Assembly: GCA_902779865.1 (NCBI GenBank)
Contig: CACZDG010000003.1
Location: forward strand, 3,200-67,199
DNA from: an uncultured bacterium
GTDB taxonomy: Bacteria; Verrucomicrobiota; Kiritimatiellia; RFP12; UBA1067
Direction of reading: 5' to 3'
Length of the DNA stretch: 64,000 nucleotides
Shown here: one piece after another, positions 1 to 64,000 of the stretch
How the letters are laid out: each line of letters opens with the position of its first letter
How positions within the stretch are numbered: position 1 is the stretch's first letter
Translations under genes and position numbers: made by a program
Notes under the pieces: model-generated
The model's input: only the letters and a program-made list of their open reading frames with translations
Told to the model about the DNA's origin: nothing
Database searches by the model: none

Positions 1-746
1 TTGGTCGACACGGTCACGCGGTCGTCGTAGCGATCGACGTTGACGCGGCGGAGCAAGGCGTCAGTCTTGTAGGCAGGAAACACGTCGCCGATGCAATCAT
101 CCGATCCCAGAAGCAGTACGGCCGCAGCCTTGAAGCCCTTCTTGCCCGACTCGGCATCCACGCCCATCAGTTTCGCGCTCTTGAATATCGCGTCCGCGGA
201 CATCCGACGCCACGGATGTCCGTCTCGCGTCATCTCCTTGATGCGCGGCAGCAAGTCGAGCCGCATGTCCTTTTTCGTCACGTACGGGAAAACCCGCTGC
301 TCGGTAAAGACATGCTGCTTCCGAATGAAAAGTTGCGCAAGAGGCTCCGTCCCCTTCACCCGCACATCCGACTCGTGCACGCGCACGTACGTAGCGCCCT
401 TGAACCGATGGACTTCCGGGCTTTCCGGCACGTGCACATAGATCAGATGCTTGCGCTTGTAAACGATGTGCTCTGGATACAGCTGCGTCGTCGGTTCAAA
501 GAGATTCGGGTCGTTCATCACCTTGACGAAGTTGCGAATCATCGCATTAACCGACTTGGGCGGCAAACCAACGACCGTACCGTCATCGTTAACGCCAAGC
601 AGCAGATCTCCTCCCGCCTTATTGAGAAACGCGCAAACGGACTCGAAGGTGTCGGCCTTCGGCCCGTCGCCTGCACGCTTGAACTCGATGTTCAGGTTTT
701 CGCCAATGGTGAGAAGCGTGTTGATTCTTGATGGCGTGATTTTCAC
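1..746 (-). CDS. AlbA_2/Schlafen-type (divergent-AAA) putative DNA-binding regulator, N-terminal part; 3' end lies off the window
   Basis: Own translation of the minus strand from GTG at 746 (GGAGG 7 nt upstream) stays open to position 1: VKITPSRINTLLTIGENLNIEFKRAGDGPKADTFESVCAFLNKAGGDLLLGVNDDGTVVGL..., the usual AlbA_2 N-terminal signature. Absent from the ORF track because it is truncated by the window edge. Confidence 0.7.
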   Translation of the reverse strand, partial: MKITPSRINTLLTIGENLNIEFKRAGDGPKADTFESVCAFLNKAGGDLLLGVNDDGTVVGLPPKSVNAMIRNFVKVMNDPNLFEPTTQLYPEHIVYKRKHLIYVHVPESPEVHRFKGATYVRVHESDVRVKGTEPLAQLFIRKQHVFTEQRVFPYVTKKDMRLDLLPRIKEMTRDGHPWRRMSADAIFKSAKLMGVDAESGKKGFKAAAVLLLGSDDCIGDVFPAYKTDALLRRVNVDRYDDRVTVST

Positions 747-772
747 GGATTTTCCTCCACGGCAAAGTATAT

Positions 773-956
773 TAGTCTGGAGTGTACGAGCCTCATGGAC
801 TGGGGTGTAAGAGCCTACTAGACTGGGGTGTAAGAGCCTCATGGACTGGGGTGTAAGAGCCTCCTAGACTGGGGTGTAGGAGCGTCCTAGACTGGAGTGT
901 AGGAACGTCCTAGACTAGAGTGTAGGAACGTCTTGGACTGTGGTGTGAGGCGGGGA
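773..956. repeat. 8 tandem copies of a 23-bp unit (approx. TAGACTGGGGTGTAAGAGCCTCC), degenerating toward the right
   Basis: Read directly. Units start at 773, 796, 819, 842, 865, 888, 911 and 934, head to tail with no spacers. Confidence 0.95.
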
Positions 957-1127
957 AGATTACGCCCTGTCACGACCGCCGTGATTCCGTACCGCAATCT
1001 CACGCGCAAGACGCAGTTCATACGCAAGTCGTTCAGGGACGAGTACCTTGAAGACCTCGTGGAGAGCGGCGAACTCGTGGTGAAGTTTGGCGCAAACGGC
1101 GGAGAGGTGTACTTCTCCGAGAGCTGA
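933..1127 (+). CDS. hypothetical small protein (64 aa or less) or gene remnant between the two repeat arrays
   Basis: ORF track. Third codon positions are strongly G/C over ...VIPYRNLTRKTQFIRKSFRDEYLEDLVESGELVVKFGANGGEVYFSES. Start is uncertain and the 5' end overlaps the last 23-bp unit. Confidence 0.3.
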   Translation: MDCGVRRGRLRPVTTAVIPYRNLTRKTQFIRKSFRDEYLEDLVESGELVVKFGANGGEVYFSES

Positions 1128-1131
1128 CGGC

Positions 1132-1351
1132 ACTTCAAGGGACTTCAACAGACTTCAAGGTTTTTGGGCCGGACTTCAAGAAACTTCAAGGAACTTCAAC
1201 GTGAAAAAGGCCCCGAAACGCCCGAAACGGCATTGAAAAATCTTGAAGTTTGGGCGAAAAACCTTGAAGTTTCTTGAAGCCGTTTGAAGCGCAAAATTCT
1301 CGAACCCCTGAAAACAAAGGACGAAATGAGCCTTCTATATAAGACTTCAAG
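1132..1351. repeat. array of 11 copies of the octamer ACTTCAAG / CTTGAAGT (6 direct, 4 inverted, 1 direct), 10-bp phased
   Basis: Direct copies at 1132, 1142, 1152, 1173, 1183, 1193. Inverted copies at 1242, 1263, 1273, 1283. One more direct copy at 1344. A central CCCGAAACG x2 sits at 1211-1229. Confidence 0.9.
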
Positions 1352-1448
1352 AATTCTTCTTCTTTTTTCATTCCCACCCGCGTCTATACCGCGCGCACGC
1401 GCGCGCGTGGGCGCTGAACCGAAAACCGCTTAAAGAAAGTCAAAGAAA

Positions 1449-1676
1449 ATGAAAGACCTCAATGAAACAACCAACACCGCCACCGATGCCGCCAAAACCG
1501 GCCTGGACGCGGATTTCAAGAAGTGTCTGAAGCTGGAGCGCGACCGCGAACGCAGCCGACGCGAATCCGCGCAGGGGAAGTTCGAGGCGTCGCGGAGATG
1601 CCCCACCTGGGATGCCGCTCGGAAGCAGTATTTTGCTCACCTCGAAAAATTGTTGAATTTTTTTTGCGGCCAATAA
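1449..1676 (+). CDS. hypothetical 75-aa protein
   Basis: ORF track. Reasonable G/C at third positions. No recognisable domain and a weak purine-rich RBS. Confidence 0.4.
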   Translation: MKDLNETTNTATDAAKTGLDADFKKCLKLERDRERSRRESAQGKFEASRRCPTWDAARKQYFAHLEKLLNFFCGQ

Positions 1677-1979
1677 ACACAGGGGTGAAAACGACCTTCC
1701 AAGGCCGTCAGAGCCCTTCCTCCACCTCCAAAAACGTGAAAAACCTTCCGTCTGTATAGTGGGGGGTGCGCGATTCCGGAGAGGTTCCGGAGCGATGCGT
1801 CCCCCCGCGATCCAAACAAACAAACCGAAAGGAACGAAACAATGAACAAAGTCAAAACCAAAAACGGCGCGCTCGGTGATTGCGCCATACCTTGAGATCT
1901 TGATTTCCCGTCTCGTCTCATCGCCCACGACGGTTTACATGTGGGCATAAGTTACCGGCACTCTTATACGTTTGGCAAC

Positions 1980-2918
1980 TTAGTTTTGAGATACTTCAGG
2001 TACTGATTGGATTGCCATTACGAGTTTGTGCTCCTCGCCGGGCGCGAGTTCAAGCGGCTTGCCCGGCGGAATCGTCGCAGGCTCCACGCACACGAAACGG
2101 TTCCAGCCGTTCTCGCCGAAATCCTCCACGCGCTCAGCGCTGTCGGGGCCGGGATTCCACACGATGAGCTGTCCGTTACCACGCGAGACCATCGCGATTG
2201 CACGCTTCAGCCCAGGGTCGAGCATCACGTGTTCGTGCTTCTCGACCATGAACACCTTGCTGCCATCGGTGATCGGCGTGTAATCCCCTGTCCAGATGCG
2301 CTCTGCGCCCTTCTCGGGCTCGTTGAAGTCCATGAACGCGCAACCGTCAACACCTCTCACGCTCACGCCCGCGCGCTCCCTCACGAGCAGGTAGGGATGG
2401 AAACCCTCCGTTACCGTGAACGGCGCGTCGCCGGTGTTCTTCGCCGTGAGGCAGAGCGTGAGCTTCATGGACACGCTCACCGTCAGTTCAAGGTCGAAGT
2501 CGTGCGGCCACAGCTTGCGCGTCTCGTCGGAGGAGGCAAGGCCGAGCCTGATTTCCGTGAGGTCTTCGGAATACTCCGTGCCGAGCACGCTCCACACCGA
2601 GTACCGCGCAAGGCCGTGTATCTTCGACCCCGGCGCACCGTTGCGGGCGAACCACGGCCAGCACACTGGTATGCCGCCGTGTATCTCCTGCCCCGCCGGC
2701 GTATCGTCGTACGGATGCGGCATGTAGAGAACCGGCTGGTTCCCCGTCGGCCTGTAGGATATCGTCTGCGCACCGAAGAGCGCAACTTCGGCAGTGCCGT
2801 ACTTGTTCGCCAGGACTACGATCGGGACCCCGTGCTTCGACGGCCGGAACACGATGCGTTCCGGCGCGCCGAAGCGGCGGTTAAGGTCCGCACAGTCTGC
2901 ATTCACCGGTGCTTTCAT
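1980..2918 (-). CDS. D-hexose-6-phosphate mutarotase (aldose 1-epimerase family, YeaD-like)
   Basis: Motifs IHGGIPVCWPWF, IHGLARYSVW and TEGFHPY. Start moved to MKAPVN (2918), which gives an ATGA stop/start overlap with the upstream gene. Confidence 0.8.
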   Translation of the reverse strand: MKAPVNADCADLNRRFGAPERIVFRPSKHGVPIVVLANKYGTAEVALFGAQTISYRPTGNQPVLYMPHPYDDTPAGQEIHGGIPVCWPWFARNGAPGSKIHGLARYSVWSVLGTEYSEDLTEIRLGLASSDETRKLWPHDFDLELTVSVSMKLTLCLTAKNTGDAPFTVTEGFHPYLLVRERAGVSVRGVDGCAFMDFNEPEKGAERIWTGDYTPITDGSKVFMVEKHEHVMLDPGLKRAIAMVSRGNGQLIVWNPGPDSAERVEDFGENGWNRFVCVEPATIPPGKPLELAPGEEHKLVMAIQSVPEVSQN

Positions 2919-4924
2919 CGCGCGAAAGGCCACACTTTGAAATACCAGCATGCCACAGCAGCCGCGCCGAGCGCGACTACCAGCAGAAGCAGCACCCACT
3001 TGACCCAGCCGTACTTCGCGTACGGATCACGGGCTACTGCCGCGCCAACGGGCATTGTAGCGGGACGCGTGAACGTTCGCGCGAGGCCGAGCGAGAAGTA
3101 GAGCGGACGGTTCACCGCCCAGCCGCATGCGTTCAGGATCGCGCCGAGGTCGCGGGCGCGCAGCTTGAACCACGTGAGGATCACGCTGGGAAGCGACACG
3201 AGAAGTATGATCGCCGCAACGCCCGCGAGAACCTTCCACGCCGGAAGTCCCGCGACGAGGCCAATAAGCCCCGCACACGCCGCTCCTGCCATGCCCACGC
3301 CCACGCCGAGCGCCGCAACGGAACTCGCAATCGCGGCGCCGTTCGCCGTCGGCGCTGATTGAGCCGCAGGGGCCGCCGCCGCCGTCACACCGTCGCCAAC
3401 CTTCGCAACTGCTGCGTCCTGCTTCGACGAGAGGAACTTCTTGCACTGCTCCGCAATCGTTGTGCCGATCTTCACCCAAGGTGCCCAGAACGCCTCCTTG
3501 AGCGAAACCTGCGATTCTATGACCTTGGCGACGACTGCATCCCAGTCGTTGCCGTCGCAATCGTAGAAGATGCCGTTCCGGCCCGCGTAAAGCGAGGAGG
3601 TGTATCCAGCCGTGATGACGGCGCACACCTCCCGCGTCTCGCCTGTGGCCCTGCGCGTAAGCTTCGCGTAGAGGAGACAGCACTTCGACCGCTCGGCAAG
3701 CGCAGAGTGCGCGCCTTCGTCCGCAACGTGGAAACAGAGTTCGCACGCGCGCCCGTCGATATAGAGGGTGCCGGTGCGAAACACGCAGTCGCGTTCGGTG
3801 TCGTAGAGATTGGCCTGGTTGACGTAGTTGCAGAGCCACGTGGAGAGGTTCGCGGCGTAACGCAAGGCGCGCTCGCAATCCACGAGGCGGTCGTATTCGC
3901 CCGCAAGCGCGAGGTCCTTCTGGATGAGGTCGTTCACCTTCGCCTGCATCTTGCCGTCCTTGACGAGCGCGGCAAGGGCGTCGTCGCCAACGCCCTCCAC
4001 GGACGCACCCGCCTTAGATCCGACCCATGCGGCGTACGGCGCGAACTTCGCCTTCACGACGGCCCAGTCGTCGCGGGAGAGCTTCTCGGCCGTCTCCACG
4101 CCGAGCGCGGGAGCGACGGCGACCTTGGCGAACTCGCGGAACTTGCCGAGCCACAGCGGATGCACGCCCTGCGTGAGCGGCAGTTCGATGTCGGGCTCGT
4201 TCGTGACAAGCGGCATGTCCTCGGGCGGCGTGAAGAACTCATCGATCTTCTCCTCCACCGCCTGCAGCGCCGCGTAGCCTGCCGCCGTACCGTCGCCGAT
4301 CACGGCGGCTGCGCCCGCGCCGGCCTTCCACGCGAGGTACGCCGCCGCGTCCGCGAAGAAAGCGTCCGCAGTCGCCTGGTCAACGCCCGCCTCGCCGCTG
4401 CGGTCCGGCACGCCGCCGGTGCATGAGACGATCGAGGCAACCGCGGCAGAGACGTCAGCGTCGGACGTGGACTTCGCCGTAACGACGCCGTCCCCGTTGA
4501 ACGGCTGGGCGTTGAAGATGTCCTTCGTGCTCATCACGTCGGCAAGCGCGATTTCGGACGACTCCGCCTTGTCCGCACGGAGAAGGATGTTCTTGAACGA
4601 TTTAAGAAGCGCCTTGCCTTCGTCGGTCGAATCGTCGATGTTGGAAAGCGCGAGAGCGTCCTTGCCCGCGAACAGGAAGTCGAGGCTCTTGAAACGCACC
4701 TTCATCCATTCGACTGCGGCGCGGACTTCCGGCACGCGGATGCGCCCGTCGCCATCGGAGTCGAGCAGCTTGAGCGTTGCGGGGTCGAATCTGAGACCGT
4801 CGGTGGAGGCCGCAAGGACCGTCCACAGCTTCTGGTCAAGTTCCTTGAGCGCCGCGAGGTCTTCGCCCTTCTCAAGCTTCACCTGCACGCAGCGTGCGGA
4901 CTTGAAAAATTTCCACTTGTACAT
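2915..4924 (-). CDS. EF-hand (DSDGDGRIRVPE) containing membrane protein, conserved hypothetical
   Basis: ORF track. Start set at MYKWKFF (AAGGAA RBS 8 nt upstream). One canonical Ca-binding loop near the N-terminus. C-terminal Gly/Ala-rich TM helices. Confidence 0.7.
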   Translation of the reverse strand: MYKWKFFKSARCVQVKLEKGEDLAALKELDQKLWTVLAASTDGLRFDPATLKLLDSDGDGRIRVPEVRAAVEWMKVRFKSLDFLFAGKDALALSNIDDSTDEGKALLKSFKNILLRADKAESSEIALADVMSTKDIFNAQPFNGDGVVTAKSTSDADVSAAVASIVSCTGGVPDRSGEAGVDQATADAFFADAAAYLAWKAGAGAAAVIGDGTAAGYAALQAVEEKIDEFFTPPEDMPLVTNEPDIELPLTQGVHPLWLGKFREFAKVAVAPALGVETAEKLSRDDWAVVKAKFAPYAAWVGSKAGASVEGVGDDALAALVKDGKMQAKVNDLIQKDLALAGEYDRLVDCERALRYAANLSTWLCNYVNQANLYDTERDCVFRTGTLYIDGRACELCFHVADEGAHSALAERSKCCLLYAKLTRRATGETREVCAVITAGYTSSLYAGRNGIFYDCDGNDWDAVVAKVIESQVSLKEAFWAPWVKIGTTIAEQCKKFLSSKQDAAVAKVGDGVTAAAAPAAQSAPTANGAAIASSVAALGVGVGMAGAACAGLIGLVAGLPAWKVLAGVAAIILLVSLPSVILTWFKLRARDLGAILNACGWAVNRPLYFSLGLARTFTRPATMPVGAAVARDPYAKYGWVKWVLLLLVVALGAAAVACWYFKVWPFAR

Positions 4925-4957
4925 TGTAACGTTCCTTGGATTTCCGCTCGGCAACGC

Positions 4958-6214
4958 TTACGCTCCGAGGTCCTTCATCGTGACAACGGGAATATCCTTC
5001 GCACGTGCCGCAGTCATCGGCTTGAGCGCGGATGCGTCGAAGGCGTAGCCGTTCTCGCCGAGCGGCCACACGACCGGAGCCGTGTTGAGGATCGTCGCAC
5101 GGAAGCCCTGCATCGTGGCGCCCATGTTGCCGGTGTGGGACGAGTTGCAGCCCTCGTTCTCGATCACGAACGGGTACTTGTAGCCCTTTGCCATCAAGGT
5201 TTCGAGGAACTTCGTCCAGTCGCACGAATCGCTACCGCCGAAGCCGGGCAGGCGCGGCTCGTAGTTCATGCGGTCCCAGTTGCCGCCCTGTGCATCGGGC
5301 GCAAGCGCGGGGAGTCCGGCCTTCGCGGCAAGCGCGTCGTTCACGCGCTGGCGCGGGAAGAGGCGGCCCCAGTTGATCGCTTCGGCGTCGTTCGGGAAGT
5401 TGCGCGTGCCCTTGATGTGGATGCGGCGGAGCTTCCTGAAGTCCATCGCGTTGATCACGTCCGACGGGTCGATGTGCTGCCAAATGTCGTGCGACGGATC
5501 GTACGTCTCCTGGAGGTTCGAGCTGTCGTCGAGGATCGCGTACATCAGCTTGCGCGCGGCGAGACAGCCGGGGAGGTTGCAGTAGCACACGGGCGACGAA
5601 GCCGGCACCCACCCTTCCATCGGGCAGTTCTCGACGCACAGCGTCACTCCGAGGTCCTTCGCGTACTTGAGGATGGGCGTGAACACCTTCTTGAACTTCT
5701 CGAGGTTCTTCTCGAAGCCGCCGTCCTCCGCGCCGAGCTTCTGGTCATAGCCCACGAACGTGCCGCACACGACGTCGTTCGCGTCGCCGCCGAGCATCGC
5801 CGCGATGCGGATGAGCTTGAGGATGTGGTTCTGGTTCGTCTCCTGGAAGGCTCCGCCGATGAGGTTGTCGTATGCACCCACAGAGACGCGCAGGCCCTTC
5901 TCGTTGCACGTGTCGATCACGTACTTCGCCTTCTCGGGCGTGAAGTTCTTGTAGTCGAGGTGCGTGGCTACGTGGTCAGTGCGGTCGGAGTCGCGGCGGA
6001 ACACGCAGAGTTCAAGACCCTGTGCGCCAACGGCGAGCGCGCGCTTCACGACGCCGTCGAAGTCGTCGGCGGGGAATGCCGACGTCATCAGCCAAATGGG
6101 GTTGTTGCCGGGCTTCGGCTTCGCCGCGTGCGCCTCTGCCTTTTTGGCGGCCGTGGCCGCACCCGCCGCCACCGCAAAAGCGGCGGCCGATTTGAAGAAA
6201 TCTCGTCTGTTCAT
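4958..6214 (-). CDS. sugar phosphate isomerase/epimerase (xylose-isomerase-like TIM barrel) with twin-arginine signal
   Basis: MNRRDFFKSAAAFAVAAGAATA Tat motif. Start set at 6214 with a GGAGA RBS. TIM-barrel family look (LELCV..., LCVENCP...). Confidence 0.8.
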   Translation of the reverse strand: MNRRDFFKSAAAFAVAAGAATAAKKAEAHAAKPKPGNNPIWLMTSAFPADDFDGVVKRALAVGAQGLELCVFRRDSDRTDHVATHLDYKNFTPEKAKYVIDTCNEKGLRVSVGAYDNLIGGAFQETNQNHILKLIRIAAMLGGDANDVVCGTFVGYDQKLGAEDGGFEKNLEKFKKVFTPILKYAKDLGVTLCVENCPMEGWVPASSPVCYCNLPGCLAARKLMYAILDDSSNLQETYDPSHDIWQHIDPSDVINAMDFRKLRRIHIKGTRNFPNDAEAINWGRLFPRQRVNDALAAKAGLPALAPDAQGGNWDRMNYEPRLPGFGGSDSCDWTKFLETLMAKGYKYPFVIENEGCNSSHTGNMGATMQGFRATILNTAPVVWPLGENGYAFDASALKPMTAARAKDIPVVTMKDLGA

Positions 6215-6251
6215 TTTTGTTCTCCGTTTTTGGTTGAAAGCGATGTCCATT

Positions 6252-6260
6252 ATTGTACCA
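6252..6260 (-). promoter_or_regulatory. extended -10 element TGGTACAAT upstream of the isomerase gene
   Basis: Reverse complement of ATTGTACCA at 6252-6260. It lies 1 nt from the ORF-track ATG at 6250, which argues for the 6214 start. Confidence 0.4.
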
Positions 6261-6301
6261 TAATTCGCGCCAATACTGAAAACGCTTTTTTAGTAAAGGC
6301 G

Positions 6302-7618
6302 CTAAAGCGAGGACTTCACCATCTCGGCGAAACCGGGGATGGTCGTGAGGTCCATGCCCCAGAAATCCGACTTGCGAAGGATGTCGTCCACGGACGGATT
6401 TGTCTTGAAGTACGCCATCACCTCGGGGCTGTCGTTCACCGCGTCGGTGCGGTAGAACTTGATAAGCGAGGCCATGGAGCCGACAAGTCCCTTCGGCAGG
6501 AATCCCTTCAGCTTGAAGTAGTCGAGGATCGTTGGCAGCACGCGCACCTTCCACTTCGACACGCTGTTGAGGCAGATCGAAAGCAGACGGTGGTTCGCAA
6601 ACGGGTTAGCGAAACGCTCCAGCACGGACTCGGCGTACGCAAGGCGCTCCTCCACGGGAAGCTTGACTGTGGGAAAAATTTCCTCAAATAGGATTTGCCG
6701 GAAGAAATCGTTGAACCTCTTGTCCGCAACCAGCTCGTGTACGAACGTGAACCCGGCGAGATGCCCCTCCAGAACCGTCGCCGTGTGCGCACCGTTGAGG
6801 AAGCGCACCTTGCGCGTGCGGTATGGCTGCATGTCGGGAGTATAAACCACGTTCACGCCCGCCTTCTTCAACGGGAACTCGCTCTCGAGGTCAAAGCCCG
6901 CGTCTGTCGCAGACTTCGGCACTTCAATCACGAAGAAGTGGAACGGTTCGCCGCAAACGAGCACATCGTCGCGTTCGCCCAGCTGTTCGGCGTAACGGGC
7001 TGCGGATTCCTCATCCGGCCGCCCAGCCACGATGCGGTCCACCAGCGTGGAGCAAAACACGCACTCCTTCTCAATCCATTCGGCAAGGGCGGAGTCGCCC
7101 CAGTCGGCTACGTACTGCAGCACGCACTTCTTCAGCGTATCGCCGTTGTGCTCGATCAGCTCGCACGGAATGAAAACGAATCCCGGAAGCCCCGCCTCCA
7201 TGCGGGCCTTCAAGATCAGCGCGACCTTGCGCGGGAATGTATCCGCGTCTTTTTTGTATTCGATGCCGGCCTCAGTCGTGTTGGACACGACGAAACGGAT
7301 CGACGGCGTGCTCCGCACGACGTCCTCCACGGCAGCCCAGTCGCTCTTCGCGTTCAAGACGCCCTTGACGGAGTGGATTTCCTCGATCTGCTCGACCTTG
7401 TGCCCGTCAACGAAACCGCGCAGGCACGTATGGTACGCGCCTCCGCGGGAGTTGATGATTTTGGATGGCGGCGAGAGCTCGTCGCCGATTGGCTGTACGA
7501 TTTGGACGAGTCCGTCAAAGCCGGCGGAGTCGTTCATCCGCTGCACCATCCAGTCGATGAAGCAGCGGAGGAAGTTTCCCTCGCCGAACTGGAGAACCTT
7601 TAACGCCTTGTCGTTCAT
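6302..7618 (-). CDS. uxaB: tagaturonate reductase (altronate oxidoreductase)
   Basis: Collinear with E. coli UxaB motifs: LQFGEGNFLR, VSNTTEAGI, IPCELI.HNGD, FCSTLVDRIV, LNGAHTA, LLSI.LN. Confidence 0.8.
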   Translation of the reverse strand: MNDKALKVLQFGEGNFLRCFIDWMVQRMNDSAGFDGLVQIVQPIGDELSPPSKIINSRGGAYHTCLRGFVDGHKVEQIEEIHSVKGVLNAKSDWAAVEDVVRSTPSIRFVVSNTTEAGIEYKKDADTFPRKVALILKARMEAGLPGFVFIPCELIEHNGDTLKKCVLQYVADWGDSALAEWIEKECVFCSTLVDRIVAGRPDEESAARYAEQLGERDDVLVCGEPFHFFVIEVPKSATDAGFDLESEFPLKKAGVNVVYTPDMQPYRTRKVRFLNGAHTATVLEGHLAGFTFVHELVADKRFNDFFRQILFEEIFPTVKLPVEERLAYAESVLERFANPFANHRLLSICLNSVSKWKVRVLPTILDYFKLKGFLPKGLVGSMASLIKFYRTDAVNDSPEVMAYFKTNPSVDDILRKSDFWGMDLTTIPGFAEMVKSSL

Positions 7619-8313
7619 AGCGGACGGATGCGGATGTTGCGGAAGTACGGCTTGGACTTCCCGTGCATGCCCTGGAAGCCGACCTTGCCCTTCGTGTCAA
7701 GTTCGGCCCACGGACGGCTGAGCCACGACGGGATCTTCGTGCCGTCGGGGTTCGTCTTCGCGCTCGTCCACTGGGAAAGATCGGCGTCAAGCACCTTCTC
7801 GCCATTGCAGATGATCTGGATGTTCTTGCCGCGCGCGAAGACCGTCATGCGGTTCCACTCTCCGGCAGGACGCACGTTCGACTTGGTCGGCGCACAGTGC
7901 CCGTAGAGGGAGGCGTTCCTCATGTACGCCGGGTCCTTCGCCCACTTCTCGGCATAGTCGTCGAGGAGCTGGATTTCCACCGCGTTGGGAACCCACTTCT
8001 TAGTGTTGCAGCAGTAGATGAGCACGCCGGAGTTAGCGCCAGGCTCGAGCTTGTACTCGAAGTCTAGGGCGAAGTTCTCATAGTCGTCCCGCGTCCAGAT
8101 CGCGCCGTCCTTGCCGGACGTAAGAACGCCGTCCTTGGCGCTCCACATGCCAGACGAGGCGTCGAACTGTTCCTCGATGGACTTGGACGGATCGTAGAGC
8201 GCCACCCACGGCGCGGAATCCGAATTCGGATGAGCGCAGAAACAGCAGCACCCGGAACCTAAAACGACCGTTCCGCACGCTGCGGCTACGGCGAGAATTG
8301 AATTGACTTTCAT
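7615..8313 (-). CDS. DUF1080 (3-keto-disaccharide hydrolase-like) secreted/lipoprotein
   Basis: Signal peptide with Cys cluster. C-terminal GFQGMHGKSKPYFRNIRIRPL is typical of DUF1080. ATGA-coupled to uxaB. Confidence 0.8.
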   Translation of the reverse strand: MKVNSILAVAAACGTVVLGSGCCCFCAHPNSDSAPWVALYDPSKSIEEQFDASSGMWSAKDGVLTSGKDGAIWTRDDYENFALDFEYKLEPGANSGVLIYCCNTKKWVPNAVEIQLLDDYAEKWAKDPAYMRNASLYGHCAPTKSNVRPAGEWNRMTVFARGKNIQIICNGEKVLDADLSQWTSAKTNPDGTKIPSWLSRPWAELDTKGKVGFQGMHGKSKPYFRNIRIRPL

Positions 8314-8339
8314 TGCGATTTTCCTTTACTGTTTTTCAT

Positions 8340-8386
8340 TGGAGCCGGCAGAGGGATTCGAACCCCCGACCAGCGGTTTACAAAAC
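8340..8386. repeat. att repeat, left copy (displaced 3' part of tRNA-Thr)
   Basis: TGGAGCCGGCAGAGGGATTCGAACCCCCGACCAGCGGTTTACAAAAC is identical to 57677-57723. Confidence 0.95.
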
Positions 8387-8584
8387 ATGCCATGGACGTG
8401 AAACTTGAAACACGTTGAACACGTGGAGCAAAATCTCGCGTTATATGAACACTTCGCACACATAGAGCACGGTTTGTCAGCACCCGTGTCAGCACGCGCC
8501 AACTACTAGGGGCTGTTCGCAGGGCATTGTACCACGCCGGAAAACCTACCGAAAAACTTTTTTTAACTTTTTTTCGGTAGGTGC

Positions 8585-8613
8585 TTGCATATGCTAGGAG
8601 TTTGTGGTATCAT
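8585..8613 (+). promoter_or_regulatory. early rightward promoter TTGCAT-17-TGgTATCAT
   Basis: -35 at 8585-8590, extended -10 at 8605-8613, about 30 nt upstream of the first early gene (RBS AGGAGA). Confidence 0.55.
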
Positions 8614-8646
8614 GTTCGGCGTCACGGCAAAACAGGAGAGTTTCAA

Positions 8647-8919
8647 ATGGCTTCAAACAGAGACACCAACAAAAGGCTCAAGGGCATAGGACTGCCAATC
8701 GAGCTTTGCGTCAAGTACGAGAGGTTGTGCGGCATCCCGCCGGGAAGGAAACCGTCCTTCACCGAGAAGTTCCGCGTCTCGGAGGCGATGATTTCGGCGC
8801 TGGAGGCTGGCGTAAGGAACGTCCAGCTCACGTCGGAAGACTACGAACAAATAGCCAAAGAGGTAAAGAGAAATGAGAACAGCCGCAAAGGTAGGGGGAA
8901 CGCCGATGTCGAAGGCTAG
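8647..8919 (+). CDS. hypothetical early protein (possibly ribbon-helix-helix)
   Basis: ORF track, start moved to MASNRD (AGGAGA RBS). First gene after the early promoter. Confidence 0.5.
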   Translation: MASNRDTNKRLKGIGLPIELCVKYERLCGIPPGRKPSFTEKFRVSEAMISALEAGVRNVQLTSEDYEQIAKEVKRNENSRKGRGNADVEG

Positions 8920-9091
8920 CCCCATTTGCTTCAAGTACAGGGGGCGCGTCCTGGCTTTGAGCCCGGAGACATCGCTCAAGATCAGAAAGATCGCCGAGGA
9001 CGGAGGGAAGAGCGTGGACAGCGTTCTTTCCACCCTTCTCGAAAAGGCGCAATGCGTCGGTAACGGTCTTTTTTTGCCCGCTAGGTGCTAG
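8906..9091 (+). CDS. hypothetical early protein, RHH-like
   Basis: Beta-strand ICFKY followed by two helices (SLKIRKIAEDGG / SVDSVLSTLLEKA). Good G/C at third positions. Confidence 0.45.
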   Translation: MSKASPICFKYRGRVLALSPETSLKIRKIAEDGGKSVDSVLSTLLEKAQCVGNGLFLPARC

Positions 9092-9115
9092 CACTTGTTA
9101 GCGAGAAGGAGAGAA

Positions 9116-9331
9116 ATGAAGGAGAAAGCAAAAACGGCAGGGAAACGCGGCGCGGGCGGCGCGGCGGCGGCGCGGGTCGAGGGCGGCGCGAACAAGGTGT
9201 TCGTGGGCTTCTGGACCACGCCGACCATGAAGGCCGCGATCAACACCCGCGCGAAGATCGACCGCAAGAGCGCGTCCGCGCTCATTGACGAGATCATCAC
9301 GGACTGGCTGTGCGGGAGGAGGCGCAAGTGA
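9116..9331 (+). CDS. ribbon-helix-helix (CopG/Arc-like) DNA-binding protein
   Basis: KVFVGFWTTPTMKAAINTRAKIDRKSASALIDEIITDWL fits a strand-helix-helix pattern. AAGGAGAG RBS before MKEKAK. Confidence 0.55.
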   Translation: MKEKAKTAGKRGAGGAAAARVEGGANKVFVGFWTTPTMKAAINTRAKIDRKSASALIDEIITDWLCGRRRK

Positions 9332-9546
9332 CGTGCCAATACTACACCGACCGCGAGCTGGCCGAGCTTCTCGGCGTAAGCGTGAGCCTCGTCCGCAAGA
9401 TGGCGAAGGACGGCCCCTCGCGTCGCGGGCGCGGCGTCCTCGACATCCGGCTCATCCACCACTTCAAGGTGGGGGACATGCGCCGGTGGGACATGCAGGC
9501 GACCAAGAGCCTTTTGGGGATTGCGGATGCTCCGCAGCCCCGGTAA
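9328..9546 (+). CDS. excisionase-family HTH DNA-binding protein (Xis/AlpA-like)
   Basis: YYTDRELAELLGVSVSLVRKMAKDG...FKVGDMRRW. GTG start overlaps the upstream stop (GTGA) and follows GGGAGGAGG. Confidence 0.6.
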   Translation: MTCQYYTDRELAELLGVSVSLVRKMAKDGPSRRGRGVLDIRLIHHFKVGDMRRWDMQATKSLLGIADAPQPR

Positions 9547-9566
9547 ACAAAAACAGGAGAGAAACA

Positions 9567-9974
9567 ATGAGTGAAGAGAAAGAAAATCAGGCGGAACCCG
9601 TTCCGCAGAAGCAGCTGGGCTACGACCCGAACGCCGGGATTGTCAACAGGCTGAACGACACGTTCACGTGCGAAGCCGGTGAGGCAATCCTTGCGGTCAA
9701 GATCACATGCACCGCAGACAGCGAGGGCACGAAGCTCGGCATTGGAATCAAGATGCTCTGCCCCGACCTCAAGAAGGTCAAGTCGCTGGTCGGCGGGTTC
9801 CTCACCATGGCGTCAACCAACGTCGCCAGGGCAATCCGCGAGAAGGTAAGGGCCGAAGTGAACGAAGAGTTCACGCGGCCCGTGCTCATGGCGACCGAAG
9901 AAGAGTTCGCGGAGGCCGTCAGCCACAAGCAGCCGAAGAATGACACGCCGGAGGAGGTGCCTCATGGCGTTTGA
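9567..9974 (+). CDS. hypothetical protein
   Basis: ORF track, start at MSEEKE after AGGAGAG. Confidence 0.6.
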   Translation: MSEEKENQAEPVPQKQLGYDPNAGIVNRLNDTFTCEAGEAILAVKITCTADSEGTKLGIGIKMLCPDLKKVKSLVGGFLTMASTNVARAIREKVRAEVNEEFTRPVLMATEEEFAEAVSHKQPKNDTPEEVPHGV

Positions 9975-10824
9975 CCTCGCGAGCATTTCCAACGAGGCCG
10001 TCGCGCGCGCCCCGCGCATCGTGCTTCTCGGCGTGGAGAAGATCGGCAAGACCTCGTTCGCCTGCGGCGACCGCGTGGCGGACGGCAAGATCGTTGAGTA
10101 CGGCCTCAACCGTCCCGTGATCGTGAGCGTGCGCGGCGAGCAGGGCGCGGACGCGATTCCCGTGCCGAAGTTCCCCGTCGCGCAGTCGCTCGACAACGTG
10201 ATCGAGGCGCTGGCAAGCCTCTACACCGGAGACCACGAGTTCGGCACTGTGGTGGTGGACAGCGTGTCCGCGCTGGAGCCGCTCGTGTGGGCGGACGTTT
10301 GCCAGGAGGCTGGCGTGCAGTCCATCGAGAAGGTGGGCGGCGGATACGGCAAGGGCTACACGGAGGCGCTCGCAAGGTGGCGTCGCCTGCTGGACGGTCT
10401 CGACGCGCTGCGCCAGAAAAAAGGCATGGCCAGCATCGTGATCGGGCACACGAAGGTGAAGGCCATCAACAACCCTGACACGGATTCGTACGACGCCTAC
10501 CAGCTCGACATCAACGACAAGGCGGCGAACCTGCTCTTCCGCTGGGCGGACCTCATCCTGTTCGCGAACACGAAGGTGGTCGTGAAGAAGGAGAACACCG
10601 GCTTCAACGGCGAGAAGAAGCGGGCCATCGACGCGGCGAACGGGATGCGCTTCCTGTACACGCAGAAGCGCCCTTCCCATCCGGGCGGCGGACGCGGCAT
10701 GTACGGGGCGCTCCCCTACGAGCTTCCGCTCGACTGGGCATCTTTCCAGGCGGCCGTGGCGGCCGTCATGGGACAGGCCGAACAGAGTTCGGCCATCAAT
10801 GCTAACGACAACAACAAGGAGTAA
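9964..10824 (+). CDS. AAA_24 / Sak4-like RecA-fold ATPase (phage recombination)
   Basis: Walker A GVEKIGKTS, Walker B VVVDSV. The adjacent DUF669-like gene is the usual partner. Confidence 0.75.
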   Translation: MAFDLASISNEAVARAPRIVLLGVEKIGKTSFACGDRVADGKIVEYGLNRPVIVSVRGEQGADAIPVPKFPVAQSLDNVIEALASLYTGDHEFGTVVVDSVSALEPLVWADVCQEAGVQSIEKVGGGYGKGYTEALARWRRLLDGLDALRQKKGMASIVIGHTKVKAINNPDTDSYDAYQLDINDKAANLLFRWADLILFANTKVVVKKENTGFNGEKKRAIDAANGMRFLYTQKRPSHPGGGRGMYGALPYELPLDWASFQAAVAAVMGQAEQSSAINANDNNKE

Positions 10825-10829
10825 TAATC

Positions 10830-11435
10830 ATGAGTGACTTCGACGAAATCTTCGGGGGCGGGTTCAACGCCCAGGAGGAGGCGGCCAAGGCCGCAGAGGA
10901 ATACGCGCCCATCCCGCCGGGATGGTACGCGGCGATCATCGAGGCGCCGACCGACGGCAAGCCGATGGTGCGCGACAGCAAGGCCGGTGGCAAGATGCTC
11001 AAGGTCGTGCTCAAGATCACGGGCCCGGCGCACGAGGGGCGCAAGGTGTTCCACAACATCAACCTCGTCGTGAAGCCGAAGGACGCCTCGCAGGACGCCG
11101 CCGCGAAGGCGTGGATGGCGGAGAGCATCGGACGCCGCGAGCTTGCGAAGCTGTGCGTGGCGGCTGGCAAGCCGCTGGCAAAGGACTCCGCCGAGCTGGT
11201 GGACGCCGTGGTGGAGGTGAAGGTCGTCGTCCGCAAGAACATGGACGGCTCGCCCGACAACGAGGCGAAGGACTTCCGCAGGGCGGGGAGCGCGGGCGCG
11301 CTGAAGCCGCCCGCAGCGCCAGCAGCCGGATACTTCGTCCCGCAGGACGGCGGCGTTCCGCCGATTCCGGCGGCAGCGCCCGCGCCAGCCGCGCCGAAGC
11401 CCGCGCCCGCAGGCAACCTCCCGTGGATGAAGTGA
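10830..11435 (+). CDS. DUF669-type phage ssDNA-binding protein
   Basis: N-terminal ...YAPIPPGWYAAIIEAP...SKAGGKMLKVVLKITGP..GRKVF pattern. Pro/Ala-rich tail. Position after Sak4. Confidence 0.65.
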   Translation: MSDFDEIFGGGFNAQEEAAKAAEEYAPIPPGWYAAIIEAPTDGKPMVRDSKAGGKMLKVVLKITGPAHEGRKVFHNINLVVKPKDASQDAAAKAWMAESIGRRELAKLCVAAGKPLAKDSAELVDAVVEVKVVVRKNMDGSPDNEAKDFRRAGSAGALKPPAAPAAGYFVPQDGGVPPIPAAAPAPAAPKPAPAGNLPWMK

Positions 11436-11448
11436 AAGGAGCTAGGAC

Positions 11449-11835
11449 ATGGCAGAGATTACGAACGACCCGCGCCTCGCCGAGCTTGTGAAGGAGCTGT
11501 ACACCGCCAAGCAGAACGAGGAGGTGGCGAAGAAGGCCCGCATTGCCGTCGAGGAGCGCATCGCCGCGCTCGTGGAGACGCCCGAGAACGGGAGCCGCAC
11601 GGTGGACACCGGCGTGATGAAGGTGACGGTCAAGCGCGAGAACTCGTACAAGCTCGACGACGAGCGCCTGTTCGCGGACACGTTCCCCGGACTCGTGAAG
11701 GAAGTCCCCGCGTCGTGGAAGATCGACGTGAAGGCGTACGAGGCCGAGCGCGCGAAGGACTCCGAGACCTACCGCGAGGCGTGCCATCACGTCACCGTCA
11801 CGCCGAAGAAGGTCAGCGTTTCGCTGAAGGTGTAG
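11449..11835 (+). CDS. hypothetical protein
   Basis: ORF track, AGGAGC RBS. Confidence 0.6.
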   Translation: MAEITNDPRLAELVKELYTAKQNEEVAKKARIAVEERIAALVETPENGSRTVDTGVMKVTVKRENSYKLDDERLFADTFPGLVKEVPASWKIDVKAYEAERAKDSETYREACHHVTVTPKKVSVSLKV

Positions 11836-11837
11836 CC

Positions 11838-12038
11838 ATGTCAAGCAACACGCGAAACTGGAACCTCAAGCCCGGACACCCGTCCTTCATGACGAAGGAC
11901 GAGAAGGAAAACCGCAGGCGGAGGCGGCGCGAGAAGATGGAGTACCGCAAGCGGCACGGCTGGACTGCGCAGAACGTCTGCGCGAGCCTGGCAATCCGCG
12001 ACGCCATCAACAAGGCCCTCGGCAAGAAGACCGTCTAG
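11838..12038 (+). CDS. hypothetical small basic protein
   Basis: MSSNTRNW... begins 3 nt after the upstream stop. Confidence 0.5.
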   Translation: MSSNTRNWNLKPGHPSFMTKDEKENRRRRRREKMEYRKRHGWTAQNVCASLAIRDAINKALGKKTV

Positions 12039-12099
12039 CGACAGCCCCGCCGCCACGGGCTAGGAAACGTGGCGGCGGGCAAATCAAACAGGAGCGACA

Positions 12100-13368
12100 A
12101 TGGACATCAACATCGAGAGCGAGACGATTGCCCGCATCTGGGAATGGTGGGCGAAGAAGGGACGGAGCGAGGCACCGAGACGCTATCTCGGCGCGAGCGT
12201 TGCCGGGCACGAGTGCGACCGCTACCTGTGGCTGCACTTCCGGGGATTGTTTAGGGAACGGTTCGAGGGGCGGATGTACCGTCTCTTCGAGCGCGGGCGC
12301 AGGGAGGAGGAGCAGTTCATCGCGGAGCTGCGCGGAATCGGGTGCGAGGTGTGGGACCGGGGGCCGGACGGCCAGCAGTTCGCGGTGAGCGCCCTCGGAG
12401 GGCATTTCGGCGGGCACCTCGACGCGGTGGTGCGCGGGCTTCCCGACGCGCCGAAGACGCCGCACGTAGCGGAGTTCAAGACGCACAGCGACTCGTCCTT
12501 CAGGAAGCTGCTGCGGTCGGGAGTGCTCGACGCGAAGCCGATGCACTTCTGCCAGATGCAGATCTACATGGGCATGATGAAGCTCGACCGCGCGCTGTAC
12601 CTCGCCGTCAACAAGGACAACGACGACCTCTACGCGGAGCGCGTCCACTTCGACCGCGACTACTTCAAGTCGGCCATGCTGCGCGTGAGGCGCATCATCG
12701 AGCAGCCGGGCGCGGACAGGTGCGCGAAGAGGCGCGACGACTGGCGGTGCAAGGGATGCCCCGCGCACGCGGTGTGCTGGCACGAGACTGGCACGGTGTT
12801 CTCCAGGCAGCTACCGTGGAGCGACTGCCGCTCGTGCTGCCACGCGACGGCGGACGTCGAGGGCGAGGGCGCGCGGTGGACGTGCCGCCTCGGGAGGACG
12901 TGCGTGATCGGGAGCGCGTGCAACTGCGCCGACCACCTCGCCCTTCCCGCGCTCGTTGACGCGGAGGTGGACACGGCGACGGAGCGGAGCGTGACGTACA
13001 AAATCGGCGACCAGACGATCACGAACGGGCTGGCAAACGGGCAGTTCACGAGCGAGGAGCTTGCGCACATCGGGCGCGAGCCGCTGGAGCAGGGCGTGAT
13101 ACAGAAGATCAAGGACGTGATGGAGGGCGCGCGCGTGGTTCGCCAATCGACGATCCGCGCGCGGATGGAGGCTTACGCGAAGGACGTTCCGCCGCTCTTC
13201 GAGGGGAATCTCAAGGAAATGCGCCAGTTCATGAACATGCAGTGCTGGCAGGTGACGGAGCGCGAGCTGGTGGACGGAATCGGGTACTTCGCGTTCGACT
13301 CGGGCGCGTGCATGAGCGTTGACGAGGCAAACGACAGGGCCGTTGTGCAGAGCGACGTTCCGTTCTGA
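12100..13368 (+). CDS. PD-(D/E)XK Cas4/RecB-like exonuclease with ~200-aa Cys-rich C-terminal extension
   Basis: HLDAV...VAEFKT (D...ExK), QMQIY (QxxxY), one N-terminal Cys plus CKGCPAHAVC (Cas4-type 4-Cys). Confidence 0.7.
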   Translation: MDINIESETIARIWEWWAKKGRSEAPRRYLGASVAGHECDRYLWLHFRGLFRERFEGRMYRLFERGRREEEQFIAELRGIGCEVWDRGPDGQQFAVSALGGHFGGHLDAVVRGLPDAPKTPHVAEFKTHSDSSFRKLLRSGVLDAKPMHFCQMQIYMGMMKLDRALYLAVNKDNDDLYAERVHFDRDYFKSAMLRVRRIIEQPGADRCAKRRDDWRCKGCPAHAVCWHETGTVFSRQLPWSDCRSCCHATADVEGEGARWTCRLGRTCVIGSACNCADHLALPALVDAEVDTATERSVTYKIGDQTITNGLANGQFTSEELAHIGREPLEQGVIQKIKDVMEGARVVRQSTIRARMEAYAKDVPPLFEGNLKEMRQFMNMQCWQVTERELVDGIGYFAFDSGACMSVDEANDRAVVQSDVPF

Positions 13369-13380
13369 AGGAGGTGCGAC

Positions 13381-13533
13381 ATGGAGACGATATACCAGAA
13401 GCTGGTCACGCTGCGGCGCGAGAACGCGCGCCTTCGGCGCATCCTGTCGAACGCGAGGTTCGCGTACGTCGTGCTGTTGTGCGTGCTCGCGCTTGAGCTG
13501 TTAGCGCTGTGCCTGGTGGGAGGTGCAAGGTGA
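13381..13533 (+). CDS. 50-aa single-TM protein
   Basis: Own translation METIYQKLVTLRRENARLRRILSNARFAYVVLLCVLALELLALCLVGGAR. AGGAGG RBS. Below the ORF-track size cutoff. Confidence 0.5.
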   Translation: METIYQKLVTLRRENARLRRILSNARFAYVVLLCVLALELLALCLVGGAR

Positions 13534-13760
13534 GCGCGAGTGTCGTGAAGCGGTGCCGCAGGTGCGGACGCGAGTTCGAGGAACGGAGTTTGAGCCCGTA
13601 CAGGATATGCAATTCCGATGAGGGCTACCTTGAGCACCGATACTGCCCGTCGTGCAGGTGGGCGCAGAAACGCGCGGCCCGCGCGTGCGACCCGAGATAT
13701 TCAGGCGTTGGAGGGCATGGAGACTTCTACGGAGGAGAGTGTCATGGAAACTCTAAGTGA
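13530..13760 (+). CDS. zinc-ribbon protein
   Basis: CRRCG...CPSC. GTG start overlaps the upstream stop (GTGA) after GGGAGG. Confidence 0.5.
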   Translation: MSASVVKRCRRCGREFEERSLSPYRICNSDEGYLEHRYCPSCRWAQKRAARACDPRYSGVGGHGDFYGGECHGNSK

Positions 13761-14094
13761 CATCGTGGCGGAGATGCGGACGCGAAGCCGCGAAGTCAAG
13801 GAGGCTTTTGGCGGAAGGCCCGACGGCGTGGAAAACATGCTGGACATCTGGGCCGACCGCATCGAGGCGGCGGCGAAGCGGGTGGTCGTTTCCAAAACGG
13901 AAACAACCACTGTCGGCAACGCGGCGGCGATGCGCGAGGCGCTGGAGGCACTCATCGCCTACTGGGACTGGAACGGTTTTGACGCCATGCGTGAATCGCG
14001 GCTCAAAGACATGGCCCGCGCCGCCCTCTCCGCGCCGCCGCGCAACTGCGACATGGGCACGCCGGAGGAGCAGGAAGGAGGATTGTCAAAATGA
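13744..14094 (+). CDS. hypothetical protein
   Basis: Start at METLSD after GGAGGAGAG. Confidence 0.55.
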   Translation: METLSDIVAEMRTRSREVKEAFGGRPDGVENMLDIWADRIEAAAKRVVVSKTETTTVGNAAAMREALEALIAYWDWNGFDAMRESRLKDMARAALSAPPRNCDMGTPEEQEGGLSK

Positions 14095-14627
14095 ATGGAA
14101 TCAACCCAGAAAGCATTGACCTGGAAATGGCGTGGCGAATGGCGCATAACTTCGCCTCGCTGTTTCCCGACGATAAACCGTACACCTACAAGACCGACTT
14201 CTTCCATAAGGTCATCGACTTCGACGAACTTGCCGCGATCAAGCCGCCGAAGGGCTACGGCATCGAGGTGTGGCGCGACATCACGATACGCACCTCCTCG
14301 TTCCGTGGGATATGCCCCGGAGCCGTCCACTACTACTGCACCATCAATTTCTACGGGCCTAGCCTCATGCAGGGCGATTGCTCCGTGGCTGGCTATCTGG
14401 GCGGATTGAAGATTGGCAGAATCTTCGGTATGCACCATGTAGACGTGAACAGGCCCGTGACGGAGGACGACCTTGCCGACAAGCGCGCGGACTGGGAGGG
14501 GTTCCGCGTTGGGGACTTCACCCATCGGTGGGACTCAACCAAGGACGCGATCGAGTGCGCGAAGGCGTGCGTCAAGCTGCTGTTCAAGAACTACGGCGAA
14601 ATCACCGTTGACGACGTGGAGGGATGA
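14091..14627 (+). CDS. hypothetical protein
   Basis: ORF track, ATGA-coupled. Confidence 0.65.
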   Translation: MNGINPESIDLEMAWRMAHNFASLFPDDKPYTYKTDFFHKVIDFDELAAIKPPKGYGIEVWRDITIRTSSFRGICPGAVHYYCTINFYGPSLMQGDCSVAGYLGGLKIGRIFGMHHVDVNRPVTEDDLADKRADWEGFRVGDFTHRWDSTKDAIECAKACVKLLFKNYGEITVDDVEG

Positions 14628-14866
14628 CTATGAAAACGGTTGGATTCAGGGTTGACGCGCTGCATGTCATTGAGACGATGGCAGAGCTAGCGCGTGACGA
14701 GGCGGGAGTGTGTGCGCCCGGGATGATTATAGGGCTACAGCTCATGCACGGCCTGCTCCAAAGGGTAGCGGAGAGGGCTGTGGAGTTGAACGACAAGAAA
14801 ATGCTTGAACTCATGGAGAGGCTTCACCTTGTTGAAAAGGTCGAGAAGGAAGGAGGCGCGGAGTGA
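14624..14866 (+). CDS. hypothetical protein
   Basis: ORF track, ATGA-coupled. Confidence 0.6.
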   Translation: MTMKTVGFRVDALHVIETMAELARDEAGVCAPGMIIGLQLMHGLLQRVAERAVELNDKKMLELMERLHLVEKVEKEGGAE

Positions 14867-15018
14867 GAACTGAATGGATATTCCCCAGCATCCTGATCGC
14901 GCTGGACGTGTGCGCCGCCCTTCCGTATGCCTGGCATGGGTGCTGGCGCATGGCGCTCTACTGGGTGGCTGCGGCGACGCTGACGGCGTGCGTGACGTTC
15001 GCGGGAGGCGAGGGATGA
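14863..15018 (+). CDS. 51-aa two-TM small membrane protein
   Basis: Own translation VRTEWIFPSILIALDVCAALPYAWHGCWRMALYWVAAATLTACVTFAGGEG. GTGA coupling. Third positions are more G/C-rich than in the overlapping ORF-track frame (14874). Confidence 0.5.
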   Translation: MRTEWIFPSILIALDVCAALPYAWHGCWRMALYWVAAATLTACVTFAGGEG

Positions 15019-15467
15019 AGAGGCAGACGTGCCCTTTGGGGAAGTACATCAAACGCGGTTGTCGGGGATGCGTGGAGAAGATGGTCTCCGGGTACAAGGA
15101 CATACCGGGATGCGCGATTGCGAATTATTCCACGAGCGGGCGGATTGTGCTGCGCCTGACGTACCTCCGGCCGGACGTGATCGCAAGGCACATCGTGCAT
15201 GACGCAATGGAGCGAGACATCCGGCGCTACAAGCAAGCCCAGGCACGGCGAATCTGTTCGATCATGCGCAGTTTCTTCATAGGGGAAAGGCTACAGCAGA
15301 CGCTCGACATGTGGGGAGACGGAAAGACATTCGAGCAGATCGGGAGATACTTCGGTGTGTCGAAGAACATGGCAAGACTGCGGTTCGTAAGAGCTGTATC
15401 CAGAATAAGGGATTGTGCAAAAAGATACCAATGGCTAATCGAGGAAGTTGAGGACTGCCTATGCTGA
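15015..15467 (+). CDS. Cys-cluster plus sigma-70 region-4-like HTH regulator (candidate late activator)
   Basis: Start at MKRQTC (ATGA coupling). CPLG..C..C N-terminus. TFEQIGRYFGVSKNMARLRFVRAVSRIR resembles a sigma region 4 / LuxR HTH. Confidence 0.55.
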   Translation: MKRQTCPLGKYIKRGCRGCVEKMVSGYKDIPGCAIANYSTSGRIVLRLTYLRPDVIARHIVHDAMERDIRRYKQAQARRICSIMRSFFIGERLQQTLDMWGDGKTFEQIGRYFGVSKNMARLRFVRAVSRIRDCAKRYQWLIEEVEDCLC

Positions 15468-17104
15468 CGTTGCGGCCATACCAGCGCGAGGCGATAGACT
15501 CGCTGAACACGTTCCTGCGCTCGTCCGACATGAACCCGTGCGTCGTGCTGCCCACGGGAAGCGGCAAGAGCCTCGTCATGGCAAGCGCCATCGACGAGTG
15601 GAAGCAGCTCTACCCGCCGTTCAAGTGTGTGGTGCTGGCACACCGCAAGGAGCTTGTGGAGCAGAACTACGGCGAGTTCATGGGCATCGTGGGCGACGAG
15701 CTCTTCGGCGGGCGCGGCTGGAAGGTGGGCGTGTACTCCGCCGGGCTCGGGCGCAAGGACGAGGACGCCGACGTGATCTTCGCCGGCATCGACTCCATCT
15801 GGAAGCGCGGCGGCGACTTCCGCTTCGACTGCATCATCGTTGACGAGGCGCACCGCATCCCGATCAGCGGCGAGGGCAAGTACCGCGAGTTCATCAGGTT
15901 GGCACGGCTGGCAAACCCGAACATCCGCGTGGTGGGCTTCACGGCGACGCCCTTCCGCCTCGGCTCCGGCCCGATCTGCCACAAGGACCATATACTGAAC
16001 GAGATCTGCTACGAGGCGAACGTGGGCGACCTCATCAGGCAGGGCTACCTGTGCAAGCTGCGGAGCAAGGTGTCAACGGAGGAGCCGGATTTGGCGGGCG
16101 TGAAGAAGTCCGGCGGCGACTACCAGCAGAAGAGCCTGGGCGAGGCCATGCGCTCGGGCGACCTCGTTGCGCGGGCCGTCTCGGACGCGCTGAAGCACCT
16201 GAACGCGGAGGGGCGGCGGTGCGTGGTGTGGTTCTGCGTGGACGTGAAGCACGTGCAGGACGTGGCGCGTATGCTGGCCATGCACGGCGAGCACGCGGCG
16301 GTCGTGACGGGAAACACGCCGGCCGGAGAGCGCGACCGTCTCGTTGACGACTTCCGCAACGGGCGGTACAGGCACATGTGCAACGTGAACGTGTTCACGG
16401 AGGGCTTCAACGTGAAGCAGGTGGACGGCATAGTGCTCCTTCGCCCGACGCTCTCAAAGGGCATGTACGCGCAGATGGTGGGGCGTGGCCTGCGCAGGCA
16501 CCCGGACAAGGAGGACTGCCTCATCCTCGACTACGCGCGGTGCATCGAGACGCACGGGCCGATAGACTGCCTGGAGGCCGGGCGCGTGCGCGTGGAGGTT
16601 TGCGGCAACTGCCGCGAGGTGTTCTCGCGCGGCGTGAGGGTGTGCCCGCACTGCGGCTGGGAGATTCCCAAGCAGGTGATAGAGGAGCGCGAGGCGGCGG
16701 AACGCGAGCGCCAGATGCACGAGGCGGAGGCGGCGAGGCTGGCAATCCTCGGCACGGAGCCGGAGACGCTGGAGGTGGACGACGTGAGCGTGACGCGGCA
16801 CAGCAAGCTAGGCTCGCCCGACTCGATCTGCGTCATGTACCGCTGCGGCATCAGGACGTTCCGCGAGTGGATATGCCTCGACCATCCAGGCTACGCGGGC
16901 GCGAAGGCGCACAGGTGGTGGGCGACCCGCTTCGGCGAGAGGAGCGCGGAGAAGGCGACCGTGGACACGGCGCTCGCCGACATGTTCCTCAACTACGCGA
17001 TCAAGGCCGTGACGCGGAAGATCACGGTCGTGAAGCGCGGCAAGTATTTTGAAATCATCAACTACAGCTTAAACAAGGAGACGCATGTCATCCACGATTC
17101 TTGA
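15461..17104 (+). CDS. SF2 DEAD/DEAH-box DNA helicase with C-terminal zinc ribbon
   Basis: LPTGSGKS (motif I), IIVDEAHR (motif II), FTATP, VNVFTEGFNV, QMVGRGLR, CGNC...CPHCG. Confidence 0.85.
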   Translation: MLTLRPYQREAIDSLNTFLRSSDMNPCVVLPTGSGKSLVMASAIDEWKQLYPPFKCVVLAHRKELVEQNYGEFMGIVGDELFGGRGWKVGVYSAGLGRKDEDADVIFAGIDSIWKRGGDFRFDCIIVDEAHRIPISGEGKYREFIRLARLANPNIRVVGFTATPFRLGSGPICHKDHILNEICYEANVGDLIRQGYLCKLRSKVSTEEPDLAGVKKSGGDYQQKSLGEAMRSGDLVARAVSDALKHLNAEGRRCVVWFCVDVKHVQDVARMLAMHGEHAAVVTGNTPAGERDRLVDDFRNGRYRHMCNVNVFTEGFNVKQVDGIVLLRPTLSKGMYAQMVGRGLRRHPDKEDCLILDYARCIETHGPIDCLEAGRVRVEVCGNCREVFSRGVRVCPHCGWEIPKQVIEEREAAERERQMHEAEAARLAILGTEPETLEVDDVSVTRHSKLGSPDSICVMYRCGIRTFREWICLDHPGYAGAKAHRWWATRFGERSAEKATVDTALADMFLNYAIKAVTRKITVVKRGKYFEIINYSLNKETHVIHDS

Positions 17105-19346
17105 CGCGGCGTTGAAGTACGCCGAACAGGGCTGGAAGGTGTTCCCACTCCAGCCGAACACGAAGATACCCTTCCCCGGCACGAACGGCGTGAAGGACGC
17201 GACGGACAACCCCGAGACGATACGGGCGTGGTGGAACGTCCACCCGGACGCGAACGTAGGGCTTGCGTGCGGCGAGCCGAGCGGCGTGTGGGTGGTGGAC
17301 ATAGACGTGGGCCACAAGGCGGGAGTGGACGGGTTCGCGTCGCTGGTTGGCAAGAACATCACGCTGCCGGAGACGGTCTACCAGGACACGCCGAGCGGCG
17401 GGCGGCACATGCTGTACCGGCTGGGCGAGGGAGACGAGCCGCCGAGAAACAAGAACAGCTTCATGCCGGGAATCGACATACGCGGGACGGGCTACTACAT
17501 CGTGCTTGCGCCGTCCGTGATCGACGGCAAGCCATACGCGATGCACGACGAGGACGTTCTCGCCGCGTTCCCGGACGCGATGAGGCCGCACGCCACGGCG
17601 AGGGCGACCATGCCGTGGGACATGCCCAAGCCGCAGCCGGCTTCGAGCGTTGCGGACAGGGCGAGGGCGTACCTTCGCGAATGCGACCCCGCCGTGCAGG
17701 GCATGGGCGGCCACAACGCCCTTCTGTGGGCGGCGCAGGCCATGGTGGTAGGCTTCAAGCTCACGGACGCCGAGGCGTTGCAGCTCCTGTGGAGCGAGTA
17801 CAACCCGCGCTGCACGCCGCCGTGGGACGCTGGCAATGCCAGGGACCGCCGCGACTTCGAGCGAAAGGTGGCGGAGGCGAGGCGGCATCCCGTCAAGGAG
17901 GACGGTTGGCTTTTGAAGGAGACGGGCTTCAACGTGGCGGACGACGCGCTCGACTTCGCGGGTGCGGCGCTTGCGGAGAGCTTCCTGTCGCCGCCGGAGC
18001 GCAAGCCCGAGGCCAAGGCGGAGGAATCGACGCTTGTCACCGCGCCGCTCACGGAGATACCGCAGGAGCTTCTGAACCCGCCGGGGCTCGTGGGCGACAT
18101 CTGCCGCTGGATGAACGACACGGCGGGATGCTACCAGCCCGTGCTGGCACTGGGCGCGTCGCTCGTGTTCTGCGGGGCGCTGTTCGGACGCAAGGTGAAG
18201 GACGAGTCGAACGGGCGCACGAACATCTACGGCATGGGCGTGGGGCATTCGAGCGCGGGGAAGGACCACGCCGCGAAGTGCATAGCGCGAATCATACAGG
18301 CGGCGAGGTGCGAGGGACTGCTCGGCGGCGAGGTCACGAGCGACACAGCGATTGAGATCAGCTTGAAGGAGTCGCCGTCAAAGCTGTTCGTCATGGACGA
18401 GGTGGGGCACTTCCTTCGGACGATCAACCAGGCGAAGGGCACGACGCCGCATTTGAAGACAATCGTGCCGATGTTCATGAAGCTGTTCAGCGCGGCGAAC
18501 TCGCTATACATCGGGAAGCAGCGCGTCACGGGCGGACCGGCGAACCAGATAGACCAGCCGTGCGTGTGCATCTGGGGCGTGACGAGTCCGCAGATTCTCT
18601 TCGACAACATGACGCGCGAGGAGCTGGAGGGCGGATGGACGGCGCGGAACCTCGTGTTCATCACCGACACGCGGCCGGAATACAGGTTCACGCGGGAATC
18701 GACCGTGCCCGAGCACATAGCGACGCTCGTGCAGGCGTGGTACTCGCGCGTCGTGCCGCCGCCGGAGGGCGCGGGCAACCTCGCCCACGCACGTGCCTGG
18801 CAAATCGTCGTGCCGACCGCGCCGGACGCGCTCGACGTGTTCTCGAAGTTCGGGCACAAGGCGCACGAGCGTATGCTCAAGGCCGACAAGTCCGGCGACG
18901 TGTGCAACTACCTGTGGGGCAAGGCGCTGGAGAACGCAAGGCGCATCGCACTGATCGTGGCGTGCGGCGAGAACTTCGACGGCATGGAGATCGGCAGGGC
19001 CGAGGCCGAGTACGGGTGCCAGCTCGTGGAATGGCTTATCTACAGGTTGTCTGAAGCGGTTCACAACAACGTGGCCGAGACCGGATGGGAACACGACAAG
19101 CAGCGCATCTACAAGCTGATCGCGAACATGCAGGGCGAGGGCATGAGCAAGTCCGAACTTACGCGCAAGACGCAGTGGGTGAAGGACCGGCGCGTGCGCA
19201 ACGACTACCTCGACGACCTCATGGACGCCGGAATGATTGTGAGCGGCCCGGCGAGCGAGCACGGAGGGCGCATCTGGCTGTGGGCGACCAAGTGGCTTCC
19301 GAAGGAGCGCGTAAAGGAAATCATAGAAGCAAGGAGAAACTCATGA
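17085..19346 (+). CDS. bifunctional primase-polymerase (PrimPol N-domain, PriCT-like) fused to P-loop helicase-like domain
   Basis: GWKVFPL...KIP, VWVVDIDV, TPSGGRHMLY, IDIRGTGYYIVLAPS, then GHSSAGKD / FVMDEVG. Confidence 0.85.
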   Translation: MSSTILDAALKYAEQGWKVFPLQPNTKIPFPGTNGVKDATDNPETIRAWWNVHPDANVGLACGEPSGVWVVDIDVGHKAGVDGFASLVGKNITLPETVYQDTPSGGRHMLYRLGEGDEPPRNKNSFMPGIDIRGTGYYIVLAPSVIDGKPYAMHDEDVLAAFPDAMRPHATARATMPWDMPKPQPASSVADRARAYLRECDPAVQGMGGHNALLWAAQAMVVGFKLTDAEALQLLWSEYNPRCTPPWDAGNARDRRDFERKVAEARRHPVKEDGWLLKETGFNVADDALDFAGAALAESFLSPPERKPEAKAEESTLVTAPLTEIPQELLNPPGLVGDICRWMNDTAGCYQPVLALGASLVFCGALFGRKVKDESNGRTNIYGMGVGHSSAGKDHAAKCIARIIQAARCEGLLGGEVTSDTAIEISLKESPSKLFVMDEVGHFLRTINQAKGTTPHLKTIVPMFMKLFSAANSLYIGKQRVTGGPANQIDQPCVCIWGVTSPQILFDNMTREELEGGWTARNLVFITDTRPEYRFTRESTVPEHIATLVQAWYSRVVPPPEGAGNLAHARAWQIVVPTAPDALDVFSKFGHKAHERMLKADKSGDVCNYLWGKALENARRIALIVACGENFDGMEIGRAEAEYGCQLVEWLIYRLSEAVHNNVAETGWEHDKQRIYKLIANMQGEGMSKSELTRKTQWVKDRRVRNDYLDDLMDAGMIVSGPASEHGGRIWLWATKWLPKERVKEIIEARRNS

Positions 19347-19492
19347 AGACAAGAAAATGGGCGACCGTCACGTGCGGCGGCAAGACGTACCGCATGTGCC
19401 GCGCAAAGCACTACATGCTGAGCAGGTGCTTCTACTGCGCGTTCAGATGTTCAGCGACGGGGGGGGTAGAAACGAGCTTCCGCCGTTTCTGA
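19343..19492 (+). CDS. 49-aa Cys-rich protein
   Basis: ATGA-coupled to the primase gene: MKTRKWATVTCGGKTYRMCRAKHYMLSRCFYCAFRC... Confidence 0.45.
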   Translation: MKTRKWATVTCGGKTYRMCRAKHYMLSRCFYCAFRCSATGGVETSFRRF

Positions 19493-19498
19493 GGTGCA

Positions 19499-19909
19499 GT
19501 GATGGAATCTACTTCAAGAGAGTCAAGGACGCCTGAACAGGTCGTTATCGTGCTTCCGCTTCCGCCGCGCGTGCTGTCGCCGAACTGTCCGGCGGGGACG
19601 CGCGGAGGGCGTTTCGCGCGCGCTGCGGCCGCGAAACGGTACAAACAACTCGCCGAGAGCGCAACGGTTGAGGCGGCCGCGGGCATGGCATGGGAGAAAT
19701 CGGCTGTCAAGGCGTTGTTCTACCACAAAACGGCGCGTAGGCGCGACGACGTGAACCACCTCGCCATGCTGAAACCCGCATACGACGGCGTCGTGCTGGC
19801 GGGATTGATACCCGACGACGACCGCGCCCACCTGCGGACGGAGGGCGCGGAGTTCTTCGTGGACAAAAAGAACCCGCGTGTAGAGCTGGTCTTCACGCGG
19901 GAGTGGTAG
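19499..19909 (+). CDS. rusA: RusA-family Holliday-junction resolvase
   Basis: LPLPPRVLSPN...RRRDDVNHLAMLKPAYDGVVLAGLIPDDD matches RusA catalytic Asp motifs. The start could be the ATG at 19502. Confidence 0.7.
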   Translation: MMESTSRESRTPEQVVIVLPLPPRVLSPNCPAGTRGGRFARAAAAKRYKQLAESATVEAAAGMAWEKSAVKALFYHKTARRRDDVNHLAMLKPAYDGVVLAGLIPDDDRAHLRTEGAEFFVDKKNPRVELVFTREW

Positions 19910-19927
19910 CGGCGGTTTTGGGATCCG

Positions 19928-20611
19928 TCACTCGTTGAGGCACAGCTTGCGCACGGTCTTCGCGTTCCACGCGCCGTGCCTGGCAAGATCGCGCCGGTTG
20001 GCGTTGAGCCACGTCATTATCGCATGGTAGGCCATGCCCTCGCGGTGCATGTGCCGTATTTCGTCGATCACGTCTCGCTCGCGCTGGCACGGGAGCATAC
20101 GCTTCGCGTCCGCCGGGTCCGGCATCCAGCCGTAGGGGCATTCGCTGCCCATGCGGCGGCCCTGCGACTGGTGGAAGCGCATCGCGTGGCGAGTGCGGGA
20201 CGCGATCATCTTGCGCTCGTACTCCGCGATCACCGACAGTATCTGCCGAATCATCACGGCCTCGTCCGAGTCGCCCTTCACGTCGCCCGTGACGGCCTCG
20301 ATGGACGCGCCGCGCTTCATCACGGCGCGGTTTATCTGCTCCGAGAGGTACACGTTGCGAGCGAGCCTGTCGCGCTTGTACACCAGGAGCACGCCGCCCT
20401 TCGGAAGCGCCTCGATGGCCTGCCACAGCTTCTCGCGGAACTCGTCGGCGCCGGACACGTCCGGGTCGTCGTAGCACGCTGCGACCTCCATGCCGTGTGC
20501 GGCCGCGTACTTCTCGCAGTAGTCGCGCTGCACCTCGCACGACTCGCACTTCTCCGCGTTCGCCCGTGGCGAGAACCGCGTGTATATGACTGCCTGTTTC
20601 AAAACTGCCAT
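19928..20611 (-). CDS. small serine recombinase (resolvase catalytic domain plus partial 'Recombinase' domain, no zinc-ribbon/coiled-coil)
   Basis: AVIYTRFSP...Q (catalytic Ser), VYKRDRLARN, IAEYERKMIASRTR, CPYGW. Start set at MAVLKQ. Confidence 0.8.
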   Translation of the reverse strand: MAVLKQAVIYTRFSPRANAEKCESCEVQRDYCEKYAAAHGMEVAACYDDPDVSGADEFREKLWQAIEALPKGGVLLVYKRDRLARNVYLSEQINRAVMKRGASIEAVTGDVKGDSDEAVMIRQILSVIAEYERKMIASRTRHAMRFHQSQGRRMGSECPYGWMPDPADAKRMLPCQRERDVIDEIRHMHREGMAYHAIMTWLNANRRDLARHGAWNAKTVRKLCLNE

Positions 20612-20865
20612 CCTTTCTGCTCCATCTGGCTTTGCCAATCGACCGTTAGTTTAGCAAAAATCACCGCGCCTGTCGCGTCCACGAGCATTCGCGGAGCGGA
20701 TTCCAGCCGCTCGTGGCGCACCGTGAACACGGCGACGGCCTCGCCGGACGGCGAGATCGCTGGCGTTGCGTCCTCGACGCGCCACGTCCCGACATGGCAG
20801 GGGATTCTCACCCCCGCCATGCCAAGGCGCAGCTGGACGCGGTTTCTGCGCGTTCCAGGCACCAT
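20599..20865 (-). CDS. hypothetical protein
   Basis: Start at MVPGTR after GGGAGG. Overlaps the recombinase start by 13 nt. Confidence 0.5.
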   Translation of the reverse strand: MVPGTRRNRVQLRLGMAGVRIPCHVGTWRVEDATPAISPSGEAVAVFTVRHERLESAPRMLVDATGAVIFAKLTVDWQSQMEQKGWQF

Positions 20866-21014
20866 CAGCGCACCTCCCTGACTTCCCAGTAGGTGTACGG
20901 GCCGAAGAAGCCCATGCGCCTGTAGCGCCACTTCACGTTAGCGAGGGCCTTCGCGGCGCTTTTCGCGACCGTGCGCTCCTCGCCCGCGTGGGTATAGACT
21001 ATGAACTCACGCAT
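20865..21014 (-). CDS. hypothetical 49-aa protein
   Basis: MREFIVY after GGAAGGAGG. ATGA-coupled downstream. Confidence 0.45.
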   Translation of the reverse strand: MREFIVYTHAGEERTVAKSAAKALANVKWRYRRMGFFGPYTYWEVREVR

Positions 21015-21135
21015 GGTCGGCCTCCTTCCCGTTCTTGTTCGCGCTGGACAGCGCAAGCCCGCTTCCGAGGCCCCGCTCGCGTATCAGCTTGCGCAGCTCG
21101 CTCGTGCCCATCTGCTCATAGTTGTCATTGTCCAT
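21007..21135 (-). CDS. hypothetical 42-aa protein
   Basis: Own translation MDNDNYEQMGTSELRKLIRERGLGSGLALSSANKNGKEADHA. AAGGAGA RBS. Confidence 0.4.
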   Translation of the reverse strand: MDNDNYEQMGTSELRKLIRERGLGSGLALSSANKNGKEADHA

Positions 21136-21214
21136 GACGGTCTCCTTGTGCTTTCACGTGATTGCATGGGTTAGCACCCCGCCCCGCAAACGGTACGGGG
21201 CAGGGCGCGTGTTT

Positions 21215-21400
21215 TCAGTCGGCGAACGCGAGGCGTCCGTCGCGCGCGAGCGTGACAAGCTCGTCGACCACGCGGGCCTCAAGCTCGATCACGACCTTCG
21301 CCTGCGCGTACTTGTCGGCTATCGGCCTGTCGCGCACTTCAGCCAGGAACGCCAGCGCGTTCATGGCCCTGCGGGGAAGCGTGTAGATGCGCTTACGCAT
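21215..21400 (-). CDS. hypothetical 61-aa protein
   Basis: MRKRIYTL after GAAAGGGGG. Overlaps the upstream gene by 8 nt. Confidence 0.45.
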   Translation of the reverse strand: MRKRIYTLPRRAMNALAFLAEVRDRPIADKYAQAKVVIELEARVVDELVTLARDGRLAFAD

Positions 21401-21650
21401 GGTACGCCCCCTTTCCGCATACCAGGCCGTCAGAATAGAAGCGCGTGCCGAAGGCGTCAAAATACCTGATGCCGTGCGCGTTGGTGTGGCAGCGGTAATT
21501 CAAATGGCGGACGCTGGGCTTGTTTCGTTTGGTCGTTGTATGGGTAATCTCTACGGCAACTGTGCGCGTAGCTGGATAGTAGCGCAGCACTTTCATCTGC
21601 GCCAGGCTTCCGTCGTGATACACGAATCGGAACTTCATCTTGTTGCTCAT
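21393..21650 (-). CDS. hypothetical 85-aa protein (first gene of the leftward operon)
   Basis: ORF track, GGAG RBS. Confidence 0.55.
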   Translation of the reverse strand: MSNKMKFRFVYHDGSLAQMKVLRYYPATRTVAVEITHTTTKRNKPSVRHLNYRCHTNAHGIRYFDAFGTRFYSDGLVCGKGAYHA

Positions 21651-21793
21651 GGGAACTACTCCATTTGCAAATTGGCCTCATGCGGTTAGTTCTGGCGGCA
21701 TAGCCGCACCCGCACGAGGCCAAAGGCTTGTTGTTCGCACACGCCCGATCACGGAACTACTCGCTCACGGCTCCTATTTGGAGGAACGCGAAT

Positions 21794-21823
21794 AGAATAG
21801 CACACCTAGCGCACCTAGCGCAA
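21794..21823 (-). promoter_or_regulatory. leftward promoter TTGCGC-18-TGcTATTCT with tandem CACCTAGCG repeats in the spacer
   Basis: -35 at 21818-21823, -10 at 21794-21799 (reverse-complement coordinates). 9-bp repeats at 21803-21811 and 21812-21820. Confidence 0.45.
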
Positions 21824-21888
21824 GCACTTTTTTCAGAAAAATTAAAATGGTTTTATAATCGCTCGTTTTGACGCGAAATCACACCTAT

Positions 21889-22227
21889 TTAGTCAAATAT
21901 AAAATCAAGCAACACGAGCATGGCCAGAAAGAAAACAATCGACGCCGCCCAGTTCAGCACGCGAACAGGCCATGATCGACTGCCGTATTCAAGCGGCATG
22001 GTAATGCGCGTGACTTCGAGCGCACGCAGCGCGATCCACGCGCACACCGTCATTGCCAGAACATACCTGGCACCGAACGCCGAGCCGGTTATCGCGCACG
22101 CTGCCAGCCTCGCCAGCGACACGAGCGCGAACGTGAGCGCGAACGACAGCGCCATGCGCACCGTCGCCACTATTGCCAGCATTGCCAGTCTTCTGCCCGT
22201 ACCAGTCGTTTTGCCTGTCGTGTCCAT
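21889..22227 (-). CDS. 112-aa polytopic membrane protein (3-4 TM), lysogen-expressed candidate
   Basis: Strongly hydrophobic helices. A promoter lies directly upstream. The antisense ORF 21920-22333 is Ser/Ala-rich, typical of a shadow frame. Confidence 0.6.
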   Translation of the reverse strand: MDTTGKTTGTGRRLAMLAIVATVRMALSFALTFALVSLARLAACAITGSAFGARYVLAMTVCAWIALRALEVTRITMPLEYGSRSWPVRVLNWAASIVFFLAMLVLLDFIFD

Positions 22228-22233
22228 GCCGAT

Positions 22234-22262
22234 ATTGTACCATGTCCGCCCCAGTTCCGCAA
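22234..22262 (-). promoter_or_regulatory. promoter TTGCGG-17-TGgTACAAT, 6 nt from the ATG (leaderless transcript predicted)
   Basis: -10 at 22234-22239, TGG at 22240-22242, -35 at 22257-22262. ATG at 22227. Confidence 0.55.
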
Positions 22263-22978
22263 CCTCGCGTTTTCAAGTGTCGGCTTGTGTGTTGTACCAA
22301 AACAACCTCGGTATAAACGTGCTTTTGGCTTGAATCTTGAAAACCAATTTGAACACAAAACCCTTGCAAACATTGGGTGAAATGACATTCATTCAAAATA
22401 TCTATATATATCTTTTTTTTATAAATGTATTCGTGTGCGCGTATGTGTATAGGCTTGAATTTTGAAAACGCAACAACACCACGCCAGCCTCGGTATCATG
22501 CCGCACCGCTCATGGCCTGCCGCCGCGCCCATGCCTGCCTCGATCTCGCGCCTCGCGCCTCGCCCCGCCCCGCCCCTCGCCCGCCCCGACGGGTGCCGAC
22601 GGGTAGGGCGAGGTTGCACCGGGACCGTGCGCGCGACCTGCCCTTTCCCCAGTCGATTCCGCCCTTCCGTCCGCCGAGCCAGCCGTGCCAGCCCGTGCCA
22701 GATGCCCGCATGAGGGTCATTCAGGGCAGCATCACGGCGTTGAGGATAATACCAAGCGGGCGCATGGTTCAATGACCCGCGCCGTGAGCGGTTGAACGAG
22801 GGCGGAAGGACGGGCGGACGCCGCATGGAGCGCATCGACCCCGCGCCGCCGAAAATCTTTGTCACGCCCCCCGCCCGTTTCGCGTTGGGTCCCCCTATGC
22901 TACCCCCTGCCCCCGCACGCCCGTTTTGCGGGAGTCCCCCGCCCGAAAATATATTTTCCGAAAAAAACGAGTCCCCTC

Positions 22979-23008
22979 TTGCTTTTGGGTGCTATCATGT
23001 GCTATCAT
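22979..23008 (+). promoter_or_regulatory. candidate packaging/late promoter TTGCTT-18-TGcTATCAT
   Basis: -35 at 22979-22984, -10 at 23003-23008. GCTATCAT is duplicated 10 bp apart. A GAAAATATATTTTC palindrome lies at 22945-22958 upstream. Confidence 0.45.
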
Positions 23009-23017
23009 ATTCGCGCC

Positions 23018-23593
23018 GTGGCAAAAGTGAATCCAGAGGTCAAGACCCGGCTGCTGGCCGAGGGAACGTGGAACGATTTCTGCCTGTTCCGCGACAACGC
23101 GCAGAAGGAGGGCAACACCCCTGCTGCGGCGGAGAGGCTTGCCGTCGCCAAGTTCTGCCCGGATCTGGCAGGGCTTCCCCGCGTTTCCCACAAGAAGGGC
23201 GCGAACGGGAAGGCGAAGGAGGCCGTGTCGGTTCCGTCAACGTCGATTTCCGTCGCCGCGTCCGTTGCGAAGGGGTTGAAGGCCATGACGGGCGTGTCGC
23301 TTGCAGTGTTCGAGGGCAAGAAATGCACGATGGTGGAGGCGCTCGACTGGGTTATCGACGCGCTTGCGCTCGACCCGTCGCAGGTGAGGCCGGAGACGGC
23401 CCCGGCGGCGAAGGCGTGGAGCCTGTACCTGATGTGCAGGCGGAGTCCTGCGTTCGCGGAGGACGTGATCTCCAAGGCGGTGGTCCGCCAGATACCGAAC
23501 GGGACGCGGGACGAGGACTCCGGCGGCGAGAAGTTCGCCGGGGAGCGCGAGTACGACATGCTCGCGGCGATGCGGGAGGAGGGCGTGTCGTGA
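23018..23593 (+). CDS. hypothetical protein, candidate small terminase subunit (by position only)
   Basis: In frame with ORF 22859-23593, starting after the promoter (GTG 23018). Stop overlaps the terL start (GTGA). Confidence 0.4.
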   Translation: MAKVNPEVKTRLLAEGTWNDFCLFRDNAQKEGNTPAAAERLAVAKFCPDLAGLPRVSHKKGANGKAKEAVSVPSTSISVAASVAKGLKAMTGVSLAVFEGKKCTMVEALDWVIDALALDPSQVRPETAPAAKAWSLYLMCRRSPAFAEDVISKAVVRQIPNGTRDEDSGGEKFAGEREYDMLAAMREEGVS

Positions 23594-25470
23594 AGTTCGC
23601 GATGCCGAAGGACCCGGAGCTGAACGCGAGGGCGCGGATGCGGCTCCTGTGGGACGGCGGGCACGACCCGGCGGCGGCGGCGTACATGCGCGACCGCTGC
23701 GCGGACGACGTGATCTTCTGGGCGAACGCCTTCTGCTGGACCTACGACCCGCGCAAGACGGCGAGGCCGGACCTTCCCTTCGTGACGTACCCCTTCCAGG
23801 ACGAGGCGATCCTGAAGATACTCGACTGCGTGATGTCGCACCGCGACGTGGGCATCGAGAAGAGCCGCGACATGGGCGCGTCGTGGGTGAACCTGCTCGT
23901 GGTGACGTGGCTCTGGCAGTTCTGGAAGAATCGCATGTCCGCGCTTGTCATCAGCCGCAACGAGGACTACGTAGACAAGTCGGGGGACCCGAAGTCGCTC
24001 TTCTGGAAGATCGACTACCTCCAGCTGCACCAGCCGCGCTGGCTGCGTCCGCGCTCGACGGTGCGCACGTCCATGCACTTCGAGAACCGCGACACCGGGA
24101 GCGTGATCGACGGCGAATCGACGACGGGCGAGGTGGGACGCGGCGACCGCCGGACGTTGATACTCATGGACGAGTACGCGGCGTTCGAGGTGTCTGCGGG
24201 CTACAAGGCGAACACCTCGACTCAGCACGCGACCGACAGCCGGATTTTCAACTCGACGCCGAGGGGCGTGGGAAACGCCTTCTACGACCTGATGCACAAC
24301 GGCGAGACCGAGATCGTGCGGATGCACTGGAGTCAGCACCCGGAAAAGTCGCGCGGGCTGTACAAGTCCGAGAACGGGAAGCTCGTTTTGCTCGATTCGT
24401 GGACGGGGACGGTGGAGGTGAAGGCGAAGGGCGAGCGCTCGCGGAGGACGGTGAAGTTCCCCGACGAGTACCCCTTCATCCTCGACGGCAAGCTGCGCTC
24501 GCCATGGTACGACCGCCAGTGCGCCCGCGCCACGTCGCCGCAGGAGATCGCGCAGGAGCTGGACATCGACTACCTCGGCTCCGGCTACCAGTTCTTCGAC
24601 GCGGCGGCGGTGGAGGCGTACGTGAAGGCGTGGTGCCGGGACGCGGAGCTTGTAGGGGACCTTGAGTACGACCTTACGACGGGCGAGCCGCTGCGCTTCC
24701 GCCCGAACCCGAAGGGGCGGCTCTCGCTCTGGCAGCCGCTCGGGCGGGACGGCACCTACGGCGAGGACAGGACTTTCGTCGTGGGCGTTGACGTGTCGGC
24801 GGGAACGGGCGCGTCCAACTCGGCGGCGGCGGTGTACGACGAGGCGACGCGGGAGAAGTGGGCGGAGTTCGCGGACCCCAACATGGAGCCGCGCGACTTC
24901 GCGGTGTACGTCCTCGCGCTCGCGCGGTTCTTCAACGGCGCGACGGTGGTGCCGGACGCGAGCGGCCCGACCGGGAAGCAGTTCCTCAAGCGCTTCACGC
25001 AGGACGGCGACCACCCGCCGCTCTACCGCCGCCTGAAGGACAAGAAGATCTCCGCCGACAGGGTTGACGAGTACGGCGTGTACCTGAACCCGGAGGCGAA
25101 GTCTTCGCTCCTGATCGAGTACCGCGACGCGGTGGGCGACGCGAAGATAGTGAACCGCTCGGCGCGCGCGATGGAGGAGTGCCTCCAGTTCGTGCGCTCC
25201 CCGCGCGGGGACATCGAGCACTCCGCCGCGCTCTCGTCGCAGGACCCGTCCGGCGCGAGGACGGCGCACGGCGACGTGGTGATCGCGGACGCGCTCGCCA
25301 ACCTCAAGCTCGGCGAGGTGGAGCTTCCGTCGGGCGGGCGCCCGCAGGAGGTGCCGCCGAACTCGGTGGCAGGCCGCATGGAGGCGGCGCGGCTCGCGAG
25401 AGCGGCGGCGGACGGCACGACGCTTTCACCCGCGTGGGACGCGGGGTTAGGGAAAGGATGGAAAACATGA
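23590..25470 (+). CDS. terL: terminase large subunit
   Basis: GIEKSRDMGASW (ATPase), LILMDEYA (Walker B). C-terminal nuclease-domain length fits. GTG start after GGAGGAGGG. The upstream 266 codons of ORF 22792 were judged non-coding. Confidence 0.85.
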   Translation: MKFAMPKDPELNARARMRLLWDGGHDPAAAAYMRDRCADDVIFWANAFCWTYDPRKTARPDLPFVTYPFQDEAILKILDCVMSHRDVGIEKSRDMGASWVNLLVVTWLWQFWKNRMSALVISRNEDYVDKSGDPKSLFWKIDYLQLHQPRWLRPRSTVRTSMHFENRDTGSVIDGESTTGEVGRGDRRTLILMDEYAAFEVSAGYKANTSTQHATDSRIFNSTPRGVGNAFYDLMHNGETEIVRMHWSQHPEKSRGLYKSENGKLVLLDSWTGTVEVKAKGERSRRTVKFPDEYPFILDGKLRSPWYDRQCARATSPQEIAQELDIDYLGSGYQFFDAAAVEAYVKAWCRDAELVGDLEYDLTTGEPLRFRPNPKGRLSLWQPLGRDGTYGEDRTFVVGVDVSAGTGASNSAAAVYDEATREKWAEFADPNMEPRDFAVYVLALARFFNGATVVPDASGPTGKQFLKRFTQDGDHPPLYRRLKDKKISADRVDEYGVYLNPEAKSSLLIEYRDAVGDAKIVNRSARAMEECLQFVRSPRGDIEHSAALSSQDPSGARTAHGDVVIADALANLKLGEVELPSGGRPQEVPPNSVAGRMEAARLARAAADGTTLSPAWDAGLGKGWKT

Positions 25471-27026
25471 AAGACAGAATACTGACGGCGATGCTGGTGC
25501 TGGGCGTGTTCGCCCTTATCGGCGCGGGTATGCGCGAGTATCTGATACACAACGGTAGGCTCACGAGCGACCTCAACGCGGACGGCCACTCGATAACCAA
25601 CCTCGCGGACGGCTTCTTCCCGACGAACGGCTTCTACACCAAGGCGGAGACCGACGCGAAGATCGTGGAGCTTGCGCCGCCTCCCGGCAACTACGGCGTC
25701 GTGAGCAACCGTGCGCTGCACGCGCTTTCGCGGGCCGAGGCAGAGGCGGGTTTCACGGAGTGGAGGCCGTATGAGGAAGAAGGCGAGCCTGCCGGGTACA
25801 AGCTCGTCAGCGTGACATACCAGGGCAATAACAGATGGCGCGTGGAGGTTCTGATAGACGGCGATACGGAACCGACTGTTTACACCGACTTCTCTCCAGA
25901 CGGAGAAAACGCCGTGGCGCTAACTTTCAACTCAGAACTCAACTCGCTTGTGCGCACACGGCTTCCAAAGATGAGCGACTTCAACGGCCTCGCGTCCGAG
26001 CTCTACGTGGACAACGCAATCGCAAACCTCGACATCCCGGACCCAGACCTCTCGGAGTACGCGAAGTCGTCCGAACTCTCGGAGTACGCGAAGCTCTACA
26101 CCGTCGCCGCGCTCGCCAACTTCGCGACTAACGCGGACGTGAAGGCAAGCACGGCTATAGCCTACTTGCAGGGCGACGACGCGAAGGTGGTGATAACGAA
26201 CTACGACTCGTCAGTGCAAATGCCGTCGATGAGCTTCCAGCAGCGCGTCGAGGAAGACGGATCCAACATCTGGAGAATCGTGTGGAACGAGCTGACGCGC
26301 TGGAACTGGCTCACGGGCACGTACCTTCCAGCGCACTACTACGGCAAGGGCGAAGTTGACGGGCTCCTCGACGGCAAGGCAGACCGCGCCTGGGGCTTCT
26401 ACGACAGCCACACCGGCGGCTGGGCGCCGGACGGCTACACGTGGATAAGCAGCCCGAAGATCGCCATCGCGGCGGGGCTCGCCTACCAGCGCACGGTCAC
26501 GAGCGGCGGCGCGATATGGGTGCTGGAGTCGAACGGGCTCGTGACCGAGACCGGCGGCACCGTGTCGAACGGCTTCTTCCGCATCAGCGACGACGAGAAC
26601 AACGCGCTGTTCGAGATCGTCAAGGGCAACAAGCGCACCGAGGGCGCGCAAGCCGAACAGCCCGCCATAACGAACGTGATGGGAATCGCGCACATGTACA
26701 TCAGGTACCGCGTCGCGAGCGACGAACACCCGACACTGGAAGTATGCGCCGACCTCTTGAACCCCGACTGGCACAAAGAGGACTCGGAAGACTGCGTGGC
26801 GAACGTTTCGTGGAGCGGAGCCTCAAGCAACTACGTCGCCGAGGTGTGGGCGAAGACGGCGCAGCCGCGCATGTTCGTGAAAGCGACGTACATGACAGGC
26901 GGCGAGACGTACATCAAGAACGCCGCGCCGATTTCCGTACAAGGCGGCATACTCTGCACCGACGGCATCCACAAGGCGAGGCCGGTGTACAACAACGGCA
27001 ACATCACGTGGGAGGTCGTGCGGTGA
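25467..27026 (+). CDS. tail-fibre-like protein with hydrophobic N-terminal anchor
   Basis: MKDRILTAMLVLGVFALIGAG, then the LNADGHSITNLADG motif common in fibre/needle proteins. ATGA-coupled to terL. Confidence 0.65.
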   Translation: MKDRILTAMLVLGVFALIGAGMREYLIHNGRLTSDLNADGHSITNLADGFFPTNGFYTKAETDAKIVELAPPPGNYGVVSNRALHALSRAEAEAGFTEWRPYEEEGEPAGYKLVSVTYQGNNRWRVEVLIDGDTEPTVYTDFSPDGENAVALTFNSELNSLVRTRLPKMSDFNGLASELYVDNAIANLDIPDPDLSEYAKSSELSEYAKLYTVAALANFATNADVKASTAIAYLQGDDAKVVITNYDSSVQMPSMSFQQRVEEDGSNIWRIVWNELTRWNWLTGTYLPAHYYGKGEVDGLLDGKADRAWGFYDSHTGGWAPDGYTWISSPKIAIAAGLAYQRTVTSGGAIWVLESNGLVTETGGTVSNGFFRISDDENNALFEIVKGNKRTEGAQAEQPAITNVMGIAHMYIRYRVASDEHPTLEVCADLLNPDWHKEDSEDCVANVSWSGASSNYVAEVWAKTAQPRMFVKATYMTGGETYIKNAAPISVQGGILCTDGIHKARPVYNNGNITWEVVR

Positions 27027-27667
27027 AGGAGCTGGTCGATCTCTTCCAGGCGTCCGTGATGGCGGTAGGATTGGCCGTGATCGCGCTGTTCGCGATGGGT
27101 TACGCGGCGTATGCGCTGCGCGGCGCGGCGGTGAGGCTCAAGAGGTGGCTCGGCATGTCGGCGATGGCCGCGCTCGTGGCGGTGTGCGCGGTGTGGTACG
27201 GCGGCGGCAAGGGCACGAGGACGGTCGGCTTCCCGCGCACGGACATGAGCGTCGCGTACCTCGTGGACGCCGGTTCCTACGTGACGAACGACATGGTGCA
27301 CGTGGCGTTCACGTCGTACCTGATCCCGCAGGACGCGCAGATATTCCTCGACTACTGGCCGGACGGCTCGACGAACGAGGAGGACATGGTGACGGCCTAC
27401 ACGGCGACGCTCGCGGAGTTCCCGAAGCCGCTCGACCTGCCGTTCGAGAACGCGATCTCGAACCGCTGGTTCTGCTACACCACGTGGACGCCCGGCCCCG
27501 CCGTCTACACGAACGGCGTCTGGCAGTCAACGTGGATGACCGACAGGCGCGAGAACCGCTTCATGATACCCATCAGGACGACAATCGAAGTTGACGGCGA
27601 GACGATAGCGCCGCCGTCGCCAAATCCCAGAAAGAAGGAGGACGAAGAAGATGAAGACGACGAGTAG
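27023..27667 (+). CDS. two-TM membrane protein with acidic C-terminal tail
   Basis: GTGA coupling after GGGAGG. TM helices VMAVGLAVIALFAMGYAAYAL and MAALVAVCAVWYG. Ends in ...KKEDEEDEDDE. Confidence 0.6.
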   Translation: MKELVDLFQASVMAVGLAVIALFAMGYAAYALRGAAVRLKRWLGMSAMAALVAVCAVWYGGGKGTRTVGFPRTDMSVAYLVDAGSYVTNDMVHVAFTSYLIPQDAQIFLDYWPDGSTNEEDMVTAYTATLAEFPKPLDLPFENAISNRWFCYTTWTPGPAVYTNGVWQSTWMTDRRENRFMIPIRTTIEVDGETIAPPSPNPRKKEDEEDEDDE

Positions 27668-28130
27668 GATTGTCGCATGCGCCATCGCGCTTGCGCCCAT
27701 GGCCGCGGTGCCGGACGACACTAACGGAGCGGACGTGGTGGTTGAGACGCTCTTCTCCGACGGATCCACGAACACGTGGACGCGCCCGGAACTCGTCGCC
27801 GCCTTGCAGCTCGTGAACCGCAAGTACCACCGCGACTGCAAGACGCCCAACGGGCGCAGGGCGTGGCACGGCGGCTTGAAGCTCCAGACGGTCGCGACGA
27901 ACGGCACGACGCTCGTCAAGACCGAGACGCACGAGGACGGAAAGACTTTTACGTTCACGGCACCCTACGTCCCTCCGGCGGTGGCGGTGTCGAACGCGAA
28001 CGCTCGGCTCAAGACGACGCTCACGAAGGGCGTCCCCAAGGCGCTTGCGGCGGCGAGGCTGCGCCGCCTTCAGGAGAAAACGACGACGAACACGGTTCCC
28101 GTGGTGGTCACTGCCGGAGGCGACAGATAA
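27651..28130 (+). CDS. secreted protein (signal peptide)
   Basis: MKTTSRIVACAIALAPMAAVP. Confidence 0.6.
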   Translation: MKTTSRIVACAIALAPMAAVPDDTNGADVVVETLFSDGSTNTWTRPELVAALQLVNRKYHRDCKTPNGRRAWHGGLKLQTVATNGTTLVKTETHEDGKTFTFTAPYVPPAVAVSNANARLKTTLTKGVPKALAAARLRRLQEKTTTNTVPVVVTAGGDR

Positions 28131-28409
28131 ATGGATCCACGCGAAAAACTGGAGGAGATGGCGCTTGCGCGGCTCGATTCGCCCGATCCGAGCAACCGCG
28201 ACCTTGCCGACGCGCTGAAGGTCATCATAAACCGTCTCTGGTCGAAGGACGACCTGCGCGATTTCGTGACGAAGGAGCATCAGGAGATGTGCGCGAACTG
28301 CACGAAGTCGAAGCCTGGCCTGTCGGCATGGGACAAGTGGCTGATGGGGCTTGTCGGCACTCTCGTCACGGCGCTCTGCGCGACACTTTACTACTTCACG
28401 AAAGGATGA
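28131..28409 (+). CDS. tail-anchored small membrane protein
   Basis: C-terminal TM WLMGLVGTLVTALCATLYYF. Confidence 0.6.
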   Translation: MDPREKLEEMALARLDSPDPSNRDLADALKVIINRLWSKDDLRDFVTKEHQEMCANCTKSKPGLSAWDKWLMGLVGTLVTALCATLYYFTKG

Positions 28410-28414
28410 AAAGG

Positions 28415-28867
28415 ATGGATGTCAAGACAATACAGGACCTCTACAAGAAGGCCGTCTTAGCCGAGCTCGACGGCGTGGAGTTCATTGCGGAATTCCCGGA
28501 CGAGGAGCTTGCGGACTCGTACAACGGGATCGGACCGGAGTTCCTGCCGCCGACCCTGCGCGAGAAAGTCACACAGCACCTCTCGCTGTTCGCGCCGGCC
28601 GCGCTCATACACGACCTGCGCAACGAATACTCGGACGGAACCCGCCGCTCGTTCAACTACGCGAACTACGAATTTCTGGCGAACTGCCGCAAGCTTGCGG
28701 CGCGGAAGTACGCCTGGTACAACCCGCGCCGGTATATCGCGTACCACGTCGCGAAGCTGCTCTACTGGTTTGTGTGCGGCGACTGCGGCTGGACGGCGTG
28801 GATCCAGGCGATGGAGCGCCACGAAAAGAAGGTTTCCGGCAATTCCGCCGGGGAAACAAAGGAGTAA
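28415..28867 (+). CDS. hypothetical protein (weak DUF1353-like pattern)
   Basis: Start at MDVKTI. ...GIGPEFLP...FAPAALIHD...R...ANYEF resembles the DUF1353 core. Low certainty. Confidence 0.55.
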   Translation: MDVKTIQDLYKKAVLAELDGVEFIAEFPDEELADSYNGIGPEFLPPTLREKVTQHLSLFAPAALIHDLRNEYSDGTRRSFNYANYEFLANCRKLAARKYAWYNPRRYIAYHVAKLLYWFVCGDCGWTAWIQAMERHEKKVSGNSAGETKE

Positions 28868-28869
28868 AA

Positions 28870-29445
28870 ATGAAAAAACTGATGATGATGACGCTGGTCG
28901 CGGGTGCGGCGGCGATGATGACTGGATGCGGAACGCCCGGAAAGGTGCGTGACATCGAGTTGAAAGGCATGTACGTCAACGGCTATTCGGAGCAGCTTGC
29001 GATCGGAACGGGCCGCATCACGTCCATCCCGGGCGAGCGGGAGGCGTTCGCGGCCCACTACCGCGAAGACACCGCCTGGCTCTCCCCCTCGACCAAGACG
29101 CACGAACTCGACCTGTTCATCGTAGGGACGAACTCGACCGGAAGCGCGTCGGATGTCGTGAAGACGATCTGCGAGGCATTCAAGGAGGTCGCGCCGGCTG
29201 TCGCAAAGATCAACGCCGAGGCGCCGAAGGGAATCACCGTCCTTGACGTGATAAAACCGACCGACGCCGCGCTTCTTGCAAAGGCCATAGGCCCGAAGGC
29301 GTACCAGATGTTCATTGACAAGGGCGGCGACACGGCGAAGGCAACGGTCAGCAAGCTGTCGGACGGCTCGACGCAAGTCTCCGACGGCACGACGTGCATC
29401 AGCTGCGACGCCGCCGGGAACTGCACCGACTGCACCGTCAAGTAG
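28870..29445 (+). CDS. lipoprotein with Cys-rich C-terminus
   Basis: MKKLMMMTLVAGAAAMMTGC lipobox. AAAGGAG RBS. ...CISCDAAGNCTDC. Confidence 0.65.
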   Translation: MKKLMMMTLVAGAAAMMTGCGTPGKVRDIELKGMYVNGYSEQLAIGTGRITSIPGEREAFAAHYREDTAWLSPSTKTHELDLFIVGTNSTGSASDVVKTICEAFKEVAPAVAKINAEAPKGITVLDVIKPTDAALLAKAIGPKAYQMFIDKGGDTAKATVSKLSDGSTQVSDGTTCISCDAAGNCTDCTVK

Positions 29446-29509
29446 GACCGGAGGCGGCGGCATGACGACCAACGACGAAAACAGGGAGACCCACGAAAAG
29501 TAAACTGAC

Positions 29510-31243
29510 ATGGACATAACGAAGTTACACGAGTCGATTGAATGGTCGGCGCAGATGCTTGAGAAGCCGCGACAGGAGCGCGTGGCGGCGATTCAGGACT
29601 TCTGCGGCTCGCACTACGTGAAGGACAGCGCGTGTCCGGCCACGCCGGTGAACCTCATCGAGCTCGCCGTCACGATCTACGTGCGGCTGCTCGCGGCGCG
29701 TTCGCCAAAGTGCCTCGTCAAGACGGACGTGCCGTCCCTCCGCCCGTTCGCCGCCGACATGGAGATCGCGCTCAACCAGATACCCGGCGAGATCGGCCTC
29801 TCCGCGACGCTGCGCCGCGCCGTCGTGGAGGCCATCTTCTCGATAGGCATCGTCAAGGTCGGCATCGGCGCGACGAACGAGAACGCGAAGATCGGCGACG
29901 AGCCTTTCGTCTCGATCGTCCAGCTCGACGACTACTTCTGCGACATGTCCGCCCGCTCGTGGGAGGAGGTCCAGTACGAGGGCAACGAGTACTGGATGGA
30001 CACCGAGCAGATACGCGACCTCTACGGCGTCACCCTCGACTCCGACGAGTATTCGGGCGAGTCGCAGGACGGACAGGTTCAGGCGCGCTCCCTCACGGTG
30101 CACGAGCACGGCAGCCCGCTCCACGAGCGCGTTCTGCTGCGCGACGTGTACCTTGTCCGCGAGGGCCGCATGGTCACTTACGCCGTCTCTTCGCAGCGCG
30201 TCCTCCGCGACGAGCCGTGGGACGGGCCGGAGGGTTCCCCGTACATCCGCCTGTGGTTCTCGGACGTGCCTGGCAATCTCATGCCGTTGCCGCCCGTGGC
30301 CGTGTGGAAGGACCTCCACGAGCTTGAGAACACGCTTTTCCGCAAGCTCGCGCGCCAGGCCGTCGCCAAGAAGACCGTCTCCGCGTTCCAGGGCGGCAAC
30401 GACGAGGACATCGCCCGGCTCAAGAAGGCGTCTGACGGCGAGGGCTTCCGCTACAACGGCGCGAAGCCGGAGCAGATCGCGCTCGGCGGCGTGGACGGCG
30501 GCAACCTCGCGTTCGCCTTGCAGGTGCGCGACATCCACTCCGCCCTCGCGGGGAACCTCGACTCGCTCGGCGGCCTTTCCCCGCAGGCCAACACGGCCAC
30601 GCAGGAGAAGCTCATCAGCGAGGCGTCGTCCGTGCGCATACGCGCCATGAGCGACGCGACAGTGGACTTCGCCAAGGCGATATTCAAGCGCCTCGCGTGG
30701 TACATGTGGACCGACCCCGTGCGCGAACGCACAATCGTGAAGAGCGCCTCGGCCTCCGTGCCGTCCCTCTCCGTCACGCGCCAGTGGACGCCCGAGACGC
30801 GCGACGGCGACTTCCTCGACTACAACCTTGATATCGACGTGTTCTCGATGCAGGACGACTCCCCTTCCACGCGCATGGAGAAGTTCCTCAACGTGTACGA
30901 GCGCGTCATTCTTCCGATGCTCCCGCAGCTGGAGGCGCAGGGCGCGTTCATCGACTTCCGCGCCGTCCTCGACTACGTGGCCCGCAACGCGAACCTCTCG
31001 GAGATTTCGGAGTTCGTGGTGTTCGCGGACGCGGCGGCCGACGAACGCCAGCCCGCAGGCGGAAGCCCGCAGCCGGAGTACGTATCGACCAAGGCCCCCG
31101 TCACGCGCCGCACCTACGAGCGCGTGAACCGTCCGGGCGCGACGCGGCAGGGACGCGACGCCGTGATAATGCAGCTTGCGATGGGCGGGAACCCGCAGCC
31201 TGCCGAACTTGCCAGCCTCTCGCCGGGAAGGAGCATGACCTGA
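29510..31243 (+). CDS. portal protein (by size, position and composition)
   Basis: 577 aa. First large gene of the head module, upstream of the scaffold and capsid genes. Confidence 0.6.
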   Translation: MDITKLHESIEWSAQMLEKPRQERVAAIQDFCGSHYVKDSACPATPVNLIELAVTIYVRLLAARSPKCLVKTDVPSLRPFAADMEIALNQIPGEIGLSATLRRAVVEAIFSIGIVKVGIGATNENAKIGDEPFVSIVQLDDYFCDMSARSWEEVQYEGNEYWMDTEQIRDLYGVTLDSDEYSGESQDGQVQARSLTVHEHGSPLHERVLLRDVYLVREGRMVTYAVSSQRVLRDEPWDGPEGSPYIRLWFSDVPGNLMPLPPVAVWKDLHELENTLFRKLARQAVAKKTVSAFQGGNDEDIARLKKASDGEGFRYNGAKPEQIALGGVDGGNLAFALQVRDIHSALAGNLDSLGGLSPQANTATQEKLISEASSVRIRAMSDATVDFAKAIFKRLAWYMWTDPVRERTIVKSASASVPSLSVTRQWTPETRDGDFLDYNLDIDVFSMQDDSPSTRMEKFLNVYERVILPMLPQLEAQGAFIDFRAVLDYVARNANLSEISEFVVFADAAADERQPAGGSPQPEYVSTKAPVTRRTYERVNRPGATRQGRDAVIMQLAMGGNPQPAELASLSPGRSMT

Positions 31244-31575
31244 TGCCGGTTTACTGCTACACCGACGGCAGGGAGACGATATCCCGCTGGTTTCCCGCAA
31301 GCCATCACCCCAAGCGCATACGGCTCAACGGGCGCACCTACGTCCGGGACTTCGCGGCGGAGGCCGTGGGCGTCCCGGCCTCGAAGGGATGGCCGCTTGA
31401 GTGCTACGCATCCGGCGTCGCCCCCGACCAGGCGGGCGAGCTGCGGGACTACCTCGCCAAGAAAGGCGTCCCGACGGAGGTATCCGCCGACGGCAACCCG
31501 ATCTACAGGGACGCCGCGCACCGCCGCAAGGCCCTGAAGGCGCGCGGACTCCACGACAAGGCTTCATTTTTCTAA
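31243..31575 (+). CDS. hypothetical protein
   Basis: ORF track, ATGA-type coupling to the portal gene. Confidence 0.6.
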   Translation: MPVYCYTDGRETISRWFPASHHPKRIRLNGRTYVRDFAAEAVGVPASKGWPLECYASGVAPDQAGELRDYLAKKGVPTEVSADGNPIYRDAAHRRKALKARGLHDKASFF

Positions 31576-31595
31576 CCCCAAACGAGGAAAACCGA

Positions 31596-32333
31596 ATGGA
31601 AGCGAAAAATCCACAGAAAAAAGCAGAAAGTGCTAGCACAGACGGCGCGGAATATGATACAATAGCGGCGCAAGTAACAAAGGCCGTCGAAGAAATGCCA
31701 GCAGATGCAAGCACAGACAAGCCGGAGAAGGCCAAGACGCCTACCGGCGAGGTTGCGGAGACGCAGCCGAAGGAAGAGACGCCGCCCGAGAACAAGGGCG
31801 ACGGCGACGGGGCTTTCACCGTTGGCGACGCGGAGATCGAGAGGGCCGTCAAGGCCGGACTCTCCGTGGCGGACGCGAGGGCGTTCACCGACAAGGGCGT
31901 GTTCGAGCGCGTGTGCGCCGCCCTTGAGGCGAAGAACCAGCCACCGCCCGACGGCGGCGACAAGACGATTTCCAAGGACAACGTGGAAACGCCGAAGGAC
32001 GGCGACGGAGATTCCGCCGACTTCGACATCCCGGAACTAACCGAAGGCGAGGAGTTCGACCCGAAGCTGGTCAAGCTCAGTGCCGCCGTTCGGAAGATGG
32101 GAGACGCGCTGAAGTCGCTCAGGGAGGAGAACAATTCCCTCCGCGAGCGCGTAGGCAAGTCCGAGGAGGCGCAAAACGCCGCGAAGGAGGCCGAAAAGGC
32201 GAAGGCGCTTGAGGAGCGCAAGTCGCTCCGCATCGCCAAGCCAGGAGGCGTCTCCGGCACGCGCAAGGAAAAGACGGAGGAAGACGCGCTGGCCGAGGTG
32301 GCCGGCATCGTGTCCTCCAAGTTCAACATCTAA
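31596..32333 (+). CDS. scaffolding protein (acidic, coiled-coil, low complexity)
   Basis: Start at MEAKNP. Glu/Lys/Ala-rich. Immediately upstream of the capsid gene. Confidence 0.55.
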   Translation: MEAKNPQKKAESASTDGAEYDTIAAQVTKAVEEMPADASTDKPEKAKTPTGEVAETQPKEETPPENKGDGDGAFTVGDAEIERAVKAGLSVADARAFTDKGVFERVCAALEAKNQPPPDGGDKTISKDNVETPKDGDGDSADFDIPELTEGEEFDPKLVKLSAAVRKMGDALKSLREENNSLRERVGKSEEAQNAAKEAEKAKALEERKSLRIAKPGGVSGTRKEKTEEDALAEVAGIVSSKFNI

Positions 32334-32351
32334 CCGAAAGGAAAGCGAAAA

Positions 32352-33413
32352 ATGCTTACCGCAGACGAAATCGTGGACCTCGTGAACCTCACGCAGGTCA
32401 ACCTCATCAAGCGCGGCGCGTTCCTGAACCTCATGACGGACCTGACGGACTACGTTGCCGTCAGGGAACTCTGGAAGAAACACCAGAAGGTGTTCGCCGG
32501 AGGCCTCGACTGGGAGTTCGACGCCGTGACCGACCACAACCACTCCGCTCGTTTCACGAGCCTGTACGACAACGACGGCGCGACGCTCAACGACGCCACC
32601 ACCAAGGGCAAGGTTGGGCCTCGTTTCGTGGACGCCAACTACGTCTTCGACGTGCGCGAGAAGATCTTCCAGCGCCCGGCCATCGAGATCGTCAACTACG
32701 TGCGCACGAAGTACCTCCGTATGCTCACGTCGTTCTACGAGCTCATGGAGCCAGCCCTCTGGGGCAAGCCCGAGGACGCCACCGACAAGAAGACGCCCTA
32801 CGGCGTGGCCTACTGGGTCACGAAGCAGTCCAACGCGGACGCCGCGCTGAACCCGAACGGCGGATTCGACGGCAAGAATCCCACGGGATTCTCCGAGGGC
32901 CGCGCCGGAATCTCGTCCTCCGCGTTCCCGCGCTGGGCCAACTGGGCGTGCCAGTACGCCGCCGTCTCCAAGGAGGACCTCGTGCGCAAGATGCGCCGCG
33001 CCGTCCGCAAGACGCAGTTCCGCTCGCCCATCAGCCACGCGGAGCCGACGCTCGGCAACACCGGCAACGGCATCTACTGCGGCGACAACGTGATCCACGT
33101 GTTCGAGGAAATCCTAGAATCGCAGAACATGAACCTCGGCAACGACCTCGCCAGCAAGGACGGCAAGACGCTCTTCAAGTCGCACCCCATCGTCTACGCG
33201 CCCTACCTCGACGACGACTCGACGGACCCGATCTACATGCTCGACTGGAAGTACCTCGCGCTCGGCGTGATGGAAGGCTGGCAGCAGCACGTCTCGTCCC
33301 CGCAGACCGTTCCCGGCAAGCACAACGTGCGCGCCGTGTTCCTCGACGCGGGCACCAACATGATCTGCACGAACCTGCGCAAGCAGGCCGTGTTCCACAA
33401 GGCCCTGTCCTAA
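32352..33413 (+). CDS. major capsid protein
   Basis: 353 aa, AAAGGAAAG RBS, follows the scaffold gene and is followed by a terminator-like hairpin after the next gene. Confidence 0.65.
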   Translation: MLTADEIVDLVNLTQVNLIKRGAFLNLMTDLTDYVAVRELWKKHQKVFAGGLDWEFDAVTDHNHSARFTSLYDNDGATLNDATTKGKVGPRFVDANYVFDVREKIFQRPAIEIVNYVRTKYLRMLTSFYELMEPALWGKPEDATDKKTPYGVAYWVTKQSNADAALNPNGGFDGKNPTGFSEGRAGISSSAFPRWANWACQYAAVSKEDLVRKMRRAVRKTQFRSPISHAEPTLGNTGNGIYCGDNVIHVFEEILESQNMNLGNDLASKDGKTLFKSHPIVYAPYLDDDSTDPIYMLDWKYLALGVMEGWQQHVSSPQTVPGKHNVRAVFLDAGTNMICTNLRKQAVFHKALS

Positions 33414-33434
33414 TCCAAGAAAGGAAGTGACAAC

Positions 33435-33929
33435 ATGGCAGTTGACAGAAGCGTGAACGCCCCCTACACCCAGGCGGACGCCATCACCAAAGCCGTTTAC
33501 TACGCCGGTTCCGACGCCGTGCTGGAGGGCGAGCCCTTCGTGTACGACGTGATGAACGGCACCCTCACGGCCCCTAACGGACTTCGCCACAACCAGGTGA
33601 AGCGCCCGACGGCGAGCGGCGAGATCTTCGCCGGTGTCGCCACCCGCAGCTACCCCGCAGCCGACCCCGGCAACGGGCGTCTCATCGAGATCGCCCTGCC
33701 TGGCAGCCGCGGCGTGCGCATCCGCATCGCGGCGGCAATCGACGCTGGCGACCGTGCGCAGTTCTGCTACAAGGCGACCGTCGGCAGCAAGCAGTTCAAG
33801 GAGGTCAACACCGCACTCACGGCGGTCAACATCGGCTGCGCGGTCATCCGCCAGACGGTGACTGCCGCCGGTCTCGTGCAGGCCGACCTCTGCGACGGCT
33901 CGTACAACGCGGGTGCCGCAGAAAGCTAA
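33435..33929 (+). CDS. hypothetical head protein (decoration/cement candidate by position)
   Basis: ORF track, AAAGGAAG RBS. Confidence 0.5.
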   Translation: MAVDRSVNAPYTQADAITKAVYYAGSDAVLEGEPFVYDVMNGTLTAPNGLRHNQVKRPTASGEIFAGVATRSYPAADPGNGRLIEIALPGSRGVRIRIAAAIDAGDRAQFCYKATVGSKQFKEVNTALTAVNIGCAVIRQTVTAAGLVQADLCDGSYNAGAAES

Positions 33930-33944
33930 TATATCCGCCCCCAC

Positions 33945-34000
33945 CCCCCCGCCCCGCCCCCGCCTTTCACCCCTGTTTGGACGGGCGGCGGGGCTCTTTC
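33945..34000 (+). terminator. GC-rich hairpin followed by CTCTTTC
   Basis: GCCCCGCCCCCGCC (33951-33964) pairs imperfectly with GGGCGGCGGGGC (33982-33993). Sits after the capsid genes. Confidence 0.35.
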
Positions 34001-34014
34001 AGAAAGGCAAAGAC

Positions 34015-34203
34015 ATGGACGAACTCGTACAGGAAAAGCTCAAGGCAATGGGCGTGAAGGAGACCAAGGAACTCACCGCCCTTCTCGCCGAATGGAAGCG
34101 CAGGCAGGACGCCGTGCGCCCTTCGCCGCTCTCGCTCGACGCCATCGTGTGCTGCACGATGCTCCACGACATGTTCATGCGCGGCAAGAAGGAGGAAGCC
34201 TAG
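34015..34203 (+). CDS. hypothetical 62-aa protein
   Basis: MDELVQEKLK. Confidence 0.45.
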   Translation: MDELVQEKLKAMGVKETKELTALLAEWKRRQDAVRPSPLSLDAIVCCTMLHDMFMRGKKEEA

Positions 34204-34204
34204 C

Positions 34205-35239
34205 ATGGCCTTCTTCGTGAGCGGCTCAATCGCGCTTGAGGCGGGAATCCTCGAAAAGGACGTTTCCGGCCTCGCCCTGCCGTTCACCCCGGCGCAGGTG
34301 GTCGTGTCGCTGCGCCAGCCGGACGCGGACGCGCCGTACGTCACCGCCACGCTGTGCGGCACGCCGACCGAAGACGGCTTCTCCGCGTCGTTCTCCGCGC
34401 CGATACCCAAGGCAGGATACCGGCTCGACTGGTGCGCCTGCGACGGCGAGGCGGTCACGGTTGACGGCGAATCACTCGCCGCGAACTACGCGGAGCTGAA
34501 AGGCGTCGTGGCGCGTTTCCTCGGCTACGACCCGACGGACCTCTCCGACGCGCAGGAAGCGGAGGTAGACTCGTGCATCCAGTCCGGCATACGCAATTTC
34601 TACTACCCTCCAAAGATGGAGGGCGTTGACGAGACATACGAATGGTCGTTCCTCCGCATGGCCTGCTCCGTGCAGACCGAGCCGGGCGTCGCGGACTACC
34701 GCATGGCGGACGGCTTCGGCAAGGTGCGCGGCGAGATATACTTCGGCGGCGAGGACATGCGCAAGCGCCCCATCGTGGTAGTTCCGATCAGCACCGTGCT
34801 CATGCGGCGCGGAAGGCACGAGACAGGCGCCCCGCGCTGCGCGGCGTTCTCGTTCAAGCACACCTTCGGCACGAAGGGCCAGTACGTCCAGATGATGCTC
34901 GACCCCACGCCGGACAAGGCGTACCAGCTGACGTTCTACGGCGAGGCGGACACGGGCCGCATATCGGACGAGAAGCCCTTCCCGCTCGGCGGCCCGGCGT
35001 TCGCGGAGCTTGTCACGGAGTCGTGCCTGGCATCCGCCGAGCAGCGCGTGAACGACGAGGCGGGGCTCCACACGGAGAACTTCCGCAACCTTCTGATTTC
35101 CATGATCGCGAAGGACCGGGGACGGTCCGGCGCGGACTACGGATACATGGGCGACAGGCCGGACTACGTTCCGCCGCCGACCTGCCGACCTTCCCTTATG
35201 GGCGGACTCAAAATCACCTACCACGGAAAGACGTGGTGA
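34205..35239 (+). CDS. virion structural protein (adaptor/head-tail candidate by position)
   Basis: ORF track. Confidence 0.6.
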   Translation: MAFFVSGSIALEAGILEKDVSGLALPFTPAQVVVSLRQPDADAPYVTATLCGTPTEDGFSASFSAPIPKAGYRLDWCACDGEAVTVDGESLAANYAELKGVVARFLGYDPTDLSDAQEAEVDSCIQSGIRNFYYPPKMEGVDETYEWSFLRMACSVQTEPGVADYRMADGFGKVRGEIYFGGEDMRKRPIVVVPISTVLMRRGRHETGAPRCAAFSFKHTFGTKGQYVQMMLDPTPDKAYQLTFYGEADTGRISDEKPFPLGGPAFAELVTESCLASAEQRVNDEAGLHTENFRNLLISMIAKDRGRSGADYGYMGDRPDYVPPPTCRPSLMGGLKITYHGKTW

Positions 35240-35250
35240 AGGAGGCAACC

Positions 35251-35418
35251 ATGGAAGCTAACGCAGATGCGGTCAGACTCGTGAAACCCTACGTGGAGGC
35301 GGCTATCGCCGCCGCGATCCAGAACGCCATCACGGCGTCGGACGGCGCGATCAAGACGGCAATCGAGACGGCGATCACCACACACGCCAACAAGACCACC
35401 GGCGTCCACGGCCTGTAA
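35251..35418 (+). CDS. 55-aa Ala/Ile/Thr-repeat protein ending in a fibre-like HANKTTGVHGL motif
   Basis: Own translation. GGAGG RBS. Confidence 0.45.
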   Translation: MEANADAVRLVKPYVEAAIAAAIQNAITASDGAIKTAIETAITTHANKTTGVHGL

Positions 35419-35430
35419 GGAGACGCGCCA

Positions 35431-35772
35431 ATGATCACCGCATCACAACTACGCTCGGCGGCGAACGGCACGGCGTGGAAAACTGCGTCGATGCGCGGCT
35501 ACCTCTTCAAGACCGTGCTGGACGCGGACGTTTACGGCGACGGCGCGTACACGCTCACATTCCGCAAGGCGGAGAACAGCGGCGGCTCGCCCGTCGATTA
35601 CGTCTTCTACTTCAACGTGGACGCGACGAAGAGCGCCACCGCAGCCGCCGCGACCTCCGCGACGAACCTCGTCCTCGACGAGGAGCTGCTGGGGCACGTC
35701 CTCAACTCGTCGTGGCAGACTTCGACGCAGGCTGACTGCGAAAGCGCACGCGACGGCGGCGGCAACTGGTAA
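35431..35772 (+). CDS. hypothetical virion-module protein
   Basis: ORF track. Confidence 0.55.
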   Translation: MITASQLRSAANGTAWKTASMRGYLFKTVLDADVYGDGAYTLTFRKAENSGGSPVDYVFYFNVDATKSATAAAATSATNLVLDEELLGHVLNSSWQTSTQADCESARDGGGNW

Positions 35773-35777
35773 GACGT

Positions 35778-37019
35778 ATGCGCACGGTTGCCAAGCAAAT
35801 CTACTGGCCCGTGCGCGGCGTTGAGCAATCATCCGCCTACCATGACGCCGCGCCGGACAGCCAGCGCACGTACGCATCGCCGTTCGCGCTGAACGTATGC
35901 ACTCGCGGCCCGATTGAGAGCCGCGAACGCGGCGGCTCTCGCCCCGGCGTTGCGGCCATACCCATTGCGCATCAGGCCGAGGTGCGCGACTTCCACCCCG
36001 CCTACGACGCGCCGTCCGCAGACGTGGGCGACGCACCCGTGGCGGCGTCCGTGGTGTCGAGATACCGCGACCGCGTGTTCGCCGCAAGCGGCGCGGACTG
36101 GTTCTGCTCCCGCGTTGGGAAGCACCGCGACTGGGACTACGGCGCGGACTACGCGGACATTTCCCGCGCCTGCGCCGGCAACCTCGCGTTCGCGGGGGAG
36201 CGCGGCGAGACGATCACGGCGATCATGCCCATCGACAACGGCACGCTATACGTCGCAACGCAGCACACGATGTGGCGGCTCCTTGGCGATCCCGCCAACG
36301 GCGACATGCAGCTCGTCTCGCGTGAGTACGGCGTCGTCGGCCCCAATGCGTGGTGCAACGCAAACCGCAGGCTTCTCTTCGTGTCGCACCGTGGATTCGT
36401 CTCGCTGACCTACGGCGAAATGCCAACGTTCCAGAGCGGCGGGCTTCCTTTCTTCCCGACCGACCCCGAGACGATACTCGGCTTCGACGCGAAGGAGAAC
36501 TGCTGCTATTCGTTTTCAAGCCACGGCTCGTACCTCGTCGATGTCGGCATGGGAACGCAGAACCCGGCCTTCTGGCCCATCGCGCTCCCGTTCGACGCGG
36601 ACGTGCCGCAGGCCGTCGGAACTTACGACGGCGCGATTGCTTTCAAGTACGGAGGCTCGTGGCATCAATTCGACGATTCCGTCCCGTGCGAGCTTCCTTC
36701 GCAGATCGCGTTCGGGCCGCTCCGCGTCTCCGCGTCGGACGACGTTGACGGATTCATCGCGGAGCTTCACGCCACCTTTGCCGAGGGCTCCGCAGACGTG
36801 ACCGCCACGATCTACACGGGGCACTCCGCAGAAGCCGCCACGCGCAACGCCGTGAACGGCGTCGGGGGCGTGGCGTACACGCTTCCGGCGGGATGGAACC
36901 CCGTGTGGCGTCCGCGAAAACGCGGCGCGTGGGCGATAGTAGTTCTTTCAAGCACAGGCAAGTGGGCGTTTGAGGCAATGCGCGCCGTTTGCCGCCATAC
37001 AGGGAGGCTTAGGCCATGA
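35778..37019 (+). CDS. virion structural protein (tail candidate by position)
   Basis: ORF track. Confidence 0.6.
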   Translation: MRTVAKQIYWPVRGVEQSSAYHDAAPDSQRTYASPFALNVCTRGPIESRERGGSRPGVAAIPIAHQAEVRDFHPAYDAPSADVGDAPVAASVVSRYRDRVFAASGADWFCSRVGKHRDWDYGADYADISRACAGNLAFAGERGETITAIMPIDNGTLYVATQHTMWRLLGDPANGDMQLVSREYGVVGPNAWCNANRRLLFVSHRGFVSLTYGEMPTFQSGGLPFFPTDPETILGFDAKENCCYSFSSHGSYLVDVGMGTQNPAFWPIALPFDADVPQAVGTYDGAIAFKYGGSWHQFDDSVPCELPSQIAFGPLRVSASDDVDGFIAELHATFAEGSADVTATIYTGHSAEAATRNAVNGVGGVAYTLPAGWNPVWRPRKRGAWAIVVLSSTGKWAFEAMRAVCRHTGRLRP

Positions 37020-38260
37020 GCAGTTCCGCAACACCGATACTTGACCCGATAGCGGTGCAGGCCGCGTCCTACACGCCAACGCCGCAGGCCGCGATGCAGG
37101 TTTCGCGGTGGTTCGCCACCGAGACGATGGAGGTTGAGGTTGGCGACACCGTGGGGCGTCCCGCGCAGGAGGTGAAGCTCTCGCGCGACGTGGTGACGTA
37201 CCTTCTCGCAAACGGCTGGTACATCACCGACTACATGGCGTCCGCAGAGGGCGGCGAGTGGACGAGCACGGCCACCGCGACTGCGCAGACCACCAACTCC
37301 GCAATCTCCAACACGCACTCCAGGGCCACAAACACGCCGCAGGGCAACAAGGAAATCAACCACTATACGCTGGCGGAGGGTGCGGGTGGTACTGACAACG
37401 GCATGAAGTCGTCGCACACCACCGTGGTGCCCACTCCCTCCGTCGGCACCGTGGACGGCAACGCGGACGCATCCAGTCAGGGCACGTCCTTCACCTCCAG
37501 CACGAACGGCGGCGCTCCGTACTGGTACTCGTGCTTCAAGGTGCGCCTCCAGCGCAGGCGCATACAGGCGGAGCAGGTGCTTCAGGACATGGTGGAGTCC
37601 TTCACCGACGCCTACAACGAGGGGCGGCAGGTCAACTCCGACCGCTACGACGAGATAGTGTCGCTCTACGCGCTCATGCTTGCGCGGACGGAGAGCGAGG
37701 CGAACAACGTGTTCTCCGCGCTTTCGCCCGACGACTTCAAGCCGCTTGCGGAAATGGTGGTGGACGCGGTAAGGGAGGCGCTGGAGAACTACCGCAACGC
37801 GCTTGGCGACCTGCCCGAGGACTGGATGGCAAGCCGCACGCAGGAAATCAACGACAGGTACGACGCCCTTCTCTCCGAGGCGCAGTCGAAGATGATAACG
37901 GCGGGGACGTACAACTCCACCGTCTGGCCCACTACGGCAAGCGGTATCGAGCGCGACCGGCAGAAGGCCCTGAACGACCTCAAGGATGAAATGGTGACGT
38001 TGAAGGTGGACGTGTACGGCAAGATCGCGTCCATCACGGCGGACATCGGCAAGCAGCTCCTCGACTGCGAGATACGCATCATCGAGGCGATGCAGAAGAT
38101 GCTCGTCGGCCCGACGGAGCTTCGTAACACCGTGTTCAAGTGGATGCTCGACTTCATGGAGCGCCGCGACGACGACCACCCCTCGCTGGAATCGCTCGTC
38201 ACCGTGTCCGAGAAGCTCGGCTACGCGGAGGGTGCGCCCGCCGCGAACATATCGCAGTAG
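37016..38260 (+). CDS. virion structural protein (tail candidate by position)
   Basis: ORF track, ATGA-coupled. Confidence 0.6.
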   Translation: MSSSATPILDPIAVQAASYTPTPQAAMQVSRWFATETMEVEVGDTVGRPAQEVKLSRDVVTYLLANGWYITDYMASAEGGEWTSTATATAQTTNSAISNTHSRATNTPQGNKEINHYTLAEGAGGTDNGMKSSHTTVVPTPSVGTVDGNADASSQGTSFTSSTNGGAPYWYSCFKVRLQRRRIQAEQVLQDMVESFTDAYNEGRQVNSDRYDEIVSLYALMLARTESEANNVFSALSPDDFKPLAEMVVDAVREALENYRNALGDLPEDWMASRTQEINDRYDALLSEAQSKMITAGTYNSTVWPTTASGIERDRQKALNDLKDEMVTLKVDVYGKIASITADIGKQLLDCEIRIIEAMQKMLVGPTELRNTVFKWMLDFMERRDDDHPSLESLVTVSEKLGYAEGAPAANISQ

Positions 38261-38269
38261 GAGGCTTGA

Positions 38270-41200
38270 ATGGGCATCGGCGGCGTTACATACACGGACG
38301 GCAGGGGACGCAAGCGGAACCTCGACGTAAACTCGCTGGAGGACTTCAAGGCGCAGTTCGGCGCGGCGGCGCGTACCCCGCGCCAGCGCGTCACGCCGCA
38401 GTTGCCTGCGCCCGGAGCGGCGCAGCCGCAGCCGAACGCCGCGCCCGACACCATGCCCGGCTCCGCCGTGGTGAACACGCGCAGCGGGCTTGCACTGAAA
38501 GGCGAGGAGAACGACCCCACGGTGCCGGGCAAGAAGGTGTACGGCTCGGTTAATGGCGTGAAGGGCTACCACACGCTTGACGAGATAGACCCGCTTGCCG
38601 GCGGCGGACGCCGCGTGGGGCATGACGGCTCCGTGAACGACGCAAGCGACGAGACGCCGGACGGCGATAGCGTACAGGGCTTTGACGGGCAGGGCTTCGA
38701 CGTGCCCGTGGCCTCGCGCATCGCGCTGACAGGCGGCGAGGACGGCGTTTACACGCTCTACCAGTTCACGCGCGATCTGCGGTTCTCCAGCGGACGCAGG
38801 GCTGGCGGGGTGTCCGCCGAGGAGAAGAAGGAAATCGGCACGATATTGATTCCCGCCGACGGCGCGGCGGACGCGCCCGACTACCCGTTCGCCGTGAAGA
38901 TGGTGTCTTCCGACAGCGCGGGGAACGAGAAGTACGGCATCTACCTTCCCCCGAACATCCTCTACGTCGCGGACGAGCAGCCCGACTTCACCACGGAGCT
39001 CAACGCCGTGCAGGACATGTCTGCATGGTACGAACTCCCCGACGGCCATAACTACGGCCCCGTGTACCTCCACGTCACGCTGCCATACGACGAAGAGCCG
39101 GTAACTGGCGAGACGGAGGGCGGGCACCATGACGCGGAGGCGGAGATCGTCACGGCGGCGGACGAACCCGGCGAACACGACCTCTACATAGAGATAGCAG
39201 ACATTGGAGACGATGGCGTCGTGCAGAAGGTTGTCGGTTCGCTTGTGATAGGCAAGAGCGCGGACGGCGACGACGCAAGCATCGCCGTGAGCAAGGAGGA
39301 CATTCCCGCGACATCTGCGACAGATCCCGAAGGCGAACACCCGGCAGGCGTCCAGCTCACTTTCACGCCAAAGGTGAATGGCAAGGCAGACTCCCGTAAT
39401 CCCGCCGTAACGGCGGCGTTGTACAACGGCGCGGACGGAGCGGACGCGGGACTTGAGATGTCCACCACAACGCCAGCGGATCCCGGAGGGCTTCACCCGA
39501 ACGGCGGAACAACCATTGTTTTGCAGCCGAAGAAGGACGGCGAGGATGACGGCCAGCCTACGGAGGTGACGGTATGGAACGGCGATGACGGCGATGACGG
39601 GGATGATGGCGCAGACGCAGGCATAACCGTCACGACTACGCCCATAAACCCCGACACCGACCATCCCAACGGTGGCACGACACTCACGTTTCAGCCCACA
39701 AAGGACGGCCAGCCCGATGGACAGCCGACGGAAATCAATGTAATCAACGGCCTAGATGGAAACAACGCGGCGGCGGCGACGGTCACGGTAGGCACCACGA
39801 CTACGGTGGCGTCAACGGAGAACGCGGAAGTCACGAACAGCGGTACAACCAGTGCGGCAATACTGAACTTCAAGATACCGCGTGGCGCAGATGGCGCGGA
39901 CAGCACCGTGCCGGGGCCGCAGGGCGTGGGCATATCGAACGTCTCCAGCGGAACGCCCACGTCGAGCGGTGGCTATACGACGACGCCCGTCACGGTCACG
40001 CTCACGAACAACACCACGGCAAGTTTCAACGTAACGGCAAAGGACGGCACGGACGGCGCGGACAGCACAGTGCCGGGACCTGCCAATTCGATAACGGTTT
40101 CACATACGTCCATTACCGGCGGACGCACCGTGACGATTACGCCGGAGACGGGCACGGCGGACTCGTTCGACGTAATGGATGGCGTGTCGCCCACGGCCTC
40201 GGTGACGAAAAGCGGCAAGACGGCGACGATAATAATCACCGACAAGAACGGCACGACGACGCAGACGGTCTCGGACGGCAAGGACGCGACGGTCGAGATT
40301 GACAAGACGAGTGCGCCTGTCTCAAGTGGACACACGGGCACGAGGATAACGTTCAAGGCGAAGTCCGGCGGCGTCGTCACCGACACCGAAGTCGTCGATG
40401 TGTACGATGGCGTGGACGGCAGTCCCGCGTCTGCAACCCCACTATCCAACAGTGCGCCCGAGACGCCGGTGCTCGACCATTCCCGTTCGACACCGGGCCG
40501 GGCGTTGGCAGGCACGTCCAACGCGGCAGCGCGTGCGGACCATGTTCATAAGCTGCCGAATACCGTCGTTGACACGGTGAACGACCAGACCGTGGCTGGG
40601 GAAAAGATATTCAGGGAAAAGATTGAGGTCGTGCCATCCGACAATGCGGCGTGGCATGGCGTGTACAGGGCGAACTACATCCAGCTCCAGAGCGGCGGGG
40701 ACACGGGGAACATGGGGCTGTCGTTCTACAAGACCAGCGACCTCACAAAGCCCGACCTCGGCACGTACATGGCGTTTCTCATCTGCTATTACGAGTCCGG
40801 GACCATGGAGCTGGGCACCAACGCCAACGGCGGCGGGAATCTCGTCTTGTCGGTCGGCAACGCCAACAAGAACATCTCACTGCTGGCCACAGGGAAGGGC
40901 AGCAAAATCCTCCTGTCAGCAAAGGCCGGCAACGGGGTGGAGCTGAACGCCGTCAACACGGACGCCGTGCAAACAACGCTGAAGGCCGTGGCCGCGATGG
41001 GGTGGGTGAACGACAAGTTCCTGCGCAAGACGGACGCGGTGCTGTCGTTGCAGGGCGAGGGGCAGAATCCCGTCAAGGTCAAGGGCGCGGTCAAGCTCGT
41101 GGGCGGACAGAGCGACACGGGGCACGTCCCCGTCAACGTGGCAAGCCCGACATCGCAAACCGGCGACACGATTACGATAGCCGTCCCCGTGGGAACCGGC

Positions 41201-42427
41201 CACGACGTGGCGGCACGGGGGGACCATACCCACAACTACGTCACTCCGAGCCAGCTCACTGGCTACGTCACCATCGCCACCGCGCAGACGGTGACGGGAG
41301 ACAAGACTTTCACCAAGCCGATCAACGTGGAGGCTGTCGCGTCTGGCGTCACGGGGAAAGCGGTTTACTCCTCCAACGCCATCCAGCTCCGCCCGGTATC
41401 AGACAGCTACGACATGTGGCTGAACTTCTACAAGCCGGGGACGGAGGGGCAGGGATCGGGCTTCGGCCTGCCGATGGCGTACCTCACGTGCAATTCGACA
41501 AGCGGAAGCGTATCGCTGGGCACGGCCGCGTACGGCGGGCACGTCACGGTGGGTCCGGGCGTTGATTCGCCGTCCAAAAACCTGTACCTCCGCGCAGATG
41601 GTTCCGAAGGGCGGGTCGTCCTGCGTGCGGCAGCGGCCAACGACGTGGTGCTGGACAAAACACCCACGCAAAGCGTGGACACGTCGTCGAGGTCCGTCGT
41701 CACTACGGGCTGGGTGAACTCCCACTTCACTGCCGGAAGCAACATCTCGATCACCGACGGCAGCGACGGCACGAAGGTCATTGCCGCCACGGTCCAGAAG
41801 GGCGACCCCGGCGCGGCGGCGGGGTTCGGCACGCCGACGGCGACGGCGACGTCGCTTTCCAGCACGGCGCAGCCGACTGTGGAGGTGACGGCAAGCGGCG
41901 CGAACACGGCGAAGGTGTTTGCGTTCGCGTTCGGCATCCCCAGAGGGGAGAAGGGCGACCCCGGCGCGGACGGCAAGGACGGCAAGGACGGCGCGCCAGG
42001 CGCAACGGGACCGCAAGGCCCGAAAGGCGACAAGGGCGACAAGGGCGATCCAGGGGAGGACGGTGAGGACGGCGCGCAAGGGCCGCGAGGACTGCAGGGC
42101 GCAACGGGACCGCAAGGCCCTAAAGGCGACAAGGGCGACAAGGGCGACACGGGCGACAAGGGCGACACGGGTGAAACCGGCGCGCAAGGGCCGCGAGGAC
42201 TGCAGGGCGCAACGGGACCGCAAGGCCCTAAAGGCGACAAGGGCGATTCTGCGGAACTTCCCAATATAAACGTGGTGATCAATGTCGCTCTCAATTACGA
42301 TGAAAGCAGCCACAAGTTCACGATGACCTTGACGAAGAAAAATCTCAAGACTGGAGCCGAAACGACGGAAGGCCCGACGACCGTATTCACCGCCGTTTCC
42401 CACGACACCGCATACGGGAGTAACTGA
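38270..42427 (+). CDS. 1385-aa tail fibre with DG-rich beta repeats, two paralogous modules and a collagen-like G-X-Y tract
   Basis: Repeated ...DG.DGADSTVPGP... segments. AARADHVHKLP and AARGDHTHNYV modules. About 105 residues of GXY (GEKGDPGADGKDGKDGAPGATGPQGPKGDKGD...). Confidence 0.8.
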   Translation: MGIGGVTYTDGRGRKRNLDVNSLEDFKAQFGAAARTPRQRVTPQLPAPGAAQPQPNAAPDTMPGSAVVNTRSGLALKGEENDPTVPGKKVYGSVNGVKGYHTLDEIDPLAGGGRRVGHDGSVNDASDETPDGDSVQGFDGQGFDVPVASRIALTGGEDGVYTLYQFTRDLRFSSGRRAGGVSAEEKKEIGTILIPADGAADAPDYPFAVKMVSSDSAGNEKYGIYLPPNILYVADEQPDFTTELNAVQDMSAWYELPDGHNYGPVYLHVTLPYDEEPVTGETEGGHHDAEAEIVTAADEPGEHDLYIEIADIGDDGVVQKVVGSLVIGKSADGDDASIAVSKEDIPATSATDPEGEHPAGVQLTFTPKVNGKADSRNPAVTAALYNGADGADAGLEMSTTTPADPGGLHPNGGTTIVLQPKKDGEDDGQPTEVTVWNGDDGDDGDDGADAGITVTTTPINPDTDHPNGGTTLTFQPTKDGQPDGQPTEINVINGLDGNNAAAATVTVGTTTTVASTENAEVTNSGTTSAAILNFKIPRGADGADSTVPGPQGVGISNVSSGTPTSSGGYTTTPVTVTLTNNTTASFNVTAKDGTDGADSTVPGPANSITVSHTSITGGRTVTITPETGTADSFDVMDGVSPTASVTKSGKTATIIITDKNGTTTQTVSDGKDATVEIDKTSAPVSSGHTGTRITFKAKSGGVVTDTEVVDVYDGVDGSPASATPLSNSAPETPVLDHSRSTPGRALAGTSNAAARADHVHKLPNTVVDTVNDQTVAGEKIFREKIEVVPSDNAAWHGVYRANYIQLQSGGDTGNMGLSFYKTSDLTKPDLGTYMAFLICYYESGTMELGTNANGGGNLVLSVGNANKNISLLATGKGSKILLSAKAGNGVELNAVNTDAVQTTLKAVAAMGWVNDKFLRKTDAVLSLQGEGQNPVKVKGAVKLVGGQSDTGHVPVNVASPTSQTGDTITIAVPVGTGHDVAARGDHTHNYVTPSQLTGYVTIATAQTVTGDKTFTKPINVEAVASGVTGKAVYSSNAIQLRPVSDSYDMWLNFYKPGTEGQGSGFGLPMAYLTCNSTSGSVSLGTAAYGGHVTVGPGVDSPSKNLYLRADGSEGRVVLRAAAANDVVLDKTPTQSVDTSSRSVVTTGWVNSHFTAGSNISITDGSDGTKVIAATVQKGDPGAAAGFGTPTATATSLSSTAQPTVEVTASGANTAKVFAFAFGIPRGEKGDPGADGKDGKDGAPGATGPQGPKGDKGDKGDPGEDGEDGAQGPRGLQGATGPQGPKGDKGDKGDTGDKGDTGETGAQGPRGLQGATGPQGPKGDKGDSAELPNINVVINVALNYDESSHKFTMTLTKKNLKTGAETTEGPTTVFTAVSHDTAYGSN
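42070..42246 (+). repeat. perfect 69-bp direct repeat (42070-42138 and 42178-42246) inside the collagen-like tract
   Basis: Read directly. Copies are offset by 108 bp, so the repeat is in frame. Confidence 0.9.
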
Positions 42428-42429
42428 CG

Positions 42430-43179
42430 ATGAGCAAGCAGATAAGTCTGTTTTCCAACATCGACTGGGAGGCGGTGCAGGTTTCACACCCCGGCATTCC
42501 TGATAGTGCATGGAGTGCGGGTCAGCCGTCTTTCGTGGCGGATGACAGACCGTATCACAGCATTGTCAGGCCCCCAGACTACGGCATACCGCCGGAGAAC
42601 AAACCGAAATGGACGATTGGCGGCGTGGTGTACACTCGGACACTCGACCATTGGGAATACACCTACGACGCAACAGATCCGTGGTCAGAATGGACGGACC
42701 GGGTTTATTCTAACATCACTGGCGTGTTCATCAACAACGAAATATGCGAGGTGCCAGATGTCCAGCCTCCCTATACCGGCGGCACATTGAATGTAATCGC
42801 CTACATGAAACTGGTTCGCGCCGACGAGGATCCCGACGCAACTTGGTTGATTACCGTAGAGGCCAGTCCAGCAAACGGGGGCGTGATAACGATAGACGGA
42901 GAGGCCATAAGCAGCAAGCGGGTTCCAAGGAACGGGAGCGCAACGGTCAGGGAAACGCCAAATGCGGGTTTCGCTTTCAAATGGTGGACGTTTCGTCCTC
43001 AATACGGCGACAGGACTTTCCCCGGCCCTGCGTATGTGCTTACGCCGACCGGTGACTTGAGTTGCGTGGCGTATTTCCGGAGGGCGACCGGCAAGCTGCT
43101 CTGCACGGGCTCGGACTCGAGCGCCGGCGCGGGGAAGATGCTGTGCGACTCGTCGGGCAACCTTCTGTACGACGGCTGA
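42430..43179 (+). CDS. hypothetical tail-associated protein with InlB-B-repeat-like segment
   Basis: ITVEASPANGGVITIDGEAISSKRVPRNGSATVRETPNAGFAFKWW. The 5' half is noticeably lower in GC. Confidence 0.6.
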   Translation: MSKQISLFSNIDWEAVQVSHPGIPDSAWSAGQPSFVADDRPYHSIVRPPDYGIPPENKPKWTIGGVVYTRTLDHWEYTYDATDPWSEWTDRVYSNITGVFINNEICEVPDVQPPYTGGTLNVIAYMKLVRADEDPDATWLITVEASPANGGVITIDGEAISSKRVPRNGSATVRETPNAGFAFKWWTFRPQYGDRTFPGPAYVLTPTGDLSCVAYFRRATGKLLCTGSDSSAGAGKMLCDSSGNLLYDG

Positions 43180-43231
43180 CGGGAGGCGGATTTCGGAAAC
43201 TGGAAGGCCGAAACATGAAAGGAACTGAATC

Positions 43232-44281
43232 ATGGCAATCAAGGTAAAGCACGAAATGAACGCGGCACCGGCCGCAGCGGCGACGCTCGTCGCCGGCAGG
43301 GCGCGGAGGTCGATGGAGACGGCGCGGATGTTCGCGGCGGGCTCCGGGAGCGGCGGTCGCGGCGGAGGCACCACGGGGGCGCAGGCGCACCCGATAAGCC
43401 CCGGCGGAATACAGGCGCACGTCGCGGCGGCGCACGCCCCCGGCGTCACCGACTGGGAGGGAACGAGGCGCGAGAACGCCGCGCAGGAGGCCGCGAGGCT
43501 GAAACAGGCGATGGACGTTGCGAACGCGAACAACGCCGCCGCGAAGGAGCGCGCCCAGATGGGCATCGACGCGGACGCCGCGAAACTGGACAAAACGCAG
43601 GAGTTCACGAAGAGCCAGACGGAGGCGGATCGCAAGTGGCGCGAGGAGCAGGAATCTAACAGGCTGAAGCTGGAACAGGAGCTGTACGACTACAAGCTCA
43701 CGCGGAAGCAGAAGATGGAGCTTGCCGCGATCAACGACGCGCTGGAGGAGGCGCGCGCGTCCGGGCGCTTCTCGGACGACGAGATGGCGGAGCTTGAGCA
43801 GCAGGCGTATATCCGCCGCGCCGGAATCAAGCCACTTCCCACGCCGCGCGAGAAGGACGCGCAGAGGGCGTTCGACGAGCGCATCGTGACCGCCGGGGGC
43901 GTGCGCGGCTACATCAACTCAAAGGGCGACTTCGAGCCGTTCCAGGACCCGAACGCGAAAAACGAGAAGCGCCTCACTCTCAACGACGTGCTGAAGAACG
44001 TGCCGACGAAGAAAGTCGACCCGGCGGATCCGGTGGGAAATGAAATCGACGTCCCAATCAGCGAACGGCTTGACATGGCGCAGAAGATCCTCGACAGGAT
44101 GTACCCGCCGCAGACAACAGAGACGCCGCAGCCCGCCGCACCTACGAGTCCCGCTCCTACGCCCACGGCGCAACCCACGGCGGCAGGTACTGCGCAACCC
44201 GCGCCGGTCCAGCCTCCGCCAGCGGACGCGACGCCAGAGCAGAAAGCCGACTACGCAGACAAGAGGTGGATGAGGAGGTAG
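43232..44281 (+). CDS. coiled-coil, Ala/Pro-rich putative internal virion protein
   Basis: ORF track. Composition and position. Confidence 0.6.
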   Translation: MAIKVKHEMNAAPAAAATLVAGRARRSMETARMFAAGSGSGGRGGGTTGAQAHPISPGGIQAHVAAAHAPGVTDWEGTRRENAAQEAARLKQAMDVANANNAAAKERAQMGIDADAAKLDKTQEFTKSQTEADRKWREEQESNRLKLEQELYDYKLTRKQKMELAAINDALEEARASGRFSDDEMAELEQQAYIRRAGIKPLPTPREKDAQRAFDERIVTAGGVRGYINSKGDFEPFQDPNAKNEKRLTLNDVLKNVPTKKVDPADPVGNEIDVPISERLDMAQKILDRMYPPQTTETPQPAAPTSPAPTPTAQPTAAGTAQPAPVQPPPADATPEQKADYADKRWMRR

Positions 44282-44284
44282 CCC

Positions 44285-47200
44285 ATGCAGCAGATTTTCC
44301 ACATGCGCGGCGAGAACGGCAAGGACTATGACGTTCCCGAGAACGAGATGGAGGAGTTCAAGCAGTATGTGCCGAACGCCATGCGCGTCAACTCGCACTT
44401 CGGGAAGAACGGGAAGACATACGACGTTCCCGAAAACGAGACGGAGGAGTTCAAGCAGTATGTGCCCGACGCGCAGCCGATGCGCCGCTACTCCTTCTCC
44501 GACGGCTCCACCCGCGACTTCACCGTGCCGGAGCTTGCGAAGTTCCTGCGCTCCGACGAATACCGCAAGGGCGAGAGGTACGCCAAGGACAGGGAGGCGG
44601 ACGAAAAGGCGATGGCCGACTGGCAGCGCAGGCGCGACGCGGCGCAGGCCGCCGTGCCGTCGGAGTTGCAGCCAAGGGGTTTCGGCTCCGCGCTGACCCG
44701 CAACATGCTGTCGGCGGAGGGCATACGCGAAACGGCGGAAGACAGTCCTTCCGCGTGGCTCTACGGCTTTTTCAACGATGTTGCAAACTCGTTCGTCGGC
44801 GGCATAGGCAGCGGAAGCGGCAAAATCACCGAAGCCACGGGGCACCTCATCGGCAACAACGCCGTCGGCAACGCGCTCGTGGAAGAAGGCCGCGCGGGAC
44901 AGCAGGCCATCAGACAGGCGCTACCCACGGACATGGCCCCGAAGACGGGCAACGCCGTGGTGGACAAGGTGGCGGACGTAGGCAGGGGCGTGGCGAGCGT
45001 GACGGGCGAGTTCCTGCCAGCCGCCATTCCCGGCGTAGGGCAGGCATACGCCGCAAGTACGCTAAGTGCTGGGGCCGTGAACCGCATGAACCAGGTGTAC
45101 GACGCCGCGAAGGGAAACGGCTTTTCGGACGCGGCCGCGAGCTCGCTTGCATTTGGCGCGGGCGCGGTGGACGCCTTGCAGAACATCCTTCTGATGAAGG
45201 GTTTTAAGGGCATTTGGAACGGCGCGGAGAAACAGGCGGCGGACGCCGTGAAGCAGTCGCTGGTGAAGAAACTTACGGTCGATACGCTCAAGACAGGCGC
45301 AACGATGGGCGCGGGCGGCATGGCACAGGACGTGGTGGACCAGAACGTCGGCATCGACAGGGAGGGCAACGTGAGCGCGGTGCTCCCCTACGACATACGC
45401 CGCACGGCGGAGGTGGGGATTGATCAGTTCCTCGAAGGAGGGGCGTTCCACCTCGTCAACACGGGTGTACATGCGGTGAAGAGACGCATAATAGACGTAA
45501 AGTGGGAGGACGACGCAAGAAGCGATGGCGCGGAGGCGGCGCGACGCGCACTTGACGCGCCGGAGGGACGCGCCCTCGTCATGTGCAACAACCCGGAAGC
45601 CGCCAAGAAGATTCTTGAGGCGCGGTCGCAGGGCAAGGACGTTAGCCGAAAGATGCTGGAGGATTTGGGCATTCCCGTGGACGTCGCGCCAAGCAAGACG
45701 GACAGAAACGCGCTTGCGGACGCGATGATTGGCGACTACCGCGCCTACAAGGAGTGGCAGAGGCGGCTTCCAGACGCGGAGCAGTCAGCCGCGCTGAACA
45801 CGGAGATCGCCGGGATAGGCGTGGAGGTCGAAGAGAATGGCGAGATGACGGAGACGGCGTCGCTCATCCGCCAGGGGGTGCTTTCCAAAATCAAGGACGC
45901 GAAGGAACTTGACGACCCGAAGCGCAGGGCGGACTTGGTGTACGAGGCGGCGAAGGGGCTTCTGGGCGACAACGTGGGAATCGAGGGTCAGCCGCTCACG
46001 CCGCCGGAGCCCCCCGCAGAAACGCCGAAAAACGCCCCTGTGAGCGCTCCGCCGCCGGAAGGCACAACCACGCCGCCGGAACCGGCGGAGCCGCCACAGC
46101 CAGCGGAAGCCCCCGAATCCGCCACGCCAGAGCCCAAGCCGGAAACGCCGAGTCCCGTGTCGCCTGCGGAAGCTGGCGAAACCCCTGCGGAGCACTCGCG
46201 GCGAATCATCGAAGAGGGGCGCAGGAACCTTGCCGCGTCCCCGAACGCGAAGACCGTCAAGACCGGCAAGAAGGACGCCACCGCCACCATCTACACGCCG
46301 ACGGACGGCACTGGCGCGTTCAAGGTGACGAGAAAGACGTTCACGCACGGGTTCCGCGGCCCCAACAGGGCCGACAACGAGGCGGTGAGCCAGCACCTGG
46401 GCGAAACGCTCGACGGCTCGCTCGCACTCCCGGAGCATGGCACGGACGGCACGCGCTTCCGCATGTCTGCGGTCAAGATCGGCGGCGAGGACGCCCACGT
46501 GCTTTTCACGATCAACAAGGCCGGGAGCGTGACGGACGTTGACGTGCTGAAGGGCCTGAACGCAAAACGAAACCCCGAAGGGACAAAGCTAAGCACGTCA
46601 GAGACGTTGGCCGCCGGTACCTTCGAGGTGTCGGAAGGCAGTATAGCAGATTTCGACCGCGTTTGGCAAGAGCAATTCAAGCCCGGAATAACGAAGCCGA
46701 AAACCGTCAAGGCCGACCCGAAGAAGGCCGCGAAGGCCGTTGAGGGTTTCGTGGCGACCGACCCCACGCGCAAGACGCTGATGCACGTCCACCACGACCA
46801 CGAGGAAGGCGTGGCCGTCGCGACAGACGGGCGCGTCTTGATCGCCACGAAACACGGCTACGACAAGAACGCAAAGGACGACCCCGAAGCGCCCTACCCC
46901 AACTGGCGGCAGGTAATCCCGGACTACGACGGCAAGACGTACAGGACATTCACGGAAGAGTACGTGGAGGGCAAGGGCAAGTGGAGGAAAAAGGCCGTCG
47001 ATCTTCCCGTCCACACGCTGGAGACCGACCCCGCCGCCGTATCGGCCGCCTGCAAGAAGGCCGCGTCCCTCGCAAAGGCCGTAGGGCACGAAGGCGCGGT
47101 GTACGCCTCGCTCGAACTCCCGGACGGCGGGCGTGTCATGATGGACCCCGCCTACCTCCGCAAGGTGGCGGACGCGATGGGCGCGAACGGCATCACGGAG

Positions 47201-50200
47201 ATCAGGGCCGTCGCGCCGAACAGGCCGATCCTCGCGAAAAACGCGGACACCACCATCGTCGCCATGCCGCTGCGCGGAGGCACGACCGATGCGCCCACGG
47301 GACGCGTCTCCGGCAACCCGCTCGTCATCGACGCCATGACGGGCCGCATTCTGACAGCGCCGGAGCGCAGCGACAACACGGCGATGACAAGCCGCAAGTG
47401 GGCGGACGAGCTGAAAAAGGAGATCGCGCGCGCCCGCGACGACGCGATGGCCGACGCGCGCACCGAAGACCTGTTCAAGAACATCGCGGGCGCATGGAAG
47501 CGCGGCGAGACGGACGCGAAGGCCGTGTTCGACGGCTATTCGGGCGATGGCGCGTGGGAAAAGCTCCCGCAGACGGAGCGGACGCGGTTCGAGGAGTGGT
47601 TCGCGCTGAAGGACGAGAACGCCCTCGCGGAGAAAGTCGCCGAATACGTCGCCGACCAGTTCCCAGACCTCAACCGCTGGCGCAAGGACCTTCCGCGCGA
47701 GGTCGCGAAAATCGAGAAGCGAATCGCAGCCGAGGACGAGATAGACGCCCTCATGGCCGGCGAGCCGCCGCCGGCCCCCGCCCCCAAGCCCGTCAACAAG
47801 GGCAAGGGCAAGGAAGCCGTCCAGGCGGCAAAGGCGCTCGGTTCGCCGGACGCGGCAAGCCCGCTCCGCCCCGCGCCGAAGGGCGCAAAGCTTGTGCAGG
47901 GCGAGTTCGACGGCATGGGCGGCGAGACGGCGGCAAGGCCGGAGGCTACCGCGCTGAAAGGCAAGTCTGACCTCTCCAAACCGGACAACGTAATAGCCCT
48001 TCGCGAATATGTGAAGGGTGTCACGCCCACGCCCATTCCACAAAGACTTTCTGACGGGAAGCCAAAGACCGCACTTGAATGGTTCGAGGCAAACATGGTA
48101 GGCAAGACGTTCTCGTTCGACATTCCGGGGTACGGGCACCGCGAGTTCACCGTGAAGCCCGGACACATAGGAACTCTAGTTTGCAGGGGCGGGCGGAATG
48201 CCGACGGCACAAGGATCGTGAAAGGACGCATTGCAAAGGCGAACGGAGACATAGCCCGCGCGTTTGAGATGGTTCGCAATGGCGAGGTTTCCGAAGCGGA
48301 CGTGGAGGGATGGGATCCCCTTCGCGCAAAATCACTCCCTCTCGTTCCAGAGGTGTTCAAGTCGTTTGATGTGGCCCTTCACGAAAAAGACGCACACGGA
48401 AACGACATCGTAATCCTCGCTAAGAAGTTCGTGAACAAGAAGGGTCGCCCAAACGTCGTCGTCATGAAGTTGGTAAACGACAACGTTTCGATAGGTCCGC
48501 TGTCATCGCACGTTGGCGACCTGACTTTCTCCTGGCTGAAAAATAAAGACCTCCTCCTCACGGATGAGGGGAAGGTCTATGACGGGGCTGCGAATGACTC
48601 CGCAAGTCGCAGTCCACTTAAAGGGGATAACGCGGAGGGCAACTCCCCTGAAAGCGGCGATATGATACCACGTCCCGGCGGCGAAGTCAAGGGCGGCGCG
48701 GAAAATTCGCAAGAGACGAAAAAGACGCCAGACCCGCAGAACGCCGCCCGCAACCCGTCCGCGCTACGCGACCCCGCGTTCGTGAAGTGGGCGAAATCGA
48801 AGGGACGCGCCCCGACGCCCTTCGCGCGACGCGCCTACGACGCCGCGCAGCTCCGCGCCGCCGTCCCCCTCTACCGCAACGTCTTCCCCGACATGAACAT
48901 CGTGATCCACGACAAGGTGGAGGATCCCGCGAAGTGGACGGCCGACCACCCCGACGGAACGCAGAAGATGATTGGCGGCGTAGGCGGAGCGTCGAACATG
49001 GGCATAAAGGGAGCGGCAGACGCCGAAGCGCTGGAAAAGGCCGGCAAGGACCGCGAGGAAATCTGGCGCAAGACAGGCTGGTGGCGTGCCAAGGATGGCA
49101 AGTGGCGCTTCGAGCTGCCGTCCACCAAGATGAAGGACGCAAGGGCGCTTTATGCTGCGCTCATCGAAGGACACAACGAGACGACGCTCGGAAAGATACT
49201 GGACGCACCCGAACTGTTCGAGGCGTATCCGCAGCTGAAAGACACGAAGATCATCCTTTCGCCGGAGCATAACGACGAAACTGGAGGATGGTATAACCGT
49301 ATCAAGAACGAAATCGTCCTCTTCGACGCCGGCCTCGTTTCCTTAAAGGACATGCCGTCACACGAAAGGGATCTTCGAGACACCTACCAGAGAGTGCTTG
49401 ATTCGGACGAGTTCGTCCGCCGTAGATTCGCAGACATGGATGCGTTCGGCATCGAGCATGGCACAGTCGAGGAGGAGCGCGAGTACGCGAGGTGGTGGAT
49501 CGAACGGCAGGATAAAGGAATCGCCAGGACCAACGAGACGAAAATCCGCGACCTGGCGAACGACAGGAGGGTTTGGAGCGTATTCGGAAAGATAATCCAC
49601 GAGGTACAGCATGCAGTGCAGCACATCGAGGGCTTCGCGACGGGCGCAAGCGGCAATGAGGATGGATACAGCCGTTTCGCCGGCGAGGTTGAGGCACGCA
49701 ATGCTGCGCGGCGTGAAGCCATGTCGCCGGAGGAGCGCGCGGCCACGCCGCCATGGGCGAGCGAAGATGTTGCGGAGGGCACGCAGATAATACGACGCAT
49801 GATCGTCGATCCGAAGAGCGGCGAAGTCCTCGGATGGTACACGCCGCAGTTCAAGGAGGTGCACCTCAACCCCGGCGCGACCGTGGAGACGCTCGCCCAC
49901 GAGATGCTCCACGCCGTGCAGGACTGGGCCAAGACGAACAGCCCCAAGCTCGCGAAGGCGCTGGACGACATCGCCCGCGACTGCCCGGAACGGCTCAAGA
50001 AGCGCATCATGCGCGCATACGGCGTAGTCTCGCCGGAGACCATCATGAAGGAGTGGGGCGCGTTCAACTTCATGGGCGGCCCGGAGGGCGGCAGGGGCAG
50101 GGGCGGCGCGGCCCTACGCGACGAGCTGGCCAAGCGCGAGAACGCCGCGTGGCTCGGGCGGTTCTGGGACGCGGCGAAGGACGCATGGAAGGACATGGCC

Positions 50201-53119
50201 GCGAAGATGGGCGGCAACCGCATCGACCTCGACGCGATAGACTCCAAGACCCCGCAGGAGGCCATGGACTTCCTCGCCCGCGCGTTCGCCGAGGGCGGCA
50301 CCGTCGGCAAGGCCAATCCCCCCGGCAAGTCCGTGCGCCCCGCAATCGACATGACGAAGCCGCTCTCCTTCGCTGAGAAGTGGGACGTCAACCTCCACGA
50401 CTACCGCAGCCCCCTGAAGTGGCTGCGCGACGAGATGGCGAAGCGCGGCTCGTCGTTCGCCGACGACACCGACTTCTACGAGGCCGCACGGCTCCAGAAG
50501 GGATACGACCAGGCCGCCGTCAACGACGCGAACCGCCGCCTGAAGGAGTACACCGGCAAGCTCAAGAAGCTCGGCGTGAAGCACGAGGAGGTCGTGGAGT
50601 TCATGCAGGCCCAGGCCGCCAAGGACCGCAACGCCATGATCCTGGAGAAGTTCGGGCGCGAGAACGGCTCCGGCATGACGGACGCGGAGGCCGCGCGCAC
50701 GATCAAGGCGTTCGAGGACGCGGGCAAGGGCGACGCCCTGCGCGAGATCTCGGACTTCCTCCTCGACATGCAGCGCGAGGGATTGCAGTACCGCGTCGAA
50801 ACGGGGCTCCTCTCCGCAGAGGACGCGCAGAGGATGGCCGACCGCGAGCCGTTCCACGTCCCCTTCCGCTCCGCCGTCGATCCAGAGACCGGCGACTACG
50901 TGCAGTGGGGCAGCGACAAGGCCCTCGAAAAGGCCGAGTTCAAGGAGGCGAAGGGCCGCAAGACGCTCGCCGACGACGTGGTCGGCTGGATGTTCTCCGA
51001 GTTCATCGACGCCCACACTCGCGGCAACGAGAACCGCATACGCAAGATGGTCGCCGACGCGATGCGGCTCAACGCGAAGTCCGGCGTCGGCAAGATACTC
51101 AAGGGCGCCCGCAAGCAGAGCGCATACGACTTCTCCGCCGGAGAGTACAAGACCGGCGCGGACGGCGACGGGCGCACGGGCGACAAGGCGAAGACCGCGA
51201 TTGTGGACGATCCGCGCTTCCGCGAATCCCGCAAGAACGGCGACGGCGGGCGAAAGAACGTCCTCGCCTTCAAGGAGGGAGGGCGGACGCACTACATCGA
51301 GTTCGCCGAGGGCGAGCGCGGCGAGCGGTTGCAGGCCGCCGTCAACGGGCGCGACCTCAAGAGCATGGGCAAGCTGTGGAAGAGGGGAATGCGCTTCTGG
51401 TCGTCCACCGCAACCGAGTGGGCGCCCACGTTCGCGCTGCGCAACTTCGCGGCGGACAACATCGACGTGTTCGGCAACTACATCGGCGAGCACGGGATCG
51501 TCAAGGGCTCGGCGTCCTACGCGCGGCACCTGAAGAACGCCGCCGCGCTCACCCCCGCCATAACGCGGTACATCGCCACCGGCGACATCCCGCAGGGCGT
51601 CGGCGGCGAGTGGATAAGGCGCTACGAGCAGTCCGGCGGCTTGATCGCGGGCTACGCATCCGAGGGCTACGGCGAGATCACGGCGAAGATCGACGCCGAG
51701 ATCGCCAAAAGCGGCAGGTCGAAAGGCGCGGCAATCATAAACGCCGTGAAAACAGCAATAACGTCACCTTTGAAATCCGTCCGGAAGGTGCTGGGGAAAG
51801 TCTGGTATCCGATTGACGTCCTGAACCGCTACGCCGAGCTGCTGACGCGCGTGTCCGCGTTCAGGACGCAGTGCGAGAACGGCATGACCGACCACAAGGC
51901 CGCGCTCTGGAGCCGCGAATCGACAGTTGACTTCAACGAGAAGGGAAACTTCACCGGCATCACCAACGGCCTGTGGATGTTCTCCAACTCCACGCTCGGC
52001 GCGTCCGCCCGCCAGCTGAAGAGCATTTTCAAGTCGAAATACGGCTGGCAGACCGTCGCCGCATTCGTCGGCTACGGACTCGCCGAGGGACTGCTCGAAG
52101 CCCTGATGAACGGCGACGACGAGGAGCGCGAGGCGAAGGGCGAGGGCGCGGGAAAGGACGTGTCCGAGTACACCCGCGCCAACTCGCTCTACGTGCGCAG
52201 GGGAGGCAGGGTGTACCGCGTCCCGTTCCACGCCGGGCCGTTCTCATACATCAAGTACGCAGGGAACTGCGCGGCACGCGTCATGCTGGGGAAGATGAAG
52301 CCGGAGGACGCCGCGAAGGAACTTGGTTGGGAGGCCCTGTCGCAGCTCTTCCACTACACGGGAGTCGGAGACGTGAACATGCAGTCCCAGAGCGGGAGGT
52401 TCGCGGACGATGCCGCCACATTCGCCGGAACGGCCGCGCCGTCCCTCGCGCAGCCGCTCGTGCAGGGCGCGTTCAACATCGACCACGCGGGGCGCAGCAT
52501 CTACAACGAGGGCTTCCCCGGCGACAGGACGCCCCGCTCCGCGCAGGGCCGCCGCTCCACGCCAGGATGGGCGAAGGACGCGGCGGCGTGGCTCAACGAG
52601 GCCACGCGCTCCGAGGGGCACGAGACCGGCTACATCGACCTCCCGCCGGAGATAATCAAGATGGCCGGCGAGGCCGTCGGAAAGAACCTCCTCCGCGACG
52701 TGATGAACGCCGGAACGGTCTGCGCCATGGCGTTCGGCGACGAGAAGTACGACGTGCGCAACGTCCCCGTCGCCCGCGACTTCGTGCGCGCCGTGGACGG
52801 CAACGACCGCCGCTACAACGACGCCAGGAAGGAATACGAGGCCAACGCGGACTACCTCAAAAAGCACGCCCGCGAGATGTCCGCAGAGGAGCGCAGGGCC
52901 TACGTCGAGAAGTTCCCCCACGCCGCGTTCGTCGCCAAGGGCAGGCAGCGGCTGGACGGCCTGGAGACGGAGATACGCCGCCTCCGCAAGATGGAGGACG
53001 GCTTCGCGTTCGTGAAAGGAAAAGCCGTTCCCCGCGAATGGCCGGAGGAACGGCTTGAGGCGTTCAGGAAGCGCCGCCGCGAGCTTCAGGCGCTGTTTCT
53101 CAAGGAGATGGGCATGTAG
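44285..53119 (+). CDS. 2944-aa polyvalent virion protein (beta-clamp-like module, two HExxH modules, long helical C-terminal part)
   Basis: Single uninterrupted ORF with consistent G/C third positions. Motifs are detailed in the findings. Confidence 0.85.
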   Translation: MQQIFHMRGENGKDYDVPENEMEEFKQYVPNAMRVNSHFGKNGKTYDVPENETEEFKQYVPDAQPMRRYSFSDGSTRDFTVPELAKFLRSDEYRKGERYAKDREADEKAMADWQRRRDAAQAAVPSELQPRGFGSALTRNMLSAEGIRETAEDSPSAWLYGFFNDVANSFVGGIGSGSGKITEATGHLIGNNAVGNALVEEGRAGQQAIRQALPTDMAPKTGNAVVDKVADVGRGVASVTGEFLPAAIPGVGQAYAASTLSAGAVNRMNQVYDAAKGNGFSDAAASSLAFGAGAVDALQNILLMKGFKGIWNGAEKQAADAVKQSLVKKLTVDTLKTGATMGAGGMAQDVVDQNVGIDREGNVSAVLPYDIRRTAEVGIDQFLEGGAFHLVNTGVHAVKRRIIDVKWEDDARSDGAEAARRALDAPEGRALVMCNNPEAAKKILEARSQGKDVSRKMLEDLGIPVDVAPSKTDRNALADAMIGDYRAYKEWQRRLPDAEQSAALNTEIAGIGVEVEENGEMTETASLIRQGVLSKIKDAKELDDPKRRADLVYEAAKGLLGDNVGIEGQPLTPPEPPAETPKNAPVSAPPPEGTTTPPEPAEPPQPAEAPESATPEPKPETPSPVSPAEAGETPAEHSRRIIEEGRRNLAASPNAKTVKTGKKDATATIYTPTDGTGAFKVTRKTFTHGFRGPNRADNEAVSQHLGETLDGSLALPEHGTDGTRFRMSAVKIGGEDAHVLFTINKAGSVTDVDVLKGLNAKRNPEGTKLSTSETLAAGTFEVSEGSIADFDRVWQEQFKPGITKPKTVKADPKKAAKAVEGFVATDPTRKTLMHVHHDHEEGVAVATDGRVLIATKHGYDKNAKDDPEAPYPNWRQVIPDYDGKTYRTFTEEYVEGKGKWRKKAVDLPVHTLETDPAAVSAACKKAASLAKAVGHEGAVYASLELPDGGRVMMDPAYLRKVADAMGANGITEIRAVAPNRPILAKNADTTIVAMPLRGGTTDAPTGRVSGNPLVIDAMTGRILTAPERSDNTAMTSRKWADELKKEIARARDDAMADARTEDLFKNIAGAWKRGETDAKAVFDGYSGDGAWEKLPQTERTRFEEWFALKDENALAEKVAEYVADQFPDLNRWRKDLPREVAKIEKRIAAEDEIDALMAGEPPPAPAPKPVNKGKGKEAVQAAKALGSPDAASPLRPAPKGAKLVQGEFDGMGGETAARPEATALKGKSDLSKPDNVIALREYVKGVTPTPIPQRLSDGKPKTALEWFEANMVGKTFSFDIPGYGHREFTVKPGHIGTLVCRGGRNADGTRIVKGRIAKANGDIARAFEMVRNGEVSEADVEGWDPLRAKSLPLVPEVFKSFDVALHEKDAHGNDIVILAKKFVNKKGRPNVVVMKLVNDNVSIGPLSSHVGDLTFSWLKNKDLLLTDEGKVYDGAANDSASRSPLKGDNAEGNSPESGDMIPRPGGEVKGGAENSQETKKTPDPQNAARNPSALRDPAFVKWAKSKGRAPTPFARRAYDAAQLRAAVPLYRNVFPDMNIVIHDKVEDPAKWTADHPDGTQKMIGGVGGASNMGIKGAADAEALEKAGKDREEIWRKTGWWRAKDGKWRFELPSTKMKDARALYAALIEGHNETTLGKILDAPELFEAYPQLKDTKIILSPEHNDETGGWYNRIKNEIVLFDAGLVSLKDMPSHERDLRDTYQRVLDSDEFVRRRFADMDAFGIEHGTVEEEREYARWWIERQDKGIARTNETKIRDLANDRRVWSVFGKIIHEVQHAVQHIEGFATGASGNEDGYSRFAGEVEARNAARREAMSPEERAATPPWASEDVAEGTQIIRRMIVDPKSGEVLGWYTPQFKEVHLNPGATVETLAHEMLHAVQDWAKTNSPKLAKALDDIARDCPERLKKRIMRAYGVVSPETIMKEWGAFNFMGGPEGGRGRGGAALRDELAKRENAAWLGRFWDAAKDAWKDMAAKMGGNRIDLDAIDSKTPQEAMDFLARAFAEGGTVGKANPPGKSVRPAIDMTKPLSFAEKWDVNLHDYRSPLKWLRDEMAKRGSSFADDTDFYEAARLQKGYDQAAVNDANRRLKEYTGKLKKLGVKHEEVVEFMQAQAAKDRNAMILEKFGRENGSGMTDAEAARTIKAFEDAGKGDALREISDFLLDMQREGLQYRVETGLLSAEDAQRMADREPFHVPFRSAVDPETGDYVQWGSDKALEKAEFKEAKGRKTLADDVVGWMFSEFIDAHTRGNENRIRKMVADAMRLNAKSGVGKILKGARKQSAYDFSAGEYKTGADGDGRTGDKAKTAIVDDPRFRESRKNGDGGRKNVLAFKEGGRTHYIEFAEGERGERLQAAVNGRDLKSMGKLWKRGMRFWSSTATEWAPTFALRNFAADNIDVFGNYIGEHGIVKGSASYARHLKNAAALTPAITRYIATGDIPQGVGGEWIRRYEQSGGLIAGYASEGYGEITAKIDAEIAKSGRSKGAAIINAVKTAITSPLKSVRKVLGKVWYPIDVLNRYAELLTRVSAFRTQCENGMTDHKAALWSRESTVDFNEKGNFTGITNGLWMFSNSTLGASARQLKSIFKSKYGWQTVAAFVGYGLAEGLLEALMNGDDEEREAKGEGAGKDVSEYTRANSLYVRRGGRVYRVPFHAGPFSYIKYAGNCAARVMLGKMKPEDAAKELGWEALSQLFHYTGVGDVNMQSQSGRFADDAATFAGTAAPSLAQPLVQGAFNIDHAGRSIYNEGFPGDRTPRSAQGRRSTPGWAKDAAAWLNEATRSEGHETGYIDLPPEIIKMAGEAVGKNLLRDVMNAGTVCAMAFGDEKYDVRNVPVARDFVRAVDGNDRRYNDARKEYEANADYLKKHAREMSAEERRAYVEKFPHAAFVAKGRQRLDGLETEIRRLRKMEDGFAFVKGKAVPREWPEERLEAFRKRRRELQALFLKEMGM

Positions 53120-54704
53120 CCCTGTCCGTCCCCTCCTCCATCATCCTGACGCGGCGCGCGCGCATCGTCGCGTAGTCCACGGCGATGCGCCCCGCGAGCA
53201 GGTTCCGCGCCCACCCCGCCGGGGCCATGCCGTACGCCCACGCCGCCTTCCGCGCCTTCACGGCGTGGTACGCCGAGAGCCTTACGCCCCCGACGTCCAC
53301 GCCGTCAGGCCACTTCCGGCAGAGCGCCTCCACCTCGCGCCAGTCGCCGTCCGTGAACGGAACGGCGTCCAGCGCGGCGATCAGGCGCTCCTCGTCCGTC
53401 GGAGGGCGGCGGCTCACCGCGCGCCCCCCCTTCCCCGACACGCTGGCATGCCAGGCACGGAGCGCGCGCCGCGTCTCCCGCAGCCGCTCGTGCGCCTTGC
53501 ACCCGCGCAGGATCCCGCCAACGAGCCGCAGCGGCGTGACGTTCGCCGTCCCGGCCGCCCGCGCCACGCGGTAGCGCATCACGCGGTCCATCCGCACCCC
53601 GCACACGGACGCGAACTCCGGCGAGCCGTCCTTCGACTCCTCCGCGATCTTCGCGTAGTCGTCGCCGCAGAGCGCGGAGGGCGGCAGCGAGGCGTTCACC
53701 GCCTCCCACCCCACGCGGTCCATCTCGCCCTCGATCACGCGCACCGCCTCGCGCACGGCCTGCACCGGCGCCGCGTCGGCGGGCGCGGGCAGGGCGGCCG
53801 GGGCGCCCTGCGTCCCCTGCGCCCCGGCGAGCGCGTGGAACACGAGGTCCGCCGTCGCCGCCTCCTCGCCCTTGCGGTACTCCACGAACGCCTCCGCGCC
53901 CGTCACGCAGTCGCGCCGCACCATGAACACGGCCCCCGTCCCCAGCAGGACCGCCCGCCGCGCCTCGTCCGAGCCGACGCACATCAGCCCGAAGGCGTGG
54001 AGCGGGTGCCACACGCCGGGGAACGACGGCATCGGCGCGATCACGCACGGAAGCCGCCCAGCCGTCCCCAGGAGCCGCGCCGTCGCGATGTCCGCCCCGA
54101 CGGGACGGAGCCACGCCTCCGCCACCGAGCGCTCCACGAACGCGGCCACCCCGCCGAGGTCGTCGCGCCCGAGGACGCGCCGGAGGTTCGACTCCAGGGC
54201 GCGGCGCACCGCCTCCGCGTCCGCCTCCTCGTAGGGGAGGATGTGCGGCGCGGACTTCAGCACATACCCGCGCAGAAGCCGCTCCTTCAGCGTCCTCGTC
54301 GCCCACTGACGGAACTGGACGCCGCGCCGCGAGTTCACCCGGTAGCCGACCGAGATTATCGCGTCGAGGTTGTAGCACCGCACCGTCCGCGTCACCGTGC
54401 GTTTCCCCTCGATGTCAACTATTTGAAATTCTTGAATAGTTGATTTTCTGTCTAGTTCACCATCATCGAATATGTTCTTGAGGTGTGTGTTGATATTCGG
54501 CGTGTTGCACCCAAACAGCACTGCCATTTGCTTTTGCGTGAGCCAGACGGTCTCGCCGTCCATCCGCACATTTATCTTCGCGGCGTCCGTCGGCTGATAG
54601 ACGACGACCTCGCCGTTGCTGTTCCCGTCGAGCACGGCGGCGGAGCCGTCGCCCGTATTCTGCGCGTTTGTATAGCGGGCGCGCGCCGCGTTTTTCTTGC
54701 TCAT
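53100..54704 (-). CDS. RhuM-family N-terminal domain fused to ~380-aa unknown Ala/Arg-rich domain
   Basis: TVWLTQKQMAVLFG...HLKNIFDDGEL...YNLDAIISVGYRVNSRRGVQFRQWATRTLKERLLRGY is the RhuM core. The C-terminal frame is confirmed by near-uniform G/C third positions. Confidence 0.75.
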   Translation of the reverse strand: MSKKNAARARYTNAQNTGDGSAAVLDGNSNGEVVVYQPTDAAKINVRMDGETVWLTQKQMAVLFGCNTPNINTHLKNIFDDGELDRKSTIQEFQIVDIEGKRTVTRTVRCYNLDAIISVGYRVNSRRGVQFRQWATRTLKERLLRGYVLKSAPHILPYEEADAEAVRRALESNLRRVLGRDDLGGVAAFVERSVAEAWLRPVGADIATARLLGTAGRLPCVIAPMPSFPGVWHPLHAFGLMCVGSDEARRAVLLGTGAVFMVRRDCVTGAEAFVEYRKGEEAATADLVFHALAGAQGTQGAPAALPAPADAAPVQAVREAVRVIEGEMDRVGWEAVNASLPPSALCGDDYAKIAEESKDGSPEFASVCGVRMDRVMRYRVARAAGTANVTPLRLVGGILRGCKAHERLRETRRALRAWHASVSGKGGRAVSRRPPTDEERLIAALDAVPFTDGDWREVEALCRKWPDGVDVGGVRLSAYHAVKARKAAWAYGMAPAGWARNLLAGRIAVDYATMRARRVRMMEEGTDRATCPSP

Positions 54705-54873
54705 GGTATCTCAACTCCATTCGCAGTTTAGACAAAAGCCCCGCCGAATGTGGTTGAGATACGCGCCAACGGTTGACGCGGGCCGACATCCGGCAGGGCA
54801 ACGGTTGAATTGCCGTTAGTTCCGTGCGAGGAACAGGTATCTCAACTCCTATTATTCCTCGGAACGACACAAA

Positions 54874-54902
54874 GTATATCACACCTCGCCCCGCCGCGCA
54901 AG
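54874..54902 (-). promoter_or_regulatory. promoter TTGCGC-17-TGaTATACT for the RhuM-fusion gene
   Basis: -10 at 54874-54879, -35 at 54897-54902 (reverse-complement coordinates). Tandem TTGGTGCGC repeats lie just upstream. Confidence 0.5.
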
Positions 54903-54949
54903 AGGGAATTTTCACGTTTTTGCGCTTGGTGCGCTTGGTGCGCCCCGCG

Positions 54950-55546
54950 CTACGACGCAGACGGTTTTCTTCCGTTGCAGTTCTTCTTCGCGGCGATAGA
55001 TTGCTTGGCGCGTGCGACAAAATCGGCTATCTCCGTGTTGTTGTCGGCGACATTGCTTTTGTCGCACAACTTGCCGAACCAAGCACGAAATGCGGCGTAC
55101 TTTATACACCCTTTCAGGCGCACGATGGCGCAGATATAGCAAAGAAACGGCCATCCGGCTGCAATCAGCACCGGAAGAAAGAGCAGGGGCGACCATTTGG
55201 CCACTGCGGGACAATCAACCCACCCGGACCAGAGCAGGAACACGCCGACCAAGGCAAACACGACGTCAAGCACTCGCCAGAACAGACCCGGTGAGTTCTC
55301 TCCCTTTTCCTGGCGGCGCTTGATTGCGACAGCTCTCTTCCCTATTCGCCGTATGTCGTCGTCCTTGATGTATGAGCGCAGTTCTTCGCTGAAGTTGTTT
55401 GCGATGATCTTGTCCGGATCGACCTCGATTCCGCTGAAGAACCGGCTCATGATGGCAGGCGCGACAGGCAGCAGAAGGTTTGCGCCTATCGAGACGCAAA
55501 CCACATCTGAAGCATGGGCAACGAAGTTGAACGCGGGAAGGCTCAT
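54950..55546 (-). CDS. 198-aa membrane protein (soluble N-domain, 2 TM helices, basic tail)
   Basis: GGAGG RBS. TM helices FWRVLDVVFALVGVFLLWSGWV and LLFLPVLIAAGWPFLCYICAIV. Lower GC3 than the surroundings. Confidence 0.7.
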   Translation of the reverse strand: MSLPAFNFVAHASDVVCVSIGANLLLPVAPAIMSRFFSGIEVDPDKIIANNFSEELRSYIKDDDIRRIGKRAVAIKRRQEKGENSPGLFWRVLDVVFALVGVFLLWSGWVDCPAVAKWSPLLFLPVLIAAGWPFLCYICAIVRLKGCIKYAAFRAWFGKLCDKSNVADNNTEIADFVARAKQSIAAKKNCNGRKPSAS

Positions 55547-55563
55547 CCTGTCTCAACGGCCTC

Positions 55564-56088
55564 CTATGCGACCTTCAGCATTGCCTGCGCAAGTTCGCGC
55601 AGCAGCCTGGCCGTGTCGGGGGCGTTCACGCAGGCGATTGCCTTCTTGTCGCCGTCATCCCTCTCGAAGCGGTACATCTTGTCGTCGAACACGGCGAAGT
55701 GCGAACCGAGCTGCGCGAACTCGCGCGACGTATGGATCGTGTCGGCCCCGTGCTCGCGAAGGGCGGCGGCCACGACAGAGTCCGGCGGAACGTCTTCGGG
55801 ATGCTGCACGATGAAGCGCACGTCCACTCCGCGCGAGATCGCCGCGCGCACGGCGTCGGCAAGGCCCTTGCCCCCCCATACGGTGTTGGAGATGCGGCCG
55901 CAGTAGACATAGGCGGACTTGTTCGCGTGCGCGAACATTTCTTCGAGCAGAATTCTCGCGTGCGCGGGGCTGCTGTTCTCAATGAGGTTCGGCGAATCAA
56001 TGGCAATGAAACGCCGCACCATATACCGGAACGGATCCATGTCGCTATGGATTTCGTCGCTCATCGTTTGCTCCTCTAGTTTCTCCAT
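55564..56088 (-). CDS. hypothetical cytoplasmic protein, possible degenerate PLD/Nuc-fold (start 56088 leaderless, or 56064)
   Basis: ...AHARILLEEMFAHANKSAYVYCGRIS...AISRGVDVRFIV...GSHFAVFDDKMY. The family assignment is weak. Confidence 0.7.
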   Translation of the reverse strand: MEKLEEQTMSDEIHSDMDPFRYMVRRFIAIDSPNLIENSSPAHARILLEEMFAHANKSAYVYCGRISNTVWGGKGLADAVRAAISRGVDVRFIVQHPEDVPPDSVVAAALREHGADTIHTSREFAQLGSHFAVFDDKMYRFERDDGDKKAIACVNAPDTARLLRELAQAMLKVA

Positions 56089-56095
56089 GGCGTCT

Positions 56096-56125
56096 ATTGT
56101 ACCACGACGCCGCCCCCGGGGTCAA
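56096..56125 (-). promoter_or_regulatory. promoter TTGACC-18-TGgTACAAT, 7 nt from the ATG at 56088
   Basis: -10 at 56096-56101, TGG at 56102-56104, -35 at 56120-56125. An ACCGAAAAA/TTTTTCGGT palindrome at 56130-56150 lies just upstream. Confidence 0.55.
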
Positions 56126-56457
56126 GCGCACCGAAAAAGTTTTTTTCGGTCGCCAACCCGTTCAAATCCACCGTCTTGAAATTCAACGTTTTCAAAAACG
56201 CGCCCGGCCGGCGGCTGTCTGGCCGACCATCTGGACGGCGGTTTTCAAGGTGATTCAATCCGCACACGTTGAACGCGAAGAGCCTGTCTGTACAAGGCCG
56301 AGAAGCGATTCTTCAACACACATATATATGTTTTCGTTCCCTCGCGCGTACGCGCGCGTAGTAGTATTTACCCAAATATACTTTAAGTATATTTGGGAAA
56401 TGCTACGTGTTCTTCTTGGTTTTTTATATACGCGCGCGCGAGGTTGAAAACGGGCGT

Positions 56458-57615
56458 TCACCCCATTTTCAGCATGGCTGGCGTCGCCGCCTTTATGATC
56501 TCGTCCTCGGCCGCCTCGAAGGAGTAGCGGTCGGTGATGCGCAGGCCAAGCGTGTGCCCGAGAACCGCGCTTGCGGCGTCGATGCCGAAGCGGCGGCGTA
56601 TCTCCGTGGCGCACGTGTGGCGCAGCTGGTTCGGGTGCCAGTGCGGCACGTCCGCGCGCTCTGCGGCGCGGGAGATCGCTCGCTGGTACGCCTCGACCTT
56701 CCACTTCTCGCCCACGCTGCGCCCGACGGTCTGCCTGGGCGAGAACACGTAGCCGTCGCCCTCGTACTTCGCGAGTATGGCCTGCGCCTTCGGCCCGAAC
56801 ACGATCACGCGCGGCTTGTTGCGGTGCTTGTTCTTGTGGTTCCCCGGCCTGTACGCCCAGATCTTGCCGCGCCTCTCGACGAGCGGCCACGCGAGCTGGC
56901 ACATCTCGTCCGGCCTCGCGCCGCACAGCCGCTGGACGCGCACCATGTCGGCGAGCGGCTCGGCCAGCTCCGCGCACGTCTTCTTCACGTCCGCGTCCGG
57001 CACGGCGGCCACGGGGCTGCACTCCTTCACGTTGCCGCGTCCGCGCTTCAGCTGCGAGATCGCGGTGGCCTCCGCCTTCACCTGCGCGGAGATTATGCGC
57101 TCGTCGAGGGCCCACGCGAACATGCGCTTGACGAAACCGAGGTACTTGTTCACGGTGGTGCGCACGTACCCCTTCGCGGCGAGCGCGTTGCGGTACTCTA
57201 TCATGTCGGGGTGCGTCATTGTCTCGACGGGGCGCGTCCCGAACATTTCGCGGAAGAGCCTCATGCCGCGAACGCTGTCGGCGGCCTCCTTCGACCCGCC
57301 GGAGTAGTACGTCTCCGCGTGTGCGGCCCACTTGTCGATCACGTCGTTCACGGTGAACGCGGGCGCGTCGATTCCCGCGTCCGCCTGCCTTGTCATGTTC
57401 TCCCACAGACGCCACGCCGCGCTCTCGGCAATCGACCTGGTGCTTGCACTTGCGGGTATTCTCTCGCCGGTGTACGGCATTGTGAGGACGTGGTCTTTTC
57501 TTGTTTTTTCGCCAGGATTCGCGACTCGCCAGTGCCACGCGCCGTGGGACTCCCACAGCGTGCCGGGCAGGGCGGCCCGCCTTCTCGTGTCAGCGTTTTT
57601 GTCAGCACCTGTCAT
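56458..57615 (-). CDS. int: tyrosine recombinase / phage integrase
   Basis: C-terminal HPNQLRHTCAT...VLGHT...RY catalytic motifs. Start set at MTGADKN (GGAGA RBS). Adjacent to the att repeat and tRNA. Confidence 0.85.
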   Translation of the reverse strand: MTGADKNADTRRRAALPGTLWESHGAWHWRVANPGEKTRKDHVLTMPYTGERIPASASTRSIAESAAWRLWENMTRQADAGIDAPAFTVNDVIDKWAAHAETYYSGGSKEAADSVRGMRLFREMFGTRPVETMTHPDMIEYRNALAAKGYVRTTVNKYLGFVKRMFAWALDERIISAQVKAEATAISQLKRGRGNVKECSPVAAVPDADVKKTCAELAEPLADMVRVQRLCGARPDEMCQLAWPLVERRGKIWAYRPGNHKNKHRNKPRVIVFGPKAQAILAKYEGDGYVFSPRQTVGRSVGEKWKVEAYQRAISRAAERADVPHWHPNQLRHTCATEIRRRFGIDAASAVLGHTLGLRITDRYSFEAAEDEIIKAATPAMLKMG

Positions 57616-57676
57616 TTCATGTGTCTCCGTTTCATGCCCTAAGTGCGTTTCGCCCAATGTTTGCAAGGGTTTTCGA

Positions 57677-57723
57677 TGGAGCCGGCAGAGGGATTCGAAC
57701 CCCCGACCAGCGGTTTACAAAAC
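57677..57723. repeat. att repeat, right copy (forms the 3' part of the intact tRNA-Thr)
   Basis: Identical to 8340-8386. Confidence 0.95.
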
Positions 57724-57751
57724 CGCTGCGCTACCACTACGCTATACCGGC
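57677..57751 (-). tRNA. tRNA-Thr (anticodon UGU), 75 nt with encoded CCA
   Basis: Hand-folded. Acceptor GCCGGTA/TGCCGGC, D arm GCGT-AGTGGTA-GCGC, anticodon arm GCGGT-TTTGTAA-ACCGC, T arm GGGGG-TTCGAAT-CCCTC, discriminator T, then CCA. Confidence 0.9.
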
Positions 57752-57775
57752 CGCTTATTCGGGAAAGCGCCTATC

Positions 57776-57804
57776 ATTATACAATAATGCGGCGACAAAG
57801 GCAA
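57776..57804 (-). promoter_or_regulatory. tRNA-Thr promoter TTGCCT-17-TGtTATAAT
   Basis: -10 at 57776-57781, -35 at 57799-57804. About 18-nt leader to the tRNA 5' end. Confidence 0.6.
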
Positions 57805-57814
57805 TACCACAATC

Positions 57815-59425
57815 TTACGATTCGTAAATTACGCGGTAGCCGATTTTCTTCGCAAGCGCCTCGACGTCCTTCTTGAAGTCACCGAGGAACGTGACGCGGT
57901 GCCAGCCCCAGAGGTCCCAGAGCCTGTAAGACCGCTCGAAGTCGCCTGTCACCTCCACCACCATCTTCGTGCGGCAGGCGCGGTCGTCGGGGTCGTTCGA
58001 GAACGTGCGCCCCGTCTGCACGAGCACGCAGCCCGTGCCGCCGTTGCCCGTGAAATGGAACTGCACGGTCGTGACCGGGTAGTTCAGCGGCGCGATGGAG
58101 CGTACGGACGCGCCCATGCGGTCCTCGGAGTGCGTCTCGATCTCGTAGGGCGAGGTCTCGCCTTCTACACCGAGGAACTTGCGCGTGGCGACGCAGTGCG
58201 CGAAAATCATCGCGCGGCGCGAGGAGTCCACCGCTGGGTCGGAGATGTAGCCCATGCGTCCCTTCGTCATCGTGTGGAACACGACCATCGCCACGGTGGA
58301 ACGGATGTCGTTCTCGCACGTGCCGAAGAGTCCAAGGTCCTGAAGCTCCATGAAGCCGAGGCACGGGTAGGCGTGGAGTTTGCCGGTGTAGCAGCCGCCG
58401 AGGCAGTTGACGGAGATCGCCACCGCGCCGTGAGCCTTCAGGACTTCCTTCATGCCGTAGAACTGCTTCGCGCAGCCGAACAGCGTCTCGTCCGAGACGT
58501 CCACGATCTTCCGCGCCGTGCGCTTCCACTCGGCGACCTTCTCACGCGCAAGCGCGTCAGGCACCTTCTCCCACGCCGCGTTCAGCTCCTCGAACTTGAC
58601 ATCCTCGACGATGATGCCAAAGTCCTTGAGAATCTTGTCCTTGATCTTCTTGTTGTAGCCCTCGACAGAGAGGAGCTTCTTGCCCTTCACGGCGGCGAGC
58701 GTCTCTTCGGGGGAGAGGCATTCAAGCGGTCCCTCGCAGGGCGTGATACCGGTCTCGGGCGGCGTGTGGGCAAGACGGTATTCAGTCGCAGCCTTCACGA
58801 AGTCTTCGCCCGTGCCGTTCTTCAGCGTCTCGAACGCGCGTGCCGCGCCGATCGTGTCGTTGAAGTCGAGCGAACTCATGAACGCGTAGTTCTTCTGTCC
58901 CTTGCGGATCATCGCGGCGTTCTGCACGTCCCATCCGCCAATGCCAGAGTACGGGAAACTGCAGAAGAGCGTGGGTTTACCAGCCTTGACGATGCCGCCA
59001 AGCGCGTTCGGCCACGAGTTCATCTGGATCACGAGGTACCCCTTGACGTCGCCGGTCTTCGCATCCTCTGCGAGAATCGCCGCGGCGCCCTTCGCGTCGA
59101 ACGCCATTGCGGGTACGAACTTCACGCCCTTCACACCCGCGTTGAGCGCATCCGTGACGTTCTTCATCACGGGACGGAAGTCGAAACCTGCGTTGGGCCA
59201 CGTCTTCTTCACCTGCACGTCGTCCCAGATCGAGAAAACAAGGCGCACCTTCACGGCACCCGTCTTGTCTGGGATCGCGTCCGCCGGCGTAGGCGCGGGG
59301 AGCGCGGCGAAGAATTCCTTGAGTTCGGTTCGCGTGGCGCATCCAGCGGCGGCGCTGGCGGCGAGGAGTCCGTAGATGAAATCCCTGCGGCCGCATCCGG
59401 CGCAAGCCGATGAAATATCGTTCAT
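57815..59425 (-). CDS. Tat/lipoprotein-signal protein, possibly sugar-isomerase-like (FucI/AraA-like; weak)
   Basis: N-terminal CGRRDFIYGLLAASAAAGC. The C-terminus ...GWHRVTFLGDFKKDVEALAKKIGYRV resembles isomerase C-terminal domains. Confidence 0.7.
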   Translation of the reverse strand: MNDISSACAGCGRRDFIYGLLAASAAAGCATRTELKEFFAALPAPTPADAIPDKTGAVKVRLVFSIWDDVQVKKTWPNAGFDFRPVMKNVTDALNAGVKGVKFVPAMAFDAKGAAAILAEDAKTGDVKGYLVIQMNSWPNALGGIVKAGKPTLFCSFPYSGIGGWDVQNAAMIRKGQKNYAFMSSLDFNDTIGAARAFETLKNGTGEDFVKAATEYRLAHTPPETGITPCEGPLECLSPEETLAAVKGKKLLSVEGYNKKIKDKILKDFGIIVEDVKFEELNAAWEKVPDALAREKVAEWKRTARKIVDVSDETLFGCAKQFYGMKEVLKAHGAVAISVNCLGGCYTGKLHAYPCLGFMELQDLGLFGTCENDIRSTVAMVVFHTMTKGRMGYISDPAVDSSRRAMIFAHCVATRKFLGVEGETSPYEIETHSEDRMGASVRSIAPLNYPVTTVQFHFTGNGGTGCVLVQTGRTFSNDPDDRACRTKMVVEVTGDFERSYRLWDLWGWHRVTFLGDFKKDVEALAKKIGYRVIYES

Positions 59426-62148
59426 AGAGATACTTCTCCTATTAGGTGTTTGGATTTGGGTTTGTCAAGACGAAGGGTGAGCACCTGGCGCTTTTCCTGC
59501 GCCGTGCCCCAGTCGGTGTAAACGGTCGCAGTAACCGTGGTCGCGCCGGTAAGCGCGGTCTGGTGCGACGCGAAGTAGTTGGAAAGCACCTTGTACGTGC
59601 CGCTCTCAAGTTCCTTCTTCAGGTACTCCTCGGGACCGTAGCCGGTGGTGACGTCCTCGGAAACGAACCCGCCCTCCGCAGTGCGGCGGTTGCCGTAGTA
59701 CGCCTCTTCGCCGTTAGGATCGAGGACGTGCAGGTCGATGTCCGTCTCGTCGGCGTCCCAGCTCATCACGATGCGGAGCTTCATCGGCAAGTCGCGGCGG
59801 TAGGCGGAGTCGAACTCCGGGATCGCCGGCTTCTTGCCGTCGGGCCACTTCACGTCGTTCACCCAAGATATTAACCCGTTCAGCTCCTCGAGCGCGATAA
59901 TGGAAACCTGGAAGTCGTTGCCACGGCGTCCGCTCCGGCGCGCGCGAACGTTGAACGCCGCGTCCGCAAAGAGCTTCATCGACTCTTCGAGTTCCCTGCG
60001 GGCGACTTCAAGCCTCGCCTTCAGGCGGCTTTCCAAAGTGTCGGCTGGATTGTAGCAATTGCGCAGCGCCATCAGCTGCTCGTCCGCCTTTTTCACACGC
60101 TCCCAGTCGCCGTCGCAGACATGCGCCTTGCCGCTCTCCATCAATACGAGAGCGAGGTCACGGCGGCTCTGCGCCTCCTCGCCGCGCAACTTCAGCACCT
60201 TGCGGAACGCAAGCACGGCGATGTCGTAGCGTCCGGCCTCGCGGGCGCGCCATCCCATCGTACGCCAGAGCGCGGCGTCCTCGAGCTTGAACTCAGCAAG
60301 GTTGGAAAGGATGCGGTCGGCCATATTCGTTATCCCAGCCTTGTAGAACCATCCCGCGCAGTCGAGGTAGAACGCCGGAGACGACGCGTACTTCTCGCGC
60401 TCCTTGAGATACACCTTGTACGCCTCGCCCTTGTCGGCGGACTTCAACGCGTCGATGTACGGAGTCGTCGGATCCCACGCCTTAAGCCTGACGGTGGGCG
60501 CGGTGCCGGAACCCGCCGCGCCACGCGGCGCGAACGACTTCGCGCCAGCGGATCTTTCCATCATTGCAGACCTTGCAACCATGCGCTCTTCCCTCGCTCC
60601 AACCGCCGCCATAGCCGGTGCGGGCGCTTCTGCATCCATAGCCATGTCCATCGCGACACTGGCGTTAATCCTGCCGCTGGACTGCCTCATTACGGAACTG
60701 CGCTCGGTCCTGGATGCATTACGACCGGCTCCTAATGTACTACCAACGCCGTCGAAGAGTCCGCTCTTCGGCGTCCTGCGCGGCGGCTTGGGATTCTTCC
60801 ACCACTTGACGCGTTCTTCCCAATACTGGAGAAGCCGCTGCTCATGCTCTGCCTTCGCCTTCTTTTCGGCAATGGGATCGTCCTCCGTAGCACGGCGCTT
60901 CACCCACTCCGCGTGGATGCTCAGCGACTCCGGCGGCTCGATCTTGTACTGAAGCCACTGGTCAAGGCGTTCTAGCACTATGAGTGAAAGTCCGGGGCCC
61001 GCCACGCCGTACTTGCGGCCAAGGGCGAGGAACTCGTCCTTGCGCGCGTCCGACTGCGACGCGAGATCCTGCATGCGCCGCGCGGCCCACACCGTCGCGA
61101 GCAGACGTCCCTCCACGGGCGTGAGGTTCATGGTCTTTTCCTGTCCCTTGGCGAGCTTCTTCACCTCCACGGCGCGCGCGGCGGCATCGTCGCGAGAGGC
61201 AACGATGAGATCCTGCATCTCCTCGTACTTCGGCTCTTCAAGCCCGAGCGTGTCGATTTCGTCCGAGAAGAGGAGCGCCGGGCTCGGGAAGTCCGCCGTG
61301 TTTGAAAGGTATTCCAGCGCAGCGGCGATGTCCGTTCCGCCGTCATACACGATTTCGTCTATCTTCTTCAGCAGCGACTCCTTCGTGAAGCCGTAGGTCT
61401 TTGCATAGCTCTGCACGTCATTGCGGAAGATGACAAGCGCCCACTCGCCCTTCTCGGGCAGAGCCTCGAGCTTCTTGCGCCACGCGGCGGCGAAGGGCTT
61501 CGCGCTCAAGCTCGCGTCCCAGAGAATCACACCCCGTTCGAACGAGGCAATCCGCTCGCGTACAGTCGCAAAGGTGCTGGCGCTTGAAACGCTGGCGATA
61601 AAATAATCGTCGCCGTCCTTCTCGAACACCGGAGCGGCGTTGGCGACATCGGACTTCGGCGCGACGTACTCGACCTCGGCCTTGCGCGGCGTCTTGGGGT
61701 TGAGCGGGAAGATGCGCGTTTTCCAGATGTTGCCCTTCACCTGCTCAACGATTCCAGGATCGACGCCCTTCTTGATTTCGTTTTCGAACGCTACGCGCGC
61801 CTTCTCCTTCTCGCAGACGACGCCAGGCACCATCTCGCCATTCACCTCAAGCGCGTATCCGCACACGACCGCGCCATCTGGAATCGGGAACTCCAGCTCG
61901 CCCGCCATCACGCGGGAGTTGGGATTGGTGAATGCGAAGCTCGCCTTGACGCGCTTGAAGAAGGCGTTCTCGGCAACGACCGATTCCTCCTTCTTCACAT
62001 CCACAGGCTTTTCGTCCGCCCGCAGATCCACGACGCGGATCACTGGCGGCGGCTCCGGGCGTGGGATTACCCGGCCAGGCCCGTTTGGCGGAACTACGTC
62101 CGCAACTATTGTTGCTGGTACGATCATGAGAGACAATATCGCTTTCAT
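59422..62148 (-). CDS. VIT-domain protein with C-terminal DUF2135-like domain, secreted
   Basis: N-terminal VIT pattern (FAFTNPNSRVMAGELEFPIPDGAVVCGYALEVNG...GNIWKTRIFPL). C-terminal YYGNRRTAEGGFVSEDVTTGYGPEEY. Confidence 0.75.
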   Translation of the reverse strand: MKAILSLMIVPATIVADVVPPNGPGRVIPRPEPPPVIRVVDLRADEKPVDVKKEESVVAENAFFKRVKASFAFTNPNSRVMAGELEFPIPDGAVVCGYALEVNGEMVPGVVCEKEKARVAFENEIKKGVDPGIVEQVKGNIWKTRIFPLNPKTPRKAEVEYVAPKSDVANAAPVFEKDGDDYFIASVSSASTFATVRERIASFERGVILWDASLSAKPFAAAWRKKLEALPEKGEWALVIFRNDVQSYAKTYGFTKESLLKKIDEIVYDGGTDIAAALEYLSNTADFPSPALLFSDEIDTLGLEEPKYEEMQDLIVASRDDAAARAVEVKKLAKGQEKTMNLTPVEGRLLATVWAARRMQDLASQSDARKDEFLALGRKYGVAGPGLSLIVLERLDQWLQYKIEPPESLSIHAEWVKRRATEDDPIAEKKAKAEHEQRLLQYWEERVKWWKNPKPPRRTPKSGLFDGVGSTLGAGRNASRTERSSVMRQSSGRINASVAMDMAMDAEAPAPAMAAVGAREERMVARSAMMERSAGAKSFAPRGAAGSGTAPTVRLKAWDPTTPYIDALKSADKGEAYKVYLKEREKYASSPAFYLDCAGWFYKAGITNMADRILSNLAEFKLEDAALWRTMGWRAREAGRYDIAVLAFRKVLKLRGEEAQSRRDLALVLMESGKAHVCDGDWERVKKADEQLMALRNCYNPADTLESRLKARLEVARRELEESMKLFADAAFNVRARRSGRRGNDFQVSIIALEELNGLISWVNDVKWPDGKKPAIPEFDSAYRRDLPMKLRIVMSWDADETDIDLHVLDPNGEEAYYGNRRTAEGGFVSEDVTTGYGPEEYLKKELESGTYKVLSNYFASHQTALTGATTVTATVYTDWGTAQEKRQVLTLRLDKPKSKHLIGEVSL

Positions 62149-62275
62149 GGGTCACATGATACCAAATCCCTTTACCCCATGCAAGAAGCGTTTTCGGGAA
62201 ATTGAAATTGAAGTTTTGTGCGTGGGTGCGCCAAGTCAAGAGCTGAATTACGGCACGATATCCCAATGCGCCGTC

Positions 62276-64000
62276 TCACTTGTACGAGCCGCCAGACAAC
62301 ATTCCTCCGCAGGTACGGAGAGGATAAGAAAACGGGCGCAAGACCGTCCGGAACCGATGCGCCTTTCCCTTCGGCGCCTTCACGAAAACGGTCGTCGCGG
62401 GACGGACCATCGGCACCAGGTACTCACGACCCACGAACCATCCGGCCATCGAAGGCTTGAGGCGGCCCGTGACCGCCTCCGCCCGCTCGAAGAGGAGCGT
62501 GTAGTCGTGCTCCCTGCCGTCGGCGGATTCCGCCACGTCGCAGATGGTGATCACGTCGCGCGTCTTGTCGAACGTGATCTCGCGGCGCTGCTTCGCGAGC
62601 TTCTGGCGCTTCTGACCGAACTCCTGGTCGTAGATTCCAAAGGCGAAGTCCTCGTCCCTGGTCGAGCGCCAACCGGCGTCGATGGGCGCAGTGACGCGCC
62701 TCGGATTCAGACGGTTCTGCGCAAGACCGTCAACGAGCAGCGTGTTGTGGTCGTAGCCAGAAAGGCCGTAGCCCCTTCTTCTGGAAGCCTCGTACTGTCC
62801 ACCTCCGTCGTCGAACACAAGACACTCGTTCCCCTTCCACAGCACGAAGGAGAGCTTGTCCTGATGCCAATGCCCCATTCCGAGAGGCCCCACGTCGAAC
62901 GCAAGGTACGTCGCGTCGGACGTCCAGTCCGTGCGCATCGCGGCGAATCCCGAATACGGCAGGTAGCGCGACGCCGTCTCGCCCTTCGGCGGCTCGCCCT
63001 CGCGCCCGTTGGTGACGAGCCACAGGAAGTCGCGCCGCTCCGGGAATATCTTCGCGGCGGCGGAAAGCGACGAGGCCAGCGGATCGGTGAAGGTGTCGTT
63101 GAAGTTCGGCAGGGTGAAGGCCGGCGTCACGAGCGCGAGCGGACCCTCCGTGCCGAGGCGGAGCGTATCGAGGAAGTCCTTGGGGATCTCGTGTCCGAAC
63201 CCACAGGCCTGTGCGCGCAGATACAACCGCGTCGCGGAGGAGTGGAACACCTGGTGGTAATTCGGCGAGAGCTCGTAGTGAAACCCGTCGGGTAGGACCT
63301 GTTCCTTGATCGCCTGCGAAAACACGCGAAGCGCCTCGCGGCGAATCGACTCCGAATCCTCGAACTCCGGGAAGTCGAGCGCGAAGAAGTACGCGCCCGT
63401 CATCTCCATCAAGAGCCAGTTCCCGCCCGTGCGGTGCGCGATCAGGTGACGCGCCTGCGCGTGCGCCGACTTGATGAAGGCGAGGAGCAGCTCGTCCGTA
63501 AACGCAGGCGACTTCCTGAACGCCTCGAACGCGACGCTCCACGAGCCCATCAGACGGATGCCCTCCTCGATGGTGCGCCACGGGGAGCCCCTGTTGTTGT
63601 ACCCGCGCTCCGGCGGCACCCCGCCCGTCTGCTTCAGCCAGTCGGAGAACTGCTGCGTGAAGGCGCGGGCGTACTTCTCGTCGCCGGTGCGCGTGTAGGC
63701 CCGCGCGAGGGCGGTCCAGAACGACATCCGATTGAGCTGCCATGTCCACTCGGGATTGTACGGCCCCTTTTTCGCCGAGGCGTCGAAGAGCCAGTCCACG
63801 CGGTTGGACGGGAACGCCCAGGTGACGCCCACGACCTCAATCTCGCCCTTCACGATGCGGTCAACCTCCCCGAGGTCGCGCGCCGCATCCCGCGCGAACA
63901 CGCCGGAATCGATCTCCGGCTTCGCGGGGCGCGTGCGGAAATACGCGGCAGACGGCAGCGCGTCCGCCGTCGCGGCGCAGAGAACGGCCGCCAATGCTAT
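62276..64000 (-). CDS. heparinase II/III-family protein (5' end off window)
   Basis: WTWQLNRMSFW, GNWLLME, HYELSPNYH, HWHQDKLSF, GYDHNTLLVDG. The signal-peptide region runs past position 64000. Confidence 0.8.
   Translation of the reverse strand: MALAAVLCAATADALPSAAYFRTRPAKPEIDSGVFARDAARDLGEVDRIVKGEIEVVGVTWAFPSNRVDWLFDASAKKGPYNPEWTWQLNRMSFWTALARAYTRTGDEKYARAFTQQFSDWLKQTGGVPPERGYNNRGSPWRTIEEGIRLMGSWSVAFEAFRKSPAFTDELLLAFIKSAHAQARHLIAHRTGGNWLLMEMTGAYFFALDFPEFEDSESIRREALRVFSQAIKEQVLPDGFHYELSPNYHQVFHSSATRLYLRAQACGFGHEIPKDFLDTLRLGTEGPLALVTPAFTLPNFNDTFTDPLASSLSAAAKIFPERRDFLWLVTNGREGEPPKGETASRYLPYSGFAAMRTDWTSDATYLAFDVGPLGMGHWHQDKLSFVLWKGNECLVFDDGGGQYEASRRRGYGLSGYDHNTLLVDGLAQNRLNPRRVTAPIDAGWRSTRDEDFAFGIYDQEFGQKRQKLAKQRREITFDKTRDVITICDVAESADGREHDYTLLFERAEAVTGRLKPSMAGWFVGREYLVPMVRPATTVFVKAPKGKAHRFRTVLRPFSYPLRTCGGMLSGGSYK

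What the first reader, a model, noticed from the sequence alone, without database searches (positions are those of the whole stretch)
25467..29445. Six-gene block of membrane, secreted and lipoprotein genes inserted between terminase and portal; no canonical lysis cassette elsewhere
TerL and portal are normally adjacent. Here they are separated by 4 kb encoding six proteins. The first is a 519-aa fibre-like protein with an N-terminal TM anchor. The second is a 2-TM protein with a poly-acidic tail. The third is a signal-peptide protein and the fourth a tail-anchored 92-aa protein. The fifth is a possible DUF1353-like protein and the sixth a lipoprotein with a Cys-rich end. All six are translationally coupled or tightly spaced on the late strand. 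Every product except one is predicted to be envelope-targeted. I could not recognise an endolysin, holin or spanin anywhere in the prophage. This block may therefore be a non-canonical lysis or envelope-remodelling module adapted to an atypical (PVC-type?) cell envelope. Alternatively it could be a superinfection-exclusion or surface-display set.
Basis: partly seen in the sequence, partly recalled or inferred. Interest (0 to 1): 0.6.

Follow-up and report, generated by a model that had tools for sequence, protein, structure and literature searches.

The report
Phage envelope cassette with phospholipase-like enzyme
Six tightly packed genes wedged between a prophage's DNA-packaging and portal genes form a cassette shared by many phages of gut Kiritimatiellae and Lentisphaerae, and its last three genes (small membrane protein, phospholipase-A2-like enzyme, lipoprotein) most likely help burst the host in a phage with no recognisable wall-cutting enzyme.

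Summary
Six co-directional genes (25467-29445) lie between TerL and portal with gaps of -4, -4, -17, 0, -4 and +2 nt. Six of eight more distant TerL relatives have TerL next to portal, so the block is an insertion.

It is a conserved mobile cassette made of two units.
- **Trio g1-g3:** an exported fibre-like protein, a 2-TM protein and a secreted basic protein. Their function is unknown.
- **Triad g4-g6:** a tail-anchored membrane protein, a PLA2-fold enzyme and a lipoprotein with a Cys-rich tail.

g5 is a remote DUF1353/TtaP relative (hhalign 95%, E 2.7e-8; fold TM 0.65/0.73). It keeps the catalytic His-Asp, but the distal Asp is an invariant Asn.

In Mu-like relatives g5-g6 sit in the position where Mu has its lysis genes. 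In cultured phages DUF1353 genes lie next to endolysins.

No Pfam or PHROG lysis family was found in this prophage. Seven wall-hydrolase families gave no hit in eight near-complete g5-bearing phage genomes, although the host has PBP transpeptidase genes, so it most likely makes peptidoglycan.

Best reading (about 0.5): the triad is a lipid-targeting lysis module. The wall hydrolase is unrecognised or not needed.

The scan has noted both the triad and the trio before on other genomes. Everything here is computational.

The parts
23581..25470 (+). Large terminase (upstream flank; its stop overlaps the g1 start by 4 nt)
   Evidence: phrog_2 at 1.4e-18 and phrog_5989 at 1.4e-16. It is 57-87% identical to TerL of L001 and L009.
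25467..27026 (+). g1: 519-aa fibre-like protein with an N-terminal hydrophobic helix (signal anchor or signal peptide). The C-terminal ~300 aa are highly conserved.
   Evidence: Hydropathy. 448 homologues, none with a Pfam domain, conserved over residues ~200-519. 98 of 120 homologues have a signal-peptide-like N-terminus. The model is poor (pLDDT 61) with weak R-pyocin fibre matches.
27023..27667 (+). g2: 214-aa protein with two TM helices, a basic loop between them, a conserved ~150-aa C-terminal domain (predicted periplasmic) and an acidic tail
   Evidence: Always follows g1 in relatives. No Pfam, PHROG or PDB match.
27651..28130 (+). g3: 159-aa secreted basic protein with invariant motif NRKYHR...GR.AWHG
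   Evidence: Always follows g2. No Pfam, PHROG or PDB match.
28131..28409 (+). g4: 92-aa tail-anchored membrane protein (helical N-domain, TM at 71-89); holin/XhlA-like candidate
   Evidence: It is 86% identical in L078 and 82% in L085. Proteins in the same position of other cassettes weakly match hemolysin/XhlA and holin PHROGs (phrog_1193 at 2.9e-5, phrog_689 at 2.7e-3). The window's own g4 has no significant match.
28406..28867 (+). g5: 153-aa soluble PLA2-fold protein, a remote DUF1353/TtaP relative with motifs NGxG, HD, N87 and N93
   Evidence: Model pLDDT 92.9. Best viral fold match is a 'Phospholipase A2 domain protein', TM 0.65/0.73, prob 1.0. PDB gave fungal and actinobacterial PLA2 at weak E-values. 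hhalign against DUF1353 gave 95.2%, E 2.7e-8. The family has 718 clusters.
28870..29445 (+). g6: 191-aa lipoprotein (lipobox MTGC) with a Cys-rich C-terminal tail; the constant partner of g5
   Evidence: A lipoprotein gene follows g5 in 21 of 37 loci by a strict pattern, against 4 of 418 background windows. By family membership the figure is about 30 of 37.
29510..31243 (+). Portal protein (downstream flank)
   Evidence: phrog_156 at 0.0074. It is 30-83% identical to portals placed next to TerL in relatives.

Best explanation
The block is a conserved, horizontally mobile envelope cassette of phages that infect Kiritimatiellae and Lentisphaerae. It has two units.

**Triad g4-g5-g6: the phage's lysis/egress module, or at least its membrane-attacking part.**
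1. Late in infection the tail-anchored protein g4 permeabilises the inner membrane.
2. The signal-less phospholipase-A2-fold enzyme g5 then reaches the periplasmic membrane leaflets and cuts phospholipids.
3. The lipoprotein g6, presumably sorted to the outer membrane (its localisation was not tested), targets or assists this attack. In doing so it takes over the job that spanins do in ordinary Gram-negative phages.

**Trio g1-g2-g3: exported proteins of unknown role.** All three are sent to the envelope and act there. They may be the missing wall- or capsule-directed component.

**What is shown.**
- The gene structure and tight coupling.
- Conservation of the cassette across different phage backbones.
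- The PLA2 fold and the remote DUF1353 homology of g5.
- The constant g5-lipoprotein pairing.
- The lysis-type position in relatives.
- The absence of recognisable wall hydrolases.

**What is inferred.**
- Enzymatic activity of g5.
- Hole formation by g4.
- Outer-membrane location and role of g6.
- Any role for g1-g3.
For: 1. g5 has a PLA2 fold. The model has pLDDT 92.9. The top viral structural match is a 'Phospholipase A2 domain protein' with TMq 0.65 and TMt 0.73. Fungal and actinobacterial PLA2 are the only meaningful PDB hits.
2. A profile of 127 family members aligns to a DUF1353 profile at 95.2% probability and E 2.7e-8, with HD on HD. DUF1353 (TtaP) is an experimentally shown PLA2 without signal peptide or disulfides (PMC11525133).
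3. NGxG, H69 and D70 are conserved in 126-127 of 127 members.
4. In cassettes L079 and L061 (the latter from a genome of the host's own genus) a true Pfam DUF1353 protein sits in the g5 slot. It lies between a tail-anchored protein and a lipoprotein of the g6 kind.
5. In Mu-like relatives the order is XRE regulator, then g5, g6, an N-TM coiled-coil protein, TerS, TerL, Portal_Mu and Mu-like_Pro. That is the position where Mu has its lysis genes.
6. In cultured phages DUF1353 lies within about 1 kb of an annotated endolysin in 6 of 9 contexts examined: Bjorn, IME207, JD-Fnp3, phiPMW, SPLA3 and FNU1.
7. No lysis family is found anywhere in the prophage. Eight g5-bearing viral genomes that are at least 91% complete gave 0 hits to seven wall-hydrolase families.
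8. The g5-less relative G302 (95% complete) carries a Peptidase_C92 gene, a lipoprotein gene and TM-protein genes at the end of its late operon. The window phage has nothing at that place.
9. The block has no internal promoter or terminator and its genes overlap, so it is expressed with the late genes.
Against: - No wall hydrolase was found, yet the host has four PBP transpeptidase genes. A lipase alone is not known to lyse a walled cell.
- In cultured phages DUF1353 accompanies an endolysin rather than replacing it.
- The distal catalytic Asp of TtaP is an Asn in 123 of 127 family members, so activity may be altered or lost.
- The window's own g4 has no significant holin or XhlA match.
- g6 is much larger than known o-spanins, and the window has no i-spanin-like partner.
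- Two of the nine cultured-phage contexts place DUF1353 beside tail-fibre genes, and one places it among DNA-metabolism genes.
- The negative Pfam scans could simply reflect the divergence of PVC phage proteins.
- Nothing here is experimental.
Confidence: 0.5

Rival explanations
1. The cassette is a superinfection-exclusion, receptor-masking or surface-conversion moron. The lipoprotein and the exported proteins would modify or block envelope components so that related phages cannot adsorb or inject, as Llp, Cor and Sp do in other phages. In this reading g6 might inhibit the PLA2 of incoming phages.
For: - Five of the six products are envelope-targeted.
- The cassette is an insertion relative to the ancestral TerL-portal order.
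- It moves between unrelated backbones.
- Its parts are exchanged mosaically. Between the window and L009, g4-g6 are far more diverged than g2 and g3.
- g6 N-domains fall into several swapped subtypes, as expected for arms-race genes.
Against: - There is no promoter-like site, and the block is translationally coupled to TerL, so it is not obviously expressed in the lysogen.
- A phospholipase-type enzyme is a poor fit for a protective function.
- The Mu-like and cultured-phage contexts are lysis positions.
- g1 has no similarity to the phage's own 1385-aa fibre, so it is not a decoy of its own receptor-binding protein.
Confidence: 0.15
2. The genes are virion or assembly genes. g1 would be a true tail fibre, with g2 and g3 as assembly factors. 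g5 would be a tail-assembly chaperone, as databases label DUF1353, or a virion-carried lipase used at entry, like the parvovirus VP1u PLA2.
For: - g1 has tail-fibre sequence motifs and weak fold matches to R-pyocin fibres.
- In L078 and L079 the cassette follows tail genes.
- DUF1353 lies beside tail-fibre genes in phiPMW and in Francisella phage KIRK.
- Many GenBank records name DUF1353 'tail assembly chaperone'.
Against: - 98 of 120 g1 homologues have a Sec-type signal-peptide-like N-terminus. g3 has a signal peptide, g2 is a membrane protein and g6 a lipoprotein. Tailed-phage virions assemble in the cytoplasm.
- The conserved part of g1 is the C-terminus, not the virion-attachment end.
- The 'chaperone' label is an automatic name given even to genes that lie inside lysis cassettes.
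- The phage already has a 1385-aa fibre.
Confidence: 0.12
3. g5-g6 is a phospholipase toxin with a periplasmic lipoprotein immunity partner, like T6SS Tle-Tli pairs. It would serve competition, abortive infection or timing control rather than lysis proper.
For: - A lipase gene directly followed by a lipoprotein gene is the classic layout of lipase effector-immunity pairs (general knowledge of Tle/Tli).
- The pairing is very strong.
Against: - g5 has no export signal and no delivery-system genes nearby.
- g6 subtypes do not track the g5 tree. L020 and L024 are sister g5 sequences (support 98/96) yet carry different g6 types, which is unlike specific immunity pairs.
- The pair always sits inside phage late operons.
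Confidence: 0.06

Closest known systems
TtaP / DUF1353 (Pfam PF07087), the PLA2 of the Salmonella typhoid-toxin islet, and its prophage relatives (PMC11525133)
   Same: - Small size, no signal peptide and no disulfide cysteines.
- The same three-helix PLA2 core.
- A conserved His-Asp.
- Profile-profile homology.
- A bona fide DUF1353 replaces g5 in otherwise equivalent cassettes.
   Different: - g5 and its 718-cluster family do not reach the Pfam model.
- They carry NGxG in place of DGxS.
- They carry Asn in place of the distal catalytic Asp.
- The family is nearly confined to PVC hosts and absent from cultured phages.
Canonical Gram-negative lysis cassettes (holin, endolysin, Rz/Rz1 spanins), including those of cultured phages that also hold a DUF1353 gene (IME207, Bjorn, phiPMW, SPLA3, JD-Fnp3, FNU1)
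   Same: - A tight late-operon cluster of a small membrane protein, a soluble enzyme without signal peptide and a lipoprotein.
- The same genomic positions: before TerS, or at the end of the late operon.
   Different: - No peptidoglycan hydrolase is recognisable.
- The lipoprotein is about 170 aa when mature, not a short proline-rich o-spanin.
- The window has no N-anchored coiled-coil i-spanin.
- In the window the module lies between TerL and portal.
Putative patatin-based lytic cassette of Wolbachia phage WO (PMC9203015)
   Same: It is a proposed lysis module built on a phospholipase A2-type enzyme plus a small holin-like coiled-coil membrane protein, in phages without a canonical endolysin.
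   Different: - The enzyme fold is unrelated (patatin alpha/beta hydrolase versus the small helical PLA2).
- The WO host has no detectable peptidoglycan, whereas this host has PBP genes.
- WO has no lipoprotein partner.
- Both are hypotheses without experiment.
XhlA of Bacillus prophage PBSX and related 'hemolysin'/holin PHROGs
   Same: It has a tail-anchored architecture (helical N-domain, one C-terminal TM) and is encoded just upstream of the lytic enzyme. g4-position proteins of other cassettes match these families weakly.
   Different: The window's g4 has no significant match itself (E 0.16). The known family is from Gram-positive phages.
Tail-fibre plus assembly-factor cassettes (lambda stf-tfa, P2 H-G, R-pyocin fibre-chaperone), compared with the g1-g3 trio
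   Same: It is a fibre-like protein followed by small partner genes that travel with it. g1 shows weak fold similarity to R-pyocin fibres.
   Different: - All three trio proteins carry export or membrane signals.
- The conserved end of g1 is the C-terminus.
- The partners resemble no known chaperone.

Membership tests
DUF1353 / TtaP-class PLA2 (g5) | Match to Pfam PF07087 above the curated cut-off | tested here: not met
   No hit for g5 or for 25 family members at E up to 10. The six-frame scan of the own genome found none.
DUF1353 / TtaP-class PLA2 (g5) | Detectable homology to the family by profile-profile comparison | tested here: met
   hhalign of a 127-sequence g5 profile against a 28-sequence DUF1353 profile gave probability 95.2%, E 2.7e-8 over 66 columns. 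With the shallower 25-sequence profile the probability was only 37.7%.
DUF1353 / TtaP-class PLA2 (g5) | Small helical PLA2 fold | tested here: met
   Model pLDDT 92.9. BFVD 'Phospholipase A2 domain protein' matched with TMq 0.65, TMt 0.73 and prob 1.0. 4aup and 8k1w are the PLA2 hits in PDB, at weak E-values.
DUF1353 / TtaP-class PLA2 (g5) | Catalytic His with adjacent Asp | tested here: met
   H69 in 126 of 127 members and D70 in 127 of 127. They align with the HD of DUF1353.
DUF1353 / TtaP-class PLA2 (g5) | Distal Asp of the His/Asp dyad (TtaP D85, required for activity) | tested here: not met
   The aligned residue is Asn87 in 123 of 127 members (Asp in 2). In the DUF1353 sample it is Asp in 23 of 28.
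DUF1353 / TtaP-class PLA2 (g5) | Phospholipase A2 activity | not testable with these tools
   Needs an enzyme assay.
Holin / XhlA-like membrane protein (g4) | Small protein with a TM helix, encoded next to the lytic enzyme | tested here: met
   92 aa with a TM at 71-89, overlapping the g5 start by 4 nt.
Holin / XhlA-like membrane protein (g4) | Sequence match to a holin or XhlA family | tested here: inconclusive
   For the window's g4 the best matches are DUF2951 and phrog_276 at E 0.16. Positional equivalents score better: phrog_1193 'hemolysin' at 2.9e-5, phrog_689 'holin' at 2.7e-3 and Pfam XhlA at 0.066.
Spanin (g6 as o-spanin) | Lipoprotein signal with lipobox Cys | tested here: met
   MMTGC at residues 16-20. 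All family members inspected have a lipobox-like Cys after a hydrophobic N-terminus.
Spanin (g6 as o-spanin) | Short (about 40-60 aa mature) proline-rich protein | tested here: not met
   The mature length is about 171 aa and the sequence is not proline-rich.
Spanin (g6 as o-spanin) | Adjacent i-spanin: N-terminal TM plus periplasmic coiled coil | tested here: not met
   There is none in the window. Mu-like relatives do have such a protein (F6) right after g6.
Canonical phage lysis cassette | A peptidoglycan hydrolase (endolysin) | tested here: not met
   No Pfam or PHROG lysis family in any prophage ORF. Six-frame scans of the window for Phage_lysozyme, Amidase_2, SLT, C92, M15_4 and M23 were negative.
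Tail fibre (g1) | Fibre fold or motifs | tested here: inconclusive
   Fibre-like motifs are present. The model has pLDDT 61 and the best PDB matches are R-pyocin fibres at E 2.6e-3 with TM about 0.1.
Tail fibre (g1) | Cytoplasmic protein without an export signal | tested here: not met
   A hydrophobic N-terminus is present in g1 and in 98 of 120 homologues, many of which by eye look like cleavable Sec signals.
Superinfection-exclusion lipoprotein (Llp/Cor type) | Expression in the lysogen from its own promoter | tested here: inconclusive
   No sigma-70-like site was found in the block, but the scan covers only one promoter type.

The most novel reading that the evidence does not exclude
Phages of Kiritimatiellae and Lentisphaerae may release their progeny with a lipid-targeting lysis system and no conventional endolysin. 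It would use a tail-anchored membrane protein, a distinct HD-N branch of PLA2-fold enzymes and an outer-membrane lipoprotein. In this reading the co-travelling exported trio (fibre-like g1, membrane-anchored g2, secreted g3) is a new kind of envelope-spanning or wall-directed apparatus that does the remaining work.
Probability: 0.15. Interest if true: 0.85.

Novelty: new variant of a known kind. Interest (0 to 1): 0.6.

Why it matters
Phage lysis of Gram-negative cells is understood as holin, endolysin and spanin. A widespread cassette that puts a phospholipase-A2-fold enzyme and a lipoprotein in that role would add a lipid-directed step, or a lipid-directed route, to that scheme. The cassette covers 718 sequence clusters for the enzyme alone, all from uncultured hosts.

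It would also give a biological role to the large DUF1353 family. Databases widely label that family 'tail assembly chaperone'. Its only studied member, TtaP, has a known activity but no known function.

The exported fibre-like trio is a separate puzzle, because tailed-phage fibres are not expected to leave the cytoplasm.

Both units can be tested in laboratory strains.

Tried and rejected
- **Family searches.** Pfam and PHROGs on all six proteins gave nothing significant. Pfam on 25 g5 homologues at E up to 10 gave no PLA2 or DUF1353 hit.
- **PDB by sequence profile.** Profiles for g5, g1, g3 and g2 gave nothing meaningful.
- **Cultured phages.** tblastn of g5 and g1 against 50,697 phage records found no match.
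- **PF09056 alignment.** A scan of 101 genomes of the phylum, meant to build a PLA2 alignment, gave one hit only.
- **g1 as a hidden exported wall hydrolase.** The model is of low confidence. It shows only fibre-like and Ig-like matches and no enzyme fold. The idea is neither supported nor excluded.
- **g1 as a decoy of the phage's own fibre.** There is no similarity to the 1385-aa fibre or to any other prophage protein. Rejected.
- **Strict co-evolution of g5 with g6 subtypes.** The tree is poorly resolved and has a clear exception. Not supported.
- **Limits reached.** Only two structure predictions and three fold searches were allowed, so g2, g3, g4 and g6 were not modelled.

Full report
**1. 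The observation**

The six ORFs are real and tightly packed on the + strand.
- g1 25467-27026 (519 aa)
- g2 27023-27667 (214 aa)
- g3 27651-28130 (159 aa)
- g4 28131-28409 (92 aa)
- g5 28406-28867 (153 aa)
- g6 28870-29445 (191 aa)

Successive gaps, starting from the TerL stop, are -4, -4, -17, 0, -4 and +2 nt. A further 64 nt separate g6 from the portal start.

A hydropathy and motif script gave these features.
- g1: an N-terminal hydrophobic helix.
- g2: two helices and a KKEDEEDEDDE tail.
- g3: a signal-peptide-like start.
- g4: a single C-terminal TM at 71-89.
- g5: no hydrophobic segment.
- g6: a lipobox (MMTGC) and a C-x2-C-x6-C-x2-C tail.

No + strand promoter-like or terminator-like site lies inside the block.

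TerL is secure (phrog_2 at 1.4e-18). Portal is weak by profile (phrog_156 at 0.0074), but it is homologous to the portals of relatives.

**2. The block is an insertion**

A TerL-based scan of viral contigs gave eight relatives. In six of them (L002, L003, L005-L008) the portal gene starts 45-558 bp after TerL.

Only the nearest lineage has genes between the two. That lineage is the window, the Lentisphaerae prophage L009/L030 (TerL 87%, portal 83%) and L001/G301 (TerL 57%).

**3. Host and the rest of the prophage**

Flanking genes are sugar-metabolism genes and a heparinase. Relatives of g5 in one-genome-per-species contigs come almost only from Kiritimatiellae, Lentisphaerae and Verrucomicrobia MAGs of gut and rumen.

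The prophage has the following.
- A replication module: AAA_24, PDDEXK, helicase, Prim-Pol, RusA.
- An SU10-type adaptor.
- A collagen-like 1385-aa fibre.
- A 2944-aa polyvalent protein.

No ORF matches a lysis family in Pfam or PHROGs. Six-frame scans of the whole genome place no Phage_lysozyme, Amidase_2, SLT, Peptidase_C92, M15_4 or M23 match in the window.

The host has four PBP transpeptidase genes, so it should make peptidoglycan.

**4. g5 is a PLA2-fold protein and a remote DUF1353 relative**

g5 has 252 close homologues without any Pfam domain. It has 718 clusters at E <= 0.001 among 1.8 billion representatives. None is in cultured phages.

*Fold evidence.*
- The AlphaFold model is confident: pLDDT 92.9, pTM 0.86, all-helical.
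- Against viral models the top hit is a Vibrio phage 'Phospholipase A2 domain protein' (TMq 0.65, TMt 0.73, prob 1.0, E 4.9e-3). A second phage PLA2 ranks fourth.
- Against PDB the only non-globin matches are Tuber borchii PLA2 (prob 0.99 over 73 columns) and Saccharothrix PLA2, at weak E-values.

*Homology evidence.*
- HMMER does not connect g5 to PF07087 or PF09056.
- I collected 28 DUF1353 proteins from genomes of the same phylum and ran hhalign against them.
- With the 25-sequence g5 alignment the probability was 37.7%.
- With 127 diverse members it was 95.2%, E 2.7e-8.
- AALIHD aligns on AAVVHD, AN-x-EF on AD-x-x-F, and G-W-x-A-W on the C-terminal G-x-x-W.

*Comparison with TtaP.* TtaP, a DUF1353 protein, has been shown to be a PLA2. 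Its catalytic residues are H70, D71 and D85, and it has no signal peptide and no disulfides (PMC11525133).

| Residue in g5 family | Count |
|---|---|
| N40 | 126 of 127 |
| G41 | 127 of 127 |
| G43 | 127 of 127 |
| H69 | 126 of 127 |
| D70 | 127 of 127 |
| N93 | 125 of 127 |
| N87 (aligned with TtaP D85) | Asn in 123 of 127 |

From my own knowledge, the D99N mutant of pancreatic PLA2 keeps part of its activity. An Asn therefore need not abolish catalysis, but this was not tested here.

**5. The six genes are a conserved cassette of two units**

The same order recurs on several different backbones.

| Locus | Backbone or origin | Cassette content |
|---|---|---|
| L078 | Phage with Terminase_6N, T7-type Head-tail_con and GP7 | g1 68%, g2 55%, g3 53%, g4 86%, g5 38%, g6 68% |
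| L079/L080 | Phage with lambda-type portal and ClpP protease; cassette lies next to the integrase | g1, g2, g3, an 87-aa tail-anchored protein, then a bona fide Pfam DUF1353 protein |
| G312 | Complete 34.8-kb genome with terminal repeats | g1 to g5 |
| L009, L025, L027; L010/L011 (g5 and g6 by similarity; upstream genes only alike in architecture) | Various | Same order |
| L061 | Genome of the host's own genus | A g3-like protein, a tail-anchored protein, a true DUF1353 and a g6-type lipoprotein |

The trio and the triad also occur apart.
- g5-g6 occur without g1-g3 in Mu-like phages and in G301.
- g1-g3 lie 7-9 kb from g5 in L032 and L013.

A lipoprotein gene follows g5 in 21 of 37 loci by a strict SPII pattern, against 4 of 418 background 1-kb windows. 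About 30 of 37 qualify when g6-family members with longer N-regions are counted.

g6 N-domains fall into at least five subtypes that share the Cys-rich tail. These subtypes do not strictly follow the g5 tree.

**6. Position and company point to lysis**

In some fifteen loci the order runs as follows.
- A divergent early operon.
- An XRE-type regulator.
- g5.
- g6.
- A 106-137-aa protein with an N-terminal TM and a coiled coil.
- An 85-aa protein.
- TerS, TerL, portal.

The head genes are Portal_Mu and Mu-like_Pro. This is the position where Mu has its lysis genes, before the head genes (my own knowledge of Mu). The host itself carries such a second prophage on contig C105.

Proteins in the g4 position of other cassettes weakly match XhlA-type 'hemolysin' and holin PHROGs (2.9e-5 and 2.7e-3) and Pfam XhlA (0.066). 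The window's own g4 does not match.

DUF1353 proteins occur in 248 cultured-phage records, often labelled 'tail assembly chaperone'. The nine contexts I examined are listed below.

| Phage | Context of the DUF1353 gene |
|---|---|
| Bjorn | lysozyme - DUF1353 - terminase |
| IME207 | endolysin - holin - Rz/Rz1 - DUF1353 |
| JD-Fnp3 | M15 peptidase, two small genes, DUF1353 |
| phiPMW | tail fibre - DUF1353 - endolysin |
| SPLA3 | endolysin - DUF1353 - endolysin |
| FNU1 | DUF1353 - one gene - amidase |
| Francisella phage KIRK | beside tail-fibre genes |
| Campylobacter F357 | among DNA-metabolism genes |
| CJIE4-4 | neighbours not annotated |

Six of the nine lie beside an annotated endolysin.

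**7. Wall hydrolases in g5-bearing phages**

I tested eight g5-bearing IMG/VR genomes that CheckV rates at least 91% complete: G301, G305, G306, G312, G313, G318, G319 and G321. None matches Peptidase_M15_3, Phage_lysozyme, Amidase_2, SLT, GH108, Peptidase_C92 or NLPC_P60. The GH108 control rang nowhere, so that scan is not informative.

G302 is 95% complete and a clear relative in its replication and head modules. It has no g5. At the end of its late operon, next to its integrase, it carries four genes.
- A Peptidase_C92 gene (4.6e-6, 27.2 bits).
- A lipoprotein gene.
- Two membrane-protein genes.

The window phage has only reverse-strand accessory genes at that place.

This is a single contrast. 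The negatives may reflect sequence divergence, so they suggest replacement but do not show it.

**8. The trio g1-g3**

g1 has 448 homologues. Their C-terminal ~300 residues are 50-90% identical while their N-terminal parts vary, and none has a Pfam domain.

98 of 120 homologues begin with a hydrophobic, signal-peptide-like segment. Many of these have a basic start and an AxA-like end.

The g1 model is poor (pLDDT 61). Only the last ~130 residues form a confident beta-sandwich. The best PDB matches are R-pyocin fibres at E 2.6e-3 with very low TM.

In g2 the loop between the two helices is basic. By the positive-inside rule the conserved C-terminal domain should face the periplasm; this is an inference.

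g2 and g3 have invariant motifs but match nothing in Pfam, PHROGs or PDB.

g1 does not resemble the phage's own fibre. The function of the trio remains unknown.

**9. Reading**

The most economical account is that g4-g5-g6 is the membrane-attacking lysis module of these phages. The trio is an exported accessory unit.

I put about 0.5 on the triad acting in lysis or egress. Two points remain unresolved.
- Whether the triad replaces a wall hydrolase or works beside an unrecognised one.
- Whether the Asn variant is catalytically active.

The rival readings, with their weights, are listed in the Rival explanations section.
- Superinfection exclusion.
- A virion or assembly role.
- An effector-immunity pair.

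**10. Earlier notes of this scan**

After my own analysis I looked up earlier notes. Several describe the PLA2-like protein, lipoprotein and small-membrane-protein set in lysis positions of other phage genomes. One describes the exported trio between terL and the lysis genes of a rumen Kiritimatiellae phage.

They agree with what I found. I did not use them as evidence.

**11. Limits**

Noticed in passing
G000 contig C105 (locus L084) 7839-9402: The host genome carries a second, unrelated prophage with Mu-like gene order. It has its own g5 (48% identical), a g6-type lipoprotein and an N-anchored coiled-coil protein directly upstream of TerS and TerL.
   Followed up: partly
whole genome G000: Six-frame scans found no SLT (PF01464) and no Phage_lysozyme (PF00959) match anywhere in the 4.3-Mb host assembly (92% complete). 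Eight of 14 control genomes have SLT. Wall-turnover enzymes of this lineage may be unusual, which bears on how much weight negative endolysin searches deserve.
   Followed up: no
L009 and L030 (contig CAMKJU010000001.1, 29866-50264 and 80799-101197): The closest relative prophage, from a Lentisphaerae MAG, appears twice with identical match coordinates on one 124-kb contig. This is either a tandem or duplicated prophage or an assembly artefact.
   Followed up: no
GenBank phage records, e.g. L104 3986-4474 (Bjorn gp68), L105 3911-4252 (IME207 gp22), L109 2345-2986 (SPLA3): DUF1353 proteins are labelled 'tail assembly chaperone' although they sit inside annotated lysis cassettes next to endolysin, holin or spanin genes. 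The label looks like a propagated automatic name.
   Followed up: partly
G302 (L081/L082) 19785-22074, minus strand: The g5-less relative ends its late operon with four genes next to the integrase: a Peptidase_C92 (permuted papain-like amidase) gene, a 180-aa lipoprotein gene, a 270-aa two-TM protein gene and a 134-aa N-anchored protein gene. This is a likely lysis cluster of a different design.
   Followed up: partly
L079 12978-13790: The gene called as a 270-aa DUF1353 protein contains an internal lipoprotein-like start (…MIALVATLILDGC…) after the PLA2 domain. It is either a fusion of enzyme and lipoprotein or two genes merged by the gene caller.
   Followed up: no
G301 (L091 and L094; contig ends 3977-4390 and 54471-54812): This 54.8-kb viral contig (rated 100% complete) holds two g5 matches, one near each end. 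The second is followed by a g6-like gene and the portal gene, the same junction as in the window. I did not determine whether this is terminal redundancy or two paralogous modules.
   Followed up: no
window 29462-29503: A 13-codon ORF (MTTNDENRETHEK) fills most of the 64-nt gap between g6 and the portal gene. It is probably meaningless.
   Followed up: no

Follow-up and report, generated by a model that had tools for sequence, protein, structure and literature searches.

The closest described systems are the giant proteins of the Stx-converting podoviruses 933W (L0134) and phi24B (gp47), of ~2800 aa, in which the domains follow the order LPD5-LPD1-MuF_C-LPD38. According to a preprint on phi24B, mass spectrometry shows gp47 to be abundant in virions, and the cryo-EM map does not reveal it; the authors propose that gp47 is an encapsidated ejection protein that contributes to a transperiplasmic conduit and degrades peptidoglycan through its metallopeptidase domain, and they ask how a giant of this type is organised within the capsid. 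The giants of Bcep22 (gp75), JC1 (gp69) and Ralstonia phages ('DarB-like') are larger (~4500 aa) and annotated with helicase, methylase and transglycosylase parts; among them, the virion-associated JC1 gp69 takes up 22% of its genome, closes the morphogenesis module, and was identified in virions by mass spectrometry with 51 unique peptides. PTXU04_00025 (2198 aa), with LPD38 as its sole confident annotation, proved on knock-down to be critical for efficient infection, and the N4 virion RNA polymerase gp50 (~3500 aa) is another encapsidated giant that is ejected into the cell along with the DNA. Iyer et al. 2017 (PMC5512222) reported a zincin peptidase domain in N4 gp50 and counted it as polyvalent-type, a class recognised by disparate modules in one protein, more than one zincin-type peptidase, LPD domains, a setting among virion genes, and mosaicism between close relatives.

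The window, a 64,000-nt stretch of DNA from an uncultured bacterium, encodes a 2944-aa protein that is alike in each of these respects and is a phage-type polyvalent protein, of a kind already known and with a new set of cargo modules. Its gene (44285-53119, + strand) is the final one of the late (+ strand) operon; the ATG follows 3 nt downstream of the stop of the preceding gene (44281), and a Shine-Dalgarno-like GAGGAGG box, read directly from the sequence, lies 7-13 nt 5′ of it (44272-44278, + strand). The sequence-only reading had taken this stretch for a single uninterrupted reading frame, and it is a real gene, since it is free of stops (the chance of 2944 stop-free codons is ~1e-34 at the given base composition), shows strong coding periodicity (GC of 0.63/0.46/0.84 at codon positions 1/2/3), has a strong ribosome-binding site, and yields a protein (P0194) found in identical form on 12 independent public contigs in NCBI, Logan and ENA. 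A further, independent contig of 15.9 kb from ENA (L003) carries the same 2944-aa frame with 3 substitutions, and the corresponding frames of relatives, 2200-3400 aa long, are uninterrupted too.

The gene belongs to a prophage delimited by two copies of a 47-bp direct repeat, attL at 8340-8386 and attR at 57677-57723, the repeat being the 3′ part of the tRNA-Thr gene (57677-57751, - strand) that contains attR. Because the element between these copies measures 49.3 kb, the giant frame makes up 17.9% of it, in line with the 18% estimated earlier. Beside attR lies the gene for a probable tyrosine integrase (402 aa; 56458-57666, - strand), with motifs recognised by eye (HPNQLRHTCATE...LGH...RY); a 433-aa frame at 56255-57556 (- strand) was rejected for this role as an Arg-rich junk frame. 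The giant gene indeed comes after the fibre genes, with a collagen-repeat tail fibre of 1385 aa (38270-42427, + strand) upstream, and it is followed at the prophage end by a moron-like region (53.1-56.1 kb) and then the integrase; it thus sits among virion genes, abutting its predecessor within an att-bounded prophage. Relatives of the gene also stand at the end of their operons, where a convergent gene or an integrase comes next. No Pfam or PHROG match to a tape measure or sheath was returned for the frames scanned between 22.8 and 44.3 kb, and SU10_adaptor gave only a weak match, two observations that point indirectly to a short-tailed phage (podovirus) as the carrier. The portal and capsid candidates had no tblastn match among GenBank phages.

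It is the C-module (aa 1845-2944; 49817-53116, + strand) that ties the protein to the described giants. LPD38 (nt 52154-52771) scores 57.7 bits and the LPD23 domain upstream of the C-module 53.6 bits, each against a curated Pfam cut-off of 27 bits, which bears out the proposed assignment to the polyvalent class. The C-module is covered by PHROG 14770 (E 4e-44) and by PHROG 616, a profile whose length fits a 933W-type giant protein; its alignment with 933W L0134 extends across 959 residues (23% identity, E 2e-32). It has tblastn matches in 328 phage records, from podoviruses of ~57-66 kb, and also matches phi24B and Bcep22-like, Ralstonia 'DarB-like' and Vibrio D60-like phages. More than 60 of its residues are invariant across relatives. 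A homologous ~1-kb C-terminal module with LPD38 is thus shared with the LPD38-terminated giants of 933W and Bcep22-like podoviruses. The suggestion that it is an ejected internal protein gains indirect support from the homology of this module to the virion proteins phi24B gp47 and JC1 gp69, the relatives with virion data being only 22-25% identical, and this in the C-module.

Compared with the 933W and phi24B giants, the protein has a homologous C-terminal ~900-1100 aa, LPD38 included, a similar size, and a gene that is likewise the final large one, behind those for the tail and fibres, but nothing aligns upstream of aa ~2020. LPD5 and LPD1 are missing here (the 933W N-terminal set of LPD5, LPD1 and MuF_C has no Pfam match in the giant protein), whereas an N-module of its own, a clamp-fold module, module C and an LPD23-zincin cassette are present. 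With the Bcep22, JC1 and Ralstonia giants it has in common a stretch of the C-module of about 225-585 aa at 23-28% identity, and none of their helicase, methylase or transglycosylase parts was detected. Its likeness to PTXU04_00025, likewise a giant phage protein with LPD38, is drawn from the shared LPD38 annotation. It differs from N4 gp50 in that an RNA polymerase module was not detected, nor any sequence similarity between the two.

The module map of the protein was built from 190 homologues. A word-index search with the centre of the protein gave 5 matches and missed the identical protein P0001, a failure ascribed to the Pro-rich linkers, and an exhaustive representative search was used instead. 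Two scans of GTDB representative genomes found no relative, and IMG/VR gave 4. The N-module (aa 1-564; 44285-45976, + strand) consists of repeat cores and a Gly/Ala-rich stretch and is kept in ~28 metagenomic relatives. The tandem 24-aa repeat described for the N-terminus is present as two 24-aa cores at aa 8-31 and 39-62 (nt 44306-44470; 20/31 identical), and these are not strictly tandem, the period being 31 aa. A Pro/Glu-rich linker, as also noted from the letters, occupies aa 565-640 (45977-46204, + strand), with 24 P and 13 E in 76 residues. Next to it, module A (aa 641-806; 46205-46702, + strand) has no assigned family; its invariant polar residues are H688, R691, D697, N698, H704, E707, R726, E735 and H738. 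A Pfam scan of the homologues of modules A and B found nothing, hhalign showed no relation between modules A and C, and the N-module and module A, being without a Pfam family, differ in this from the class of Iyer et al. In the PDB, nothing beyond low-complexity or non-significant sequence matches came up for the whole protein, for a family alignment (A3) of full-length relatives aligned to the query C-module, or for the profiles of modules A, B, C and D. Among 50,697 GenBank phage records, none matched the N-module or any of modules A, B and C, so no studied virion protein carries any of them.

For module B (aa 807-1170; 46703-47794, + strand), the beta-clamp-like character first suspected from the sequence was borne out at the level of fold. 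The AlphaFold2 model (mean pLDDT 85.9) comprises a truncated DnaN-like beta-clamp fold (~aa 830-1030) and, after it, a helical part closed by the motif IEKRIAAEDEIDALM (nt 47705-47755). All of the best 50 Foldseek matches in the PDB are DnaN clamps and nothing else (E 6e-5 to 8e-4, probability 1.00), at a TM of about 0.3 over roughly 270 aligned columns. Module B showed no significant sequence similarity to DnaN in Pfam, PDB sequences or hhalign, and its comparison with E. coli DnaN gave 15 columns at E 0.03 in hhalign and a Smith-Waterman z of 0.24 against shuffles; the clamp call therefore comes from the fold. Weak matches to PHROG 947 and 6615 were also seen. Unlike DnaN, module B has part of the three-domain clamp only, lacks three clamp-fold domains matching DnaN sequence families, and is embedded in a polyprotein with a helical extension; since the model spans only part of the clamp, ring formation is unlikely. 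Its best-conserved residues fall in VATDG, P..W....P and MP.R, which we take, by eye only, to resemble three segments lining the DnaN cleft. Module B could conceivably be an injected 'mini-clamp' effector that retains the cleft by which the host clamp binds peptides and that either brings host proteins with clamp-binding motifs (polymerases, repair factors) to the incoming genome or titrates them away; we regard this as unlikely, and if true, it would add to the injected phage effectors a type not described before. In related prophages, module B is also encoded by a gene of its own, which neighbours the integrase and lies apart from the structural genes; under the mini-clamp proposal this would suggest an early-acting function, injected or expressed. 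As a clamp-fold cargo module it is new to the polyvalent-domain catalogue, the word 'clamp' being absent from the main text of Iyer et al. 2017 (PMC5512222).

A Pro/Ala-rich linker (aa 1171-1220; 47795-47944, + strand; AlphaFold2 residues 373-419 at pLDDT <50) separates module B from module C (aa 1221-1480; 47945-48724, + strand), a cassette that contains FDVALHEKDAHGN. The lower-GC segment pointed out at 48000-48560 coincides with module C, whose GC3 is 0.64 against 0.83-0.95 in the flanking modules; module D has a GC3 of 0.72, and these low values mark C and D as imported. Invariant residues of module C include H1294, R1347, D1362, K1380, K1381 and S1439, and H1409 is nearly invariant. The resemblance of this segment to small nuclease or toxin domains of polyvalent proteins is plausible, at scores below significance thresholds: 4/12 homologues have weak PBECR2/3 matches (E 0.004-0.05, below threshold), and the window's own module C has no PBECR match in Pfam. 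The model shows helices and then four strands, with a BECR toxin as best PDB fold match (E 0.26, non-significant), and comparison with BFVD gave one match named 'Nuclease' (E 1.5e-4), further weak matches being polyvalent-protein fragments. Relative P0047 has a Pfam MuF_C domain at the equivalent place. Module C is a probable PBECR/BECR-type RNase. It is followed by element C2 (aa 1481-1555; 48725-48949, + strand), which in relatives stands directly before the C-module.

Module D (aa 1556-1844; 48950-49816, + strand) contains LPD23 at nt 48989-49132, and within this domain, at aa 1598, the segment GWWRAKDGKWRFELP that the sequence-only reading had highlighted. A zincin-type motif set follows, HEVQH (aa 1772, nt 49598-49612)...E1782...GE1801, in which H1772, E1773, H1776, E1782 and E1801 are invariant in 20 sequences and G1800-E1801 is kept. 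The second of the two HExxH motifs previously spotted, HEMLH at aa 1872 (nt 49898-49912), opens the C-module, and its HE..H is kept in 25 sequences; both motifs are therefore conserved in homologues, and in module D so is the zincin combination of HExxH with a downstream Glu. Against the PDB, the module D profile gave only a non-significant match to a neutral metalloprotease (E 0.27), and we describe the module as a putative LPD23-zincin peptidase cassette. One chain accordingly joins domains of disparate type, namely a DnaN-like fold, two HExxH modules and a PBECR-like module, with low-confidence linkers between them. The set of modules is new, and the impression that the combination is unusual fits a mosaic class in which unusual combinations are the norm.

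A sister prophage that occupies the same host locus shows 97.5% identity in aa 1-802 and likewise in module B. It has a Zeta-toxin cassette of 888 nt placed precisely where A meets B, and it diverges from 47927 onward, with no DNA similarity across 47927-53152 (5.2 kb); the two C-modules cannot be aligned pairwise. Together, the near identity up to and including module B, the inserted cassette and the non-alignable 3′ 5.2 kb mean that cargo modules are exchanged as blocks between related phages. Other relatives vary as well: P0002 is without module D, P0046 and P0006 have a different module order, and Zeta toxin, MuF_C and LPD13 occupy the same slots in relatives, while PF01909, which we take to be the polymerase-beta-type nucleotidyltransferase family, is listed for P0014. 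Were the C-module to dock tightly on virion proteins, which are otherwise 97% identical in the two sisters, one would expect its two versions to align, and they do not.

We consider it probable that the gene product is an LPD38-terminated phage-type polyvalent protein, packed in the capsid and ejected with the DNA. What the analysis shows is the gene, its modules with their homologies, one fold and the exchange of blocks; we infer its packaging, ejection, processing and all biochemical activities. The protein would be made late, packed in the capsid of a short-tailed temperate phage, and expelled via the tail with the DNA or just before it. The lineage-specific N-module (aa 1-564) would tie it to its own phage particle, and the linker-separated cargo would comprise module A, the truncated DnaN-like clamp, a probable PBECR-type RNase and an LPD23-zincin peptidase, ahead of a ~1,100-residue LPD38 C-module with the second zincin motif at its start and a presumed generic function in ejection or translocation. 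The two metallopeptidase modules would most likely cut the linkers inside the cell or capsid, and the freed cargo would then act on nucleic-acid or replication targets of the host at the very start of infection. The anti-defence role put forward from the letters is a candidate one: efficient infection depends on an LPD38 relative, so that DNA delivery itself may be what the conserved ends are for.

That dependence, together with the transperiplasmic conduit and peptidoglycan degradation proposed for phi24B and the more than 60 invariant C-module residues, would also suit a structural ejectosome protein in which the whole chain, centre included, builds or operates a trans-envelope conduit for DNA, with the clamp holding DNA, the zincins cutting the cell wall, and no anti-defence effector. 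For N4, PMC13434306 describes a giant virion protein ejected with the ejection proteins as one 'DNA-ejectosome'. Wholesale replacement of the centre between 97%-identical sisters and a shuffled module order are not expected for parts of a fixed machine, however, and the Zeta toxin, MuF_C and LPD13 that relatives have at these positions, PF01909 in P0014, and the solo module B gene beside the integrase all argue in the same direction, so we judge an essentially structural role improbable. A late cytoplasmic protein that is never packaged, such as a superinfection-exclusion factor or a polyprotein of benefit to the lysogen, would fit a gene near the moron-like region and integrase whose virion role is deduced from relatives, but the gene is co-oriented with the tail genes, starts 3 nt past the preceding stop, and has virion components as homologues, making this very unlikely.

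Some tblastn matches lie under features named 'DarB-like antirestriction' and 'soluble lytic transglycosylase/helicase/methylase', and JC1 gp69 is described in such terms, which would suggest a packaged methyltransferase/helicase shielding the DNA from type I restriction. We rejected this reading as extremely unlikely: the similarity is limited to the C-module (its residues 521-750 and 166-750), and no methyltransferase, helicase or transglycosylase domain was found in Pfam at E up to 1. It is scarcely credible, finally, that the gene is an assembly or annotation artefact of fused genes, or encodes a tape-measure protein. High-GC DNA does yield long spurious frames, among them a 950-aa antisense frame at 36812-39664, but these would not account for an identical product on 12 contigs of three sources, uninterrupted frames in relatives, or the strong periodicity and negligible chance of a stop-free run. 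The N-module is Gly/Ala-rich, like tape measures, but the gene lies 3′ of the fibre genes at the operon end, which is not a tape-measure position, and the protein bears LPD38; no tape-measure match was found for it in Pfam or PHROGs. Both versions were discarded on the 12 contigs, the periodicity, the operon-end position and LPD38.

Read as an ejected polyvalent protein, the giant bears on a family whose LPD38 members make up a fifth of the genome in many temperate podoviruses, Shiga-toxin phages included, and of which one relative only has so far been found necessary for infection. Since the polyvalent concept is unchanged, the value of the finding is incremental; the clamp-fold cargo module, known also as a solo gene beside the integrase, is an addition to the published catalogue of polyvalent domains. 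The plan has three parts, an N-module specific to the lineage, a centre that can be swapped and an LPD38 C-module of generic character, and suggests how tasks are divided among them. With a Zeta insertion and a 3′ replacement between them, the two sisters at one host site are a natural experiment in which it is directly testable where the modules begin and end and whether the ends are interchangeable.

At 44285-53119 (+), the 2944 codons of the giant gene contain no internal stop, where one would be expected every ~38 codons at its base composition (probability of none, ~1e-34). GC at the three codon positions is 0.63/0.46/0.84, and a GAGGAGG box lies upstream of the ATG, which falls 3 nt after the preceding gene's stop. 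Length by itself says little about an ORF in this DNA, whose high GC gives rise to long spurious frames such as the 950-aa antisense ORF opposite the tail genes (36812-39664, -). Across NCBI, Logan and ENA, 12 contigs encode a protein identical to the giant product, and a 15.9-kb ENA contig (L003), 99.6-100% identical in DNA, carries the same ORF with three substitutions. Thus, short-read data, as far as they go, exclude assembly frameshifts, and the single uninterrupted ORF proposed by the sequence-only reading stands.

A 47-bp direct repeat (8340-8386 and 57677-57723), its second copy inside the tRNA-Thr gene that serves as integration site (57677-57751, -), bounds a 49.3-kb prophage, of which the giant ORF makes up 17.9%, in agreement with the earlier estimate of 18%. 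Adjoining the tRNA-Thr repeat is a 402-aa tyrosine-integrase-like gene (56458-57666, -) with recombinase motifs read by eye; an overlapping 433-aa ORF (56255-57556, -) was rejected as an Arg-rich junk frame. Also doubtful is the gene call at 53100-54704 (-), a 534-aa ORF that overlaps the giant gene's end by 20 nt and matches RhuM only at its residues 88-150; GC reaches 74% at 53-54 kb, and a sister prophage has several smaller genes in its place. The flanking host genes (7615-8313, 6302-7618 and 59422-63994, -) encode sugar-metabolism enzymes, with a 3-keto-disaccharide hydrolase, mannitol dehydrogenase, VIT/VWA protein and heparinase II/III among the products, which fits a polysaccharide-degrading host.

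The giant protein is a genuine phage polyvalent protein of the LPD38 family, in the sense of Iyer et al. 2017 (PMC5512222), who list LPD38 among domains confined to the phage type. Two Pfam domains clear the 27-bit cut-off, LPD38 with 57.7 bits (aa 2624-2829) and LPD23 with 53.6 bits (aa 1569-1616), and PHROG 14770 (E 4e-44) and PHROG 616 cover aa 2121-2903. The 328 phage records that match the last ~1,100 residues come from Stx phages (933W, phi24B, VT2-Sakai), from Vibrio D60-like phages, and from phages of Burkholderia and Ralstonia, where the matched feature bears the annotation "DarB-like antirestriction". This C-terminal homology to giant phage proteins, together with the two domains, supports the polyvalent reading made from sequence. 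The 933W protein L0134 aligns over 959 residues (23% identity, E 2e-32), and its gene likewise comes after tail genes.

The phage itself is less familiar. On the giant gene's strand, a large terminase (PHROG 2), a weak SU10-adaptor match and several ORFs unmatched in Pfam and PHROG lie 5' of it, followed by a 1385-aa collagen-repeat tail fibre (38270-42427) and two small genes, so the gene does follow the fibre genes. The fibre has 1349 aa in L003 (1059-5108), a contig that is otherwise 99.6-100% identical, which points to repeat-length polymorphism. No tape-measure or sheath profile was matched among the genes 5' of the giant gene, and the phage would be short-tailed. Candidate portal (25179-27026) and major capsid (32352-33413) ORFs had no Pfam, PHROG or tblastn match (50,697 GenBank phage records), which places the phage far from cultured ones. 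Early genes encode an AAA_24 ATPase, a helicase and a PrimPol/DUF3987 protein. The lineage appears uncultured: a search of 185,579 GTDB representative genomes gave no relative of the giant protein, and IMG/VR gave only 4.

Module boundaries were drawn by BLASTP and phmmer from 190 homologues. The N-module (aa 1-564), conserved in ~28 metagenomic proteins, holds repeat cores and then a Gly/Ala-rich stretch; two 24-aa cores are present as claimed, but their period is 31 aa. A Pro/Glu-rich linker (aa 565-640) leads to module A (aa 641-806), which has no identifiable family and in which particular His, Arg, Asp and Glu positions are invariant. Module B (aa 807-1170), a Pro/Ala-rich linker (aa 1171-1220) and module C (aa 1221-1480) follow, then element C2 (aa 1481-1555), which in relatives lies directly ahead of the C-module, module D (aa 1556-1844) and the C-module (aa 1845-2944). 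Searches of GenBank phages found no counterpart of the N-module or of modules A, B and C; the LPD23 part of module D alone is matched, by giant proteins that F116/H66-like Pseudomonas podoviruses encode.

For module B, a clamp-like fold with a helical extension, an AlphaFold2 model from a 17-sequence alignment (mean pLDDT 85.9) had bacterial DnaN sliding clamps as all 50 of its best PDB matches (E 6e-5 to 8e-4; probability 1.00, ~270 aligned columns, TM ~0.3), so the model bears out the predicted beta-clamp-like module. Sequence methods did not detect the relation to DnaN; weak matches to PHROG 947 and 6615 are consistent with the fold. Because the beta part spans only ~200 residues, this is a partial clamp fold and not a DnaN orthologue. 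The near-invariant IEKRIAAEDEIDALM (47705-47755, aa 1141-1157) ends the module in 20 of 20 carriers, fused or solo, with a single copy in each, just ahead of a linker or the C-terminus. Solo homologues (300-500 aa; one named by NCBI as from a Kiritimatiellae MAG, which hints at the host lineage) sit beside the integrase, heading the early region of related prophages, as on contigs L009 and L010 (both 8001-9542) and L011 (4510-5664), where genes of 384-513 aa come just after it. From a motif resemblance noted by eye, the module might serve to recruit clamp-binding proteins, or to act as a decoy for them.

Module C is the lower-GC segment singled out earlier as nuclease/toxin-like, with a GC3 of 0.64 (flanking modules, 0.83-0.95), and it is a probable RNase. 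In 12 homologues, H1294, R1347, D1362, K1380-K1381 and S1439 are invariant and H1409 nearly so. A model (pLDDT 80) has helices and then a four-stranded sheet; it found no significant match in the PDB, where the top hit (E 0.26) was a CdiA-CT toxin, a BECR-fold tRNase. On the favourable side, four of the 12 homologues gave sub-threshold PBECR2/PBECR3 matches (best E 0.004), BFVD returned one "Nuclease"-named protein (E 1.5e-4) and several weaker polyvalent-protein fragments, and the relative P0047 has Pfam MuF_C, treated as a PBECR domain by Iyer et al. (PMC5512222), in the equivalent slot. A PBECR-type RNase is thus a tentative assignment, a little short of an even prospect.

Both proposed HExxH modules were recovered. 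Module D (HEVQH, with LPD23) is widespread and takes most of 5,680 representative matches, many of them ~300-aa solo proteins; its invariant T1597-G1598, H1772-E1773, Q1775-H1776, E1782 and G1800-E1801 are, at the level of sequence, a zincin-type signature. The second motif, HEMLH at aa 1872, opens the C-module and is conserved across that family.

A sister prophage (L013/L014) is inserted at the same host locus, adjoining the same 536-aa, VIT-domain and heparinase genes; its 2991-aa version of the giant protein contains Zeta_toxin, LPD13 and LPD38. Over 33464-63889, its DNA is about 95-97% identical for most of the compared stretch: 96.8% over 33464-39267, 97.5% over 43217-46689 (aa 1-802) and 97.5% over module B. 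Exactly at the A/B junction (46689|46690) it has an 888-nt insertion, within which lies the Zeta-toxin domain (aa 920-1011 in P0003, a near-identical fragment). No similarity was found to 47927-53152, the giant gene's 3' 5.2 kb, and similarity resumes 34 nt beyond the stop codon. Within the compared stretch, just one further block is fully replaced, the distal fibre region (39268-43216). The two C-modules gave no pairwise alignment, though LPD38 was matched in both. Among other relatives, P0002 has a 92.5% identical C-module without module D, and module order is shuffled in P0046 (A-C-B) and P0006 (B-A).

Three studied proteins bear on function. The phi24B gp47 (2811 aa; LPD5, LPD1, LPD38) is abundant in virions by mass spectrometry and absent from the cryo-EM map, and was proposed to be an encapsidated ejection protein (2026 preprint); JC1 gp69 (4515 aa) yielded 51 unique peptides from purified virions; and knock-down of PTXU04_00025, annotated with LPD38 only, impaired infection. 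By analogy, the giant protein would be packaged in and ejected from the virion. The original observation is confirmed and its interpretation supported. Roles can be assigned to the ends because the N-module is kept together with structural genes that are 97% identical, and the C-module is swapped for a distant version: the former may serve virion incorporation, and the latter a generic ejection or translocation role. The linker-separated centre behaves like cargo under diversifying exchange, as with the fibre, and early-acting effectors fit it better than fixed machine parts. Following Iyer et al. 2017 (PMC5512222), who predicted zincin peptidases to be processing enzymes, the two zincin modules are obvious candidates for cargo release. 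The giant protein is distinctive in its clamp-fold cargo, its clean three-part plan and its natural swap pair.

Follow-up and report, generated by a model that had tools for sequence, protein, structure and literature searches.

Comparison with relatives shows that the open reading frame at 53100..54704 on the minus strand of the window (the whole stretch of 64,000 nucleotides analysed here) consists of two conserved, translationally coupled prophage genes, which a single additional G in a G6 run fuses here. Our best overall explanation, which is tentative and which we regard as possible rather than probable, is that the two genes form a module gated by its leader RNA, an antisense immunity switch of the kind known from P1 c4 and P4 CI that would control an antirepressor-like, entry-phase protein. 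The RhuM-like gene and the small ORF are a constant part of a temperate phage family of ~49 kb in uncultured Lentisphaerae. The pair is flanked on one side by an integrase-proximal hotspot with variable cargo and on the other by the end of the virion/polyvalent-protein gene; the RhuM-like gene, the small ORF and ~240 bp of upstream region are constant across relatives. In the window the cassette upstream is a PLD-like gene with a membrane-protein gene. Upstream cargo in relatives includes an NYN gene or other pairs of PLD-like and membrane-protein genes (sometimes two in tandem), and relative L022 has nothing there. In L001, similarity to the window spans 53163 to 54942, including the upstream region, and the upstream gene is different. 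The features of the module are as follows.

54873..54901, minus strand: module promoter, with -35 box TTGCGC (54901-54896), a 17-nt spacer and extended -10 element TGaTATACT (hexamer 54878-54873)
54705..54866, minus strand: leader RNA of ~160 nt, from a putative transcription start
54837..54846, minus strand: 5' copy of the 10-nt core, GUUGAGAUAC, in the apical loop of hairpin 1, with GGAG just before it
54734..54799, minus strand: long hairpin in the predicted folds, its closing stem pairing 54799-54786 with 54751-54738, followed by UUUU (54737-54734)
54753..54762, minus strand: anti copy, GUAUCUCAAC, unpaired in the 3' internal loop of the long hairpin; perfect complement of both other copies
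54706..54718, minus strand: SD GGAG (54718-54715) and the 3' core copy (54715-54706), which overlaps the SD and ends 2 nt before the ATG at 54704
54255..54704, minus strand: RhuM-type N-terminal domain, aa 1-150 (Pfam, PADLOC, AF2 secondary structure, Foldseek)
54390..54524, minus strand: hypervariable low-GC mosaic segment, aa ~61-105, with recognition helix and wing (DNA identity, GC, alleles)
53814..54242, minus strand: domain A, aa ~155-297, alpha/beta, common to the short RhuM-N proteins P0016-P0019 (HMMER, AF2)
53436..53771, minus strand: domain B, aa ~312-423, helices and a beta-hairpin (homologue and HMMER searches, AF2)
53424..53430, minus strand: G7 homopolymer, G6 in the nearest relative (L005); the extra G fuses the 429-aa frame with the downstream gene
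53100..53417, minus strand: small partner gene, 105 aa, GTG start at 53417, separate and translationally coupled in every relative
53100..53119, no strand: 20-bp convergent overlap with the 3' end of the 2944-aa polyvalent protein gene (44285..53119, plus strand)

As a first reading from the sequence only had proposed, a promoter of its own and a structured leader precede the coding part of the module. The stretch TGTGATATA(C/A)T and the TTGCGC box are kept in 8 of 8 distinct leaders, and the leader folds with an MFE of -64.8 kcal/mol (z = -3.2). Diverged leaders (type 2) have the same folded architecture, with an equivalent long-hairpin stem of other sequence, and in the folds of both types all three core copies lie in loops. 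Exact matches to the core occur in the window only at the three leader sites. With GGAG before it, the 5' copy is a putative decoy of the ribosome-binding region, and the long hairpin with its U-run is a candidate terminator- or attenuator-like element for a stable antisense RNA. The leader matched no Rfam family, including C4. A simple promoter scan missed the module promoter because its -35 box matches at only three of six positions.

Judged from the leader alignments, the three core copies change together across 7 core variants, and the remaining leader is nearly invariant. The anti copy can form perfect duplexes of 8-10 nt with both other copies in all 8 leaders, which carry 7 different cores. 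Of the 10 pairs formed by the 5' copy with the anti copy, 6 are compensatory, and the covariation score was reached in 0 of 500 shuffles. Across the alignment 93-94% of cells pair, compared to at most 46% with the partner slid; all these statistics are inflated because the segment register was chosen by complementarity. Among the leaders of L001, L005, L011 and L024, the 30 core columns hold 9-12 differences and the 139 other columns 0-1, and six of the seven differences between the L015 and L022 leaders are in cores. Because nearly all substitutions that separate otherwise identical leaders sit in the three matched cores, we infer with moderate confidence that a trans action of the anti RNA is also probable and that the core sets specificity types. 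L001 and the window have nearly identical early control regions and differ in core and in helix-turn-helix (HTH) allele, a contrast that resembles the P1/P7 pattern.

The P1/P7 immI region has the order a1b1 - c4 - a2b2 - icd/ant. Details of a1b1 and a2b2 and of P1/P7 heteroimmunity were reportedly described by Citron and Schuster in 1990 and 1992 and by Heinrich and colleagues in 1995. Like P1/P7 c4 (Rfam C4, RF01695), the antisense element of the leader precedes its target gene and shares strand and transcript with it. Its complementary target falls in the ribosome-binding region of that gene, and another matching copy, comparable to a1b1, comes before the antisense element. As in P1/P7, phages sharing the remaining control region differ in the matched elements, and the downstream protein, like ant, has a predicted N-terminal fold of the Bro-N/antirepressor kind. 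Unlike c4, the leader lacks a sequence or structure match to RF01695 and has one 10-nt element, whereas c4 has two (a', b'). The module also has a small ORF downstream instead of an icd-like leader ORF, its protein is a RhuM-type head with unknown C-terminal domains rather than pRha/ANT, and its host phylum is Lentisphaerae rather than Proteobacteria. In P1, c4 RNA represses Ant synthesis (PMC8546580). In P4, CI RNA (seqB) pairs with seqA and seqC (PMC4825925), and, as in the module, one transcript holds a 5' target, an antisense element in a stable hairpin with a terminator-like feature, and a 3' target (PMC4825925). P4 CI has no homology to the module leader and causes premature transcription termination of replication genes; in contrast, the 3' target of the module overlaps the spacer from SD to AUG, pointing to a block at translation.

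Applying the logic of P1/P7 c4 and P4 CI to the leader, with moderate confidence, gives the following putative switch. Gating by the leader RNA is fairly likely: the exposed anti element would pair with the SD-AUG target and turn translation off, and its duplex with the 3' copy would cover the SD through the start codon. The anti element could also pair with the decoy copy in the 5' hairpin loop. Termination at the U-run, RNA processing and trans action would be further steps. The ~429-aa protein may be an antirepressor-like or establishment-phase effector that would be made on entry into a cell without matching RNA and kept silent both in the lysogen and during homo-immune superinfection. Its co-translated partner or moderator may be the small protein.

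According to AF2 secondary structure, the N-terminal domain is built from strands, a helix-turn-helix, a beta-hairpin wing and two helices. The sequence-only reading had placed a RhuM core in the N-terminal part, in agreement with matches to Pfam PF13310 (E=7e-22 for aa 88-150, covering only positions 1-63 of the 252 in the profile) and to PADLOC PDC-S05/S23 (E down to 1.8e-53, aa ~30-151); by these matches, the RhuM-like part is aa ~30-150 only. Relatives have weak Crp/MarR HTH matches in this stretch. Foldseek against BFVD returned Bro-N, KilA-N and antirepressor proteins (E 1.5e-4 to 1e-2) without giving aligned residues, from an AF2 model with pLDDT <50 at aa 1-46 and 91-105 of the N-domain. 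The module protein resembles Bro-N/KilA-N phage antirepressors (e.g., P22 Ant-type) in its predicted N-terminal fold (a medium to low confidence model), its variable C-terminal half and its place in the lysogeny-side region of a temperate phage. Unlike them, it has no ANT/KilA-C domain, which counts against the antirepressor reading. To our knowledge, RhuM-type proteins have no known antirepressor activity. An antirepressor role also leaves the hypervariable recognition helix unexplained.

The hypervariable segment has 40-75% DNA identity to relatives, a GC of 0.33-0.47 and at least 7 alleles among 11 proteins, whereas the gene outside it is mostly 85-100% identical, except at aa ~11-30 and in the linker at aa ~298-311. 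An AT-rich patch at 54420-54480 had been taken to suggest a domain fusion. The alignments indicate that it is a mosaic, recombining, hypervariable helix-turn-helix and wing; it lies inside the RhuM N-domain, and a domain junction was rejected on that ground. The sharp composition change is real (GC of 0.72-0.80 across 53100-54300 versus 0.47-0.53 near 54300-54600; GC3 of 0.9-1.0 from aa 151 on and 0.50 at aa 61-90), but its break marks this segment rather than a fusion.

The canonical RhuM family (PF13310; PADLOC candidates PDC-S05/PDC-S23) has the N-terminal ~120 aa in common with the module protein, including the motifs ETVWLTQxQMA and YNLDAIISVGYRVNSxxGxxFRQWAT. The module protein, of ~429 aa, lacks profile positions 64-252, and two rare domains, A and B, take the place of the canonical C-part. 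The module gene also differs in being a fixed temperate-phage gene outside R-M or defence islands, with a coupled small partner and an RNA leader. The C-terminal region had been described as lacking a recognisable motif, and the profile and structure searches proposed for it found no well-known domain: aa 151-534 had no match in Pfam, NCBIfam, PHROG, PDB-sequence or Foldseek-PDB searches, and profile-profile comparison of the C-terminal sequence with the canonical RhuM C-part found no similarity. An exhaustive HMMER search of 1.84 billion proteins found domain A in five representative clusters only, and its model (pLDDT ~80-87) had no fold or profile match. Relatives of domain A occur close to ArdA and PcfJ in a different mobile element, and such surroundings are typical of genes that act at entry. 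Domain B is found only in the present phage lineage. The small partner has independent homologues of 99-105 aa (P0012-P0015) and an AF2 model of five helices and one hairpin (pLDDT 67).

The main rival, which we consider rather unlikely, is a prophage RhuM-type anti-phage defence system (abortive infection or exclusion) with an RNA-braked toxin. The HTH head would sense invader DNA, domains A and B would form a new effector, the small protein would be an antitoxin or regulator, and the leader would be a cis-acting or antitoxin-like RNA brake on the toxic protein. The layout recalls type III ToxIN, with a promoter, a regulatory RNA, a weak terminator and the protein gene in succession on one strand. 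ToxI itself is made of tandem repeats and binds to the toxin protein; the module instead has a single element complementary to the ribosome-binding region of the mRNA. A defence role is consistent with the PADLOC PDC-S05/S23 matches (E 1e-53), with hypervariable recognition segments, which are typical of arms-race sensors, with the tight coupling of the small downstream gene, and with the adjoining hotspot of NYN, PLD-like and membrane-protein cargo. An earlier proposal made RhuM the toxin of R-M/PrrC loci (PMC3710099), and a full-length protein of PDC-S05 gave E. coli ~1000-fold protection, with T7, T5 and T4 as the phages (bioRxiv 10.1101/2024.09.26.614923). However, the common ground with that tested family is the N-terminal ~120 aa only, the effector part is absent, and PADLOC and Pfam gave no match for the small partner, domain A or domain B. 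The module is constant in every related phage while true cargo varies, and short domain-A relatives lie beside anti-restriction genes in a conjugative-type element, not in defence islands. Threefold-matched, core-restricted diversification is also hard to explain by a purely cis brake.

All compensatory changes in the cores are exact Watson-Crick complements with no G-U intermediates, so DNA-level repeats are possible, and the DNA-binding domain encoded here has a recognition helix that is hypervariable. The three elements could be DNA operators (two direct, one inverted) of a co-evolving sequence-specific protein, with no RNA-RNA pairing, but this is improbable. HTH allele and RNA core are uncorrelated, which counts against operators and against the antisense switch alike: the window and L005 have the same core and different alleles, and L022 and L023 have the same leader and different alleles. 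The site is a non-palindromic 10-mer, and the conserved early region showed no further variable protein that binds DNA. In both diverged leader types, one copy always lies between SD and AUG and its complement always lies in the exposed loop of the hairpin with the U-run, and this too speaks against operators.

The ORF at 53100..54704 (minus strand, ATG start) encodes 534 aa, as first read. Ten of 10 close homologues end at 428-438 aa, and a separate ORF of 98-105 aa lies downstream in L001-L005, L009-L012, L015-L017 and L022-L024. Deleting one G from the G7 run in silico gives a 429-aa protein ending in ...VSGKGGAR*, like P0001, with a GTGA stop/start overlap with the 105-aa ORF (53100..53417). 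With G7 instead of G6, the two genes are in one frame in the window; the small gene still has its GTG start and its purine-rich stretch. The extra G may be a true mutation or a homopolymer sequencing error. The earlier description of a RhuM head fused to a 380-aa unknown domain holds in that a RhuM module is joined to motif-less sequence; the rest is two domains plus a separate gene, and the ORF in related prophages is intact but shorter, which speaks mildly against one long gene. One genuine 534-aa fusion protein in a three-gene accessory operon with the upstream cassette is very improbable. In its favour, the ORF is open as sequenced and no terminator-like site was found from the 198-aa gene to the module promoter, making upstream read-through possible. 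Against it, coverage of aa 151-534 by any database protein stays at or below 73%, two genes are present in every relative, independent 99-105-aa proteins exist, the difference is one G in a homopolymer, and the module promoter is its own and conserved. An obligate three-gene unit was rejected, given the other cassettes or none upstream in relatives. A terminator scan between the convergent genes found no terminator-like site, as had been noted; the 20-bp overlap of their 3' ends that had been described is present and measures 14-20 nt in relatives.

The RhuM-like gene lies inside a prophage, between integrase-side cargo and a polyvalent-protein gene, and it has the same position in all relatives. 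A 47-bp direct repeat (8340-8386 and 57677-57723), which is the 3' part of a tRNA-Thr gene (57677-57751), marks both ends of a prophage of about 49.4 kb. The gene is thus found in a prophage, not in an R-M operon or defence island, the location expected of the RhuM family. Among the relatives, the only organism name is that of an uncultured Lentisphaerae MAG. On the minus strand, the order from the integrase is the 174-aa gene, the 198-aa gene, and a 534-aa ORF, followed by the convergent giant gene:

56458-57666, minus strand, tyrosine integrase
55564-56088, minus strand, 174-aa protein, PLD-like, with weak DUF7931-type signals
54950-55546, minus strand, 198-aa protein with two predicted membrane helices
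53100-54704, minus strand, 534-aa ORF with a RhuM-type N-terminal domain (the head)
44285-53119, plus strand, giant gene, "large polyvalent protein" with LPD38 (aa 2624-2829) and LPD23 (aa 1569-1616)

The 174-aa protein also gave weak PLDc_2/YjeF_N signals and is 34% identical to a DUF7931 protein in the related locus L011, and relatives of the giant gene have weak Zeta_toxin and LPD3 matches. Two copies of the motif TGTCAGCAC at 8475-8495 and a single copy at 57600-57608 are plausibly integrase arm-type sites.

Annotation pipelines would label this locus as a 534-aa "virulence protein RhuM", but it is not a virulence factor, and probably not a single protein. The ORF and its 20-bp overlap with the 2944-aa giant gene, both described in the sequence-only reading, are present in the sequence. 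Of the 11 proteins retrieved with aa 151-534 as the query, 10 are 428-438 aa long (69-96% identity, approximately 70-73% query coverage) and end, when aligned, near aa 428-437 of the window ORF. On the relatives' contigs, a separate ORF of 98-105 aa comes next and shares 14-20 nt with the convergent giant gene. Four stand-alone database entries for this small protein (P0012-P0015) are 77-88% identical to the C-terminal 105 aa of the window ORF. Coupling of the large and small genes occurs in three junction variants. In the related locus L005, the junction DNA is GGGGAAGGGGGGCGCGCGGTGAGCC, and the large-gene stop TGA overlaps the small-gene GTG start. Compared to L005, the window has one additional G at 53424-53430, and in-silico removal of one G yields a 429-aa protein ending in VSGKGGAR and a stop, exactly as in database protein P0001. 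The other two junctions have an ATG start with an 11-nt overlap, or an intervening 31-aa hydrophobic mini-ORF. Programmed frameshifting is unlikely because no slippery site is conserved; with three junctions (ATG overlap, 31-aa ORF, and G6 with GTGA overlap), a conserved frameshift at the G-run was rejected. The 534-aa fusion therefore stems from a 1-nt insertion in the homopolymer that is private to the window, or else from an error in sequencing.

A 377-aa protein (P0011) that could be taken for a second truncated form is an artefact produced by a join at 53736 in the ENA scaffold L008 (region 4658-5818). This scaffold, the one contig identical to the window, is 100% identical to positions 53736-58392, nothing beyond the breakpoint matches the window, and the breakpoint falls in a stretch of about 80% GC. 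The mini-ORF (MTGEIVETVVVCLWLMSPLFMELWDCIKGRG) lies between the large and small genes in L009 (9290-9385), L011 (9305-9400), and L015 (4305-4400), and is missing from the window and L005. The last ~60 nt of the giant gene differ from the relatives, as does the tail of the small ORF. The sole terminator-like hairpin with a T-run downstream of the small ORF is at 52869-52887 (minus strand), about 215 nt inside the giant gene and in antisense orientation; the region has no more terminator-like sites than chance would give (7 observed, 4.7 expected).

RhuM-family proteins are very common, and their mechanism is still obscure. The RhuM core noticed earlier in the N-terminal part was confirmed by Pfam (PF13310, E=7e-22, 78.4 bits against a cut-off of 33.7, aa 88-150). 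Two candidate-defence models of PADLOC, PDC-S05 and PDC-S23, align to aa ~30-151 (lowest E 1.8e-53, for PDC-S05), the conserved N-terminal core YNLDxxISVGYRVxS...FRQWAT is present, and the head has at least 7,700 relatives at E <= 1e-10 among the matches listed. The PF13310 alignment covers only profile positions 1-63 of 252, and the canonical C-terminal half (profile positions 64-252) is absent; the head gives way to the new domains at aa ~150 (about 54255). NCBIfam and PHROGs gave no additional match for the 534-aa ORF. For aa 151-534 and the 105-aa protein, no known domain was found in Pfam, NCBIfam, PHROGs, or PADLOC, and no match was found in PDB by sequence and profile. Homology of domain A (aa ~155-297) or domain B (aa ~312-423) to the canonical RhuM C-terminal part was rejected (hhalign against 57 canonical C-parts, P >= 0.086), and the large protein has no Pfam match to an ANT/KilA-C type C-terminal domain and no recognisable repressor partner. 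Its architecture is new for the RhuM family, to which the large protein is related by the head and not over its full length.

The large protein was modelled with AF2 from 14 sequences (mean pLDDT 65). In the head (aa ~30-143), three strands lead into a helix-turn-helix (H57-64, H68-80), after which come a long beta-hairpin (89-111) and a pair of helices. Domain A (aa ~160-297) is modelled as alpha/beta (pLDDT ~80-87), and a Pro/Ala linker joins it to domain B (aa 312-423), which has helices and one hairpin (pLDDT 70-90). Foldseek searches of PDB with both AF2 models gave only matches with E > 1 (large-protein best E=1.2). Against viral models (BFVD), matches with E of 1.5e-4 to 1e-2 were to Bro-N, KilA-N, "repressor domain", antirepressor proteins, and phage "virulence protein", with low TM scores and a query model of medium to low pLDDT; judging by names and alignment lengths, they most likely align to the head. 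No literature linking RhuM with Bro-N was found. HMMER comparison of domains A and B (286-aa query, aa 151-436) against 1.84 billion representative proteins identified five clusters, one being the close family and the other four being short proteins (P0016-P0019, 222-291 aa) with a RhuM head and domain A only, the head being truncated in P0018. Domain B and the small protein are restricted to this phage lineage. P0019 is in a mobile element adjoining ArdA and PcfJ genes, and P0016, P0017, and P0019 each have a small ORF immediately before them, abutting or closely adjacent. The locus shows that the RhuM head is a separable helix-turn-helix module that can be joined to wholly different C-terminal domains.

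Domain B (53436-53771) and the small partner (53100-53417) have a common predicted order of helix, beta-hairpin, and three helices. They also have a GV(R)(M/L) motif in common, and MAFFT aligned both, which hints that they could be a duplicated module. However, a BLASTP comparison of the two gave E = 3.7, and 42 columns aligned by hhalign gave P = 0.048. Neither the large nor the small protein has homology to a toxin or antitoxin family in Pfam, NCBIfam, PADLOC, or PHROGs.

The AT-rich patch had been read as a point of domain fusion. The composition shift is real (GC 0.72-0.80 over 53100-54300 and 0.47-0.53 around 54300-54600; GC3 0.9-1.0 from aa 151 on and 0.50 for aa 61-90), but the patch lies inside the head, away from the true junction. 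When its DNA is compared with four relatives in sliding windows, most of the gene shows 85-100% identity. Besides the 3' junction, lower identity is found at aa ~11-30, in the linker (aa ~298-311, 78-88%), and at aa ~61-105, where DNA identity falls to 40-75% and GC to 0.33-0.47. This last stretch has at least seven alleles among 11 proteins, spans the recognition helix and wing of the AF2 model, and in relatives gives weak Crp/MarR-type HTH matches. The low identity, low GC, number of alleles, and HTH/wing position therefore identify it as a recombining specificity segment, with recognition helix and wing exchanged between near-identical phages. None of the readings considered here accounts for it.

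Upstream genes differ among the relatives. Pairs of PLD-like and membrane-protein genes homologous at 25-70% identity are found in L005, L009, L011 (two pairs in tandem), and L015. The same slot holds a 116-aa gene and an NYN gene in L001-L004, an NYN gene again in L023 (the contig ends a little upstream of it), and no gene in L022. A three-gene accessory unit with the upstream cassette, as had been suggested, fails on this variation. Similarity between the window and L001 begins at 54942, upstream of the promoter, though the adjacent genes differ; with the variable upstream genes, this indicates that the constant unit is the leader, large gene, and small gene. The upstream genes are exchangeable cargo, and the slot looks like a diversifying hotspot for two-gene, defence-like cargo. 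The best sigma-70-like promoter of the region (56125-56096) is just before the cassette.

The promoter and structured leader attributed to the RhuM-like gene are both borne out. A conserved TTGCGC-17-TGaTATACT is followed by a leader of about 160 nt before the ATG. The 10-mer GTTGAGATAC, which we term the core, has exactly three occurrences in the 64-kb window, all in the leader:

54837-54846, coding strand, 5' copy of the core
54753-54762, complement of the core
54706-54715, coding strand, 3' copy of the core

Eight distinct leaders of two sequence types carry seven cores (GAGATA, AGAAGA, GAAAGA, CGAATG, GAAAGG, GGAAAG, and GACAAG), and the three copies match within every leader, with the complement forming perfect duplexes of 8-10 nt with either copy. 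In the window, the complement pairs perfectly over 10 nt with the 3' copy, from the last SD base to 2 nt before the AUG, and this is kept across the seven core variants. In three gap-free 13-nt segments, both partners had changed in six of 10 pairs (17 cells), pairing held in 93-94% of cells compared to at most 46% with the partner slid by 1-3 columns, and the covariation score was reached by 0 of 500 shuffles, with the register chosen by complementarity. The 5' copy covaries with the complement likewise. The distribution of substitutions is independent of register choice: L001, L005, L011, and L024 have 9-12 differences in 30 core columns and 0-1 in 139 others, and six of the seven columns differing between L015 and L022 are in cores. 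Diversifying selection appears to act on the specificity bases of the core. MFE folds of both leader types are alike. The 5' copy occupies the loop of a hairpin, and the complement stays unpaired in a 3' internal loop belonging to a long hairpin, after which a U-run comes. The 3' copy also falls in a loop, that of a small hairpin with the AUG in its stem. No Rfam family matched the leader, including C4 (RF01695), when cmscan was applied to 54600-55000 at E <= 1 and to four loci at the gathering threshold, and searches of IMG/VR and JGI metagenomes by DNA pattern and protein for further variants returned only loci already known. The leader is a clean natural experiment: its 10-nt element, matched three ways, comes in seven specificity variants, and the RNA is otherwise invariant.

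Elements termed a1b1 and a2b2 are features of the P1/P7 immI operon. In that operon, c4 RNA represses antirepressor synthesis (PMC8546580), and in P4 immunity CI RNA pairs with seqA and seqC (PMC4825925). Like P1/P7 c4, the leader has a same-transcript antisense element complementary to a downstream ribosome-binding region. As with a1b1 and seqA, a second matching target lies upstream of the antisense element, and the matched elements vary by type between otherwise similar phages. The P1/P7 pattern is fitted by L001 and the window, whose early control regions are nearly identical and whose core and head allele differ. The leader is without homology to RF01695; it is functionally c4/CI-like but outside that RNA family. 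Given this c4/CI design of a same-strand antisense element and two matched targets, we propose that the hairpin RNA keeps the large gene from being translated, acting in cis and probably also in trans. The large protein would be an effector, antirepressor-like or active in the establishment phase, that is made when the phage enters cells without matching RNA, and the small protein its co-translated partner; in this scheme, where transcription starts, how the RNA is terminated or processed, its action in trans, and the activity of the protein are inferred. In its full form, the proposal is tentative and we consider it somewhat unlikely: an undescribed antisense-RNA heteroimmunity system of Lentisphaerae temperate phages, convergent with P1 c4 and P4 CI, that would gate a RhuM-headed effector with a second, independent specificity determinant (the shuffled low-GC recognition helix and wing). 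If it is true, related phages compete through two combinatorial "codes", RNA core and DNA-binding allele, and there is a first functional handle on RhuM N-domains in phages. If the c4/CI-type reading is right, antisense-RNA immunity reaches a new phylum and a new RNA family.

A defence or abortive-infection system is a serious alternative. The head is strongly similar to PDC-S05 and has a hypervariable, sensor-like character, cargo genes adjoin the locus, and RhuM has been proposed as a toxin (Anantharaman et al. 2013, PMC3710099). One RhuM protein is protective, a result for a single full-length PDC-S05 representative (preprint, bioRxiv 10.1101/2024.09.26.614923), but only the head is common to the tested family. 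The module is also constant, not cargo-like, and a purely cis brake leaves the core-restricted diversification unexplained. It is quite improbable that the three leader cores are DNA operators; this reading stands because no G-U pairs were seen among the core pairs, but head alleles do not follow the cores, and the element positions (RNA loops, SD) are kept across diverged leaders. Binding of the three cores by the RhuM-like protein itself was rejected, as head alleles do not track cores. The idea that it is the main prophage repressor, with operators matched to its alleles, is not supported either: phages with different alleles have conserved repeats in the early region, where L001 and the window are nearly identical.

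No divergent CI-type repressor gene was evident in the window's early region. AGGTGCT(T/A)GCA motifs at 8579-8589 and 9083-9093, with T-runs before them, lie ahead of the first two early genes; an RHH-like 78-aa ORF (9095-9331) and an excisionase/HTH-like 78-aa ORF (9310-9546) come after them. The motifs are kept in four related phages and are candidate early promoters or operators. In one MAG, the 124-kb contig CAMKJU010000001 contains the phage region twice (as L001/L007 and L002/L006), one copy beside host genes and the other beside phage early genes. A second or tandem insertion could account for this, as could an assembly made from phage DNA in replication.
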